64,000 nucleotides of DNA from Macrostomum hystrix (Eukaryota; Animalia; Platyhelminthes), in the NCBI GenBank assembly GCA_950097015.1, contig CATNEN010000037.1:1736001-1800000 (forward strand), in the 5' to 3' direction. A program made the position numbers and the translations under genes. Below the pieces are notes generated by a model. That model had not been told where the DNA came from and ran no database searches. It saw nothing but the letters and a program-made list of their open reading frames with translations. Below are positions 1 to 64,000 of the stretch, in pieces; the first letter of the stretch is position 1; every line of letters begins with the position of its first letter.

Positions 1-1473
1 GCGCGCCAGTCGAAGGCGCCGGATTTTGCCACGCTAAGCGTATTCCAGGCTGTTAAGAAGCGAAAGCGAAATCCCTGGGAGGAGGCGGTCCGGTCCAGCG
101 TTTGTTTCCGCCCCACCCTGTGCCCGTGCCCGCGGCTCAGCCGGACCGACCAGGAGAAACTCACGGCCGACTGGGCGCAAGTCGCGGAGCTGCAGAGTAG
201 GGCACTCTCTGGCGGAGGGCTGGTAAGAGTTGGCAAAAAATCGAAGCTTAGATAAAACGGTTAGTCTCATGATAATAAGTCTGTGAAGCTTTCACAGAAC
301 CCAAGAACCCAGGACTGGATAGAAGCTTCCCTGAAACTTCATCGCAGACCTCGGCGCCGACTCGTTCCAAGCCGGCTGCGGGTGGCAATCCGCTTGGCCT
401 ACCATCGCGTCTGAACTCGGCGCTTCATCGTCTGGCCCGCGACCTGTTCGACGATATGCCATCGGCTTCCTCTGCTTCTGCGACGTCGTCTAGGAAGTCG
501 CTTGCGCCGACTGGTTCGTCGATTGACGAGACGCCGCAACAGTCGCCGATTTTCATCACCCAGATGGGCGGCCAGTTGCGAGGCTCCGGCGAGCTGGTGT
601 TCGATTTTGAAAGGCGAAGGAGCGACAGTCGGAGACGAGAGAAGGAGCAGGTGCGAGGCTCGGAATGTGTCAAGTTCAATTTATTAACCGTAGAAATACC
701 GCGGGGCATTTCAAATACCCACTTCCCAACAGCTCCCAAACCGAATGACCGATTTTTGTGAAATTCCACCAAATGGATCAACTTTTTCCGCCATTTAACG
801 ATTAACTAAATTTCAAAGCCGTCCGAGTCAACATCGTCGAGATAATCAGCGATTCTTGTCGAAGACCCTGGTGACATGGACAGCTCATATTTGCATAAAC
901 CTTTTTGGCCAATCCATACTGGTTCAACAATGCAATATAATCAACAATAATAGCGTATATGGCTACATTATGAAATTAAAAGTGAAAATGTGTGTTTTTG
1001 CAATTACCTACCGTGGCTTTTCTTCTGTCAATAGACACCTTAGTTTAATTAGAGAGTTCAAGCCGCATTTGTCCATTTCGTATACGAAAATATTGAACTA
1101 TTTATCTCACTACTCAAAGTAGGCGGCTTTTTTATTTTTTAAGGCGGCACGCAAACAGCAGGTGGACCGCGCCCTGACCAGCATCTACCAGCTGCTGGAT
1201 GGCAGACGAGCGACCGGCCAGCCGCAACTTCGATCAGTCAACAACCGGCGTCAGGCGCCAGACAGCTTCGATCCTGGCGTCGCTAATGCATATAGGCAAG
1301 ATGATGAAAATGATGAAGATGAAGATTCGTTGGCCGACAAGCAGGTGAGCTTTTCAACATGCAAGACAGCGGAGAGTCTGCAGATCCTGACCAAGGCCCG
1401 ACGAGTCGTTGTCACGCGGCGTCGATTGAACCGTCGTGGCAGCGACGTCGACGAGCAACCAGTTCCGGTGTGA
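1..1473 (+). CDS. 3' part of an uncharacterised multi-exon gene (exons <1-222, 348-650, 1144-1473)
   Basis: Frame 1 is open from base 1 to donor CTG|GTAAGA (223). Acceptor CATCGCAG| (347) and donor CAG|GTGCGA (651) bound exon 2, and acceptor TTTTAAG| (1143) opens exon 3. All joins are phase 0 and give one ORF (...GGL|TSAP...KEQ|AARKQQVDRAL...) ending at TGA 1473. No domain recognised. Confidence 0.7.
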
Positions 1474-1988
1474 AAATTAATAGAAAAAATAGGATTATAG
1501 TTTTGTATATGAGCAATTTTGATGAAACATCTTCCCCACGAGCGGCATATATTTTAACATACGCTTACGAATTAGATCATTTGTGGTAATATTTTAATTA
1601 CCATAGACACTTAATTCTCTTGCCAAAAAACGCTAAATTTGAATTTACAAATATAGTTGTCTACGGCTTACTTTCTCGTGTGAATTCAAACGCTTGGCCC
1701 TAGAATTCCATGGGCCGTTCCGTTTTGCATGTCCACTGTTCCACATAGCGCGACAAAAGCAATGTTACACTCATTCTATTCCCAATAAACGCTATTATAT
1801 AATACTCGTAGTTTTGTTTGTCTGTTCTTCTGTTGTTTATGGCAGAAATACCTCGGACGTGATTTTCTAAGGACCGGGTCCGTTATGAAATTCACGTTAT
1901 GAAGAAGCAACTGTATGTGCAGTATGCACATATCGATAGTCAAACACAATTTGTTAAATCAACAATGCCAATGCTAAAAATAGTCGCT

Positions 1989-3302
1989 TCAGACACCGCT
2001 GCCAACGTCGCCGTAGCCCATGATGCGGGCGAACTCCTCGTAGCTGACCAGCCCGTCGCGATCTGTGTCCGCCTCCTCGATCATGGCGTCAACCTGGAAT
2101 ATAAAGGGCCATGGACTGTACAGCTGTTTAGTCCGCGATGTGGAAGCTTCTAAAATAACAAAGCCAGGCCCTTTACCTCCTCCTTAGTGAGTCGCTCGCC
2201 AAGGTTGAGCATGACTTGGCGCAGCTCAGCCGGGCTCAGGACTCCGTCGCCATCAGCGTCGAACAGTCTGAAGGCTCGGCGCAACTCCTCCTCGGAGTCG
2301 GCGTTGCGCATCTGCTTCTTCATCATTTCTAGGAATTCGTCGAACTCAATGCTGCCGGAGCCATCCTGGTCCACCTCCTTGATCATCTCCTGGGAGAGAT
2401 TTTTTATTGCAAATGTTGAAGACATTCTATGCCAAGCCTAGTGACAAAAAAGCCTAGTGACGCTTCGTGACACTATAGACCCGCAGCCAGCCAGGAGGCA
2501 ATTCTGCCCATTTCGCTGACTCCTGAGCACACACGCACACAGATACAGATACTGGCACACACTTACGTAGGTGTGTACATCTGCCCTGACTTTCTCATTG
2601 TCAAGCAGTGTACACTCTCACTGTGCCTTGAAGGTAGGCCCTTAAGGGTGGAAATTGCACGACAAGTCCCAAGCCTTCTATCCGCGGCCGCGCCCGAAAT
2701 GAATGTGATCTCGCCGCGGAATCGAGCTCAAGGACCTTGGTTCGAGAGGCAAACGCGTTTACGGCTCTACCACTCAACGCCTTAGGATGTGAATATTCTT
2801 AGCTTAACAATTTGTGGATTTTAAAAATATTATAATTGTATACATTCTGTTTTAAAAAGCCAAAATATTTCCTTTTAGAAGAAATAGCGAAAGCGGGAAA
2901 TTGTTACTAGCATCAGCTGCATGGGTTGAAATTTTGGTGGGTGCAGCAGCTCCCAGTTCATGCACTGAACAACTTTACGCAGCCTTTAGAAGCGCCGAGC
3001 AATAGTTGCTGCTGTACCCCTGACTGTACATGAGGCCCTACTAAGTCTTGGTTTCATTTCTCTTCTATCCACCAGTCCGTGGACTGGGGGACCCAACACC
3101 CACCTAAATTTCTCCTACCACGGTCAGAAGTCCGAAGCTGGCTCACCTTGAGCTCATCCGGGGTCGGCTGTTGCCCCAGAGCTCGCATCACCACGGCCAG
3201 CTCCTTGTTGGTGATGGCTCCATCGCCGTCTTTGTCGAATAGTGAGAAGGCCTCGCGAAATTCGGCCACCTGATCTTCGGTCAGCTCCTCGCTGCCGCTC
3301 AT
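1989..3302 (-). CDS. Calmodulin-like 4 EF-hand protein, 157 aa (exons 3302-3147, 2389-2177, 2093-1989)
   Basis: EF-hand loops [36 protein letters not shown] and [16 protein letters not shown] phase 0 introns (AAG|GTGAGC, CCCAG|GAG, GAG|GTAAAG, TTCCAG|GTT). Clearly diverged from canonical calmodulin. Confidence 0.95.
2467..2782 (-). mobile_element. tRNA-derived SINE, family A (in calmodulin-like intron 1)
   Basis: Minus strand starts with A-box-like TGGTAGAGCCG and B-box-like GAGCTCGATTCC. The body aligns with copies at 38440-38762, 42895-43225 and a partial copy at 11857-11950. Confidence 0.8.
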
Positions 3303-4285
3303 GGTGGAACTGTGGAAAATTTCGATCCATGTGGTGGACTTTCCACGAAAATCACGTGAGAATACCGTGATAAAAAGTACTTACGTACTAAAGCCTTAAA
3401 AAAACAGTGAGCACTTGTTTTATCCTTGCGCCGGCAGGCACACAATGATTTAGACTCTGCTGCTGATTGTTCCTTCGATTTCTCTATAAAAATGGTCTAG
3501 TCTTCTGTCTGCTATTGTTGCAGAGCTCTGTGTGCTCAAATAGCGCTCGCTCTCTGTCTCTTCCACCCTGCCATTGGCTGGTGTCTGGTGTGCACATTGA
3601 AAGCGTGAGTGAACGAGTGTAGTACCAGGACTAGAGAGAGAATTGTGAGGCCTAAAATCAATGCTTTCTAGCAACGGCGAGAGGAAAAAATTAGAGGAAT
3701 CAATGGGGAATGAAAGGCGACTGTGGGTCGGTGGGTGTCCATTGTCCAGACTCAGACGTTGTATCCCCCGCTATTGTTGGCAGGACTGCCTGCGGAATTG
3801 AAAGAGAGTTTGCCAATTATAAATTGCGGATGAGAGCGGCCTAGCGAGTATAATTCAGCTGGCTACAATCGGGACATTGTAGTGGGCGACAAATTCAGTT
3901 GAATTTGAATCGGCCTTTATAGCCAATCTGAGTTTCAGGGCAGAGTCTAGTTTGCCTATTAAGCCCGACTTGACAGATTTGACTAAATGGTCAACATCAA
4001 GAGTCAAGAAAATATATTAGCAAAATTTACAAGCGTCTGTTTTGAATAAGTAAATAGTTGGCTTTGCCTCTGAAGCCTATTAAACAAGTCGAAAATGCTT
4101 CATAGTACAATATAAGTTCTATACTATTGTGGAGCGCACCATTTACAAATGCTTATTTAGTTCCAAAGCATAAATAAATCAGCAGCGGCCATCTCATAAA
4201 ATGTCCCCCTTCGCTGCAATGGTAGCTGAAAAGTCAGTTTTGCGTCCCACAAGAAATCAGCGTCCGCACAGATCGATCGTAAAAG

Positions 4286-6229
4286 ATGAGCAGCGAAGCA
4301 GCAGAGCAGCCTCCGACAATCTTCGACGCCGCTCTAACCAACTCGAAACGCGGCGTCGCTTTCGCCTTGGACACCTCAGGTAGCATGCACGCCAAGCTGG
4401 AGCCGGTGATCGATGAACTGGCGGAGGCCCTTAGTGGGCTACGACGAACCGGCCGAAAATTCCGTCTGATCCGCTTCGGTGCCGGTCTGGCCCAGAGCTG
4501 GCCGGGAAAGCGCGATGAGCAGGGGAAAAGTTGGAAGCTGAATGCGGATGCGGATGCGGATGCGGATGCGGATGCGGTATGTACCTGGCTACGTCGATGT
4601 GGCTGTCGTGGCGACTCGCGTGGTGCCCGTTCGGCTCTGCTGGCAGCCATCTCGGCCACCGGCTGCGACGCCGCCTGCCTGGTGACAGATGGCCTGCCGG
4701 ATTGGGCTCGACACGCCGACCTCAATGCTCTCGTGGCAGATGCGAGTCAATCAAGAAGACGCGTCCATTGCGTGTGCCCGGAGCTGTCTGGTGCGCCAGT
4801 GCAGTCGGGCCTGACGGACTTTCTGAACCGCCTGGCAGCCGCTACAGCCGGCTCCTTGACCATTGTCCGCATCGGTTTGAGCAGCGTCGGTGGCAACAGC
4901 CTGAACCGTGTTGGCCCGGCACTGCGGGTGTCGCACGCCTGGTCGGCAGTTTCTGATGATCATAGTCAGCAAGGAAGCAGACGGTATCCAGTCACTGCAG
5001 CACTAACCGGCGATCCGTTGATCAATGCCAAACCGTGGATCAAATTTCTGCCTTGCCGTCGATCACCGCCACGTCCGACATCGCCACCGCAGCAGCGATC
5101 GGAGGAGGCACAGTCGGTCGCTGCGGACACCCTGCTGGGCCGGCGGGTCCTCGCCAGGCGCCAATCGGGCGGCCAGCTGTTTGAGGGAATCGTGCGCGAC
5201 AGGCGAGGCTGCTATCGGGTTTGTTGAATCAGTTGAATCAGCTGTTCTAGCGGTTCCCTAGCGGTTCTAGTTTAATCATTAGCATTTATTAATTAGCTTA
5301 CTTTTATCTTTTTTTCTGTATCTCAAAAAGTAATCAACCAATCGCCATGAAAATCCGGAACACGGGCTAAATTTTTCCTCTCTTTCCGATGAAACAAATT
5401 CCCGAATCACAAAACATCGGCATCGTCGAGATATCCAACGATTTATACTAAGTAATGTTTGTTGTCCTTGTCACCAGGGATGAATCGACAAGAATTGATG
5501 CTGACTCGGACGTCTTTGAAAGTTATTTAATCGCAATGGGTGGAAGCATTTGGTTCTCATGGTGGACTTTCACGAAAATCGGTTATTCGGTTTGGGACCT
5601 ATCGTGAAGTCCGCAGTGGACCGTATTTGAAATTTCTACTTTTAAGCCATTGAGCAAGACACTGATTCCTCATTGCTTTAGTTCACTCGTACACAGTTGC
5701 GGCTAGGTCACTGGCTCTACACCTATACACCCTGCTAGGTGTAACGTCAATTCTATCGTTTTTCATTCGCAAGTATTATTTTCAGACCACGGGCACTCCA
5801 ATCTACCGGGTGGAGTTCGGTCCGTTTGAGGCCCGGGGTTTCGCAGTGCACGATTATCGCTCGGTGCCTCTCTTCGACATCATCAGCCTCGACGACGCCC
5901 TGCAGCGAAGTATCCGACCCGGCGATCGCGTGCTTTCAAAGGCCCCTGCGGCACCAGTGACGAGATCGTCAGCTTCAAAACTGATAACAAAGACTGCCAA
6001 GAGTAGTCCATACTTGACGGCCAGGGTCCTGCGCGGAGTCGACGATGGGCACTCGGTGACAAAGTTAGTTGTCGCGTTTGACGACGTTGAAGCCACTGGA
6101 GGGGTTGGTACCGCTGTTGTGTCCTCGGATAAAGTGGTCCGCATCGATGACCGACTGCATCATCAGCTGGGGCTGGAGGCTGCCTACAGGTGCACTCGAT
6201 GCCCGGCTTCAGCAGCCGCGTCAATGTAG
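4286..6229 (+). CDS. VWA-domain + DUF4537/Tudor-like protein (VWA3B/C11orf16-like); exons 4286-5218, 5786-6229
   Basis: MIDAS-type DTSGSM and VTDGLPD motifs, followed by GRRVLARR..G..FEGIV and FDIISLDDAL..I.PGDRVL, which resemble DUF4537. Phase 0 intron CGG|GTTTGT ... TTTTCAG|ACC. The 3' end is uncertain (possible donor at 6190). Confidence 0.75.
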
Positions 6230-6406
6230 AACACTGCAACCAAGCTTTTTGCGAGCCCTGCGAGCCCTGTTTTAGCTTGAAACATTTTATCAAAGGCTTC
6301 TGGCGGTCGAACATTTTTCTAAGAGTATTATTTATTCGTGGTTTCATTTCCGAGCAACACCTTGTATAGTGAGAATATTATAATTCGATTTATTTAAATC
6401 CTTAGA

Positions 6407-8740
6407 TCTGGTCTGCGGAATCTAGAGAGCCTCAGTGAATCTGGTGTGAGGAATCTAGAGAACCTCAGTGAATCTGGTGTGAGGAATCTAGAGAGCCTCA
6501 GTGAATCTGGTGTGAGGAATCTAGAGAGCCTCAGTGAATCTGGTGTGAGGAATCTAGAGAACCTCAGTGAATCTGGTGTGAGGAATCTAGAGAGCCTCAG
6601 TGAATCTGGTGTGAGGAATCTAGAGAACCTCAGTGAATCTGGTGTGAGGAATCTAGAGAGCCTCAGTGAATCTGGTGTGAGGAATCTAGAGAACCTCAGT
6701 GAATCTGGTGTGAGGAATCTAGAGAGCCTCAGTGAATCTGGTGTGAGGAATTTAGAGAACCTCAGTGAATCTGGTGTGAGGAATCTAGAGAACCTCGGTG
6801 AATCTGGTGTGAGGAATCTAGAGAGCCTCAGTGAATCTGGTGTGAGGAATTTAGAGAACCTCAGTGAATCTGGTGTGAGGAATCTAGAGAGCCTCGGTGA
6901 ATCTGGTGTGAGGAATCTAGAGAACCTCAGTGAATCTGGTGTGAGTTATCTAGAGAACCTCAGTGAATCTGGTGTGAGGAATCTAGAGAACCTCAGTGAA
7001 TCTGGTGTGAGTTATCTAGAGAACCTCAGTGAATCTGGTGTGAGGAATCTAGAGAACCTCAGTGAATCTGGTGTGAGTTATCTAGAGAACCTCAGTGAAT
7101 CTGGTGTGAGGAATCTAGAAAACCTCAGTGAATCTGGTGTGAGGAATCTAGAGAACCTCAGTGAATCTGGTGTGAGGAATCTAGAGAGCCTCAGTGAATC
7201 TGGTGTGAGGAATCTAGAGAACCTCAGTGAATCTGGTGTGAGGAATCTAGAGAACCTCAGTGAATCTGGTGTGAGGAATCTAGAGAACCTCAGTGAATCT
7301 GGTGTGAGGAATCTAGAGAGCCTCAGTGAATCTGGTGTGAGGAATCTAGAGAGCCTCAGTGAATCTGGTGTGAGGAATCTAGAGAGCCTCAGTGAATCTG
7401 GTGTGAGGAATCTAGAGAGCCTCAGTGAATCTGGTGTGAGGAATCTAGAGAGCCTCAGTGAATCTGGTGTGAGGAATCTAGAGAGCCTCAGTGAATCTGG
7501 TGTGAGGAATCTAGAGAGCCTCAGTGAATCTGGTGTGAGGAATCTAGAGAACCTCAGTGAATCTGGTGTGAGGAATCTAGAGAGCCTCAGTGAATCTGGT
7601 GTGAGGAATCTAGAGAACCTCAGTGAATCTGGTGTGAGTTATCTAGAGAACCTCAGTGAATCTGGTGTGAGGAATCTAGAGAACCTCAGTGAATCTGGTG
7701 TGAGGAATCTAGAGAACCTCAGTGAATCTGGTGTGAGGAATCTAGAGAGCCTCAGTGAATCTGGTGTGAGGAATTTAGAGAAACTCAGTGAATCTGGTGT
7801 GAGGAATCTAGAGAGCCTCAGTGAATCTGGTGTGAGGAATCTAGAGAACCTCAGTGAATCTGGTGTGAGGAATCTAGAGAGCCTCAGTGAATCTGGTGTG
7901 AGGAATCTAGAGAGCCTCAGTGAATCTGGTGTGAGGAATCTAGAGAGCCTCAGTGAATCTGGTGTGAGGAATCTAGAGAGCCTCAGTGAATCTGGTGTGA
8001 GGAATCTAGAGAGCCTCAGTGAATCTGGTGTGAGGAATCTAGAGAGCCTCAGTGAATCTGGTGTGAGGAATCTAGAGAGCCTCAGTGAATCTGGTGTGAG
8101 GAATCTAGAGAGCCTCAGTGAATCTGGTGTGAGGAATCTAGAGAACCTCAGTGAATCTGGTGTGAGGAATCTAGAGAGCCTCAGTGAATCTGGTGTGAGG
8201 AATTTAGAGAACCTCAGTGAATCTGGTGTGAGGAATCTAGAGAACCTCAGTGAATCTGGTGTGAGGAATCTAGAGAACCTCAGTGAATCTGGTGTGAGGA
8301 ATCTAGAGAGCCTCGGTGAATCTGGTGTGAGGAATCTAGAGAACCTCAGTGAATCTGGTGTGAGGAATCTAGAGAACCTCGGTGAATCTGGTGTGAGGAA
8401 TCTAGAGAACCTCAGTGAATCTGGTGTGAGTTATCTAGAGAACCTCAGTGAATCTGGTGTGAGGAATCTAGAGAACCTCAGTGAATCTGGTGTGAGTTAT
8501 CTAGAGAACCTCAGTGAATCTTGTGTGAGGAATCTAGAGAACCTCAGTGAATCTGGTGTGAGTTATCTAGAGAACCTCAGTGAATCTGGTGTGAGGAATC
8601 TAGAGAACCTCAGTGAATCTGGTGTGAGGAATCTAGAGAACCTCAGTGAATCTGGTGTGAGGAATCCAGAGAGCCTCGGTGAATCTGGTGTGAGGAATCT
8701 AGAGAACCTCAGTGAATCTGGTGTGAGGAATCTAGAGAAC
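6407..8740 (+). repeat. 33-bp tandem array (AGGAATCTAGAGAACCTCAGTGAATCTGGTGTG), ~70 copies
   Basis: Directly visible. The unit is a multiple of 3 and stop-free, which produces the 805-aa RNLENLSESGV ORF. Confidence 0.97.
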
Positions 8741-9691
8741 CAGATGGAATACCTTGAGGTGTGTATTTTAAAGCAATCGTCCCAGAATCGACTTTTTCGT
8801 CCAAATCTGCACAATCAAACTACCTTGCTAGTCTTTCATACAGGTGTTAGTTATAGTATCTAGTTGCTTTCAGCCAGGCTGGTGTGAGCAAATATTTGAC
8901 GTGCACATATCATCCTTCAATATGGTTGGTGTCGCCTGTTATTATCGAAGCTACAGTTGAAACATGTTTTTCGTACTAGTCACGATCATAGAATGTTAAG
9001 GCAATTGTTGCTATTGATTTTTATAATTTGGTGTGATGAGCAATTGGGACTCCCCAAATACTTTGTTCCCCAAACTTGCTGATCCCGAAACTACCATATC
9101 ATAAACGCTTGGATGTGACTCTGAAATCCTAAAGTAGCATGACTTCATGAATCACAAGGACCCCTGAGTCCCAATCCCCTTATGTCATTGAAAAACGAAA
9201 AAGTACATCTGTTGAGTGAAGTCCTACATGGTTTTGTCCTTGCTGGACTTCATAAATATACATTTTTTCATATAACATTGAAACAATAAACAAATGTAAA
9301 TTGAATTTAAAATTGCTAAGCTAAAGATTCTCAGAAAAAATGTTTATGATGTAATATTCGATTTATCTGCACTCACAGTAGTATAGCATGCATATAACCA
9401 ATCACCATGAAATTCATATGGAGTCGAGGGTGTTACAATTTCGTAAGTATTCGTAAGTAGTCACATAGCCAGTGGTGACTGCTGGAACTGAGTGAGTGAG
9501 CTACAATGATATGCTTTAGATAAATCCACTATAAACATTTAAATCTTGCTAATCTAAACTGTACTAAACTCAAAACTATTGCTAGTCAGAAACTAAGCCC
9601 CGCAATAATTGCTAGTGCTGTTCTAAAACAATTAATTTTTATTTAGAAGGACTACTCACTGCAAAACCATTATTTTTGGGGTCTACAGGGC

Positions 9692-10030
9692 GTCCCCTGA
9701 TCTTGCAGTGAGTCCCCTGATCTTGCAGTGAGTCCCCTGATCTTGCAGTGAGTCCCCTGATCTTGCAGTGAGTCCCCTGATCTTGCAGTGAGTCCCCTGA
9801 TCTTGCAGTGAGTCCCCTGATCTTTCAGTGAGTCCCCTGATCTTGCAGTGAGTCCCCTGATCTTGCAGTGAGTCCCCTGATCTTGCAGTGAGTCCCCTGA
9901 TCTTGCAGTGAGTCCCTGATCTTTCAGTGAGTCCCCTGATCTTGCAGTGAGTCCCCTGATCTTGCAGTGAGTCCCCTGATCTTGCAGTGAGTCCCTGATC
10001 TTTCAGTGAGTCCCCTGATCTTGCAGTGAA
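9692..10030 (+). repeat. 20-bp tandem array (GTCCCCTGATCTTGCAGTGA), ~17 copies
   Basis: Directly visible; same family as 12888-14729 and 18740-18928. Confidence 0.95.
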
Positions 10031-10252
10031 TGATCTGGTCCTTCAGTGATTGCCTTTCCAGTCAGTCTCTACATTAGACCGGAAAAAGTGTGGCCCTTAC
10101 TTTTAGTCTCTGAAGATTCTAAATTTATTGTTTTTTCAGCTTAGTCTTGGAAAGTTTTTAGGGAAAAAATTTAAACAATGTTTCGTAGGGACAGAAAGTA
10201 ATAAAACAGTGACGGAAGTAAAACATTCCTGTAAGTAGCAGAAAACTGCTCC

Positions 10253-11650
10253 TCACTTTCCCTCCATCAGCTGCACCTTCTTCAGCAGCAGTAGGCTCCT
10301 GTCGCAGTCGGGCAGCTCAGCGAATGCGGCGTCCTTGTCCAGGTCGGCCAGCGACATGCGGGCGAATAGCGGCGTGGCGCAGTCCTCCATCTGCCGGCTG
10401 GCATGCCGTCTGGCCAGCAGGAACCCGCGGACTGGCGACATTCTGCCGGCCCGCATGCCGGCCACCAGGACCCGCTCAGCCGTGGCCTTCAGGTTGGGCA
10501 CCTGAGAACAGTGGATGACAATAGTAGTAAGAATAGTTTTGGCAATCGATATTTCTAATGCGAGCTACTTATTAAAAGCAACAAATTTTCTATTTTGGTT
10601 TGACATTTACCAACTTAGGGATAATATGACTGCAAGGGGATAGGTTTCTAACATAGGGATAATTTTTCAACTGGTTGGATAATTTGCTGACTGCATTATA
10701 GTTCGCCAACTAAGCCAATAACCTTTCTCTTTTCTTTCCTTTTTTCCTCTCCAAAGGGGGGCTAACTTTGCTAGTCTAATATACTAAAATATACAACTGC
10801 TTGCCTGCTTGCTTCCTTGTTTGCAATCTCCCGAACGGCTCAATCAATTTTCTCCTTTCCTTCACCAAAAGATGTCAAAAAGCTCGAATCGGTACATGTA
10901 TTTTTATTAAGTTTAATTTCATTAGTAAGGGGATTAAGGCCACCGGAGAGTGACTAAATGTATTTTATTCTAAAATTCGAATACCGCATCGCAAAACGAA
11001 GTCAGTACATCCTACTTATTTAGCTCACTATGGCTTTATAGAAACATAATGCATCAGCATCAGGTGCAACAGCAAACCTTGAACTCGTCAGCCAGGGCTA
11101 GCATTGCCGGAGCCGCCTCAACTGCCAGACGGGACTTGCTGCCCGGATACAACAGGCCCAGGAACAGTTGGACATCCTCGTAGCGCTTGCCCATCAACCG
11201 GATTGGGGCGTCCCGACTGTCTGAGATTTTGGCCTTGAAATACTCGGACTGACAGCTCAGGCACTCTGGAAAAGCGTACAACTTTTTGTCCTCCACAACC
11301 AGCTCCAGACTGTTGCAGCTGCTGCCGTCGCCGCCTCGCCTAGTGAAATCCGGCGTAGGATTCGAACCCTCAATGCGCTGCAGCAGCGGACTGGATGGCT
11401 CGAAGATAAGCGCAACGACGTGCAGGTCCATCTTCAGCCTGTAGGCGTCTGGAGCCTCCTCAGCCTTCTGGATGGCCGTCTGGCGAACACGCAATGCTAG
11501 GAACTCGTACTCGGATTCAACCTGGAACAGGTTGCCGCTGGCCAGCTTGGCAACCTCCCAGGCGTTCTTGTCGGTGCGGTACTGCGGCTCCAGCAGCAGG
11601 TGGACCCGGCGGAGTGGCTCCAGCAGGGACAGCTTCAGGCGGAACTCCAA
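10253..11650 (-). CDS. BTB/POZ-domain protein (exons ~11651-11078 and 10501-10253; 5' exons unresolved, candidates 11700-12230)
   Basis: LELVVEDKKLYAFPECLSCQSEYFKA...F..LLYP...LALADEFK|VPNLKATAERVL is a BTB fold. Phase 0 intron AAG|GTTTGC ... TTCTCAG|GTG. Confidence 0.8.
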
Positions 11651-11856
11651 CCTGCGATGTTGGCGGTTTGTGTGGAGCTCACTTTCCTACTCATTCAATC
11701 ACCGGCTCACTCCAGATGGCGGAGAGGAGGCATTGTTGAAGCGATTGTCCAACTTAAGCCAGGCACTCTGGATTAAGACTGTGGGCCAGTCAACCTCAAG
11801 GCCCAGTGAGAGTGAAAACTGCGCAAAATGAAACTATCAGGTTAGATGTACACACC

Positions 11857-11950
11857 TGAGTGAGTGTGTGTCTGTAAGTATGGTATCTGCGTGCGTGTGT
11901 TCTGGAGTCTGAGAAATTAGCAAAATTGCCTCCTCGTTGGCTGCGGATCT
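11857..11950 (+). mobile_element. 3' fragment of SINE family A
   Basis: GTATCTGCGTGCGTGTGTTCTGGAGTC...AATTGCCTCCTCGTTGGCTGCGG matches the 3' part of the copy at 38440-38762. Confidence 0.6.
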
Positions 11951-12887
11951 ACGAGCTACATTACATTTATTTTAAACTCACTCACCAGCTATCCTCCTTC
12001 TTGATGCACTGACCGCTAATCAACAGGTGTCCCGGCGCCTGACGGTGCTCCTCGGACAGCGCCACGGAGCCGCTGTTAGCGCACAGGTCGGCCAGGAGGG
12101 CTGGCTGGGTGGCGACACCGTTCAATGGCAGCAGGATGCTGGCCCTCAGGGGGCTGGCAAAAGGAATGCTCTGTCTGGAGCCGCTGCTGCCATTTCCCGG
12201 GCCATTGGGACTGGATGGAGACTGTAGCATCGTTGGTGTCTAAAGCCGTCTAGTTTGCTGACAGATTCGCCGACTTGCGTGACTCAAACGAGTGACCTGT
12301 AGATCCCCTTACTGGGAGCTGTTGATTTCTCATACGCTGCCAGTCAGCGGGGCAGAGAAGGGGTGGGTTAGACTCCGAGGTAGGAGAGAGAATATACCCG
12401 GAGAGGATCGATATATTTTATTGATTCCCATTCACTGAAGCCGGTCAGTCAGGCTAAGGGAGAGAATGGTAAGGCTGAATATCTGTACAGTTTAACTACT
12501 GAACAGTTCAGATCCTTGATCGAGGGCGAACGGAAAAATGAAAAGAAAATTGTGGAGATACTGAAATCGGAACACAAGTATTCCCCACCTGCTGCACTCA
12601 ACATATAGACCAACGCAAGCTTTGGTGCCTTGATATTTTGAAAGCACAATGATAGCATGCGCTCAGCGCAATGTTACTTGCAAAATGCTCATTGCTGTGC
12701 ATGATCCTGTGCATTCACTCAATGCTCATTGGGTAAAGCTATTCGCCGTTTGTAAAACTTCCATAGTTTCTCATCATATCATATCTCGTAAAAAGCAGCT
12801 TTTTATTAAAGAAATTAAAAATGGCAGCAATTAATTTTAGAGAAAACAATTTTCTATTCCATTCACAGGTAACTATACCACATACAA

Positions 12888-14729
12888 TCCCCTGATCCTT
12901 CAGTGAATGTCCTGATCCTTCAGTGAGTCCCTGACCCTTCAGTGTATGTCCTGATCCTTCCGTGAGTCCCATGATCCTTCAGTGAGTCCCTGATCCTTCA
13001 GTGAGTCCCCTGATCCTTCAGTGAGTCCCTGATCCTTCAGTGAATGTCCTGATCCTACAGTGAGTCCCCTGATCCTTCAGTGAATGTCCTGATCCTTCAG
13101 TGAGTCCCCTGATCCTTCAGTGAGTCCCTGATCCTTCAGTGAATGTCCTGATCCTTCAGTGAGTCCCCTGATCCTTCAGTGAATGCCCTGATCCTTCAGT
13201 GAGTCCCTGATCCTTCAGTGAGTCCCCTGATCCTTCAGTGAGTCCCCTGATCCTTCAGTGAGTCCCTGATCCTTCAGTGAGTCCCCTGATCCTTCAGTGA
13301 GTCCCTGATCCTTCTGTGAGTCCCCTAATCCTTCAGTGAATGTCCTGATCCTTCAGTGAGTCCCCTGATCCTTCAGTGAGTCCCCTGATCCTTCAGTGAG
13401 TCCCTGATCCTTCAGTGAGTCCCTGATCCTTCAGTGAGTCCCCTGATCCTTCAGTGAATGTCCTGATCCTTCAGTGAGTCCCTGATCCTTCAGTGAGTCC
13501 CCTGATCCTTCAGTGAGTCCCCTGATCCTTCAGTGAATGTCCTGATCCTTCAGTGAATGTCCTGATCCTTCAGTGAGTCCCCTGATCCTTCAGTGAGTCC
13601 CCTGATCCTTCAGTGAGTCCCTGATCCTTCAGTGAGTCCCTGATCCTTCAGTGAGTCCCCTGATCCTTCAGTGAGTCCCCTGATCCTTCAGTGAATGTCC
13701 TGATCCTTCAGTGAATGTCCTGATCCTTCAGTGAATGTCCTGATCCTTCAGTGAGTCCCCTGATCCTTCAGTGAGTCCCCTGATCCTTCAGTGAGTCCCT
13801 GATCCTTCAGTGAGTCCCTGATCCTTCAGTGAGTCCCCTGATCCTTCTGTGAATGTCCTGATCCTTCAGTGAGTCCCTGATCCTTCAGTGAGTCCCCTGA
13901 TCCTTCAGTGAGTCCCCTGATCCTTCAGTGAGTCCCTGATCCTTCAGTGAGTCCCTGATCCTTCAGTGAGTCCCCTGATCCTTCAGTGAATGTCCTGATC
14001 CTTCAGTGAATGTCCTGATCCTTCAGTGAGTCCCTGATCCTTCAGTGAATGTCCTGATCCTTCAGTGAGTCCCTGATCCTTCAGTGAGTCCCTAATCCTT
14101 CAGTGAGTCCCCTGATCCTTCAGTGAGTCCCCTGATCCTTCAGTGAGTCCCTGATCCTTCAGTGAGTCCCTGATCCTTCAGTGAGTCCCCTGATCCTTCA
14201 GTGAGTCCCTGATCCTTCAGTGAGTCCCCTGATCCTTCAGTGAGTCCCCTGATCCTTCAGTGAGTCCCTGATCCTTCAGTGAGTCCCTGATCCTTCAGTG
14301 AATGTCCTGATCCTTCCGTGAATGTCCTGATCCTTCAGTGAATTTCCTGATCCTTCTGTGAGTCCCATGATCCTTCAGTGAGTCTCCTGATCATTCAGTG
14401 AGTCCCCTGATCCTTCAGTGAGTCCCTGATCCTTCAGTGAGTCCCCTAATCCTTCAGTGAATGTCCTGATCCTTCAGTGAATGTCCTGATCCTTCAGTGA
14501 GTCCCTGATCCTTCAGTGAGTCCCCTGATCCTTCAGTGAGTCCCCTGATCCTTCAGTGAGTCCCTGATCCTTCAGTGAGTCCCTGATCCTTCTGTGAGTC
14601 CCCTAATCCTTCAGTGAATGTCCTGATCCTTCAGTGAATGTCCTGATCCTTCAGTGAGTCCCTGATCCTTCAGTGAGTCCCTGATCCTTCAGTGAGTCCT
14701 TGATCCTTCAGTGAGTCGCCTGATCCTTA
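12888..14729 (+). repeat. 19-20-bp tandem array (GTCCCCTGATCCTTCAGTGA with GAATGTCC variants), ~90 copies
   Basis: Directly visible. Confidence 0.97.
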
Positions 14730-15632
14730 CGAGATCCTAACAGTGCTCTGTCACGTGAAAAAACACTGGAGTTCCACAAGCACTGCACTGCTCTATGAGG
14801 AAGGGACTTCTAAGCCTCGATTTTGATGCATTCAGGCTTATCAAATCCAGTCGATATTGATCAAATTTATTGGGCAGCAGCCAAGTGGGAGCCAGGTTTC
14901 CTGGAAGGCATTTTTCAAGAGAAGTTCAAAATCTCATCCCAGCTCCCCGTGGGATCAGGGAATACAGCTGCTGGTCCGGCAACTTTTGATTGATTTCTAA
15001 TTGGCGAGTGCCTCGGTAAGGGTGGGCTTAGTTCAGAGTTCTGAGCTGTTTTTTTATTCTCCCCCCAAGACCTCCCTCAGCTGAGCTAACATTCAGTTAT
15101 TCCCAATGGCCCAGTCGCAGTGCATTAGGTGGCTTGGCCTCACAGGCAGGCGTTCAACTGTGACCGCGCGGAAGACCCTGGCCGACTTTTGGCGATCACG
15201 AGAGACCACGGCTGAGCGTAGGTGAGTGGGTGGGGTGCGGAATCTATACGACCGCTCTGAGACTCATCAGCAAACAGAACCGGGGAGACAACCAAAACAC
15301 ACACCCCGCCGCTAATAAGTGGAAAAGCTGATTGTCTGCTTTTGCCCAGGCTGCTCAACAGTTACAGGAGTTGGGATCTACCGGGGGGGGCTACCTCGCA
15401 CTAACCCGTGTGTTCGCTTCCCCTACTGCCTGCACAGTTCTTACATTTTGTTCGGCCCATCGGATGAGGATTAGCCAGCCCAGCTGTGGTGGGATCAGAG
15501 AGTGACGCCTGTGGGGCTTGCGGGGTGAGAGAGAAGAGGACTCAGGGCCGAGGTTACGATTTAAATACGGCCTGGCGGAAGGCCACACGGCTGGCAAAAA
15601 ATAGAGTCGATATCGTCAGCTAGCCTGTAAGC

Positions 15633-17860
15633 ATGCGCATCGAGCAGCTCTGGCGCCGCTATCCCCTGCTGCGTCTGCTGCTCCTGCTGACGTCTCTGCT
15701 CTGGCTGACCCTCGTGGCCGTTCTGCTGAGTCTTCACACCGACTCTCATGCCTACGACGACTTTGGACACTTCAGTGATCAAGCTCTGGCCGAGAAGGCG
15801 CGTCTCAGCGCCGAGTTTTGGCGCAGCGACCGAGGACAACGGTTGAAACGCTTGCGCGAAAGTCAGGACCGTCTGCGCAGCATTTTGATGAAGGAGGAGG
15901 CCGCAGCTGCTGCCGCAGGCGCCGAAAACAGCAGCTCAATAACTGATACGCCAACTGTAACTGTAGAGTCAACAACGACTTCGTCTTCTTCAGCCGAGAC
16001 GAACGCAACAAGAAGCGGCGGTCCGGGTGACCTCGGCGCCCCGGTCTGGGTGGACCCTGGCCAGCTGAGCGAAGAGCAGCGCGACGCCTTCCAGGCCGGC
16101 TGGCGAGACAGCGGCTTCAACGAGTTTGCCAGCGATCTAGTCGGCGCTCGGCGTCGTCTACAAGACTTTCGACCGCTGGCCTGTACAGCCCGCAGCCCGG
16201 CAGAACTGCCAAACACCAGTGTCATCATCTGCATGCACAACGAGGCCTGGTCAGCGCTGCTGCGCACTTTGCACTCTGTGATTGACAGGTCACCGCCGAG
16301 CCTGCTGCATGAGGTCATCATCGTTGACGACGCGTCGACCAGGCCGCAGCTGGGTCGGCCCCTCGACGACTATCTTGCTCAGCTGGTCCGCTTGTCAAGC
16401 CAGAGGACTCGGCTGCGGCTGATTAGAAATCCTCGGCGCGAAGGACTTGTCCGGTCAGTTGTGGCCCTTTGAATGATATTTCGCGAGCTTGGCGAAAGAG
16501 GACGCAGGATTGGAGGCAATAATCAATGACGCAATTTTGCAGGTCTCGCCTGATTGGCGCCGCGGCAGCCACCAGCCAGACGCTCACCTTTCTTGACTCG
16601 CACATCGAGTGCGCGGTAGGCTGGCTGGAGCCGCTGCTGGACCGGGTGGGCCGCAACCGGCGCACGGTGGCCGTGCCCTACATCGATGTGATCAGCAGCG
16701 AGACGATGGCCTTCCTACACGTGTCTCCCGAGCGCATGACCATCGGCGGTTTCGCTTGGCCCGGCCTGGCCTTCGCCTGGCGTGCCGTGCCGGAGCGCAT
16801 CCGGCGGAACCTGAGCAGCCGCGCCGATCCTGTGCCCAGCGCCACCATGCCCGGAGGTCTGTTCACCATAGACAGGGGCTTTTTCCAGGAGATAGGCAGC
16901 TACGACCCGGGCATGGAGATCTGGGGCAGCGAGAACCTCGAGCTCAGCTTCCGAGTGTGGATGTGCAGCGAGGGCCGAATCGAGGTCGTGCCCTGCTCCA
17001 TCGTTGGTCACCTGTTCCGCTCAGCCAGTCCCTACGCCTGGGGCAAGACTGGCGCAGCCGAAGTGCTGAAGCGCAACGTTGTCCGACTGGCCGAAGTGTG
17101 GCTGGACGGCTTCAAGCACATCTTGTACCGTCAGTTTAACTATAAGCTTGGCAATATTGGTGACATTTCCCAGAGACGCGAGCTCCGTCGCAGGCTCGGC
17201 TGCCGCTCCTTCCGCTGGTACTTGGAGAATGTGTGCCCGGAGCAGCTGAGTCCGCGGTGGTGGCGGCTGGCCGCCGACAACTCCACAGCAGTTCGCATGG
17301 GTCCGCTGAGCACCGCGGCCGAAATCGCCGGCCACATCTGGTGCCTCGACGCCGTGTTCAGCTCAGTTGACGTCGACGAGGAGTCGGCGTCACCGATTGC
17401 GCGCGAGTGTCACGGCGAGGGAGGCGGTCAGACATGGGTGGTTGCCGAGGCTGGCATCGCTGCCGAAGAAGCTGGAAGCACAGTCAGTGGCAGCCCGCTA
17501 ATGCTGGCGCGGTCGGACGGCCGCTGTTTGCACTACAATGGCAAAGACCTGTCGCTGGCGCCCTGCCAGAACGGTCAGGAGAGCGGCGAAGGCGGTCTGG
17601 CTAGTCTGCAGACGTGGCTCTACCAGCCGGCCAGTCGGCGCCTAGTCCATTCGGCCAGCAGACGCTGCCTCGCCGTTCTTCGCTCGGCCGTTGTACCAGT
17701 TGCACGGCTCAGCGTTGCCAGTTGTGGCGGCGGCGAGGGCCACGGCGAGAGTCATGAAGGCGACGGCGTGGGTGAGCCCGGCACGGCTTGGATCCTGCCG
17801 CAGCTGCTTGACTTGACAGACGACCGGCCGATTGAGCTCGGGGAGACTGTGACCAAATAA
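15633..17860 (+). CDS. GALNT: Polypeptide N-acetylgalactosaminyltransferase (exons 15633-16453, 16543-17860)
   Basis: N-terminal type II TM helix; motifs SVIICMHNEAWSALLRT, IIVDDAS, REGLVR|SRLIGA, FLDSHIEC, MPGGLFTIDR and WGSENLELSFRVW; C-terminal ricin-like region (WCLDA, QTW, RCL). One 89-bp intron CG|GTCAGT ... TTTTGCAG|G. Symbol is family level only. Confidence 0.95.
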
Positions 17861-17896
17861 TTTCCCAAGCGGTTTTTCTGGTGCCCATGTGTTCTA

Positions 17897-18521
17897 AATC
17901 CAGTCTCTGATCCCAGAATCCAGTCTCTGATCCCAGAATCCAGTCTCTGATCCCAGAATCCAATCTCTGATCCCAGAATCCAGTCTCTGATCCCAGAATC
18001 CAATCTCTGATCCCAGAATCCAGTCTCTGATCCCAGAATCCAGTCTCTGATCCCAGAATCCAATCTCTGATCCCAGAATCCAGTCTCTAATCCAAGAATC
18101 CAGTCTTTGATCCCAGAATCCAGTCACTGATCCCAGAATCCAGTCACTGATCCCAGAATCCAGTCTCTGATCCAAGAATCCAGTCACTGATCACAGAATC
18201 CAGTCTCTGATCCAAGAATCCAGTCTCTGATCCCAGAATCCAGTCTCTGATCCCAGAATCCAGTCACTGATCCCAGAATCCAGTCTCTGATCCCAGAATC
18301 CAGTCTCTGATCCCAGAATCCAGTCACTGATCCCAGAATCCAGTCTCTGATCCCAGAATCCAGTCACTGATCCCAGAATCCAGTCTCTGATCCCAGAATC
18401 CAGTCTCTGATCCCAGAATCCAGTCACTGATCCCAGAATCCAGTCTCTGATCCCAGAATCCAGTCTCTGATCCCAGAATCCAGTCACTGATCACAGAATC
18501 CAGTCTCTCATCTAAGAATCC
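17897..18521 (+). repeat. 20-bp tandem array (AATCCAGTCTCTGATCCCAG), ~31 copies, starting ~35 bp after the GALNT stop
   Basis: Directly visible; shares the core AGTC.CTGATCC with the 12.9 kb family. Confidence 0.95.
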
Positions 18522-18739
18522 TTTGACTATGATGTTTCTCTTCATATCAGAAGAATTGATTATTCTGATATCTTCTGAATAATTTCAAACTAATTGTTTA
18601 ACTTCGCTTCCACTTTAATTTTTCTTTGCTATAAGATAGCACTTCGGAACTTCGAAGTTCAGATAATTTTTTCATATATTTCATATATATATATATTTCA
18701 TATATATTTCAAATATATATATTTCATATATATATGAAA

Positions 18740-18928
18740 TCCTTCAGTGAGTCCCCTGATCCTTCAGTGAGTCCCTGATCCTTCAGTGAGTCCCTGATCC
18801 TTCAGTGAGTCCCCTGATCCTTCAGTGAGTCCCCTGATCCTTCAGTGAGTCCCTGATCCTTCAGTGAGTCCCCTGATCCTTCAGTGAGTCCCTGATCCTT
18901 CAGTGAGTCCCTGATCCTTCAGTGAGTC
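18740..18928 (+). repeat. Short copy of the 19-20-bp GTCCCCTGATCCTTCAGTGA array, ~10 units
   Basis: Units identical to those of 12888-14729; follows an AT-rich (TA)-like tract at 18670-18738. Confidence 0.95.
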
Positions 18929-19444
18929 TATATTTTATCTACTAGCTCGTACTTTCACTATAGCCAAATGAGTAGTGTGTATAGATATTTTGGCTATAAT
19001 TTCAAGAATTTAAATAAAAATGGTATGCAGCACTACAATCTTTTTCCATGAATAAATTGTTTTCGTAACTTAATTCAGCGCAACTTGCTCTGGATTCCGG
19101 TAAACAAATTCCTCAACTTTCAAACAGTGTGAAACAAGCGTACTGTAACTGTACGAGTACATTGCGGTGCCTTGCCGGTTAACTGAGAGTCACAATTGAG
19201 CTTAAATTACCATCTCTGTGTTTCTAGTACAGATTGTTTTAGTTGGGTAATTTACTAGACGATATGTATCGAAAAGTTAAAATTTAGCGATGAAAAAATT
19301 AAATTAAATTTATCCTGTCTATATTTTTTCTGGAATGATAAACAATTGTAATATTTAGATAAAACAGCTAACGGTGATTGGGCAAGCAAAATTCAGAAGG
19401 AATACTTCATTTGAAGGTCAAATAATTTATCAATTCTATTCCAC

Positions 19445-21184
19445 TCAGGCTTCGGCCTCGGCCGCCTCCACTACAGCCACCTCGAAAGGGGCAATGGTCG
19501 TCCCGGCCTCCACCGTCTCGGCCACTGCACTATGCGACTTCGTCCAGCGTCGGTGCAGCCGATTGGCGAAGCAGCAGCAGGCGATGTCAATCAGGACGCT
19601 GACAGCTGCCGAGCAGCGGACTGCAAGGCCCTCGGTCGGAGCCAGCAGCCGGAGGCTGTCAGTTGGAAGGCCGCCGGCCAGCAGCACAAGGCGAAGATCC
19701 GACAGGCCAGTTGAAGAAGGCGACGCTGAGCCCGCAGCGGTCAGCGCGCAAGCAGTCGAGGAGGCCGCCACCGCAAGGAGTCGGCGAATGTCGCCAACAA
19801 GCTGATAGTCAGGCAGGTCGCGCTGGCCGACGAAGATGGCGCAGCTGATCAGCCTGGAGGCGCCGGCTGCGGCGCTCAGCGAAGCCGCCAGAGGCAGCAG
19901 GAAGTCGATGACCAGCCCGGATGACGACGGCGGTGACGAAGCGCCAAGAGCGCGGCAGCAGCGCCGGCTGGCGCCCATCGCAGCCGCGCCGGATCCGGCG
20001 GCGAAGGCGACGCCAGCTGCAGGCAGCGCCTCGGCCAGGCAGCGGATCGGGCTGGGACGGCCGCCGGCTGCCAGCAGCATCGGCGGCAGCGGCATCGCCA
20101 GGCCGAGCAGCAGCAGCCAGGCAGCCAGGAGGCCGAGGCAGAGCGCAAGGCCGGGCACCGCGGCCACAACTTCGGCCAGCGGAGGTGGCGGCGGCGCCTC
20201 CAGGACTGCCTGAGCGGCCAGACTGGCGAAGGCCAACGGCACCAGTCGGCGCAGGCAGCGGTGAGCGCGAGCGATGCCGATTCGCAGGGAGCGCGCCAAG
20301 CCTGTGAGAAAGTCAGCAGCTTCGGGTTCATTGTCTGCGCCTCGACGTCGTAAAAGAGCGACGCCGACGACGATTATAAACAGCAGGCCGAGCAAGTTCG
20401 GACCGGGAGCCGAGAAAACGGCGCTGTCGCTCGACGCCCCGAGGCCGCTGCTGCTCGTTCCATCGGTCTCGTTTAGTGACGACAGCCGCCATGGCCGCAG
20501 ATGCAACGGTCGCTTTCGAAGGACTGCCTCGGCCAGACTGTCAGGGAATAGGATGCCGCCCACGGCATCCAGGAGAGTCACCATCGCTGCTAAGAAGTCT
20601 CCGCTTGAGAAATTCCCGGCGCCTCCACCGACATTGCCTCTGTCGCCGACTCCCAGCTGACCGGGTTGAAGCCACAGCATCAGCGACATCATGCCACCAG
20701 TAGCCAGCAACCAGGCCGCCATTTGCATAGCAACCGTTGTCAGGATCAGCGCCGCCAAGTTCCTCATCCGCAGGCCAACGAGAGCGGCTGTGGCTGCCAG
20801 GGCCGCCTGCGGCAGGACGGCGCAGCGCAGCAGGTCCACCCAAACCCGGCCGGGCCAGCCGACAGTCCAGGCCAGCGGGCCGGCGTTGACAACGTCAGTG
20901 AAGCCGCGGAGACGACGCAGTGCGAAGCCGACTAGCAGGCCGATTAGCGCGCCCGCCGGACCAGCCAGCAGCGACGGCAGAGGTGTCAGGGGCGACCGTC
21001 GCCTTCGATGTCCGTTACAGCGGCCCGACTCCACTTCTGCAGTGTCCGCTGGCAATCGTCGTCTGCGAATCATGAATTCAGGTTTACTGCCTAATAATAA
21101 GCGCAGAAATAGCTGTGAAAGTCTGGTGCCCGTTTCATATAGCACCGCGCCTTGCCGACTATCTGAATTGCTAATTCGCGCCAT
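19445..21184 (-). CDS. Intronless, highly divergent SLC1 (EAAT / dicarboxylate-amino acid:cation symporter) family protein, up to 579 aa
   Basis: Family-like segments: LIGLLVGFALR, WPGRVWVDLLRCAVLP, LLDAVGGILFPDSLAEA, PNLLGLLFII, PLAFASLAAQAV, FLLPLAA, AIFVGQ, GLPTD and a terminal D-x-x-C. The start could instead be the ATG at 21073. Confidence 0.85.
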   Translation of the reverse strand: MARISNSDSRQGAVLYETGTRLSQLFLRLLLGSKPEFMIRRRRLPADTAEVESGRCNGHRRRRSPLTPLPSLLAGPAGALIGLLVGFALRRLRGFTDVVNAGPLAWTVGWPGRVWVDLLRCAVLPQAALAATAALVGLRMRNLAALILTTVAMQMAAWLLATGGMMSLMLWLQPGQLGVGDRGNVGGGAGNFSSGDFLAAMVTLLDAVGGILFPDSLAEAVLRKRPLHLRPWRLSSLNETDGTSSSGLGASSDSAVFSAPGPNLLGLLFIIVVGVALLRRRGADNEPEAADFLTGLARSLRIGIARAHRCLRRLVPLAFASLAAQAVLEAPPPPPLAEVVAAVPGLALCLGLLAAWLLLLGLAMPLPPMLLAAGGRPSPIRCLAEALPAAGVAFAAGSGAAAMGASRRCCRALGASSPPSSSGLVIDFLLPLAASLSAAAGASRLISCAIFVGQRDLPDYQLVGDIRRLLAVAASSTACALTAAGSASPSSTGLSDLRLVLLAGGLPTDSLRLLAPTEGLAVRCSAAVSVLIDIACCCFANRLHRRWTKSHSAVAETVEAGTTIAPFEVAVVEAAEAEA

Positions 21185-21190
21185 GTAGTT

Positions 21191-21202
21191 GTTGCTAGCA
21201 AC
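21191..21202. promoter_or_regulatory. Candidate RFX X-box (palindrome GTTGCTAGCAAC) upstream of the SLC1-like gene
   Basis: Perfect 12-bp palindrome built from two GTTGCT/AGCAAC half-sites, 7 bp upstream of the first ATG and ~120 bp upstream of the second. Confidence 0.45.
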
Positions 21203-21744
21203 GGAAGTCCAGAGTAGGTGGTGCTATTTCTTTCAAAGAATCAATTGCAGTATAAATTTCTTCTATGAGTTTAGACAAACGAGCTTACTAAAATATAAAG
21301 AACTCCCGATTGGGTCTAAAAATGCACGCTTGTTTTGGACATAGTGGAGAGATAGCGCACGCACAGTGTCTATGGCGTTGCTGCATGACAATGCCGTGCT
21401 TCTATCACACTGACGAATGGTTTAAACACTCAGCATAATCGATAATCGATGGGTGGCTTGGACCATAGACAGGGGTGTTATTGAACGCTGACTGAGTTTT
21501 GAGAGGGAAGAGAGGGAGAGAGGAATAAGTATAAGTTAATTTCCGCTTATTTATTTCTTTGGTCTGAATTAATGGCAGAGGACTCGTGTCCGAGGCCGTT
21601 AGTTCAGACCATAGACTAAATAAACGGAAATAATATACTCGTATTTATACCCCGTTCGGAATGTTGGCTGCTAGCGGGGATGAGGGGGCGAAGCCCCCTA
21701 TCGTTTTTCGTGCGTCTAAAAGATCTAACGATATTTGGATCGTT

Positions 21745-22362
21745 TATTTGGCTCAGGCCAAACAAACAGCTTTAACATTGGACCATAGATTTATTTGGCT
21801 CAGGCCAAACAAACAGCTTTAACATTGGACCATAGATTTATTTGGCTCAGGCCAAACAAACAGCTTTAACATTGGACCATAGATTTATTTGGCTCAGGCC
21901 AAACAAACAGCTTTAACATTGGACCATAGATTTATTTGGCTCAGGCCAAACAAACAGCTTTAACATTGGACCATAGATTTATTTGGCTCAGGCCAAACAA
22001 ACAGCTTTAACATTGGACCATAGATTTATTTGGCTCAGGCCAAACAAACAGCTTTAACATTGGACCATAGATTTATTTGGCTCAGGCCAAACAAACAGCT
22101 TTAACATTGGACCATAGATTTATTTGGCTCAGGCCAAACAAACAGCTTTAACATTGGACCATAGATTTATTTGGCTCAGGCCAAACAAACAGCTTTAACA
22201 TTGGACCATAGATTTATTTGGCTCAGGCCAAACAAACAGCTTTAACATTGGACCATAGATTTATTTGGCTCAGGCCAAATAAACTGCTTTAACATTGGAC
22301 CATAGATTTATTTGGCTCAGGCCAAACAAACAGCTTTAACATTGGACCATAGATTTATTTGG
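21745..22362 (+). repeat. 47-bp tandem array (GACCATAGATTTATTTGGCTCAGGCCAAACAAACAGCTTTAACATTG), ~13 nearly identical copies
   Basis: Directly visible; no spacers. Confidence 0.97.
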
Positions 22363-22377
22363 AGCGGCCAGAAGGGG

Positions 22378-22386
22378 TATAAAAAG
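22378..22386 (+). promoter_or_regulatory. Candidate TATA box (TATAAAAAG)
   Basis: Consensus TATA in a G-rich context, 16 bp after the 47-bp array and ~65 bp before the ATG at 22449. Confidence 0.45.
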
Positions 22387-22448
22387 ATGTCAGCCAAACC
22401 AGCTTAAATCCGAACTTTGCTGGCTAAAGTTTCCTTGCCTTTCCGGAA

Positions 22449-22700
22449 ATGGCGTTGCTTCATTTGTCTCAGTTTCCCGAGGGACTTGTCTCAGGACTGA
22501 CTTGCGAAGAGATCGCGAAGCATGTGCATCTGGAAAGTATGAACGAACTTGTTGAGAAAACGATGCGGAGAAGCACCACCTTGCAGAACGTGACGGTTTG
22601 TGTGCTTCGGACATCCATGGCTGGTGACACGCGTGCAGAGTTTGTTCTCAACTTCAGCGGCAGGTTTGAGAACTGCAGCTTTCGCTTTGCATATCAGTAG
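22449..22700 (+). CDS. Small intronless ORF, 83 aa, unknown function
   Basis: ATG start, non-repetitive protein-like composition, higher GC than the flanks and an upstream TATA box. No homology recognised. Confidence 0.35.
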   Translation: MALLHLSQFPEGLVSGLTCEEIAKHVHLESMNELVEKTMRRSTTLQNVTVCVLRTSMAGDTRAEFVLNFSGRFENCSFRFAYQ

Positions 22701-22945
22701 TGTCTCCCATTCGGTCAGTCGTCTATCAGCAAGGAAAAGTGTTTCACAAGCATCATAAAACTTATAACACATCGTTGCACTGTTTAGTTTTGTGTTAAAC
22801 CATTTTGTTGACAAAAATGCAATTATCCAACCGTCAGCGTGCAGATTAATGGTGTATTATTGCACGCGGACTAGAGCATCAGTTCACGCTGTCTATGGTA
22901 AATCCTGGCATTATTTTGTCTTATGTTTCAACGAATCGAATGACC

Positions 22946-23096
22946 GAATGACCGATTGATCAGAATGACCGATTGATCAGAATGACCGATTGATCAGAAT
23001 GACCGATTGATCAGAATGACCGATTGATCAGAATGACCGATTGATCAGAATGACCGATTGATCAGAATGACCGATTGATCAGAATGACCGATTGAT
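22946..23096 (+). repeat. 17-bp tandem array (GAATGACCGATTGATCA), ~9 copies
   Basis: Directly visible. Confidence 0.95.
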
Positions 23097-23420
23097 ACTC
23101 TCTCAAGAGTAATATAGAAATAATCTAAAAATAGTCTAAAAATAGTTTCAAAAGTTTCTGAAAACTGCTTGTTTTGGAAAGCAACTTTTTTCTTGTAATT
23201 CAGTGACATAGGGAGAAAGAGAGGCTAACTTGACTACCTGCAATCCAGTGTTGTTCGCCTGAGCATTTCCGATTTTCAGAATTTTTCCTATTTCCTTATC
23301 GCTCAATAGCTCTAGCCAGCTCTCTCTCTAAAAAACTATATTTTCTACTTTCTCTCTCTCTCTTTTACTAAAAGCCTAGAATATACAATGTTTCCTACTT
23401 CATTTTGGAAAGAGTAACGT

Positions 23421-26400
23421 TTAATTGATTTGATTTTCGAAGCAGGATCCGAACGTAGAATCGCAGCAGGATCCATACATAGAATCGCAACAGGATCCAT
23501 ATGTAGAATCGCAGCAGGATCCATACATAGAATCGCAGCAGGATCCATATGTAGAATCGCAGCAGGATCCGTACATAGAATCGCAGCAGGATCCATATGT
23601 AGAATAGCAGCAGGATCCATAAGTAGAATCGCAGCAGGATCCATACGTAGAATCGCAGCAGGATCCATAAGTAGAATCGCAGCAGGATCCATACGTAGAA
23701 TCGCAGCAGGATCCATACGTAGAATCGCAGCAGGATCCATATGTAAAACCGCAGCAGGATCCATAAGTAGAACCGCAGCAGGATCCATATGTAGAATCGC
23801 AGCAGGATCCGTACATAGAATCGCAGCAGGATCCATATGTAGAATAGCAGCAGGATCCATAAGTAGAATCGCAGCAGGATCCATACGTAGAATCGCAGCA
23901 GGATCCATAAGTAGAATCGCAGCAGGATCCATATGTAGAATCGCAGCAGGATCCGTACATAGAATCGCAGCAGGATCCATATGTAGAATCGCAGCAGGAT
24001 CCATAAGTAGAACCGCAGCAGGATTCATAAGTAGAACCGCAGCAGGATCCATACATAGAATCGCAACAGGATCCATATGTAGAATAGCAGCAGAATCCGT
24101 ACATAGAATAACAGCAGGATCCGAGCGTAGAATCGCAGCAGGATCCATAAGTAGAATCGCAGCAGGATCCATACGTAAAATCGCAGCAGGATCCATAAGT
24201 AGAATCGCAGCAGGATCCATACATAGAATCGCAGCAGGATCCATAAGTAGAATCGCAGCAGGATCCATAAGTAGAATCGCAGCAGGATCCATAAGTAGAA
24301 TCGCAGCAGGATCCATATGTAGAACCGCAGCAGGATCCATAAGTAGAATCGCAGCAGGATCCATAAGTAGAATCGCAGCATGATCCGTAAGTAGAATCGC
24401 AGCAGGATCCATAAGTAGAATCGCAGCAGGATCCATAAGTAGAATCGCAGCAGGATCCATAAGTAGAATCGCAGCAGGATCCATAAGTAGAATCGCAGCA
24501 GGATCCATAAGTAGAATCGCAGCAGGATCCATAAGTAGAACCGCAGCAGGATCCATAAGTAGAATCGCAGCAGGATCCATAAGTAGAATCGCAGCATGAT
24601 CCGTAAGTAGAATCGCAACAGGATCCATAAGTAGAATCGCAACAGGATCCATAAGTAGAACCGCAGCAGGATCCATAAGTAGAATCGCAGCAGAATCCAT
24701 AAGTAGAATCGCAGCAGGATCCATAAGTAGAATCGCAGCAGGATCCATAAGTAGAATCGCAACAGGATCCATAAGTAGAACCGCAGCAGGATCCATAAGT
24801 AGAATCGCAACAGGATCCATAAGTAGAACCGCAGCAGGATCCATAAGTAGAATCGCAGCAGGATCCATAAGTAGAACCGCAGCAGGATCCATATGTAGAA
24901 CCGCAGCAGGATCCATATGTAGAACCGCAGCAGGATCCATAAGTGGAATCGCAACAGGATCCATAAGTAGAATCGCAGCAGGATCCATAAGTAGAATCGC
25001 AGCAGGATCCATATGTAAAACCGCAGCAGGATCCATAAGTAGAACCGCAGCAGGATCCATATGTAGAATCGCAGCAGGATCCGTACATAGAATCGCAGCA
25101 GGATCCATATGTAGAATCGCAGCAGGATCCATAAGTAGAACCGCAGCAGGATTCATAAGTAGAACCGCAGCAGGATCCATACATAGAATCGCAACAGGAT
25201 CCATATGTAGAATAGCAGCAGAATCCGTACATAGAATAACAGCAGGATCCGAACGTAGAATCGCAGCAGGATCCATAAGTAGAATCGCAGCAGGATCCAT
25301 ACGTAAAATCGCAGCAGGATCCATAAGTAGAATCGCAGCAGGATCCATACATAGAATCGCAGCAGGATCCATAAGTAGAATCGCAGCAGGATCCATAAGT
25401 AGAATCGCAGCAGGATCCATAAGTAGAATCGCAGCAGGATCCATATGTAGAACCGCAGCAGGATCCATAAGTAGAATCGCAGCATGATCCGTAAGTAGAA
25501 TCGCAGCAGGATCCATAAGTAGAATCGCAGCAGGATCCATAAGTAGAACCGCAGCAGGATCCATAAGTAGAATCGCAGCAGGATCCATAAGTAGAATCGC
25601 AGCATGATCCGTAAGTAGAATCGCAACAGGATCCATAAGTAGAATCGCAACAGGATCCATAAGTAGAACCGCAGCAGGATCCATAAGTAGAATCGCAGCA
25701 GAATCCATAAGTAGAATCGCAGCAGGATCCATAAGTAGAATCGCAGCAGGATCCATAAGTAGAATCGCAACAGGATCCATAAGTAGAACCGCAGCAGGAT
25801 CCATAAGTAGAATCGCAACAGGATCCATAAGTAGAACCGCAGCAGGATCCATAAGTAGAACCGCAACAGGATCCATAAGTAGAACCGCAGCAGGATCCAT
25901 ATGTAGAACCGCAGCAGGATCCATATGTAGAACCGCAGCAGGATCCATATGTAGAACCGCAGCAGGATCCATATGTAGAACCGCAGCAGGATCCATATGT
26001 AGAACCGCAGCAGGATCCATATGTAGAACCGCAGCAGGATCCATATGTAGAACCGCAGCAGGATCCATAAGTAGAACCGCAGCAGGATCCATAAGTAGAA
26101 TCGCAGCAGGATCCATAAGTAGAATCGCAGCATGATCCGTAAGTAGAATCGCAGCAGGATCCATAAGTAGAATCGCAGCAGGATCCATAAGTAGAATCGC
26201 AGCAGGATCCATAAGTAGAATCGCAGCAGGATCCATAAGTAGAATCGCAGCAGGATCCATAAGTAGAATCGCAGCAGGATCCATAAGTAGAACCGCAGCA
26301 GGATCCATAAGTAGAATCGCAGCAGGATCCATAAGTAGAATCGCAGCATGATCCGTAAGTAGAATCGCAACAGGATCCATAAGTAGAATCGCAACAGGAT

Positions 26401-27554
26401 CCATAAGTAGAACCGCAGCAGGATCCATAAGTAGAATCGCAGCAGAATCCATAAGTAGAATCGCAGCAGGATCCATAAGTAGAATCGCAGCAGGATCCAT
26501 AAGTAGAATCGCAACAGGATCCATAAGTAGAACCGCAGCAGGATCCATAAGTAGAATCGCAACAGGATCCATAAGTAGAACCGCAGCAGGATCCATAAGT
26601 AGAACCGCAACAGGATCCATAAGTAGAACCGCAGCAGGATCCATATGTAGAACCGCAGCAGGATCCATATGTAGAACCGCAGCAGGATCCATATGTAGAA
26701 CCGCAGCAGGATCCATATGTAGAACCGCAGCAGGATCCATATGTAGAACCGCAGCAGGATCCATATGTAGAACCGCAGCAGGATCCATATGTAGAAACCG
26801 CAGCAGGATCCATAAGTAGAACCGCAGCAGGATCCATAAGTAGAACCGCAGCAGGATCCATATGTAGAACCGCAGCAGGATCCATAAGTAGAATCGCAGC
26901 AGGATCCATAAGTAGAACCGCAGCAGGATCCATATGTAGAACCGCAGCAGGATCCATAAGTAGAATCGCAGCAGGATCCATAAGTAGAATCGCAGCAGGA
27001 TCCATATGTAGAACCGCAGCAGGATCCATAAGTAGAACCGCAGCAGGATCCATAAGTAGAACCGCAGCAGGATCCATATGTAGAACCGCAGCAGGATCCA
27101 TAAGTGGAATCGCAGCAGGATCCATATGTAGAACCGCAGCAGGATCCATAAGTAGAACCGCAGCAGGATCCATAAGTAGAACCGCAGCAGGATCCATATG
27201 TAGAACCGCAGCAGGATCCATAAGTAGAATCGCAGCAGGATCCATAAGTAGAACCGCAGCAGGATCCATATGTAGAACCGCAGCAGGATCCATAAGTAGA
27301 ATCGCAGCAGGATCCATAAGTAGAATCGCAGCAGGATCCATATGTAGAACCGCAGCAGGATCCATAAGTAGAACCGCAGCAGGATCCATAAGTAGAACCG
27401 CAGCAGGATCCATATGTAGAACCGCAGCAGGATCCATAAGTGGAATCGCAGCAGGATCCATATGTAGAACCGCAGCAGGATCCATAAGTAGAACCGCAGC
27501 AGGATCCATATGTAGAACCGCAGCAGGATCCATATGTAGAACCGCAGCAGGATC
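23421..27554 (-). CDS. Putative terminal exon encoding a Cys/Tyr-rich octapeptide repeat (TYGSCC[D/G]S)n; one frameshift near 26797
   Basis: Acceptor ATAATTTTCACTAG| at the array edge, in phase 1 with this frame. About half of the variant types are synonymous in this frame and CC is invariant. Stop TAA at 23421-23423. No upstream exon identified. Confidence 0.35.
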   Translation of the reverse strand, partial: DPAAVLHMDPAAVLHMDPAAVLLMDPAAVLHMDPAAIPLMDPAAVLHMDPAAVLLMDPAAVLLMDPAAVLHMDPAAILLMDPAAILLMDPAAVLHMDPAAVLLMDPAAILLMDPAAVLHMDPAAVLLMDPAAVLLMDPAAVLHMDPAAIPLMDPAAVLHMDPAAVLLMDPAAVLLMDPAAVLHMDPAAILLMDPAAILLMDPAAVLHMDPAAVLLMDPAAILLMDPAAVLHMDPAAVLLMDPAAVLLMDPAAVSTYGSCCGSTYGSCCGSTYGSCCGSTYGSCCGSTYGSCCGSTYGSCCGSTYGSCCGSTYGSCCGSTYGSCCGSTYGSCCDSTYGSCCGSTYGSCCDSTYGSCCDSTYGSCCDSTYGFCCDSTYGSCCGSTYGSCCDSTYGSCCDSTYGSCCDSTYGSCCDSTYGSCCGSTYGSCCDSTYGSCCDSTYGSCCDSTYGSCCDSTYGSCCDSTYGSCCDSTYGSCCDSTYGSCCDSTYGSCCGSTYGSCCGSTYGSCCGSTYGSCCGSTYGSCCGSTYGSCCGSTYGSCCGSTYGSCCGSTYGSCCGSTYGSCCGSTYGSCCGSTYGSCCDSTYGSCCGSTYGSCCDSTYGSCCDSTYGSCCDSTYGFCCDSTYGSCCGSTYGSCCDSTYGSCCDSTYGSCCDSTYGSCCDSTYGSCCGSTYGSCCDSTYGSCCDSTYGSCCDSTYGSCCGSTYGSCCDSTYGSCCDSTYGSCCDSTYGSCCDSMYGSCCDSTYGSCCDFTYGSCCDSTYGSCCDSTFGSCCYSMYGFCCYSTYGSCCDSMYGSCCGSTYESCCGSTYGSCCDSTYGSCCDSMYGSCCDSTYGSCCGSTYGSCCGFTYGSCCDSTYGSCCDSTYGSCCDSTYGSCCGSTYGSCCGSTYGSCCGSTYGSCCDSTYGSCCGSTYGSCCDSTYGSCCGSTYGSCCDSTYGSCCDSTYGSCCDSTYGFCCDSTYGSCCGSTYGSCCDSTYGSCCDSTYGSCCDSTYGSCCDSTYGSCCGSTYGSCCDSTYGSCCDSTYGSCCDSTYGSCCDSTYGSCCDSTYGSCCDSTYGSCCDSTYGSCCDSTYGSCCGSTYGSCCDSTYGSCCDSTYGSCCDSTYGSCCDSMYGSCCDSTYGSCCDFTYGSCCDSTYGSCCDSTLGSCCYSMYGFCCYSTYGSCCDSMYGSCCGSTYESCCGSTYGSCCDSTYGSCCDSMYGSCCDSTYGSCCDSTYGSCCDSTYGSCCDSTYGSCCYSTYGSCCDSMYGSCCDSTYGSCCGSTYGSCCGFTYGSCCDSTYGSCCDSTYGSCCDSTYGSCCDSTYGSCCDSTYGSCCYSTYGSCCDSMYGSCCDSTYGSCCDSMYGSCCDSTYGSCCDSMYGSCCDSTFGSCFENQIN

Positions 27555-27555
27555 C
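23441..27555. repeat. 24-bp tandem array (GTAGAATCGCAGCAGGATCCATAA), ~171 copies with higher-order duplications
   Basis: Directly visible; a single 1-bp insertion near 26797. Confidence 0.97.
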
Positions 27556-28180
27556 TAGTGAAAATTATATTTTAGCAAATTGACTTTCTTTACAATAGAG
27601 ATTTCGGTTTTTTTACGGAAACTGGTGACAAAAATATTTTCCCTTATTCGAAGTATACAGCACAGTTTTCCCATATTTTTAGACCACAATACCTTACAAA
27701 TGCGTTCCCTAGGCCCCACTAAAAACAGAAACAAAAATAGAACTGGAAAGTCAGATTTCGAGTGCAGGAATTTCTTAGCCATAACATTGGGTGAAGAAGA
27801 CTTTCTAGTGCAGCAGCAGCAGCAGAGTCTCCTGTCTGAATGCACAATAAATCACTGGCTATCGAGCCAGTATGCCTAAAATGAATGGAATGTGTCATCT
27901 GCGAGTGTGTCTATAGCGATTCCAGATGCCACCCTGAGCTAATAAATATATTCTAGAAGATTAGATCTAGATAACGCTTTCCCCCTCTTACGCGGAATGA
28001 CGCTAGGCCTTAAAATAAAATTAAGCAATTTGAAGCTAACGCAGGTGCTGTTTCGATGGTGCGAATTTTTTATTTCATTCTTTCAGAGTAGTTAATTTGA
28101 TGGCAAATAATTTGATTATCTTTTTATTACATTTGAATGCAACTAGTTTTTTTCAGATAAAAAATAATGAAGAAAGAGAA

Positions 28181-29180
28181 GGCTAATGGATAATCCTGAT
28201 GGATGGAAAAGGCTAATAGATAGTTCTGATGGATAAAAAAGGCTAATAGATAATTCTGATGGATGGAAAAGGCTAATAGATAATTCTGATGGATGGAAAA
28301 GGCTAATAGATAATTCTGATGGATGGAAAAGGCTAATAGATAGTTCTGATGGATAAAAAAGGCTAATAGATAATTCTGATGGATGGAAAAGGCTAATAGA
28401 TAATTCTGATGGATGGAAAAGGCTAATGGATAATTCTGATGGATGGAAAAGGCTAATAGATAATTCTGATGGATGGAAAAGGCTAATAGATAATTCTGAT
28501 GGATGGAAAAGGCTAATGGATAATACTGATGGATGGAAAAGGCTAATGGATAATACTGATGGATGGAAAAGGCTAATAGATATTACTGATGGATGGAAAA
28601 GGCTAATAGATAATTCTGATGGATGGAAAAGGCTAATAGATAATTCTGATGGATGGAAAAGGCTAATAGATAATTCTGATGGATGGAAAAGGCTAATGGA
28701 TAATACTGATGGATGGAAAAGGCTAATGGATAATACTGATGGATGGAAAAGGCTAATAGATAATTCTGATGGATGGAAAAGGCTAATAGATAATTCTGAT
28801 GGATGGAAAAGGCTAATGGATAATTCTGATGGATGGAAAAGGCTAATAGATAATTCTGATGGATGGAAAAGGCTAATAGATAATTCTGATGGATGGAAAA
28901 GGCTAATGGATAATACTGATGGATGGAAAAGGCTAATGGATAATACTGATGGATGGAAAAGGCTAATAGATAATTCTGATGGATGGAAAAGGCTAATAGA
29001 TAATTCTGATGGATGGAAATGGCTAATAGATAATTCTGATGGATGGAAAAGGCTAATAGATAATTCTGATGGATGGAAAAGGCTAATGGATAATTCTGAT
29101 GGATGGAAAGGCTAATGGATAATTCTGATGGATGAAATAGGCTAATGGATAATCCTGATGATTGGAAAAGGCTAATAGAA
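28181..29180 (+). repeat. 30-bp tandem array (GGCTAATAGATAATTCTGATGGATGGAAAA), ~33 copies
   Basis: Directly visible; early units contain in-frame TAA. Confidence 0.96.
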
Positions 29181-29649
29181 TCTGGTTTAAGCTGGGGTTC
29201 AAGCCTGTCGATTAATTTGATGGATCAAGGGAGAAATAATGTAATTCGGCATTTTCACAGCCGCCAACTCTTTTACTGTCGTATTATTTTTTCCTCTGAG
29301 CAAATCGTCAGGGGCTTCATTATTTCCAGATGAATTATTTCCGATCCTATAATTCGGCTAGACGGGGCGTTAATAATTTGGGCTGGATACACTCGCACAT
29401 AGACACAACGACCCGGAGCTCTGCAGTGAATGCATAGCTCGTATCCTTGCTGAAAATTTTGCCTGGCGGGGAGGCACTCGGTCAAAAGCAGCAGTCGAAG
29501 CAAAGAGAAATAATTGTTCCTCGTTTGTACTTTGCTTGTACTAGAAATCCAGTTCGATTATTAAATTAGTCGTCTCGACTTTCGGTTACTTGAATGCGGG
29601 ATTCGAAAATAGAGGATTCTGCGACATTAGTGCGACTCCAATATTCTGG

Positions 29650-30715
29650 GTTTTCCTATGTTCAGGTGATTTCCTGTGTTCAGGTGATTTCCTGTGTTCA
29701 GGTGATTTCCTGTGTTCAGGTGATTTCCTGTGTTCAGGTGATTTCCTGTGTTCAGGTGATTTCCTGTGTTCAGGGGATTTCCTGTGTTCAGGGGATTTCC
29801 TGTGTTCAGGTGATTTCCTGTGTTCAGGTGATTTCCTGTGTTCAGGTGATTTCCTGTGTTCAGGTGATTTCCTGTGTTCAGGTGATTTCCTGTGTTCAGG
29901 TGATTTCCTGTGTTCAGGTGATTTCCTGTGTTCAGGTGATTTCCTGTGTTCAGGTGATTTCCTGTGTTCAGGTGATTTCCTGTGTTCAGGTGATTTCCTG
30001 TGTTCAGGTGATTTCCTGTGTTCAGGTGATTTCCTGTGTTCAGGTGATTTCCTGTGTTCAGGTGATTTCCTGTGTTCAGGTGATTTCCTGTGTTCAGGTG
30101 ATTTCCTGTGTTCAGGTGATTTCCTGTGTTCAGGTGATTTCCTGTGTTCAGGTGATTTCCTGTGTTCAGGTGATTTCCTGTGTTCAGGTGATTTCCTGTG
30201 TTCAGGTGATTTCCTGTGTTCAGGTGATTTCCTGTGTTCAGGTGATTTCCTGTGTTCAGGTGATTTCCTATGGTCAAGGGATTTCCAATGTTCATGGGAT
30301 TTCCAATGTTCAAGGGATTTCCTATGTTCATGGGATTTCCTATGGTCAAGGGATTTCCTATTTTCTGGTATTTCCTATGTGCAAGGGATTTCCTATGTTT
30401 AAGGGATATCCTATGTTCAAGGGATTTCCAATGTTCATGGGATTTCCAATGTTCATGGGATTTCCTATGTTCATGGGATTTCCTATGGTCAAGGGATTTC
30501 CTATTTTCTGGTATTTCCTATGTACAAGGGATTTCCTATGTTTAAGGGATATCCTATGTTCAAGGGATTTCCAATGTTCATGGGATTTCCAATGTTCATG
30601 GGATTTCCTATGGTCAAGGGATTTCCTATGTTCAAGGGATTTCCTATGTTTAAGGGATTGCGTATGTTCAAGAGATTGCCTATGTTCAGGGCATTTCCAA
30701 TATTCATGGGATTTC
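29650..30715 (+). repeat. 18-bp tandem array (TGTTCAGGTGATTTCCTG): ~34 homogeneous units followed by ~25 diverged units
   Basis: Directly visible. Confidence 0.95.
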
Positions 30716-31540
30716 TTATTTTAAAGCATTACCGACATGCGGGAATTAGCAAAAATTTTCTAATGTTGCGATTCTAATATTCGCTGGGATTCTTAAATTC
30801 GGTGGGATTCTGATATCTAGTGGGATTATAATTATATTATTCCAATGAATTTAGTTAGTGGCAGTTTCTTTAAGAACTATTGCAAGTTGCTATTGTCAGA
30901 TATTTCCAGTGCCAGGAGTGAAATATTTGGTTAAAATTCTCACTCTGAAATGTCAGTGAAGTGAGATTTAGCGCGCATAATATCCTGTATCCTGTATCAG
31001 ATCAGACCGCAAGCATTTGATTAAATATTATAGAGCAATACTGCTAGCATTGCTGAGGGCAAAGGCTGAGCGAGTGAGGTATTGGTAGTCACGGCCCAAC
31101 GAATTTCGGCTTCTGGAGTCTAAAAACGGACGATGAATATGGCGCGCACAGGCTTTTGCACACTAGCTGTTCAATGTACTATATATGGCTAGGTCTGCCC
31201 AAATCCCATCTGTAATGCATCTCCTAGCGTGGGGAGAAAGAATGCAGAAGAAAATGGTGGATAATTTAAAACAGGGGCTAACTGTCAGCGGGTGAGTGAT
31301 TGGTCAAGTCTCTGCTTGTAAGCTGTCGGCCGAATCATCTAGCAGCTTGTATTCTGCTTTGCTCTGAATCCGAAGTCACGTGTTGCTAATGCGATGTTCA
31401 ATCAAATAGCGCCATTTTAGTTAGCGCCTGTTGCGCTGAAATTGCCGCTTGCGACTGTGTCAAGTTGCTTGTTTTTACAGCTTGATAAATAAAGCAAGAT
31501 TTGAACGATTGACTTCGGAATTTTTTTTATAAGCAATGGA

Positions 31541-31822
31541 AGTTATCGAGACTGTGGGGTATGAGGGGTTATCGAGACTGTGGGGTATTAGGGGTTATCG
31601 AGACTGTGGGGTATGAGGGGTTATCGAGACTGTGGGGTATTAGGGGTTATCGAGACTGTGGGGTATGAGGGGTTATCGAGACTGTGGGGTATTAGGGGTT
31701 ATCGAGACTGTGGGGTATTAGGGGTTACGAGACTGTGGGGTATTAGGGGTTACGAGACTGTGGGGTATGAGGGGTTATCGAGACTGTGGGGTATAAGGGG
31801 TTTTACAGACTGTGGGGTTTGA
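31541..31822 (+). repeat. 26-bp G-rich tandem array (GGGGTTATCGAGACTGTGGGGTATTA), ~10 copies
   Basis: Directly visible. Confidence 0.93.
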
Positions 31823-32435
31823 AAAGTGCTACTAGGTCTAGAAGTTGCGCACATTAGGCAAGGATCGTAGGCATTAGGATCGTAGGCAAGCAGTTAGTTA
31901 CGGATTTTTTGCTAAAAAGTTACAGAACTTTTTCATAAGCGTGATCTTGTTTTAAGTTAAGCAAAACAAAGCATTTGTGGCAGGATTTCTGCTCCATGAA
32001 GAAGGATTAAGTCCAATTTGGAGTGGAGATCGACAAACACACGAATTGGGATTGTTTGCTTCACAACGGAGGACTTTGCACAGCTTTTTTACATAGGAAA
32101 ACAATTTTGAGCATGAACTATAAGTTTGTTACCTAAGGTCGAACGTACTTTTTTCTGGAATTTCTGAATTCCATGGACCGCATTTTAGGCAAGCAGTTAG
32201 ATAATTATTATTTTACATAGTTTAGTTTGCATGCATAGTTTAGTCATGGACTATATACTCTCGCACGGTTATTAGACTCCATGAGACGATAAGTGTTACA
32301 CTAATGCAAAGACATAGCTCGTATTTATTTACAATAAAGAACATGACAAAAATAACATTTGTAGATACGAGCTAGATATCAATCAAAACCACATTGTGTG
32401 CTTTCTGGATTTTGATTGAAGATTAAATTCACCGA

Positions 32436-32504
32436 CTAAACCCATGAAATAGGCAGCTGATCAGTTGCAACAGCTTGCTGCTCATGCTGCTGCTGCTGCT
32501 GCTC

Positions 32505-32585
<81 letters not shown>

Positions 32586-32586
32586 A

Positions 32587-32644
<58 letters not shown>

Positions 32645-34079
32645 TTTGTCGCTGCTGCTGCTGCTGTTGCTGCTGTAGTTGCTGCTGTTGCTGCTGTAGT
32701 TGCTGCTGTTGCTGCTGCAGTAGCGGCCTCTCCTCGACGTTTTCCACAGTCGCTCCGTTGATTCCTTCCTCTCCCGCCTCTTCTCCTGCCGCCGTCGCCG
32801 CCGACAGTCCACGAGCCGACCGACGAAGGCGTCGACGCTGGGCCGAAGTGCGTCGAGACGCCAGCGGAACAGTAGAACTGAAAGCATCAATCGGGCCTTC
32901 TGCTGCTCTGCGAGCGTCCGCGCCACCGTCGCCAGCTCTGCCACCGCCGCCTGCGACGCCTTGGCTAACGCCGCCCCCGAAGCTGATCCTGTGGTTGCGA
33001 AGTCGGCGGGTGCAGAGAAGCCTCGCCAGCTCGCGCCGGAACAGAGTACCCGTGGCCAGGTAGACAAAAAACTTTAAAGCATTGTGACTGACTGCCAGGC
33101 CGCTCACTATGTGATTAGCGGCCAGGTGAGCGAAATAGGTGCGCAGCTGGGGCAGGCGGCCGTCGTCTATTTGTTGGCGCACCTGAGCGTCCGTCAGGTT
33201 GCAGGTGAGTCCCTCCAGGTCGGTTCCAACCAGGCTGATGCTGGCAAACAGCAGCGCCGTCACGGGCAGCATCGCGCCGATCTGGTAGAAGGAGACGCTT
33301 AACAGCGTCACGGTGGCGGCCGTCGGTTGGCGCCGTTGCATCGGCCTGTCCGACGAGGTCGTCAATTCGGAAACAACGGCTGCTCCGCCGGCTCCGCTGG
33401 CAGCTGAGCGTCTCACCTGGGCCAGCACCAGCAGGTTGAAAGCCAAGATGGTCAATGGTGCTACGGCGAAGAACAGCACCTCGGTGATCTTTGTCCAGAC
33501 ACTGTAGAAGCGGTGCTGCGCGGTGCCGCCCTCCAGAATGCGCTCGTCCTCGGTGCAGATGCCTCTGACAGCGTCGTAGCGATAGAATCGCAGCTGCATC
33601 AGCGCCACCAGCAGACAGCCCGCGGTCAGGCAGGCGGTGGCGGCGAGAGCGCGGCGCACGGTGCAGAGCCGGTGGCTGCTGAAAGGATGGCAGATGCCGA
33701 TGTAGCGCTCAACTGTGAAGGCCAGAATTAGCGCCGGAGACAGATACTGCATGCACATGCTGTAGACTGGGAATGTCCAGCAAACTGGTCGATTGTCAAG
33801 CACCTGGACATTGTAGTATTCGCGCAGGTGCCAGGGCAGCTGCTGCATCAGCAGGAATAGTGCGTCCAGTACCGCCAGGGCGCACAGGTAGATGCTGGAG
33901 CTGCTGAGCATTCGCCGACTGCTCCACACGGCCAGGCTGAGCAGGCTGCCGGGCAAGCCGACGGCCAGCCAGACTGGGATCAGCGAGCGGACCAGGTGCA
34001 CGCTGTAGGGCACGAAGGCCAGGCTTAGACTGAGACTGCTGCCGTGCCGGCTTAACAGGCCCATGCAGCTGTCGTTCAT
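32436..34079 (-). CDS. Intronless rhodopsin-class (A) neuropeptide-receptor-like GPCR with C-terminal polyQ, 547 aa
   Basis: Seven hydrophobic segments; GLPGSLLS (TM1), SSSIYLCALAVLD (TM2), FTVERYIGICHPF (ERY), FAVAPLTILAFN (TM5) and ALKFFVYLATGTLFRREL (TM7/helix 8). The pattern is typical of the invertebrate FMRFamide/myosuppressin-like receptor group. Confidence 0.93.
32465..32722 (-). repeat. Coding (CAG/CAA)n polyglutamine tract with HE, L and RQK interruptions
   Basis: About 85 codons, in frame with the GPCR before its stop. Confidence 0.9.
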
Positions 34080-34083
34080 GACT

Positions 34084-34527
34084 GGCTAGATAGCTGGCTG
34101 GCTAGATAGCTGGCTGGCTGGATAGCTGGCTGGCTAGATAGCTGGCTGGCTGGATAGCTGGCTGGCTGGATAGCTAGCTGGCTGGATAGCTGTCTGGCTG
34201 GATAGCTGGCTGGCTAGATAGCTGGCTGGCTGGATAGCTGGCTGGCTGGATAGCTGGCTGGCTAGATAGCTGGCTGGCTGGATAGCTGGCTGGCTGGATA
34301 GCTGGCTGGCTGGATAGCTGTCTGGCTGGATAGCTGGCTGGCTAGATAGCTGGCTGGCTGGATAGCTGGCTGGCTAGATAGCTGGCTGGCTGGATAGCTG
34401 GCTGGCTGGATAGCTGGCTGGTTGGATAGCTGGCTGGCTAGATAGCTGGCTGGCTGGATAGCTGGCTGGCTAGATAGCTGGCTGGCTGGATAGCTGGCTG
34501 GTTGGATAGCTGGCTGGTTGGATAGCT
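34084..34527 (+). repeat. 12-bp microsatellite (GCTGGCTGGATA)n, ~37 copies
   Basis: Directly visible; begins ~5 bp upstream of the GPCR ATG. Confidence 0.95.
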
Positions 34528-35336
34528 TGATTGCTTAATTGCTGGCTTTGCTGGCTGAAAGACGGCCTCTGTAGTTAGAAGACAAACTAATGTGAAACAA
34601 AATGTAAGTGAAAGCAATTTAACTTGAAAGCGGACTGTACGGCTCACTGTGCGAGCTCGCAAACTTGAAAACAAACCACACACAGACCTCTTCAAGAACC
34701 CGGAAAATGTTCTTCTCATCCATTCTTTAGCTGTCGTTTTCACAACCGACGGCGATTGGCTGGTATTTGAGGCGGGAGTGTTTGTAACACCCCTGGCACA
34801 GTTTACACGCTGCACTACTAATAGTAGGATCGGGAAGTATCTTCGCATTGTAATAATAGTTTTCATTTCAGCCAAGCGACACTGATCAGATAAACAGAAC
34901 AAAACCTAAAATTCGATCATTTCTTATCAGAGACCATTCCTAATGTAGAACAGGGTCTGAATTTTATGCACAATTTCTGAATAATTGACTTCTGATAACA
35001 GGCCTGAAATGAAATGAACTGAAATGAATGAATAATCGGACTTCATCAGACCTTAATAATTTCTCATTTTCCTAATTCATTTTTTAATTCACAACGCCCC
35101 GTTAGATTCACTGTTGATGTTAAGTACTGAATATACTGAATTTATAATTTCAATTCAATACATGCTATTTGGAGTAGAGATGAAAGGTTTTCAGTTACAT
35201 TTTTTCACAACAAAGAGAGTCGAAAATATTGTCGAAATGGCAAATCTAGATAACTGCAAACAATAAGGCAGATTGTAGAATGAAACTAAACAAAAAGCTA
35301 GATTTTAGGAAAGCTAAATTTCATAGTCGTGAACAG

Positions 35337-35871
35337 TTCCCATAGATTCAGTTCACTCATCCAGACGATCATGATCAGTTTCCCATAGATTCAGTTCACT
35401 CATCCAGACGATCATGATCAGTTTCCCATAGATTCAGTTCACTCATCCAGACGATCATGATCAGTTTCCCATAGATTCAGTTCACTCATCCAGACGATCA
35501 TGATCAGTTTCCCATAGATTCAGTTCACTCATCCAGACGATCATGATCAGTTTCCCATAGATTCAGTTCACTCATCCAGACGATCATGATCAGTTTCCCA
35601 TAGATTCAGTTCACTCATCTGTGATAATGATCAGTTTCCCATAGATTCAGCTCACTCATCTGTGATAATGATCAGTTTCCCATAGATTCGGCTCACTCAT
35701 CTGTGATAATGATCAGTTTCCCATAGATTCAGTTCACTCATCTGTGATAATGATCAGTTTCCCATAGATTCAGCTCACTCATCTGTGATCATGATCAGTT
35801 TCCCATAGATTCAGCTCACTCATCTGTGATCATGATCAGTTTCCCATAGATTCAGCTCACTCATCTGTGAT
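35337..35871 (+). repeat. 43-bp tandem array (CCCATAGATTCAGTTCACTCATCCAGACGATCATGATCAGTTT), ~12.5 copies in two subtypes
   Basis: Directly visible; the left units carry CCAGACGATC and the right units CTGTGAT(A/C)ATG. Confidence 0.95.
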
Positions 35872-36421
35872 CTGGGTATTCAGCATTTTAGAGCGGAAAC
35901 TTTGGTGGATGAATGGCCAGTCCATGGACTGAACAGGTAGGTGTACACTGCCTATTCAAGCAGAGTTTTTAAACACCTAAATGAGTTAGGTGACATCTGT
36001 TTTAATGCGAGCAATGGCCACATATAGGATTTTAACCTCTTCTAGGAGAGTATATTATCGTGTAGAATAACGCTAGATAGTGGCTATGGATAATAGCTAG
36101 GCAAACAAGATGAATGGGTATCGACCGTGTGAAAGCTAATTGCAATAATGGCCGAATAGTTTTTCTTGTTGTTGTTAAACACGATAAGTCTAATGGCGAA
36201 AGGTTTTAGAATTTTTCGGGCTTTTACCATTAATCGCGCTGTGAAAGTGTTGATAGCACAAATATTTCACAGAATTTTCAGTCTATGTCAGCAGGAATTA
36301 ATGAATAACTTTCATCTCTTTCATCTCAACCTCGCGAAAAGCTTCCTATTATGATCTGAAACGACTTTCCAGAATAAATTTGCAAGTAGCATTTGTAATT
36401 AATAAAATAATAATTGATTAC

Positions 36422-36715
36422 ACCTGCCCCAATTGGGCCAGTTGTGCAGCCGACAGCACAGTCGCAGCTATTGCATCTGAAGGCTGCGTACGGCTGTTCA
36501 GTCCATGGACTGGGGGGACGCCACACCCGGCCTCAATTACCCCAGCTGATGCTGGTGGTCACCCATCTTAACAGTTGGGTGAACTGAAGCAATGCAGAGT
36601 AAAGTGCATTAGCTTCTCTTGTTAAATGACACAAATTGTTCCAGTGGAGTCGGGAATCGAACCCCCGACCTTCAAGTCGCGAGTCCGCCGCTCTAACCAC
36701 CAGGCGACAACCCAC
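36422..36715 (-). mobile_element. tRNA-derived SINE, family B (CORE-like domain)
   Basis: Head GGTGGTTAGAGCG...GGTTCGATTCC, a CORE-like middle and an (ATT)n-like tail. Matches the copies at 60095-60350 and 61203-61495. Confidence 0.88.
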
Positions 36716-36965
36716 TAGTTCAGTAAATGAAATTGATTATATGCATATATACATGGTAAAGCAGCATAATGCTTAACGTCTGGGGCAAAATATGTTCAGA
36801 AACAGAAGCGAAACAATAAGCAGAAAATTGAGTGCTTTTAAGCGAATCTAAAATTTTATCCCAGCAAATTCTAGCTAACCCAGTGTTATCTAAACAAATG
36901 TTGTTAAAGTGTTAGGCGGAACAAATTCCTGTCCAAGTGCAACAGGCTAAGGTTGTTCTAACCAT

Positions 36966-36997
<32 letters not shown>

Positions 36998-38439
36998 TGT
37001 AGGCTGCTTTCATTTTTTTTTCGCTCTCTCTGTGTGTGAATCGAGCCCTGAAACAATAGCGTTGAGCTATGGAGGCATGGAAGCCGGAGAGATGAGGTCT
37101 GTGAGTTGCGGCAGCTGCAAGCGGGATTGCTGTTGCTGGTTGCTGGGGCAGGTGAGTGGAAGTAACACGCGCGCTTCCTTCTGTCAGCAATTTTAGTGGA
37201 ATCCGCGAAGCGCGAAATCAGAAGCCGCTGCAGCAGCTGGTTAAATAAGCGGCTACGCTCGATGCTCAAAGTCAGTAGCAGCTCTCTTTGTTATAATTAG
37301 CTTCTCAAATTATGCAAGAGCGTATGCTCAGCGAGGCATATAAGGAGAGCGAGTTAGTTTGTTAAAATTCGCAATTACGTCATCAAAGCAGATCAAATTT
37401 GACGGGGCTTGAATTCTTGTTTGCTTGTCCAGGATAATAAAATTCTATCTGACAATGGACGATTAAAACAAATTTGAATGTGATTTCTTGGACGCAGCGT
37501 TAAATAATGATACACGCACAGTGAGACAGAAATTAAAATTAAAATGAAAATTAAAATTTGAAGACATTTTAAATTAGCTAGTTTTCTACCCTAACACATT
37601 AAAGAAGTAATAGCTATGCGGTAGTTATTAGAACGATAGTTTTGTTTGTTTCAGCTTTCAAAGAAAAATTTTGCGACTAATTCCGGAAGACTGTGATCAG
37701 ATAAACAAATTTAGCTTCTAACAGACTGCAGCGTAAAGTCGAGAAAAAAAGCATCAGAAAAGCAAATCGTAGATCAACAGCAGTGACATTGGCATGCAAT
37801 GCTTCAATATTTCAGTCCAAACTCTGCATGTCACGGCCTCATTAAATTGGTCGCTCATGGGATTGGTGGATCAAGCTAACGAGCACTAAGGTAATTCTTT
37901 CTATTTGAGCAAACCTCGTTAGCACGCGCCCTCAGACACCAGAGTTGCTAGGGCGTGCGGAATGTCAGTTCTGCAAAAGGCCTCACTATTTTGCAAGACT
38001 TTAAACCATCCACCGGCTTGCTCATAGTCACGGATTGTCATAGCAGTTTTTGCACTGCTCCCAGCTGCTGTTTTCCCCATCGGCCTCAAATTTTCTTGTT
38101 CCATCTTCCCCCTTTTTCGCTTCCTTCCTTCCCACTGCTGCCATTGTTCTCTGCTGCTCCCAATTTTGGGAGTCAGTCAGCCCTGAAAAGCAGCAGTTAC
38201 CACCTGGAGTACTTCTTAGTGCCAATGAGAAGCAGCTCAGAATTGGAAGACATTGCAGCATGTCTAAGAGGAAAACAAATAACAGGCCCAAGACAAGAGT
38301 GAGATGAAAAAATGAGTAAAAGAATTCGATACATTTTGTAGCAGTTGCGAAGCAATTTAATTCAAAAGCTATCGATAGTACACCGTTCAGGTGCCATGTA
38401 CTCGCGAAGGACTCTCGGGTTTCATCGAAAACTTAGGGG

Positions 38440-38762
38440 AGAGCTGGGCAGAGCGGTTAACGCGCTTGCCTCTCGCAACAATGTCCCTGAGTTCGACTCG
38501 GCGAGGCCACATTTATTTGGGGCGCAGTCGCGGAGAGAAGGCTTGGGAGATTGTCATGCAATTTTCGCTCTTGAGGGCCAACCTCCAAGGCACAGTGAGA
38601 GTGTACACTGCTTGACGATGAGAAAGTCAGGGCAGATGTACACCTGTGTGAGCGTGTGCCTGCGTACAGTATCTGTGTGCGTGTGTGCTCAGGAGTCAAC
38701 GAAATGGGCAGAATTGTCTCCTCGCTGGCTGCAGTCTAGTGCCACCAAATGATGTGCCATTG
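38440..38762 (+). mobile_element. tRNA-derived SINE, family A
   Basis: Head GGGCAGAGCGGTTAACGCG...GAGTTCGACTC; the body aligns with 2467-2782 and 42895-43225. It ends ~60 bp from the DEG/ENaC stop codon. Confidence 0.85.
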
Positions 38763-38819
38763 CCCGCAGCCCTCCTGCAATTATTATTTTGAATTATTGA
38801 AACTTCTATGACCAGTAGC

Positions 38820-40660
38820 TCAAAGGTCGGACGGCTTCGCGCTGTGATGATGCGAGTTGAGTGGAATCATCGATCGGGGCGAAGAGTGCGGCGACTCGTC
38901 CTCGGATTCCAACTGCGACGGCCTGGGCGGAGCCGCGAGCTTCACGCGTTGAGTAATGGACCCCGAAGTACCGCCGCCGCCGCCGCCGCCGCCCGCGCCA
39001 CCACCGCCTCTGCCAGTCAGGTACATGTAGAAGAATTCGATGACCTCCACGGCGCAGGCGCATGTCAGGCCGATGGTTAGCGAGCAAAGGCCTCCGATCT
39101 GGGACATCAGGGCATTCAGGGTCAGCACCTGCTTCTCCTCCTTGAGGATGAGGTTTTCGCTCTTCCTCTTCAAGACTACGTAGGCGAAGTTCTTGGATTC
39201 CACCATGTCGTCCGGGCCCTGATCGTCGGCGATGGCCGTCAGGTTGGCCTTGGTCAGGTAGCGAAGCAGCCGCTGCCTCACAGCTTCGAAGCGGGGCCGC
39301 AGGACAGCTTCGCCGCGCGCTGAGCCACCGTCGCGCTCGTCAATCAGGTTGCCGAGCTCCTCAATGTCGTTGACAAATTTGCCTGACCAGTAGACCTGCC
39401 AATCGGTGGCGCCCCAGTAGGTCACGGACAGTTTGGTGTCGTACTCGGTGAGGAGGCAGCGGGGCAGGCAGGGCCACTGAGGCGCATGCTGTGTCACGTC
39501 AACATAGCACTGCAGCTGGCGAACGAAGTCTTCGAAGGTGCGGTTAAAGGCGCCAGTGAACGAGGCGCAGTATGGCAGCTCTTTGCTCGGCGCCCGCGTG
39601 CGGGGCACCCCCGGCAGGCTGACGATGCAGCTGCAGCGACGCATCACCAGCTCCTGCAGGTGCTGATTGGCGCACTCTAGCTGCGTGTAGTCGAATCTGC
39701 GGCCCAGATCGGTAAACGACTCGCCGCTGGTGACGCACGGGTTGACCGGCGTGTTGCTGCGGTTCCACAATGTGGGAGTGTACGCCAGCTCCGTCATCTT
39801 GCCGGCTTCGATATTCTTGCCGAAGTGTTCCACGTTCGGGTAGCGATTCGGCTCGTGAATCACCACGCGCAGTCCGGTAGCCTGGTCGAAGACGTCGTTG
39901 AGGAAGCCCTGCTGGAAGTTGGCATAGTCTGGTGGCGGCCCTAGATCTACAGCCAAGCCGAGGAACTGAGTGTCCAGCGAGGCCGCGGGACTGTTTGGCT
40001 CGACGGTGTAGCAGTTTAGGTGCTTGGGATGTGAGAACAGTTTGATGCTGAAGCCGTGCTCAGTCAGGTTGCACGGGTCCTTGAAGTGGCTGACGCCGGC
40101 AGTCTTGACAATGCACTTGCGAATGACGCTGGGATCGTGGCTGAGAACCGTGATGTCCTGCAGAGGAATGTTCTGGTAGTAGATCTCCAGCATGTCATAG
40201 TAGAGCGAGTATGATATCGGATCGGCGTTTCGAATGCGGAAGAAGTCAGACGTCTTGTTGATGGTGTCCAGTGCCCAGCGGCGCAGCAGGGCGTTGTATT
40301 CCCGCGGTGACATCACGGATCTGTTGCTCCACAACTTGAAGGCTCTCGACGAGAATGGCTGGTGAAGGCACACGGTGATAGCCGGGAAAGGGGACGCGAA
40401 CTTGGGAATGTCGGACGTGTGCACGATGACGTCATACTGCAGGTAGGAGCGAACTGACAGCGACGAGGACACGATTAGCACAAGGGTCATGACCACAACA
40501 AAGGCCAGCCACATTTTGCGGAGAAAGTTTGAAGACGAGCGAGCGATCTTGGGCATGCCGCGGATGGAGCTGCACTCGCAAAACAGCATCATCCCGCTGC
40601 GGCTTGGCTGCGGCTGCGGCTGCGGCTGACGCTGCGGCTGCTGGTCCTGCTGGCGATTCT
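38820..40660 (-). CDS. DEG/ENaC (ASIC-like) sodium channel subunit encoded by one large exon (ATG at 40592 or spliced at 40660)
   Basis: FCECSSIRGMPKI, TM1 KMWLAFVV, FPAITVC, GLRVVIHEP, Cys-rich YTQLEC..CSC..CLPRC..TEY and TM2 LMSQIGGLCSLTIGLT..VEVIEF. Acceptor TTTGCAG| at 40661 extends the frame by 22 Q/P-rich codons. Confidence 0.93.
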
Positions 40661-40904
40661 CTGCAAAGCAGCGGTTGGCGGACGTTGGTTCGATTCTTAA
40701 AGCAATGAATTTCAGCCATTCGATTAGCTTAATGCCTTTACTGACAAGATTTTACACTGAATTGACACAACCTAACTGGGCACACATGTGCAGGCAGTGG
40801 TGCAGATACAGCCATTGCGGGGCGCATATAAACGTTGCGTACAGCTGTTTAGTCCATGGACTGGGGGTGCCTAACCCACCTAATGAGCAGCTGAACGGTA
40901 CCAT

Positions 40905-41491
40905 TTAGGAAATGTGCAGTTTAGGGAATCTGCAGTTTAGGGAATGTGCAGTTTAGGGAATGTGCAGTTTAGGGAATCTGCAGTTTAGGGAATCTGCAGT
41001 TTAGGGATATGCAGTTTAGGGAATGTGCAGTTTAGGGAATGTGCAGTTTAGGGAATGTGCAGTTTAGGGAATGTGCAGTTTAGGGAATGTGCAGTTTAGG
41101 GAATGTGCAGTTTAGGGAATCTGCAGTTTAGGGAATGTGCAGTTTAGGGAATCTGCAGTTTAGGGAATGTGCAGTTTAGGGAATGTGCAGTTTAGGGAAT
41201 GTGCAGTTTAGGGAATCTGCAGTTTAGGGAATCTGCAGTTTAGGGATATGCAGTTTAGGGAATGTGCAGTTTAGGGAATGTGCAGTTTAGGGAATGTGCA
41301 GTTTAGGGATATGCAGTTTAGGAAATGGGCAGTTTAGGGATATGCAGTTTAGGGATATGCAGTTTAGGGATATGCAGTTTAGGAAATGGGCAGTTTAGGG
41401 AATGTGCAGTTTAGGGAATGTGCAGTTTAGGGAATGTGCAGTTTAGGGAATGTGCAGTTTAGGGAATGTGCAGTTTAGGGAATGTGCAGTC
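40905..41491 (+). repeat. 16-bp tandem array (TTTAGGGAATGTGCAG), ~36 copies
   Basis: Directly visible; each unit contains TTAGGG. Confidence 0.96.
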
Positions 41492-42069
41492 TAGTTAATG
41501 TGCATCGCCCTTCAGTGACAACTCTACAAATCGTCTAGACTAAAGGCACATTGCGGACAGTTCACCGGCACCTGAGCCAACCCTTCCTGGGAGGCATGAA
41601 CCATGACAACTATAGCGAGACATTGTGGATGATCATTGACTGATGCCAAATTATTCAACAAACATATTGGCGCATTATAATTGTGAGCCATTACCGCAGC
41701 CATGCAGACAACCACTAACAATTGGTCCCACCTGCACATTAATTTCTCTGTTTGCTCTTCCGTAAATGTTTCTGGAGTCTGCTTTCATTGTGGACAGGAA
41801 AAAATGATGAAAATTCCATTAGCATTCCCGCGCGGCTAGAAAAAGTGCGCGAGATGAGAGCTTTTGGAATCTACCAGCTTATCCTGCGTCGCTAGATTGA
41901 AGTTAGGTAAATTTGATACTATCATTATCCTGGAAAATAGATTTCAAGTATCTGTTTGCTCGCCACAGTTCTACGCAATAACCAGGACTTTAGCAAGCTT
42001 GATTTTTAAATCTGCCGGATGAGTGTAGTGACTAAACTTGAAGTATAGATTTAAATGTAGTTATAAAGT

Positions 42070-42222
42070 CGCGAAATCGCAGCAAAAACCGTGGAATCGC
42101 AGCAGGAGCCGCGGAATCGCAGCAGCAGGAGCTACGGTATCGCAGCAAAAGCCGCGGAATCGAAGTAAGAGCCGCGGTATTGCAGCAGGAGTCGCGAGAA
42201 TCGCAGCAGGAACCGTGGTATC
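42070..42222 (+). repeat. Degenerate ~20-bp repeat with core GAATCGCAGCAGGA, ~7 copies
   Basis: Shares a 14-bp core with the 24-bp array. Confidence 0.75.
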
Positions 42223-42894
42223 GTCCCGGAAGAAATGAAATCAACAAGAGTTGTGAAAAATCTTGTCCGAGCTGAGGAATCGCGACAGTAGAATCGCAGC
42301 CGGAATAGAAGTGAAAAACCTGGCTAGAATCGAAGGATGTTTCAATACGCTATACTATATTTCTATTATGCTCACATGATACTCATCAAGGCTTGCACGA
42401 ACCACCTCTTGCTATCATTATAGTACATTTCTCACTAGCCAATTCTAAGAATTAAATCCTTATCCCGATTTACACTGCTTACATTTGTGCTGAGCTGAAC
42501 GAAGGTAAAAATATTTTGAGCTCACGAGGACTCGTAAATTAATAGAATCTGCTAGTACATATTTATTTATACTAATAGACGAGGTTGAATGTCAAAATTT
42601 TGTTTGTTTATCTAAGCTCCATGATTTCCAGTGGACCCATCAAAGTGATATCTGATATTTTCTGGCTTAGATCGATTTTTTCATATGTGCGCGAGAAGGG
42701 ATGAAAAGTTTATTGACAATTCATTGCCAGCAGTGATTTCTGAGACAGAAAAATAACATGTTCTACGTTGAATAGAATGCCTTTGATGTACTTCGGACCC
42801 ATCTCTAGACGAGAGGTCTTGGAGTTCGGACTGAACAGCCCAGTCCATGGACTGAACAGCTGTGTGTTAATCGCAGTAGTGCTGTGGGCATGGA

Positions 42895-43225
42895 TCGACA
42901 TATCATTTGGTGACACTAGACCCGCAGCCAGCGAGGAGGCAATTCTGCCCATTCCACTGACTCCTGAGCACACACGCACACAGATACCGTACGCAGGCAC
43001 ACACTCACACAGGTATGTACATCTGCCCTGATTTTCTCATCGTCACTTTCGCGTACACTTTCGCTGTGCCTTGGAGTTTGGCCTTTAAGGGGGTAGATTT
43101 CATGACAATCTCCCAAGCCTTCTCTCGGCGACTGCGCCCCAAATAAATGTGGCCTCGCCGCGGAATCGAGCTCAGGGACCTTGGTGCGAGAGGCAAGCGC
43201 GTTAGACCGCTCTGCCACCCCCCTA
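42895..43225 (-). mobile_element. tRNA-derived SINE, family A
   Basis: Reverse-complement match to 38440-38762 (head GGTGGCAGAGCGGTCTAACGCG...GAGCTCGATTCC). Confidence 0.85.
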
Positions 43226-43404
43226 GAAGAGTGCTAGCAAATCAATAACAGATAATTCTCAAGCAAAAGTATTAGTCTCACTTCTCGATTTTCGTCGCCG
43301 GCTGCTGGCATCGACTGAAGCCGCTGCGCCTTCAAGGTCGCTGTGCCGCAGGAAGTCTCGCCCGGAATCTTCGTCTGGGTGCCCGGTGGCGTGTGCGAGA
43401 TCTG

Positions 43405-43418
43405 GTTGCTATGGTGAT
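43405..43418. promoter_or_regulatory. Candidate RFX X-box (GTTGCTATGGTGAT)
   Basis: Close match to the RFX consensus GTTGCYATGGYAAC, adjacent to a GC-rich segment that ends in a minus-strand donor GTGAGA (43281). Confidence 0.4.
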
Positions 43419-44029
43419 AGATAGAATTCGCACCTAGCCTACCCTGGAGCTAGGATTCACGAATTCGAAACTTCAACCCGCTACAAACCTAACTAAGGTT
43501 CTTATAGCGAAAGCTTGAGGTTGAAAAGTGGTCAGGGTCTCCAATTTCAGACAGGTTGAGAAATTCTAAACCAAATTCTGTGTGGTCTAGTTGGCAAATA
43601 AAAACTAAATCAGATCAAGGAGGTAACTGATTAGTATTCAGCCAACGCACCATCTCCTATGGGCATAGCTAGCCTTGTATATTGCTTTTTGATGCTTTCA
43701 GTTCAAGAAAATAATCTATCAAAAACAGTGAAAGGTGCTAGGTGTGTGAGAATCGTACACATAGGATGGTTAGCTCAGTGCACTCTCTACTTCCCATACC
43801 CACTTAGGCCATGCCACAAACGTGAGAGGAGAAAGAGGGTGAGTGGAAACATTGATTTCTGAAGAGTGCAGAGCAATCACTATTGCTTTTTAAGCTTCAG
43901 TTCTGCTCTTCACACCCCTCATGACCATCGCTGACTCGACGCCAGCCTAAACTCACCGACAAATCAGTGTGTTTCCCCCTCAGCTCAGGGTAGTGTAGTG
44001 ACATTCAAGCAGTGATATTTTCCCTCAGT

Positions 44030-47000
44030 ACCCTATCCCAGTGTCCCATCACACAGTATCCCATCACACAGTGTCCCATCACACAGTATCCCATCACACA
44101 GTGTCCTATCACACAGTGTCCCATCACACAGTGTCCCATCACACAGTATCCCATCACACAGTGTCCCATCACACAGTGTCCTATCACACAGTGTCCTATC
44201 ACACAGTGTCCTATCACACAGTGTCCTATCACACATGTCTCCTATCACACAGTGTCCCATCACACAGTGTCCTATCACACAGTGTCCGATCACACATTGG
44301 CCCATCACACAGTGTCCTATCACACAGTGTCCCATCACACAGTGTCCCATCACACAGTATCCCATCACACAGTGTCCCATCACACAGTGTCCTATCACAC
44401 AGTGTCCTATCACACAGTGTCCCATCACACAGTGTCCTATCACACAGTGTCCCATCACACATGTCTCCTATCACACAGTGTCCTATCACACAGTGTCCTA
44501 TCACACAGTGTCCCATCACACATGTCTCCTATCACACAGTGTCCCATCACACAGTGTCCAAACACACAGTGTCCCATCACACAGTGTCCCATCACACAGT
44601 GTCCCATCACACAGTGTCCGATCACACAGTGTCCCATCACACAGTATCCCATCACACAGTGTCCCATCACACAGTGTCCCATCACACAGTGTCCCATCAC
44701 ACAGTGTCCGATCACACAGTGTCCTATCACACAGTGTCCCATCACACAGTGTCCCATCACACAGTGTCCTATCACACAGTGTCCGATCACACAGTGTCCG
44801 ATCACACAGTGTCCCATCACACAGTATCCCATCACACAGTGTCCCATCACACAGTGTCCCATCACACAGTGTCCCATCACACAGTGTCCTATCACACAGT
44901 GTCCTATCACACAGTGTCCCATCACACAGTATCCCATCACACAGTGTCCCATCACACAGTGTCCAATCACACAGTGTCATATCACACAGTGTCCTATCAC
45001 ACAGTATCCCATCACACAGTGTCCCATCACACAGTGTCCCATCCCACAGTGTCCCATCACACAGTGTCCTATCACACAGTGTCCCATCACACAGTGTCCT
45101 ATCACACAGTGTCCTATCACACAGTGTCCTATCACACAGTATCCCATCCCACAGTGTCCTATCACACAGTGTCCCATCACACAGTGTCCCATCACACAGT
45201 GTCCCATCACACAGTATCCCATCACACAGTGTCCCATCACACAGTGTCCGATCACACAGTGTCCCATCACACAGTATCCCATCACACAGTGTCCCATCAC
45301 ACAGTGTCCTATCACACAGTGTCCCATCACACAGTGTCCGATCACACAGTGTCCTATCACACAGTGTCCCATCACACAGTGTCCCATCACACAGTGTCAT
45401 ATCACACAGTGTCATATCACACAGTGTCCTATCACACAGTATCCCATCACACAGTGTCCCATCACACAGTGTCCCATCCCACAGTGTCCTATCACACAGT
45501 GTCCCATCACACAGTGTCCGATCACACAGTATCCCATCCCACAGTGTCCTATCACACAGTGTCCTATCACACAGTGTCCCATCACACAGTGTCCGATCAC
45601 ACAGTGTCCCATCCCACAGTGTCCTATCACACAGTATCCCATCCCACAGTGTCCTATCACACAGTATCCCATCACACAGTATCCCATCACACAGTGTCCC
45701 ATCACACAGTGTCCTATCACACAGTATCCCATCACACAGTATCCCATCACACAGTGTCCTATCACACAGTGTCCCATGACACAGTGTCCGATCACACAGT
45801 GTCCTATCACACAGTGTCCCATCACACAGTATCCCATCACACAGTGTCCCATCACACAGTGTCCAATCACACAGTGTCATATCACACAGTGTCCTATCAC
45901 ACAGTATCCCATCCCACAGTGTCCTATCACACAGTGTCCCATCACACAGTGTCCTATCACACAGTGTCCCATCACACAGTGTCCTATCACACAGTGTCCT
46001 ATCACACAGTGTCCTATCACACAGTGTCCTATCACACAGTGTCCCATCACACAGTGTCCCATCACACAGTATCCCATCACACAGTGTCCCATCACACAGT
46101 GTCCCATCACACAGTGTCCTATCACACAGTGTCCCATCACACAGTATCCCATCACACAGTGTCCCATCACACAGTGTCCCATCACACAGTGTCCCATCCC
46201 ACAGTGTCCTATCACACAGTGTCCTATCACACAGTGTCCTATCACACAGTGTCCTATCACACAGTATCCCATCACACAGTGTCCTATCACACAGTATCCT
46301 ATCACACAGTGTCCCATCACACATGTCTCCTATCACACAGTGTCCTATCACACAGTGTCCTATCACACAGTGGCCAATCACACAGTGGCCCATCACACAG
46401 TGTCCTATCACACAGTGTCCGATCACACAGTGTCCGATCACACAGTGTCCTATCACACAGTGTCCTATCACACAGTGTCCCATCACACAGTGTCCTATCA
46501 CACAGTGTCCGATCACACAGTGTCCTATCACACAGTGTCCGATCACACAGTGTCCCATCACACATGTCTCCTATCACACAGTGTCCTATCACACAGTGTC
46601 CTATCACACAGTGTCCCATCACACATGTCTCCTATCACACAGTGTCCTATCACACAGTGTCCTATCACACAGTGTCCCATCACACATGTCTCCTATCACA
46701 CAGTGTCCTATCACACAGTGTCCTATCACACAGTGTCCCATCACACAGTGTCATATCACACAGTGTCCTATCACACAGTGTCCTATCACACAGTGTCCCA
46801 TCACACATGTCTCCGATCACACAGTGTCCCATCACACAGTGTCCTATCACACAGTGTCCTATCACACAGTGTCCCATCACACATGTCTCCTATCACACAG
46901 TGTCCTATCACGCAGTTTCCTATCACACAGTGTCCTATCACACAGTGTCATATCACACAGTGTCCTATCACACAGTGTCTTATCACACAGTGTCCTATCA

Positions 47001-47395
47001 CACAGTGTCCCATCACACATGTGTCCTATCACACAGTGTCCTATCACACAGTGTCCCATCACACAGTGTCCTATCACACAGTGTCCTATCACACAGTGTC
47101 CTATCACACAGTATCCTATCACACAGTGTCTTATCACACAGTGTCCTATCACACAGTGTCCTATCACACAGTGGCCAATCACACAGTGGCCCATCACACA
47201 GTGTCCTATCACACAGTGTCCTATCACACAGTGTCCTATCACACAGTGTCCTATCACACAGTGTCTTATCACACAGTGTCCTATCACACAGTGTCCTATC
47301 ACACAGTGACCTATCACACAGTGTCCTATCACACAGTGTCCTATCACACAGTGTCCCATCACACATGTCTCCTATCACACAGTGTCCTATCACAG
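44030..47395 (+). repeat. 15-bp tandem array (CACACAGTGTCCCAT/CCTAT), ~220 copies, with 16-bp variants
   Basis: Directly visible; frame-shifting variants argue against coding. Confidence 0.97.
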
Positions 47396-47944
47396 ACTAT
47401 CGTACCACACAGAATATAAGGTACTTCGCGGAATGCAGTCTAGCCAAATCGTTAAAGAACTTACTCAGTTCGAAATCGTGTTTCTTAGAGACCATAACTT
47501 ATTGTTGCTGTTGATCTGTAAAATTTGAATTGGAGTGAATGCTATTTAAAATAGCAACTGAATTCTGAATACAAATTTAAGCAATGCAGGGGTTAAAACT
47601 GTTTTACATTGCGAGTTTTCGCAGAAATTAATCGCGCAAACTGCTGATTGGATGACAGGTTCTGAACCAATGAGCCAAGAGGAGACTAGTATTTTGCCTT
47701 AAGGAATTAGAGGTAGCGTTCATCAGATCCGTTATGGTATTTTTATTCAATATTATTGCTCGGTATCATTGTACCAGAAAAACAACCCGGCACTTTGCCA
47801 TCAGCAGCAGAAGCCTCTCAATCATGCACTTATCACCCGTGGCCCGAGGGCAAATCCTAAAGAAGATATGAGGCATGGGTCCACCGTCCTAATTATTTTG
47901 CCCCTTTTCTCATTCCATGTAGATCAACATTATCAAGCTTGCCT

Positions 47945-47991
47945 GCTATCTATCCATCTATCTATCTATCTATCTGTCTATCTATCTATCC

Positions 47992-48067
<76 letters not shown>

Positions 48068-48147
48068 GTCTATCTATCTATCCATCTATCTATCTATCTA
48101 TCTATCTATCCATCTATCTATCTATCTATCTGTCTATCTATCTATCC

Positions 48148-48195
<48 letters not shown>

Positions 48196-48196
48196 G

Positions 48197-48267
<71 letters not shown>

Positions 48268-48347
48268 GTCTATCTATCTATCCATCTATCTATCTATCTA
48301 TCTATCTATCCATCTATCTATCTATCTATCTGTCTATCTATCTATCC

Positions 48348-48395
<48 letters not shown>

Positions 48396-48396
48396 G

Positions 48397-48491
<95 letters not shown>

Positions 48492-48571
48492 GTCTATCTA
48501 TCTATCCATCTATCTATCTATCTATCTATCTATCCATCTATCTATCTATCTATCTGTCTATCTATCTATCC

Positions 48572-48619
<48 letters not shown>

Positions 48620-48620
48620 G

Positions 48621-48691
<71 letters not shown>

Positions 48692-48707
48692 GTCTATCTA
48701 TCTATCC

Positions 48708-48755
<48 letters not shown>

Positions 48756-48756
48756 G

Positions 48757-48849
<93 letters not shown>

Positions 48850-48875
48850 AGATAGATAGATAGATAGATAGATAG
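47945..48875. repeat. (CTAT)n tetranucleotide microsatellite ending in an inverted (GATA)n arm
   Basis: Directly visible. Confidence 0.97.
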
Positions 48876-49574
48876 TATCCTATTCTTACAATTGGAATCA
48901 TTAGCAATGCTAGAAAAAGCGAAATAGCTTGCTGAATGCATACGAAAATCTATGTTTATGTAAAAAAATGTATATATTAAGAATAATATGTTCTCATTGC
49001 TTTCACAGTCACAGCCTTGAGCTTATATACTCTTAGCTATTGAGTACAGGGGCCTGTCCCGTAAGAGGGCAAGAAAGCCTCATATGGACCCAAGCCAGTT
49101 GGTCAAGATTTCTCACTAAGACTTTGTTGCAGGTCCCACTAGCGGGCCCACTAGTAGATCAATAGTCGCATGCATTTTTAATGCGGCGGCGTTGTCGGCA
49201 AAGCGAGATGGTAGAGAGTAGAGAGTGGATCGACCAAGTAACTGAGCTTGCTAACTCTTATTTGCCGCCTCTCTGAGTTTAAAAGAATTAAATTTCAAGC
49301 CGTATTGCTACGGAATCGGCACGCGCACAACGGAGAAAGTGGTTCAGAGATCAAGGGCAAGGCTTAAACTGCTGGCTTTGGGCAGTTGTTATGGGCGCAG
49401 GTAACACAGCGATTTGTTTTACTACAGTTTAAGTGGCCAATATAATCTAATCCTCAAAATTCTTAGCCAGTTCTCTACTATGGTCCCCGATTCTCGATTC
49501 GAGTGGCCGACTCTTTATTGGATATACCGTTTCTTTTTTTGAGACGCCGATTCGTCCCTGATTGTTTTAGAGTC

Positions 49575-52545
49575 GCCAATTCTCTATTAGAGTCGCCGAT
49601 TCTCTATTAGAGCCGCTGATTATTTAATAGAGTCGCCGATTCCTATTAGAGTCGCCGATTCTCAATTAGAGTCGCCGATTCTCAATTCGATTTGCCGATT
49701 ATTTATTAGAGTCGCCGATTATTTATAAGACTCGCCGATTCTTTATTAGAGTCGCCGATTATTTATTAGAGTCGCCAATTATTTATTAGAGTCGCCGATT
49801 ATTTATTAGAGTCGCCAATTATTTATTAGAGTCGCCAATTATTTATTAGAGTCGTCGATTATTTATTAGAGTCGCCGATTATTTATTAGACTCGCCAATT
49901 TATTTATTAGAGTCGCCGATTATTTATTAGAGTCGTCGATTATTTATTAGAGTCGCCGATTATTTATTAGAGTCGCCGATTATTTATTTAAGTCGTCGAT
50001 TATTTATAAGAGTCGCCGATTATTTATTAGAGTCGCTGATTATTTATTAGAGTCGTCGATTATTTATTAGACTCGCCGATTATTTATTAGAGTCGCCAAT
50101 TATTTATTAGAGTCGCCAATTATTTATTAGACTCGCCGATTCTTTATTAGACTCGCTGGTTATTTATTAGAGTCGCCGATTATTTATTAGAGTCGCCGAT
50201 TATTTATTAGAGTCGCCGATTATTTATTAGAGTCGCCGATCATTTATTGGACTCGCCGATTATTTATAAGACTCGCCGATTATTTATAAGACTCGCCGAT
50301 TATTTATTAGAGTCGTCGATTATTTATTAGAGTCGCCGATTATTTATTAGAGTCGCCGATTCTCAATTAGAGTCGCCGATTCTCAATTCGATTTGCCGAT
50401 TATTTATTAGAGTCGCCGATTATTTATAAGAGTCGCCGATTATTTATTAGAGTCGCTGGTTATTTATTAGAGTCGCCGATTATTTATTAGAGTCGCCGAT
50501 TATTTATTAGAGTCGCCGATTCTCAATTAGAGTCGCCGATTCTCAATTCGATTTGCCGATTATTTATTAGAGTCGCCGATTATTTATAAGAGTCGCCGAT
50601 TATTTATTAGAGTCGCTGGTTATTTATTAGAGTCGCCGATTATTTATTAGAGTCGCCGATTATTTATTAGAGTCGCCGATTATTTATTAGAGTCGCCGAT
50701 TATTTATTGGACTCGCCGATTATTTATAAGACTCGCCGATTATTTATAAGACTCGCCGATTATTTATTAGAGTCGTCGATTATTTATTAGAGTCGCCGAT
50801 TATTTATTAGAGTCGCCGATTCTCAATTAGAGTCGCCGATTCTCAATTCGATTTGCCGATTATTTATTAGAGTCGCCGATTATTTATTAGAGTCGCCGAT
50901 TCTCAATTAGAGTCGTCGATTATTTATTAGACTCGCCGATTCTTTATTAGACTCGCCGATTATTTATTAGAGTCGCCGATTATTTATAAGAGTCGCCAAT
51001 TATTTATTAGAGTCGTCGATTATTTATTAGACTCGCCGATTATTTATTAGACTCGCCGATTATTTATTAGAGTCGCTGATTATTTATTAGAGTCGCCGAT
51101 TATTTATTTAAGTCGTCGATTATTTATTAGAGTCGCTGATTCTCTATTAGAGTCGCCGATTATTTATTAGAGTCGCCGATTATTTATTAGAGTCGCCGAT
51201 TATTTATTAGAGTCGCCGATTATTTATTAGACTCGCCGATTATTTATTAGAGTCGTCGATTATTTATTAGACTCGCCGATTATTTATTAGACTCGCCGAT
51301 TATTTATTAGACCCGCCAATTATTTATTAGACTCGCCAATTATTTATTAGACTCGCCGATTATTTATTAGAGTCGCCAATTATTTATTAGAGTCGCCGGT
51401 TATTTATTAGAGTCGTCGATTATTTATTAGAGTCGCCGATTATTTATTAGACTCGCCGATTATTTATAAGACTCGCCGATTATTTATTAGAGTCGCCAAT
51501 TATTTATTAGAGTCGCTAATTATTTATTAGAGTCGCCAATTATTTATTAGACTCGCCGATTCTTTATTAGAGTCGCCGATTATTTTTTAGAGTCGCCGAT
51601 TATTTATTGGAGTCGCCGATTATTTATTAGAGTCGCCAATTATTTATTAGACTCGCCGATTCTTTATTAGAGTCGCCGATTATTTATTAGAGTCGCCAAT
51701 TATTTATTAGAGTCGCCGATTATTTATTAGAGTCGCCAATTATTTATTAGAGTCGCCAATTATTTATTAGAGTCGTCGATTATTTATTAGAGTCGCCGAT
51801 TATTTATTAGACTCGCCAATTTATTTATTAGAGTCGCCGATTATTTATTAGAGTCGTCGATTATTTATTAGAGTCGCCGATTATTTATTAGAGTCGCCGA
51901 TTATTTATTAGAGTCGCCGATTATTTATTAGAGTCGCCGATTATTTATTAGAGTCGTCGATTATTTATTAGAGTCGCCGATTATTTATTAGACTCGCCAA
52001 TTTATTTATTAGAGTCGCCGATTATTTATTAGAGTCGTCGATTATTTATTAGAGTCGCCGATTATTTATTAGAGTCGCCGATTATTTATTAGAGTCGCCG
52101 ATTATTTATTAGAGTCGCCGATTATTTATTAGAGTCGCCGATTATTTATTAGAGTCGCCGATTATTTATTAGACTCGCCGATTATTTATTAGAGTCGATA
52201 ATTATTTATTAGAGTCGCCGATTCTCAATTTGAGTCGCCGATTCTCTATTAGAGTCGCCGATTCTCAATTTGAGTCGCCGATTCTCTATTAGAGTCGCCG
52301 ATTCTCAATTAGAGTCGCCGATTCTCTATTAGAGTCGATAATTATTTATTAGAGTCGCCGATTCTCAATTAGAGTCGCCGATTCTCTATTAGAGTCGATA
52401 ATTATTTATTAGAGTCGCCGATTCTCAATTAGAGTCGCCGATTCTCTATTAGAGTTGCGAATTATTTATTTGAGTCGCCGATTATTTATTTGAGTCGCCG
52501 ATTATTTATTTGAGTCGCCGATTATTTATTTGAGTCGCGACTCTC
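49575..52545 (+). repeat. 20-bp satellite (ATTATTTATTAGAGTCGCCG), ~145 copies
   Basis: Directly visible, with recurring variant blocks. Confidence 0.97.
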
Positions 52546-53197
52546 AATTATACTTTTTATGTGAGTCCTTATTCGATCGCTTTCGCTAAAATTGACTGCC
52601 ATCACTTTCAAGCACTAATATGCGCTACTGCCTACTTGTTAATCTCTAACTAAGTAGGGTAGTTGGCATGCAAGCAAATAACAAATACTGATGAGGACAT
52701 TATTAATGCATCAGAGGCGGACTAGAACCTGCCCCTCCCGGGATTGGGAATTTCGTTCGGAGATTTGAAATTTCTCCTAGCGAGCCTGCCCTAATAGGAG
52801 AAAGAAAGATGGAGATGAGCTTCTATTATTCCTAGCAGGAGCCGTGAGGCTGTATGAGGGTGGCCAACATTTCAAATCCCCCAAAGCTGTTAATGAGATT
52901 TTCTTGACGCAGACAAGTGGCCATGGGATCTGTTGGGCCATCATCATCTTGCCCCATCTGAGTCGCCTCAGCTCATCGCCTCCGGGATGCGGCGTAATCG
53001 AAGAGGCCTCCTCGTGTCTCCAGGGAGAGGCTTAGCTGTTTCCAGGCTGAATATCAAACAAGTGCAAGTTGGATAGAAGTGGGGACAGGTTTAAAAATTA
53101 TAGTGGCTGGAATCACAAAGTACTCAGCATTCTAACCGAACCTCATCAGGAGCTCTCGATTCTACAACAAGGTCGTCAATGGTTTTAGATTTGACTG

Positions 53198-54143
53198 TTA
53201 GAGTCGCCGATTCTCTATTAGAGTCGCCGATTCTTTTATTTGAGTCGTCGATTTTCAATTAGAGCCGTCGACTCTTTATTAGAGTCGCCGGTTCTCTAAT
53301 AGAGTCACCGGTTCTCTAATAGAGTCGCCGATTCTCTAATAGAGTCGCCGATTCTCTATTAGTAGAGTCGCCGGTTCTCTAATAGAGTCGCCGGTTCTCT
53401 AATAGAGTCGCCGATTCTCTAATAGAGTCGCCGATTCTCTATTAGTAGAGTCGCCGGTTCTCTATTCGTAGAGTCTGGGATTATCTATTAGAGTCCGGGA
53501 TTCTCTATTAGAGTCCGGGATTCTCTATTAGAGTCTGGGATTATCTATTAGAGTCCGGGATTCTCTATTAGAGTCTGGGATTATCTATTAGAGTCTGGGA
53601 TTATCTACTAGAGTCTGGGATTATCTATTAGAGTCCGGGATTATCTACTAGAGTCCGGGATTCTCTATTAGAGTCCGGGATTCTCTATTAGAGTCCGGGA
53701 TTCTCTATTAGAGTCTGGGATTATCTACTAGAGTCTGGGATTATCTACTAGAGTCCGGGATTCTATATTAGAGTCCGGGATAATCTATTAGAGTCCGGGA
53801 TTCTCTATTAGAGTCTGGGATTATCTACTAGAGTCTGGGATTATCTACTAGAGTCTGGGATTATCTATTAGAGTCCGGGATTATCTACTAGAGTCCGGGA
53901 TTCTCTATTAGAGTCCGGGATTCTCTATTAGAGTCCGGGATTCTCTATTAGAGTCTGGGATTATCTACTAGAGTCTGGGATTATCTACTAGAGTCCGGGA
54001 TTCTATATTAGAGTCCGGGATAATCTATTAGAGTCCGGGATTCTCTATTAGAGTCTGGGATTATCTACTAGAGTCTGGGATTATCTACTAGAGTCCGGGA
54101 TTCTATATTAGAGTCCGGGATAATCTATTAGAGTCTGGGATTC
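53198..54143 (+). repeat. Related 20-bp arrays: (ATTCTCTATTAGAGTCGCCG)n at 53198-53465, then (TTCTCTATTAGAGTCCGGGA)n at 53470-54143
   Basis: Both share TATTAGAGTC with the 49.6 kb satellite. Confidence 0.93.
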
Positions 54144-55020
54144 TCAATGTGAGAATTCGCAGTTTTACAGAGTAAAAATTTCTAGATTCTGTCAACCAAT
54201 CGTCAAAACATGTAGACGAAAGCATCGTCAGACGACACCTGATTGGCTGAGAGGGTCACCATCGGGAGGCAATGGGCAATAGTTGTAAAAGAATTGACTC
54301 CCCAGAATTGAGAGCTGTTGCAGGTACACTCTCACGCAGAAAAGGTCCTGAGAATCGGAAAAGGTAAGGATACCGTTGGTATTCTTTGTAGATTTCTGTT
54401 GCCAATCATGTCGCTCATTGGGTTTCAAGGAAGTGCGAGATTAAGCAGATAATTGACAAGACTTAAGGGATCTTTTAAAAAGAATTAAAAGTACACGGTG
54501 ATAGAATGGGAAAACGAGTATAAAAATTTTCAAGCAACAACGATGTGCCAATCAAAGTTAATCACCAATATTTTCTTTCACTAGGCTGCTGCCTGTAACT
54601 CTCTGTAACGGGATTTTTCTAAATTCATTCGGCGCATCCAAAGGCTATGTACAGCTGTTCAGTCCATGGACTGGGGTGCCTTCAGTCCATAACTCAGAAT
54701 GTTGTCTAAAATCTAATATAGATCTGAAATGGAATTTCTGCGTCACTAAATTTAACCAGAATTCCGAAAGAGCCGGAAAGCAGAAACCCATTGCGTGAAT
54801 GTTAGGCCCATGATATTGCGATTGGGGACTTCCGATTTCTGGAATGCAACTCCACAACTGCAATTTTAGGGCCCACATCTGGCCAGATCCGGTCGGGCAG
54901 AAAAGCTTGGCGCACAGAAAAACAGCCTAAAACAAGACTCGACTTGGGCAGATAAAATAGTTTTCCTATCGGTTTTTCACTGAAAATCATCACTCCATAA
55001 CAGAATCAGAGCTCACAGCA

Positions 55021-56097
55021 ATGCCCTCCTCGGTTTCGATCCCGGACCCGCAGATGCGCTGGGCCCAGCTGTTCAGCAAGCGGCCTGTCGCCTCTACTAA
55101 CAGCAAGCCGAAGCCGACGCTAACCGCCGAGTCAGCCCAGCCTCGCAAGGTCGCCTTCAGCCTCGGCCACCTCCTAACGCGACGTCGCAGTCATCGAGTC
55201 TCGGCCGCAACTGACGTTGTCATCGCTGTCTCCAGCGGCAGCTCCGACGAAGGCCTGCCAGCTTCGTCTTCCTCGCTGGAGGAGTCATCGGTGACAGCGT
55301 ACTGTCCGCACTGTCGCGGTGTTGTACAGCCGTTGTTTCAACCGAAGCCGCTGCAGGAGCCGCAACCGCCGCCACCGCTGCCGCCACCTAAAAAGGTTCG
55401 TCGTCTGCGCAGGCGCCGCTGGGAGCCGCAGGAGGCCGTCGGGCTCGTCGACGAGGATCTATCGACTGCCGAGGATTGCGAGGACGACGATGGTGAAGAA
55501 AAGCGTTGTCAACTTTTGGGACGTCGACAAAGACGACGCCCGATTGCGGTGGCAACTCGAAGCTTCTCGAAAATCAGCGCCGGGGTGAGCAGTGACGATT
55601 GGAGCGCAAGCTCCGGGCTGGACACCGACGACAACGACAATGGATCTCTGCGGCTCGTCTCGTCTACGACGTCGTCTTCAGGTGACTGGCGCGGATCGAG
55701 GCAGCCAACCGCATCCACGGCCTCCAGCAGTCTCCGTCTGACCGAGCTGGCCGGCTCCACGGCTGCGTCTACTTCGTCATTTTTCGAGGACGACGCCACT
55801 GAAGCTTCCGCTGGAATAAGTCGTATCGAGCAGTCGCTGGCCGAGCGAATTCGTCAACTGACGGAGATTCAGACGAAGTCAACGATGCCGAAGGTAACGC
55901 CGATAGCTAATGTCGACAACGAAGAGCTGGCGCTCTGTCGCAAGGCGATGATGCTAGCCGCTCTGGCAGCCGTCCGTCAGCAGCTTGACGATCAGATGGC
56001 GCGGCTGGAGCACAGCTACCACCGGGTGGTCGACGTGCAGATGCAGCACCGCAGGCGGCTTGCAAACGAATGCCGAGGCGGGCGGCCGGGTTTTTGA
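55021..56097 (+). CDS. Intronless Ser/Asp/Pro-rich hypothetical protein with predicted C-terminal coiled coil, 358 aa
   Basis: GC-rich ATG-initiated ORF in an AT-rich context, not repeat-derived. Contains KVAF (RVxF-like), CPHC and a helical C-terminus. Confidence 0.8.
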   Translation: MPSSVSIPDPQMRWAQLFSKRPVASTNSKPKPTLTAESAQPRKVAFSLGHLLTRRRSHRVSAATDVVIAVSSGSSDEGLPASSSSLEESSVTAYCPHCRGVVQPLFQPKPLQEPQPPPPLPPPKKVRRLRRRRWEPQEAVGLVDEDLSTAEDCEDDDGEEKRCQLLGRRQRRRPIAVATRSFSKISAGVSSDDWSASSGLDTDDNDNGSLRLVSSTTSSSGDWRGSRQPTASTASSSLRLTELAGSTAASTSSFFEDDATEASAGISRIEQSLAERIRQLTEIQTKSTMPKVTPIANVDNEELALCRKAMMLAALAAVRQQLDDQMARLEHSYHRVVDVQMQHRRRLANECRGGRPGF

Positions 56098-57416
56098 GAT
56101 TCCACTTGAAAGAACTCGACGATTGATCTCTAATTAGCTTGGCTTTCAGAGAAGACAAGAAATTATTGACATCGAAAAAAATTGATCGATTTTTTCAACC
56201 TTCGTTTCGTGATATTAAATGTAACCCGCTGTGTCGTTATCCTCTCTACTTAGCATAGGAAAATGTAATCAATTGTAAGAATGCTAAGCATAACTTGGCT
56301 TTCTGTCCAATTCAAAAGTAGCTCGTAAGGATTTTTGTGTGAATGCCTCAATTCAATATTGCCTATTTATCCAGAGTTTCATAGGCCATCAATACTATCC
56401 ATTTGTTGTGCAATAAGTTCACTGCACTATTTTTTTCGTTCGTAGTCTTCTTAGAAACTTAAATAACTTTTTTGTCCATTGACTTCATATTCACAAAGAC
56501 TCATTTTGATGTTTTTGACCAAGGGCTACTTTGCGAAGAGGGCGAGAGACTGCAAATTTGAAAATGGCTCTCGAAGTTTAATTGGCTGGGTTAGAGAGCT
56601 CACGTGATGAATTTGTTCACTTAAGCAAATCACGTGACCGACAGCCAATCAGCCAAGTTGGAGTAAAAAAACAACCTCTTGCCAGAGTCCTTGTTTCGAA
56701 CTTTTTAGTTCATTTCGCGAGTCTTTGTTTTTGACTAAATTTTTCTAGTTATATGCATCGTTTCATAAAAACTCGTTTTCAACTTTCTTATAATAAAGTC
56801 TTATAAAGTTATTTCTTCACCTAATTTGCACGAATCTTATACCCAATTAAGAGATAGTTATTAAAGACAAATTATAGATCATCAATATTAATCATGACAT
56901 TCTTAAGACATTCTTAAATAAACTACGTTGATCCTAAAAGATGACTGTTTAAATCACGGAAATAAATTTTCTTAACCAGTTAAACGCGATGAAAAATCAA
57001 CAATGGCGCATAGGGATTCGATTATTTTTATTTTAAGATAATATTACTCGTGTTCGAAGACAATTCTCCATATCAAAACTGAAAACTGTAAGAAAAATAT
57101 TGGAACAGAACTCTTCTACTGTCCTGTAGATGTTAGATTATTGTTGGAACATTGAGCAAAAACTGACATCTGAGAGCAGGTCGATTTTTTTATAAAACCA
57201 GCAAAAGCCTGGCAGATAATAGAAAAAATAATATGTACTATTTATGTACTATTGTTAAGACTGCCTTCCAATGTACTTGCTTAGACAGGCAGAGCAAAAA
57301 CAAGATTAGACAATGAAAAACAAAACCTTCGTTTACTACTGATAAAAGTAGCAAAAAGGCGACTGTGAGTAGAGCAGCAATAAGCAAAACATGATTAAAA
57401 TTAAAATTTATTTTGT

Positions 57417-60400
57417 TTAAACCACCGTCCCGCTGGCGGAGGAATGGCCCAGAATGGCAAGGTCGTCACGCCCGGTCTGAGCAGCCGTTGTTGGCGTCAC
57501 AGATGCCATTGGCGTCACAGTCTCCGACACCGCGATCGCCAGGCTGCGGTGAACCTGACGGCGAAGAACAATGGGCGCGCTTTGGAGGATTTAGTTACGT
57601 TACTGTGTGTGGCACTCTGTGTGTAGCACTCTGTGTGTAGCACTCTGTGTGTAGCACTCTGTGTGTAGCACTCTGTGTGTAGCACTCTGTGTGTAGCACT
57701 CTGTGTGTAGCACTCTGTGTGTAGCACTCTGTGTGTAGCACTCTGTGTGTAGCACTCTGTGTGTAGCACTCTGTGTGTAGCACTCTGTGTGTAGCACTCT
57801 GTGTGTAGCACTCTGTGTGTAGCACTCTGTGTGTAGAACTCTGTCTTCATCTAACAGTCTGTAGGAGTCGGTCTGACTCTCTGTGTCTGACTTTCTGTGT
57901 CTGAATTTTTTTTCGTGACAAAGTTTCTGTAATTCTTGTGTGACATTCCTTGTCTGACATTCCCTTCTGACATTCCCTTCTGACATTCCCTTCTGACATT
58001 CCCTTCTGACATTCCCTTCTGACATTCTCTTCTGACATTCCTTTCTGGCATTCCCTTCTGGCATTCCCTTCTTGCATTCCCTTCTGACATTCCCTTCTGA
58101 CATTCCCTTCCGACATTCCCTTCTGAAATTCCCTTCTGACATTCCCTTCCGACATTCCCTTCTGACATTCCCTTCTGACATTCTCTTCTGACATTCCTTT
58201 CTGACATTACTTTCTGGCATTCCCTTCTGGCATTCCCTTCTTGCATTCCCTTCTGACATTCCCTTCTTGCATTCCCTTCTGACATTCCCTTCTGACATTC
58301 CCTTCTGACATTCCCTTCTGACATTCCCTTCTGACATTCCCTTCTGACACTCCCTACCAAGAAGACGAGCTCAAAGCCTCACCAGTCCCACGGCCGCAGA
58401 GAGCAGCAGAACAATGCCGCACACGCAGTACACAAGCTCGAAACCCAGCCAGCCCAGAAGCAGTCCTGCGTACTGGCTGCCGCAGAACATGCCAAGATTG
58501 AAAGCGCCGGTGTAGAGACCGTTTACAGCGCCGTACTCAGCTGAGAATAGACGATCGGCCAGGTAGTTCAGCGAAGGAAAGCAGGTGCAGGTGAATAGGG
58601 CTAAGGCGATGCGCAGTACCTGAGGATGAGCCCATTCCTATCTATTTTTTATGGTGTCACACAACAGTTAGATGGTGTGATTAGACTAGAATGGGGTGCT
58701 CAGATTATAATATGAAGTGCCCAGATTAGAAAAGGGAGTGCTCAGGTTTAAATATAGAGTGCTCAGATCAGAATATAGAGTGCTCAGATCAGAATATAGA
58801 GTGCTCATATTAGAAAAGGACTGCTCAGATTAAAAAAGGCAGTGCTCAGAATAGAATATGTAGTGCTCAGATTAGAATATTGAGTACTCAAATTAGAACA
58901 TTGAGTTCTTATATTTGAATTGACTTCAGATAAGAATTGTGTACTCATATTAGAAAATGGAGTGCTCCTCATGGGATTAAGTAGTCAGATTCGAAAAAAA
59001 TAGTACTCAGGATAGAAAATCAAGTTCTCAGATAAGAAAATGGACTGCTCAGATAAGAACGGAGTGCTCAGATAAGAACGGAGTGCTCAGATAAGAAAAT
59101 GGACTGCCTTGATAAAAACGGAGTGCTCAGATAAGAACAGAGTGCTCAGATAAGAAAATGGACTGCTCAGATAAGAACAGATTGGTCAGATAAGAAAATG
59201 GACTGCTCAGATAAGAACGGAGTGCTCAGATAAGAACGGAGTGCTCAGATAAGAAAATGGACTGCCTGGATAAAAACGGAGTGCTCAGATAAGAACAGAG
59301 TGCTCAGATAAGAAAATGGACTGCTCAGATAAGAACAGATTGGTCAGATAAGAAAATGAACTGCTCAGATAAGAACGGAGTGCTCAGATAAGAACGGAGT
59401 GCTCAGATAAGAAAATGGACTGCCTGGATAAAAACGGAGTGCTCAGATAAGAACAGAGTGCTCAGATAAGAAAATGGACTGCTCAGATAAGAACAGATTG
59501 GTCAGATAAGAAAATGAACTGCTCAGATAAGAACGGAGTGCTCGTCTGGCATTCGTTGTTTGAGCAGGGGACCAGAATCTCATGGAAAGTGCACAGTGAC
59601 GCACCGACTCGGGCAGAGCGGCGAACCAGATGGAGCGGGCGGCGCCCACAACGGGGTAAAGCAGCATGCCGACACCGAACACCACTAGGCTGGGAAACAG
59701 AACTCGAAATCGCGCCAGCGGCTGAGCAGCTAGCCAGCCGGAGCAGGCGTACTGCACGCAGAACTGCAGGCCGGTGGCTGCAAGGGCCACCACGGCCATC
59801 TGCCACAGAGAGCCGCCCAGATTGTCCTGCATGAAGCTTGGCGCGGTGGTGAAGACGGCTCCGAGGCCGAAGTGGATGAGGAAGTCTGCCAGAAGGATGG
59901 TGCCCATGTAGCGGTTGGTGGCCAGGCGCCACAAGGTGCGAGCACCCACCGGGGCGGCTCTGAAAGGTGCGGCAAGAATTATTCGGTCCCTCAGCACATA
60001 CGCGAGCAGTGGGAGCGCAAGATTGTTTAAATTAACGATAATCTTGTTATCTGTTATATGTTATGTTATCTTGATATGTTATCTTGTTATATGTCCAGCC
60101 GACAGCACAGCTGCAGCCATTGCGTGGCGCATCTGAAGGCTGCGTACGGCTGTTCAGTCCATGGACTGGGGAGACGCCACACCCGGCCTCAATTACCCCA
60201 GCTCATGCTGGTACCCATTTAACAGCTGGGTGAACTGAAGCAATGCAGATTAAGTGTCTTGCTAAAGGACACAAACTGTTCCAGTGGAGTCAGGAATCGA
60301 ACCCCCGACCTTCAAGTCGTTAGTCCGACGCTCTAACCGCTTGGCTACAAACTCCTTTGTAGCTGGGTTAGATTACTATATTTTGATTTAACCGAAGAAA

Positions 60401-62470
60401 AATAAAACATTAATCTGAATTAACAATGCACGTAAAATTTAATGAACTTGCGCTGCCCAAACAAAAGATGCTTTAGCCCAGTGATTAACGCTTCAGACTT
60501 CTCACCCAGAGGTCGGGAGTTCGTATCCTATCCAAAGGGGAAAAATTGTATCCCTGACTAAGACACTTAATTCCCTCATGCTTCAGTTCGGGTGAGCGTG
60601 GCGTTGGTCCCCTCCCCAGTCCATGGACTGAACAGCTCCATGGACTGACATGGCTGGACACAGCTGTTGACATTTCTATCTGTCTCGGTATCAATCAGGG
60701 GGAACTTAAGAAGTGAGAACAATTCTCATTCTATTACCCAATCTCTTTTACAGAGGCCGAAGTGGACTCTCGCCGCCTCGCCTTGGCGTCTTCCTTCCCA
60801 CAGGCGCTGTCGGTGACCTCGGACGGCGTCCGGACGGCCAGGCGAAGCGCCATGTCCAGCAGAGACAGGCCGCCGAGAGCCAAGAAGGGACTGGCCCGGC
60901 CCAGCCACTGCGCCAGCACGGCGCCGAACGGGAAGCCGATGATCAGGCCGAAGCTGAGGCCGCCGAATGCGATGGCGGCGGCTTTCGCCCGTTCGACTTC
61001 GTCGCCAGCGAATGTGGCCGCGAGCAGGGCGAGGCCGGCCACGGTGGACAAGCTGGATGAGGCGGCCTGAAGTAAGCGGGCCGCAAGCAAGGTCGGATAG
61101 TTCGGACTGAAGCCGAACATGCCGGCGGTGATCTGCGAATCGGGGCCGTTGCATGGGAGAAGGATTTGATATTGCTGCGTATCGATTGCAATTCATCAAA
61201 ATTAGCCTAGAGATTAGAGTGTCTGACTCACGTCTTGAAGGTCGGGGGTTCGATTCCTGACTCAACTGGAACAATTTGTGTCCTTTAGCAAGACACTTAA
61301 CTCTGCATTGCTTCAGTTCACCCAGCTGTTAAATGGGTACCAGCATCAGCTGGTGTAATTGAGGCCGGGTGTGGCGTCTCCCCAGTCCATGGACTGAACA
61401 GCCGTACGCAGCCTTTAGATGTGCCACGCAATAGTTGCGGCTGTGCTGTCGGCTGCACACCTGGCCCAGTTAGGGCAGGTGCAATAAATTATTATCCTTT
61501 ATTCTTAATGAATCCTCTGGCGTGCCATCGCTAGTAACTTCAACAGCAGCGATATTTTTCGAGCACGCATTCTTTCCCTATAAAAATATATTCAGACACA
61601 TTCGGTCAAACGATCAAAAACCTTTTTCTAATTGTGCGGACCTAATCTTTGTGGAATAAAAGAAGAGAAATAGAGAAGTTATAAAACAGAAACTGTACCT
61701 AACCAACTTAACTTATAGCGGGGCGCTTCCAAATGCTGTGTACAACTATCCAGTCCATGGACTGGGAAGGCTGCCCGTTCACCCCAATTTCCGCCCTAGT
61801 TAATTCTGGAATTGATTTTACAGCTACATATTGTGGAATTAAACTATGATCTAACCTTTAAAGTTCCCTCGCCCAATCAATTGAAACTTTTCTAGTTTCC
61901 TTCTATTCTTCTAATTGTGCTTTTCCCAATTCGAAACACACGCTAAGAGCGAAGTTTGGCGTCGATAGGCAATCAATCTAAATGACTTACCATGTACAGT
62001 CCTGAGCCAATCAGAAGCGGCGCCTTGTGCCCAATCCGATCAACCAATGGTCCGACTAGGAGATTTCCGATCACCTCAACGCCCGGCTTCAGTCCCAGTA
62101 CTAGGCCAATCTGTGGCGCATACTTCGCGTACAGCTGCTTCTCACTGCTGAACTGATCTGGCGATGAAGCTGAGAACTGAGAAGAAACGTTGGCCGAATG
62201 GTTGCTGCCCAGTTGACGGCTGGAGGTGATGCCACCGCCGCCGCAGCGGAACAGACTGGAAAGCCAGGATGACCAGGTTAGTCCGCCGTGTTTCAGCTGG
62301 TCGAGCTCGTAGAGCATGGCTGGCAGCAGTGGTTCGAGTACGGTGATTAGCATCACGTCTAGCATAAGCAGCAGTGTAACCACCGCGACAACCAGACTCT
62401 TTGACTCGCGCACCCTCGTCCAACAGCTTTTGTTTGTTCCGTTAAGACGCTCATTAACTGGTTGATACAT
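57417..62470 (-). CDS. SLC18-family (VMAT/VAChT-like) MFS transporter, ~534 aa (exons 62470-61991, 61132-60738, 59959-59605, 58619-58383, 57554-57417)
   Basis: LLMLDVMLITVLEPLLP, GLVLGLKP..EVIGNLLVGPLVDRIG, YPTLLAARLLQ, ERAKA..IAFGGLSFG..IGFPFG, L.Y..D....EYGAV. All four introns are GT-AG and phase-compatible (0, 2, 0, 0). An upstream in-frame ATG exists at 62542. Confidence 0.9.
57604..57845 (+). repeat. 14-bp tandem array (GTAGCACTCTGTGT), ~17 copies, in SLC18 intron 4
   Basis: Directly visible. Confidence 0.95.
57945..58350 (+). repeat. 13-bp tandem array (CTGACATTCCCTT), ~31 copies, in SLC18 intron 4
   Basis: Directly visible. Confidence 0.95.
58695..59543 (+). repeat. 19-21-bp repeat (GTGCTCAGATAAGAACGGA): degenerate on the left, 158-bp higher-order repeat on the right, in SLC18 intron 3
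   Basis: Marker GGACTGCC recurs at 59101, 59259 and 59417. Confidence 0.92.
60095..60350 (-). mobile_element. SINE family B (CORE-like), 3' truncated, in SLC18 intron 2
   Basis: Reverse complement is very similar to 61203-61495. Confidence 0.9.
60478..60640 (+). mobile_element. Diverged SINE family B relative in SLC18 intron 2
   Basis: GGTCGGGAGTTCGTATCC B-box, AAGACACTTAA..CATGCTTCAGTTC CORE remnant and CCCCAGTCCATGGACTGAACAGC. Confidence 0.7.
61203..61495 (+). mobile_element. SINE family B (CORE-like), in SLC18 intron 1
   Basis: tRNA-like head GGGGTTCGATTCC, CORE-like TGTGTCCTTTAGCAAGACACTTAAC...CTGTTAAATGGG and tail GGCAGGTGCAATAAATTATTAT. Confidence 0.9.
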
Positions 62471-64000
62471 TTTGATTCGTCTATTTTCTGCCTCGACCTG
62501 GCTATGGTGGGTATTACAGCTCTGCGGCTTGATTCTAGCCATGGATACTTCAATTCGTTTGCACTTTTTTATTCTACGCCCTGCGGTCCTCCAAAGTGTA
62601 GCATTAGCAGCTTGAAATGGACGGCCCTTTCAGCCAATCAGCTTGCTGGTAGGGGTTTAGGGATCGACGACTGGGGCACGAAAATAGACGGAGTTTCACA
62701 GAGTACATTCTCTCGACCGCATGCGCTCAGATCATGATAGGTACGATCGATCTAGCTTTTTGACAGTACTGGTTGCTCGCCTGTGAAGTACATGAGAAAA
62801 AAGTCGTCTGAATATTTAACCGCATTTCGCTTTTCACACGCAAAAAATTTCGATAAACCTTTACCGCGCATTATATCGATCAATGGTTAAAGCAAAACTA
62901 CTCGTATTAGACGATAAGTTGACCTAATTTTTTGGCGTTAAATTTTCCTCCACTTTTGCGTCTTTTTATCAAGAACACACTTGCCTAGTTGTGACTGCGG
63001 TTTTATAAAGAGCTAATGGGAGTTTAATAAAGTAAATATTAATGAATCTAATGGTTGCATCAGTGATCGTTAATAGCTGGTTGGAATGGGCCGACGTCAA
63101 AGGGCATGCATATAATCGATTCTAATAAATCCAATAACAGCCTGAGTTATCTCTCCAAAACACCCAACTCCAGCACCTACACAACTACTCTGCAGTTCAG
63201 AACAGGGTGAAAATTTATCGTTTAAAAGTTTCAACGACATATGTTGTATGACGACAGACACCTATATTCAAGACTGCATTTTCGCCGCACCGTTAAAAAT
63301 GGACCCTCTAGATCACTCTTCGGAATTCCAATCGGATCTTCATAAACGATTTCTAGACAAGCTTTGATTGTTTTAGGGACCTGTGCATTGAGATCTCTGT
63401 GTAGTATTTGGCATGAAATGATAAAATTAGGACAAATTTTATTTTAGCTCTTGAATATTCGCTTAAAAACGAACTGACTGTGTTGAATGATTAACAAGAT
63501 AAGAAGATATGAGTTAGGTCTATCGGAGACTCAACAAATCGTAGTTTTCATTGGTGGACTAGGATACTGGACCTTAAGAAAAGAAGAGAATAAATAGCCA
63601 AAAGCAATTCAACTAAAAATATGGATCCACAAGTCGAAGTAGCGTATTTTATTTAATACCTATCATTTTTAACTGCAAAGCAAGCTTCTCTGATATCCTA
63701 TATATCATCGGATCTATCTCAATAAATATAGTCTTTTGTTTTAATTAACGAAGAGAACGAACTTTTTAGCACATTTTAAATAGACCGTTTCGTGTAAACA
63801 TATTATGTTTAAGGTCAGAAATCTGGATGTTGTATAAATAATGAAAATTGCAAGCTTTAGTGAGCCTAAATTGTTTTCTAAAAATGAAAAAAATTATAAT
63901 AGCTCGTTTACTATTTAGTAAAGCAAAGTATATCTATGATATACTGATCCAGTAAAATTATGTGTGTGTGAGTAAATTGTAATTATTGACAATAGGCCAG

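Follow-up and report, generated by a model that had tools for sequence, protein, structure and literature searches.

A divergent SLC1-family gene of Macrostomum hystrix in which nearly all substrate- and cation-binding residues are replaced

The motifs of the SLC1 family, i.e. the HP1 serines, the TM7 NMDGT and the TM8 D/R/T/N residues, are conserved from archaea to humans. A stretch of 64,000 nucleotides from the flatworm Macrostomum hystrix (the window) carries an open reading frame that is homologous to this family over the full length of the domain and in which nearly all of these residues are different. This raises the question of whether the gene has acquired a new job or is in the course of a slow death. 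A transport-dead paralogue is the best reading, and decay is a serious rival.

The open reading frame has an ATG start and a TGA stop, and in-frame stop codons are found directly upstream of it in the window sequence. The first-pass annotation had described an intact frame here, and it was found at the exact position, on the minus strand, as an uninterrupted series of 579 codons (Table 1). It is not a chance reading frame. At the composition of the ORF (1740 nt) the probability of 579 codons without a stop is 3e-6, none of 2000 shuffled sequences reached that length (the longest had 466 codons), and the remaining five frames of the locus have at most 171 codons each. The first 37 codons are AT-rich and resemble the flanks, and the GC-rich coding composition begins near Met38; the true start may be at this methionine, at position 21073. 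The neighbouring ASC channel and GPCR genes are single-exon and this condition is common in the window, thus the absence of introns is not diagnostic. The SLC1-family ORF stands alone between minisatellites, with a ppGalNAc-transferase gene on one side and the GPCR and ASC genes on the other. An Rfam scan of the window gave no matches.

Table 1. Features of the SLC1-family locus (positions in the window)
Feature	Position	Strand	Basis
Divergent SLC1-family protein, single-exon ORF, 579 aa (stop included)	19445–21184	minus	PF00375 match, intact frame
Putative alternative start, Met38 (MIRRRRLP)	21050–21073	minus	composition only
TM2 segment LPQAALAATAA; conserved Pro kept, EAAT1 S103 equivalent is Ala130	20783–20815	minus	alignment
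TM3 segment AMQMAAWLLA; Y-Y-x-x-T-T (Na3 site) replaced by M-Q-x-x-A-W	20702–20731	minus	alignment
HP1 tip FAAGSGAAAM, compared with (F/L)GTSSSSATL; only S398 kept	19976–20005	minus	alignment
TM7 FLLPLAASLSAAAGASRL; F-x-L-P kept, NMDGT replaced by SAAAG (aa 437–441)	19850–19903	minus	ungapped P431–A449
TM7 end AIFVGQ (family AIFIAQ), kept	19823–19840	minus	alignment
HP2 ALTAAGSASPSSTGL; 3-residue insertion, tip altered	19703–19747	minus	alignment
GLPTD ahead of TM8, kept	19658–19672	minus	alignment
TM8 TEGLAVRCSAAVSVLID, compared with canonical VDWLLDRFRTMVNVLGD	19586–19636	minus	ungapped G505–D533

Analysis of the aa sequence with Pfam shows the SDF domain PF00375 (E-value = 1.6e-17, 64 bits, where the gathering cut-off is 27.9 bits) in a single stretch that covers profile positions 8–386 of 387. 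The top match among solved structures is EAAT1 (E-value = 1.9e-10), and the best matches comprise the EAAT1, EAAT3 and ASCT2 structures, nematode GLT-4, Schmidtea slc1a-3 and fish ASCT1. By homology the protein is a member of the SLC1/DAACS superfamily. Its hydropathy profile correlates with that of the family at r = 0.57, compared with 0.79 for canonical members and 0 ± 0.04 for shuffled sequences.

A structure prediction, which the first-pass annotation had proposed, was run with AlphaFold2 on a 31-sequence homologue alignment and gave an SLC1-like model with a pLDDT of 70.8 and a pTM of 0.71; the aligned homologues are canonical and the model leans on them. The best Foldseek matches of the model are ASCT2 and EAAT3, with target-normalised TM values of 0.84–0.86. 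Prediction from the single sequence gave a pLDDT of 44 and is uninformative. The predicted fold, as modelled on canonical homologues, is that of SLC1 proteins, i.e. a scaffold and a transport domain with two re-entrant hairpins.

Positions of the motifs were set by two ungapped anchors, P431–A449 (18 residues) and G505–D533 (28 residues), both with the canonical spacing. Because this spacing is canonical and free of gaps, the equivalence of the motifs is independent of the alignment. The alignment with EAATs and GltPh had been proposed earlier to see if the motifs are retained elsewhere in the protein, and this is ruled out by the ungapped anchors; an NMD or D-x-x-R-T string is not present across the entire protein. 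The strings that had been noticed in place of the motifs were all found: FAAGSGAAAM is at aa positions 394–403 in HP1, AASLSAAAGASR is at positions 433–444 in TM7 and TEGLAVRCSAAVS starts at position 517 in TM8. The segments said to be retained are also there, with AIFVGQ (AIFxxQ) at positions 449–454, GLPTD at 505–509 and the last TM8 aspartate as D533.

The serine-rich tip of HP1 (SSSS or SSS) reads G-S-G-A. The TM7 NMDGT residues, which serve Na1, Na3 and substrate, are replaced by S437-A-A-A-G441, and the HP2 tip G-I-P-x-A-G by S-A-S-P-S-S-T-G, where the invariant proline column is Ser490. In TM8, D-R-x-R-T-x-x-N has become V-R-x-S-A-x-x-S and the site formed in GltPh by D394, R397, T398 and N401 is gone; the individual changes are D to E518, D to V522, R to S525, T to A526 and N to S529. 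R523, which is equal to EAAT1 R477, is unchanged, as is D533, which occupies an invariant column and corresponds to the Na1 aspartate (GltPh D405). The loss of the TM8 motif that had been claimed holds for the D/R/T/N residues (now V522, S525, A526 and S529) but not for R523, and the first aspartate is replaced by a glutamate. Similarly, the claim that all canonical binding motifs are lost is nearly correct, but S398 and D533 are kept. Two changes are additional to the losses listed earlier. The Na3 residues T-T (T-S) of TM3 are A157-W158, and the TM7 Y-E pair of H+/K+ coupling is R444-L445.

Only the D405 equivalent (D533) and one HP1 serine remain of the side chains that coordinate substrate, Na1–3, H+ and K+. 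The polar side chains that bind the ligands have, with few exceptions, given way to Ala, Gly or Ser. Since nearly every residue that holds substrate or sodium is replaced, amino acid transport in the usual mode is probably not possible for the flatworm protein, and the earlier judgement that it is unlikely to be a Na+-coupled amino acid transporter is well supported.

Animal EAAT/ASCT proteins (SLC1A1-7) and the flatworm protein share full-length domain homology and the order of TM1–8, HP1 and HP2. The flatworm protein also displays P-G after TM3, F-x-L-P, AIFxxQ and GLPTD, the Na1 aspartate (D533), the arginine equal to EAAT1 R477, and an N-x-T sequon in the TM4 loop. However it is just 20–26% identical to them; the HP1 SSSS, TM7 NMDGT and TM8 D-x-x-R-T-x-x-N residues are replaced, as are the TM3 T-T, the TM7 Y-E and the HP2 proline, and there is a 3-residue insertion in HP2.

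Conservation was assessed at 88 columns, each at least 80% conserved in 30 canonical animal SLC1 proteins. The flatworm protein keeps 47 of the 88, where 7.3 are expected from composition. It retains 8 of the 33 columns that are polar, compared with 39 of 55 (71%) for the apolar/structural columns (Fisher p = 2.5e-5). In the scaffold 14 of 18 conserved columns (78%) are retained, compared with 32 of 69 in the transport core (p = 0.03), which bears out the earlier statement that the scaffold is better preserved than the transport core. As judged by alignment, the residue loss is selective, with polar columns and the transport core hit hardest.

Relative to the family alignment there are approximately 10 indels in the core that are specific to this protein. 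All are in frame and they are mostly located between helices; if the frame were not under selection, the probability of this would be about (1/3)^10. That these lineage-specific indels are all in frame points to evolution as a coding gene, and together with the 47 of 88 columns kept they support past selection on the reading frame. The first-pass label of “pseudo-transporter” assumes a functional gene, and this past selection on the frame provides half of what the label needs.

An exhaustive HMMER search of 1.84 billion representative sequences (~15 billion proteins) gave a best match of 26% identity (E-value = 5.9e-9). All 45 matches are SLC1 proteins and each is a canonical transporter; the TM7 core (N/T/H)-(M/L)-(D/N)-G is found in all of them where the region is present, and R-T-x-x-N of TM8 in most. 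An orthologue or close paralogue was not found among the ~15 billion public proteins. The neighbouring ASC channel gene has 66%–74% identity to proteins of Macrostomum lignano, thus flatworm proteomes are within the collection searched. Word-index searches with the whole protein and with residues 60–290 gave no matches, which is probably due to low-complexity words swamping the search. Exact-sequence look-ups of the SLC1-family protein and two neighbours showed all three to be absent; the assembly is therefore outside that collection, and the result says nothing about expression. In the literature we found no report of a pseudotransporter, no phylogeny of the SLC1 NMDGT motif and no work devoted to the glutamate transporters of Macrostomum.

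The terminal branch leading to the flatworm protein is 7.1 substitutions per site, where the median is 1.17 (approximately six times). Its neighbours in the tree are a green-algal and a metagenomic sequence, both GC-rich. We read this grouping as attraction by composition or long branches and not as a sign of origin. The protein consists to 41% of GARP residues, compared with 24% in the family, and to 10% of FYMINK residues, and GC1 (0.71) is about equal to GC3 (0.70). This enrichment, with the near equality of GC1 and GC3, resembles drift that follows base composition where constraint is relaxed. Most of the new residues (Ala, Gly) have GC-rich codons, and GC pressure alone could produce such replacements. 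The GC-rich island is sharply confined to the ORF, as it is in the neighbouring bona fide genes, whose GC content the ORF shares, and the flanks have 35%–45% GC.

The reading we favour, at about an even probability, is that of a transport-dead, fold-preserving SLC1 paralogue. On this reading it is a real, intact, single-exon gene of a Macrostomum-type flatworm, which arose from an EAAT/ASCT (SLC1) transporter of animals and then evolved extremely fast. The family architecture is kept, i.e. the full-length domain, the hydropathy pattern and the majority of the conserved Gly, Pro, Ala, Leu and Phe positions; nearly all polar side chains for the amino acid, three Na+ and H+/K+ are replaced. Ion-coupled amino acid transport would no longer be possible, and the protein would persist as a transport-dead SLC1 protomer under a weak constraint at the level of the fold. 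It may form a membrane trimer, alone or mixed with canonical protomers, and any activity that remains would be uncoupled.

In EAATs the binding of Na+ and substrate switches on the anion conductance. A more specific form of the transport-dead reading, to which we give a rather low probability, is that of a “pseudo-transporter” kept by selection, either as an anion or leak pathway that is constitutive and independent of substrate or as a silent partner in canonical EAAT trimers, where it would tune the trafficking or the number of active sites of the canonical EAAT. EAAT1 R477 is a determinant of anion selectivity (Cater et al. 2016; PMC4924932), and S103 of TM2, in the anion and water pathway, and Q445 of HP2 line this pathway (Chen et al. 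bioRxiv 10.1101/2020.05.25.115360). The anion channel suggested in the first-pass annotation finds agreement in the positive charge at R477, which by alignment is kept as R523, but not in the other two positions: Ala130 is found where EAAT1 has S103, and in the altered HP2 tip Q445 has no retained counterpart. With the uncoupled anion channel described for EAATs and GltPh the flatworm protein shares this selectivity arginine and, by alignment, hydrophobic residues at the extracellular-gate positions L88 and M89 (W115 and V116). It differs from that channel in having Ala130 and no Q445 equivalent, and the Na+ and substrate sites that activate the EAAT conductance are gone.

The serious rival is decay, which we regard as possible but doubtful. 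According to this explanation an SLC1 paralogue that was coding through most of its past is now free of selection, recently dead or dying, and without function; the ORF would still be open because GC-rich sequence seldom makes stops and a frameshift has not yet occurred. The absence of any relative above 26% identity in ~15 billion proteins, at a locus where a neighbouring gene is 66%–74% identical to M. lignano proteins, fits with decay, as do the branch of six times the family median, the extreme GARP enrichment with GC1 close to GC3, and the loss of all ligand sites at once. However, the 1740 nt are free of stops and frameshifts (P = 3e-6 when only stops are counted), each of the approximately 10 lineage-specific indels is in frame, the protein retains 71% of the conserved apolar columns and 78% of the scaffold columns, and the ORF shows no shift of GC content toward the 35%–45% of the flanks. 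Sequencing runs can be read in both ways. Runs labelled as two other organisms contain 6%–17% of the 31-mers of the locus, and four small runs with a third label, each of about 43 million letters, contain 53%–75%, a share not easily accounted for by genomic DNA. None of the runs that contain these 31-mers is recorded as RNA, which favours decay, but a near-identical sequence exists under other organism labels, which does not.

Like a processed (retro)pseudogene, the flatworm gene has no introns, no detected orthologue and an isolated place between minisatellites. Unlike one, it has an intact ORF, and a search around the ORF showed no poly(A) remnant (no A-tract beyond A6), no target-site duplication and no flanking direct or terminal repeats. 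An origin as a processed pseudogene or retrocopy was rejected on these grounds.

A working carrier that has kept the elevator machinery and gained a new substrate or coupling mode is quite unlikely. In such a carrier a pocket lined by small residues would accept another solute, which may be larger or less polar, and bind it without Na+, and Arg444 of TM7, which is in place of the tyrosine beside the lost proton-acceptor glutamate, may replace the bound cation. The fold, the hairpins and many structural positions are retained, as this proposal expects. However the set of relatives offers no precedent, as 45 of 45 keep (N/T/H)-(M/L)-(D/N)-G and most keep R-T-x-x-N; in addition a 3-residue insertion and the loss of the invariant proline have altered the HP2 tip, and no polar residues for substrate recognition are left.

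An artefact, whether from misalignment, mis-assembly or an alien GC-rich segment, with the motifs elsewhere or the ORF foreign, is very improbable: the strongly biased composition and the tree grouping with GC-rich algal and metagenomic members would agree with it, but it is largely refuted by the ungapped anchors that fix the motif positions from either side, and also speaking against it are the absence of NMD and D-x-x-R-T strings from the protein, a GC content equal to that of neighbouring flatworm genes, best matches to animal EAAT/ASCT proteins, and the presence of the locus in independent runs.

If the gene is slowly dying, it would show how GC-driven drift strips polar functional residues from a protein while the ORF and the fold signature survive. 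A dying paralogue would also be a warning for automatic annotation, which would assign the function of “amino acid transporter” to this sequence. A pseudo-transporter, if true, would be to transporters what a pseudo-enzyme is to enzymes, and would represent a natural separation of SLC1 channel and scaffold functions from transport. If the protein is expressed and selected, the SLC1 scaffold would have a use that is independent of coupled transport, and the protein would be a natural tool for the study of uncoupled conductance or of heterotrimer assembly without transport.

The SLC1-like gene is a single open reading frame with in-frame stops just upstream of its ATG. At the base composition of the ORF itself, the probability of 579 stop-free codons is 3e-6; none of 2000 shuffles was as long, and the other five frames across the ORF reach at most 171 codons. 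This confirms the intact ORF described in the first-pass annotation, and it is highly improbable that the gene is an artefact. The GC content of the ORF is 60–76%, that of the flanks 35–45%, and the edges of the GC island are sharp. Other recognisable genes in the window (the ppGalNAc-transferase, the rhodopsin-type GPCR and the ASC/DEG-ENaC channel) display the same contrast and similar codon-position GC. The first 37 codons are AT-rich and resemble the flank, thus translation may in fact begin at Met38 (ATG at 21073); the SLC1 domain is unaffected either way.

Positions of the SLC1-like ORF and of other features in the window
Feature	Position	Strand	Description
GC-rich ORF	4286-5227	+	313 aa; weak VWA_3 match, E 0.0024, below cut-off
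ppGalNAc-transferase	15633-17860	+	GT2 + Glyco_transf_7C + ricin B lectin; two ORFs split by short intron
SLC1-like ORF	19445-21184	-	single frame, 579 codons, ATG to TGA
Minisatellites flanking SLC1-like gene	17897-18521 and 18739-18928 (one side); 21743-22362 (other side)		
Rhodopsin-family GPCR	32436-34079	-	single-exon, 547 aa; PF00001, E 5.6e-17
ASC/DEG-ENaC channel	38820-40592	-	single-exon, 590 aa; PF00858, E 4e-50
GC-rich ORF	55021-56097	+	358 aa; no Pfam match
Minisatellites (examples)	6406-8741, 12888-14728, 23437-27555, 44039-47412, 49567-52538		

The translated sequence matches PF00375 (sodium:dicarboxylate symporter family, SLC1) in a single stretch covering profile positions 8–386 of 387 (E 1.6e-17, 64 bits; cut-off 27.9 bits). 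Its top matches among solved structures are human EAAT1, EAAT3 and EAAT2, and a language-model atlas search gave SDF clusters only. An AlphaFold2 model from an alignment of 30 homologues (mean pLDDT 70.8, pTM 0.71), which rests heavily on canonical homologues, is placed by Foldseek onto ASCT2 and EAAT3 with target-normalised TM of 0.84–0.86. A single-sequence structure prediction was uninformative (pLDDT 44). The nearly full-length profile match and the alignment-based model bear out the SLC1 fold first assigned.

The roles of residues in the substrate, Na+ and H+/K+ sites are established from GltPh and the EAATs: the TM3 T-T pair belongs to Na3, the TM7 Y-E pair is tied to H+/K+ coupling and the last TM8 Asp belongs to Na1. 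In HP1 the canonical T-S-S-S-S-A-T-L-P is A-G-S-G-A-A-A-M-G, where only S398 is kept. TM3 has M-Q-x-x-A-W in place of Y-Y-x-x-T-T. In TM7, F-V-L-P-x-G-A-T-I-N-M-D-G-T-A-L-Y-E has become F-L-L-P-L-A-A-S-L-S-A-A-A-G-A-S-R-L, thus SAAAG replaces NMDGT and R444-L445 replaces Y-E. TM8 reads E-G-L-A-V-R-C-S-A-A-V-S-V-L-I-D (canonical D-W-L-L-D-R-F-R-T-M-V-N-V-L-G-D); the α-amino Asp and the substrate Arg have been lost along with the Thr and Asn. HP2 carries a three-residue insertion and the invariant Pro is gone. AIFxxQ, GLPTD and the last TM8 Asp (D533) are retained in the 31-sequence alignment, as had been noted. R523 is also kept; it aligns with R477 of EAAT1, the anion-selectivity determinant (PMC4924932). 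Roles of two further EAAT1 residues, S103 and Q445, are taken from bioRxiv 10.1101/2020.05.25.115360.

Pairwise HMMER alignments and the 31-sequence alignment concur on these positions. The intervals P431–A449 (18 residues) and G505–D533 (28 residues) are ungapped and the same as in canonical members, therefore the motif equivalences are independent of alignment choices. The replacement of the HP1, TM7 and TM8 motifs thus stands with small corrections. The first reading held a Na+-coupled amino-acid transporter to be unlikely; with substrate and ion motifs replaced at gap-free positions, it is now well supported, from sequence, that the protein cannot be one. A carrier with a new substrate is improbable.

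Two word-index protein searches gave no matches. An exhaustive HMMER search (1.84 billion representatives of ~15 billion proteins) gave 45 at E ≤0.001, the best at 26% identity (E 5.9e-9). The named matches, which come from nematodes, Nematostella, fishes, Schmidtea, Mnemiopsis and a tardigrade, belong to the canonical EAAT/ASCT transporters. All matched proteins retain the N/T/H-M/L-D/N-G core wherever their sequence covers it, and most the TM8 motif. As a control, the ASC channel gene matches Macrostomum lignano proteins at 66–74% identity (its best relatives, one named FMRFamide-activated), therefore flatworm proteomes are present in the collection. These matches also assign the window to a Macrostomum-type flatworm. 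The SLC1-like gene thus has no annotated orthologue in that search, M. lignano included; either it is confined to a narrow lineage and very fast evolving, or annotation has missed it.

Maximum-likelihood analysis puts the protein on a terminal branch of 7.1 substitutions per column, versus a median of 1.17. The tree places it beside one algal and one metagenomic GC-rich sequence, a grouping best read as compositional attraction. Gly, Ala, Arg and Pro make up 41% of the protein and Phe, Tyr, Met, Ile, Asn and Lys 10% (family averages 24% and 27%). Neighbouring flatworm genes are shifted too (25–33% and 11–24%), none as extremely. GC1 (0.71) is about equal to GC3 (0.70), and the lost functional residues have mostly become Ala or Gly. 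Since these have GC-rich codons, the pattern could result from GC pressure acting while the protein was only weakly constrained. A relic free of selection is a possible but less likely reading of the gene.

Among columns conserved at ≥80% in 30 canonical animal SLC1s, 47 of 88 are kept, where composition predicts 7.3. The hydropathy profile correlates with that of the family at r = 0.57 (shuffles 0 ± 0.04, canonical members 0.79). The losses are selective: 8/33 polar columns are kept versus 39/55 apolar or structural ones (Fisher p = 2.5e-5). The scaffold is better preserved than the transport domain (14/18 versus 32/69, p = 0.03), as first proposed. About ten insertions/deletions in the core are unique to this protein, all in frame and most between modelled helices; the probability of this without selection on frame is ~(1/3)^10. 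These counts, rather than dN/dS, suggest that the lineage was protein-coding over most of its divergence. There is about an even chance that the protein is an SLC1 protomer that no longer transports but, under weak constraint, preserves the fold; any activity it has would be uncoupled (a leak or anion pathway) or exerted via assembly.

A poly(A) remnant was not found around the gene, nor were terminal repeats or a target-site duplication. Its intronless state does not mark it as a retrocopy because the ASC channel and GPCR genes are also single-exon; small introns do occur in window genes (GT..AG, near 16455–16542, in the ppGalNAc-transferase). The 3′ part of the GPCR gene contains a TGC/CAG-type trinucleotide repeat (32476–32718). 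The two GC-rich ORFs may be further single-exon genes. The window is unusually rich in long, very regular minisatellites (periods 13–47 nt, up to 224 copies). Several create long stop-free ORFs, such as those at 23421–27533 (1370 aa) and 44041–47514 (1157 aa), which are probably repeat artefacts and not genes. A 20-nt repeat at 17752–18487 (-) is open in all three frames with DSGIRDWILGSETGFWDQRL-type peptide repeats; this is an ORF-like satellite artefact, since the length of the unit is not divisible by 3 and the unit therefore cycles through the frames.

Sampled 31-mers of 19300–21400 are present at 53–75% in four runs from one study under one organism label, and at 17% and 6% in two runs under other labels. 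None of these runs is recorded as RNA in the run index. The four are about 43–48 million letters each, a small size that appears hard to square with random genomic sampling.
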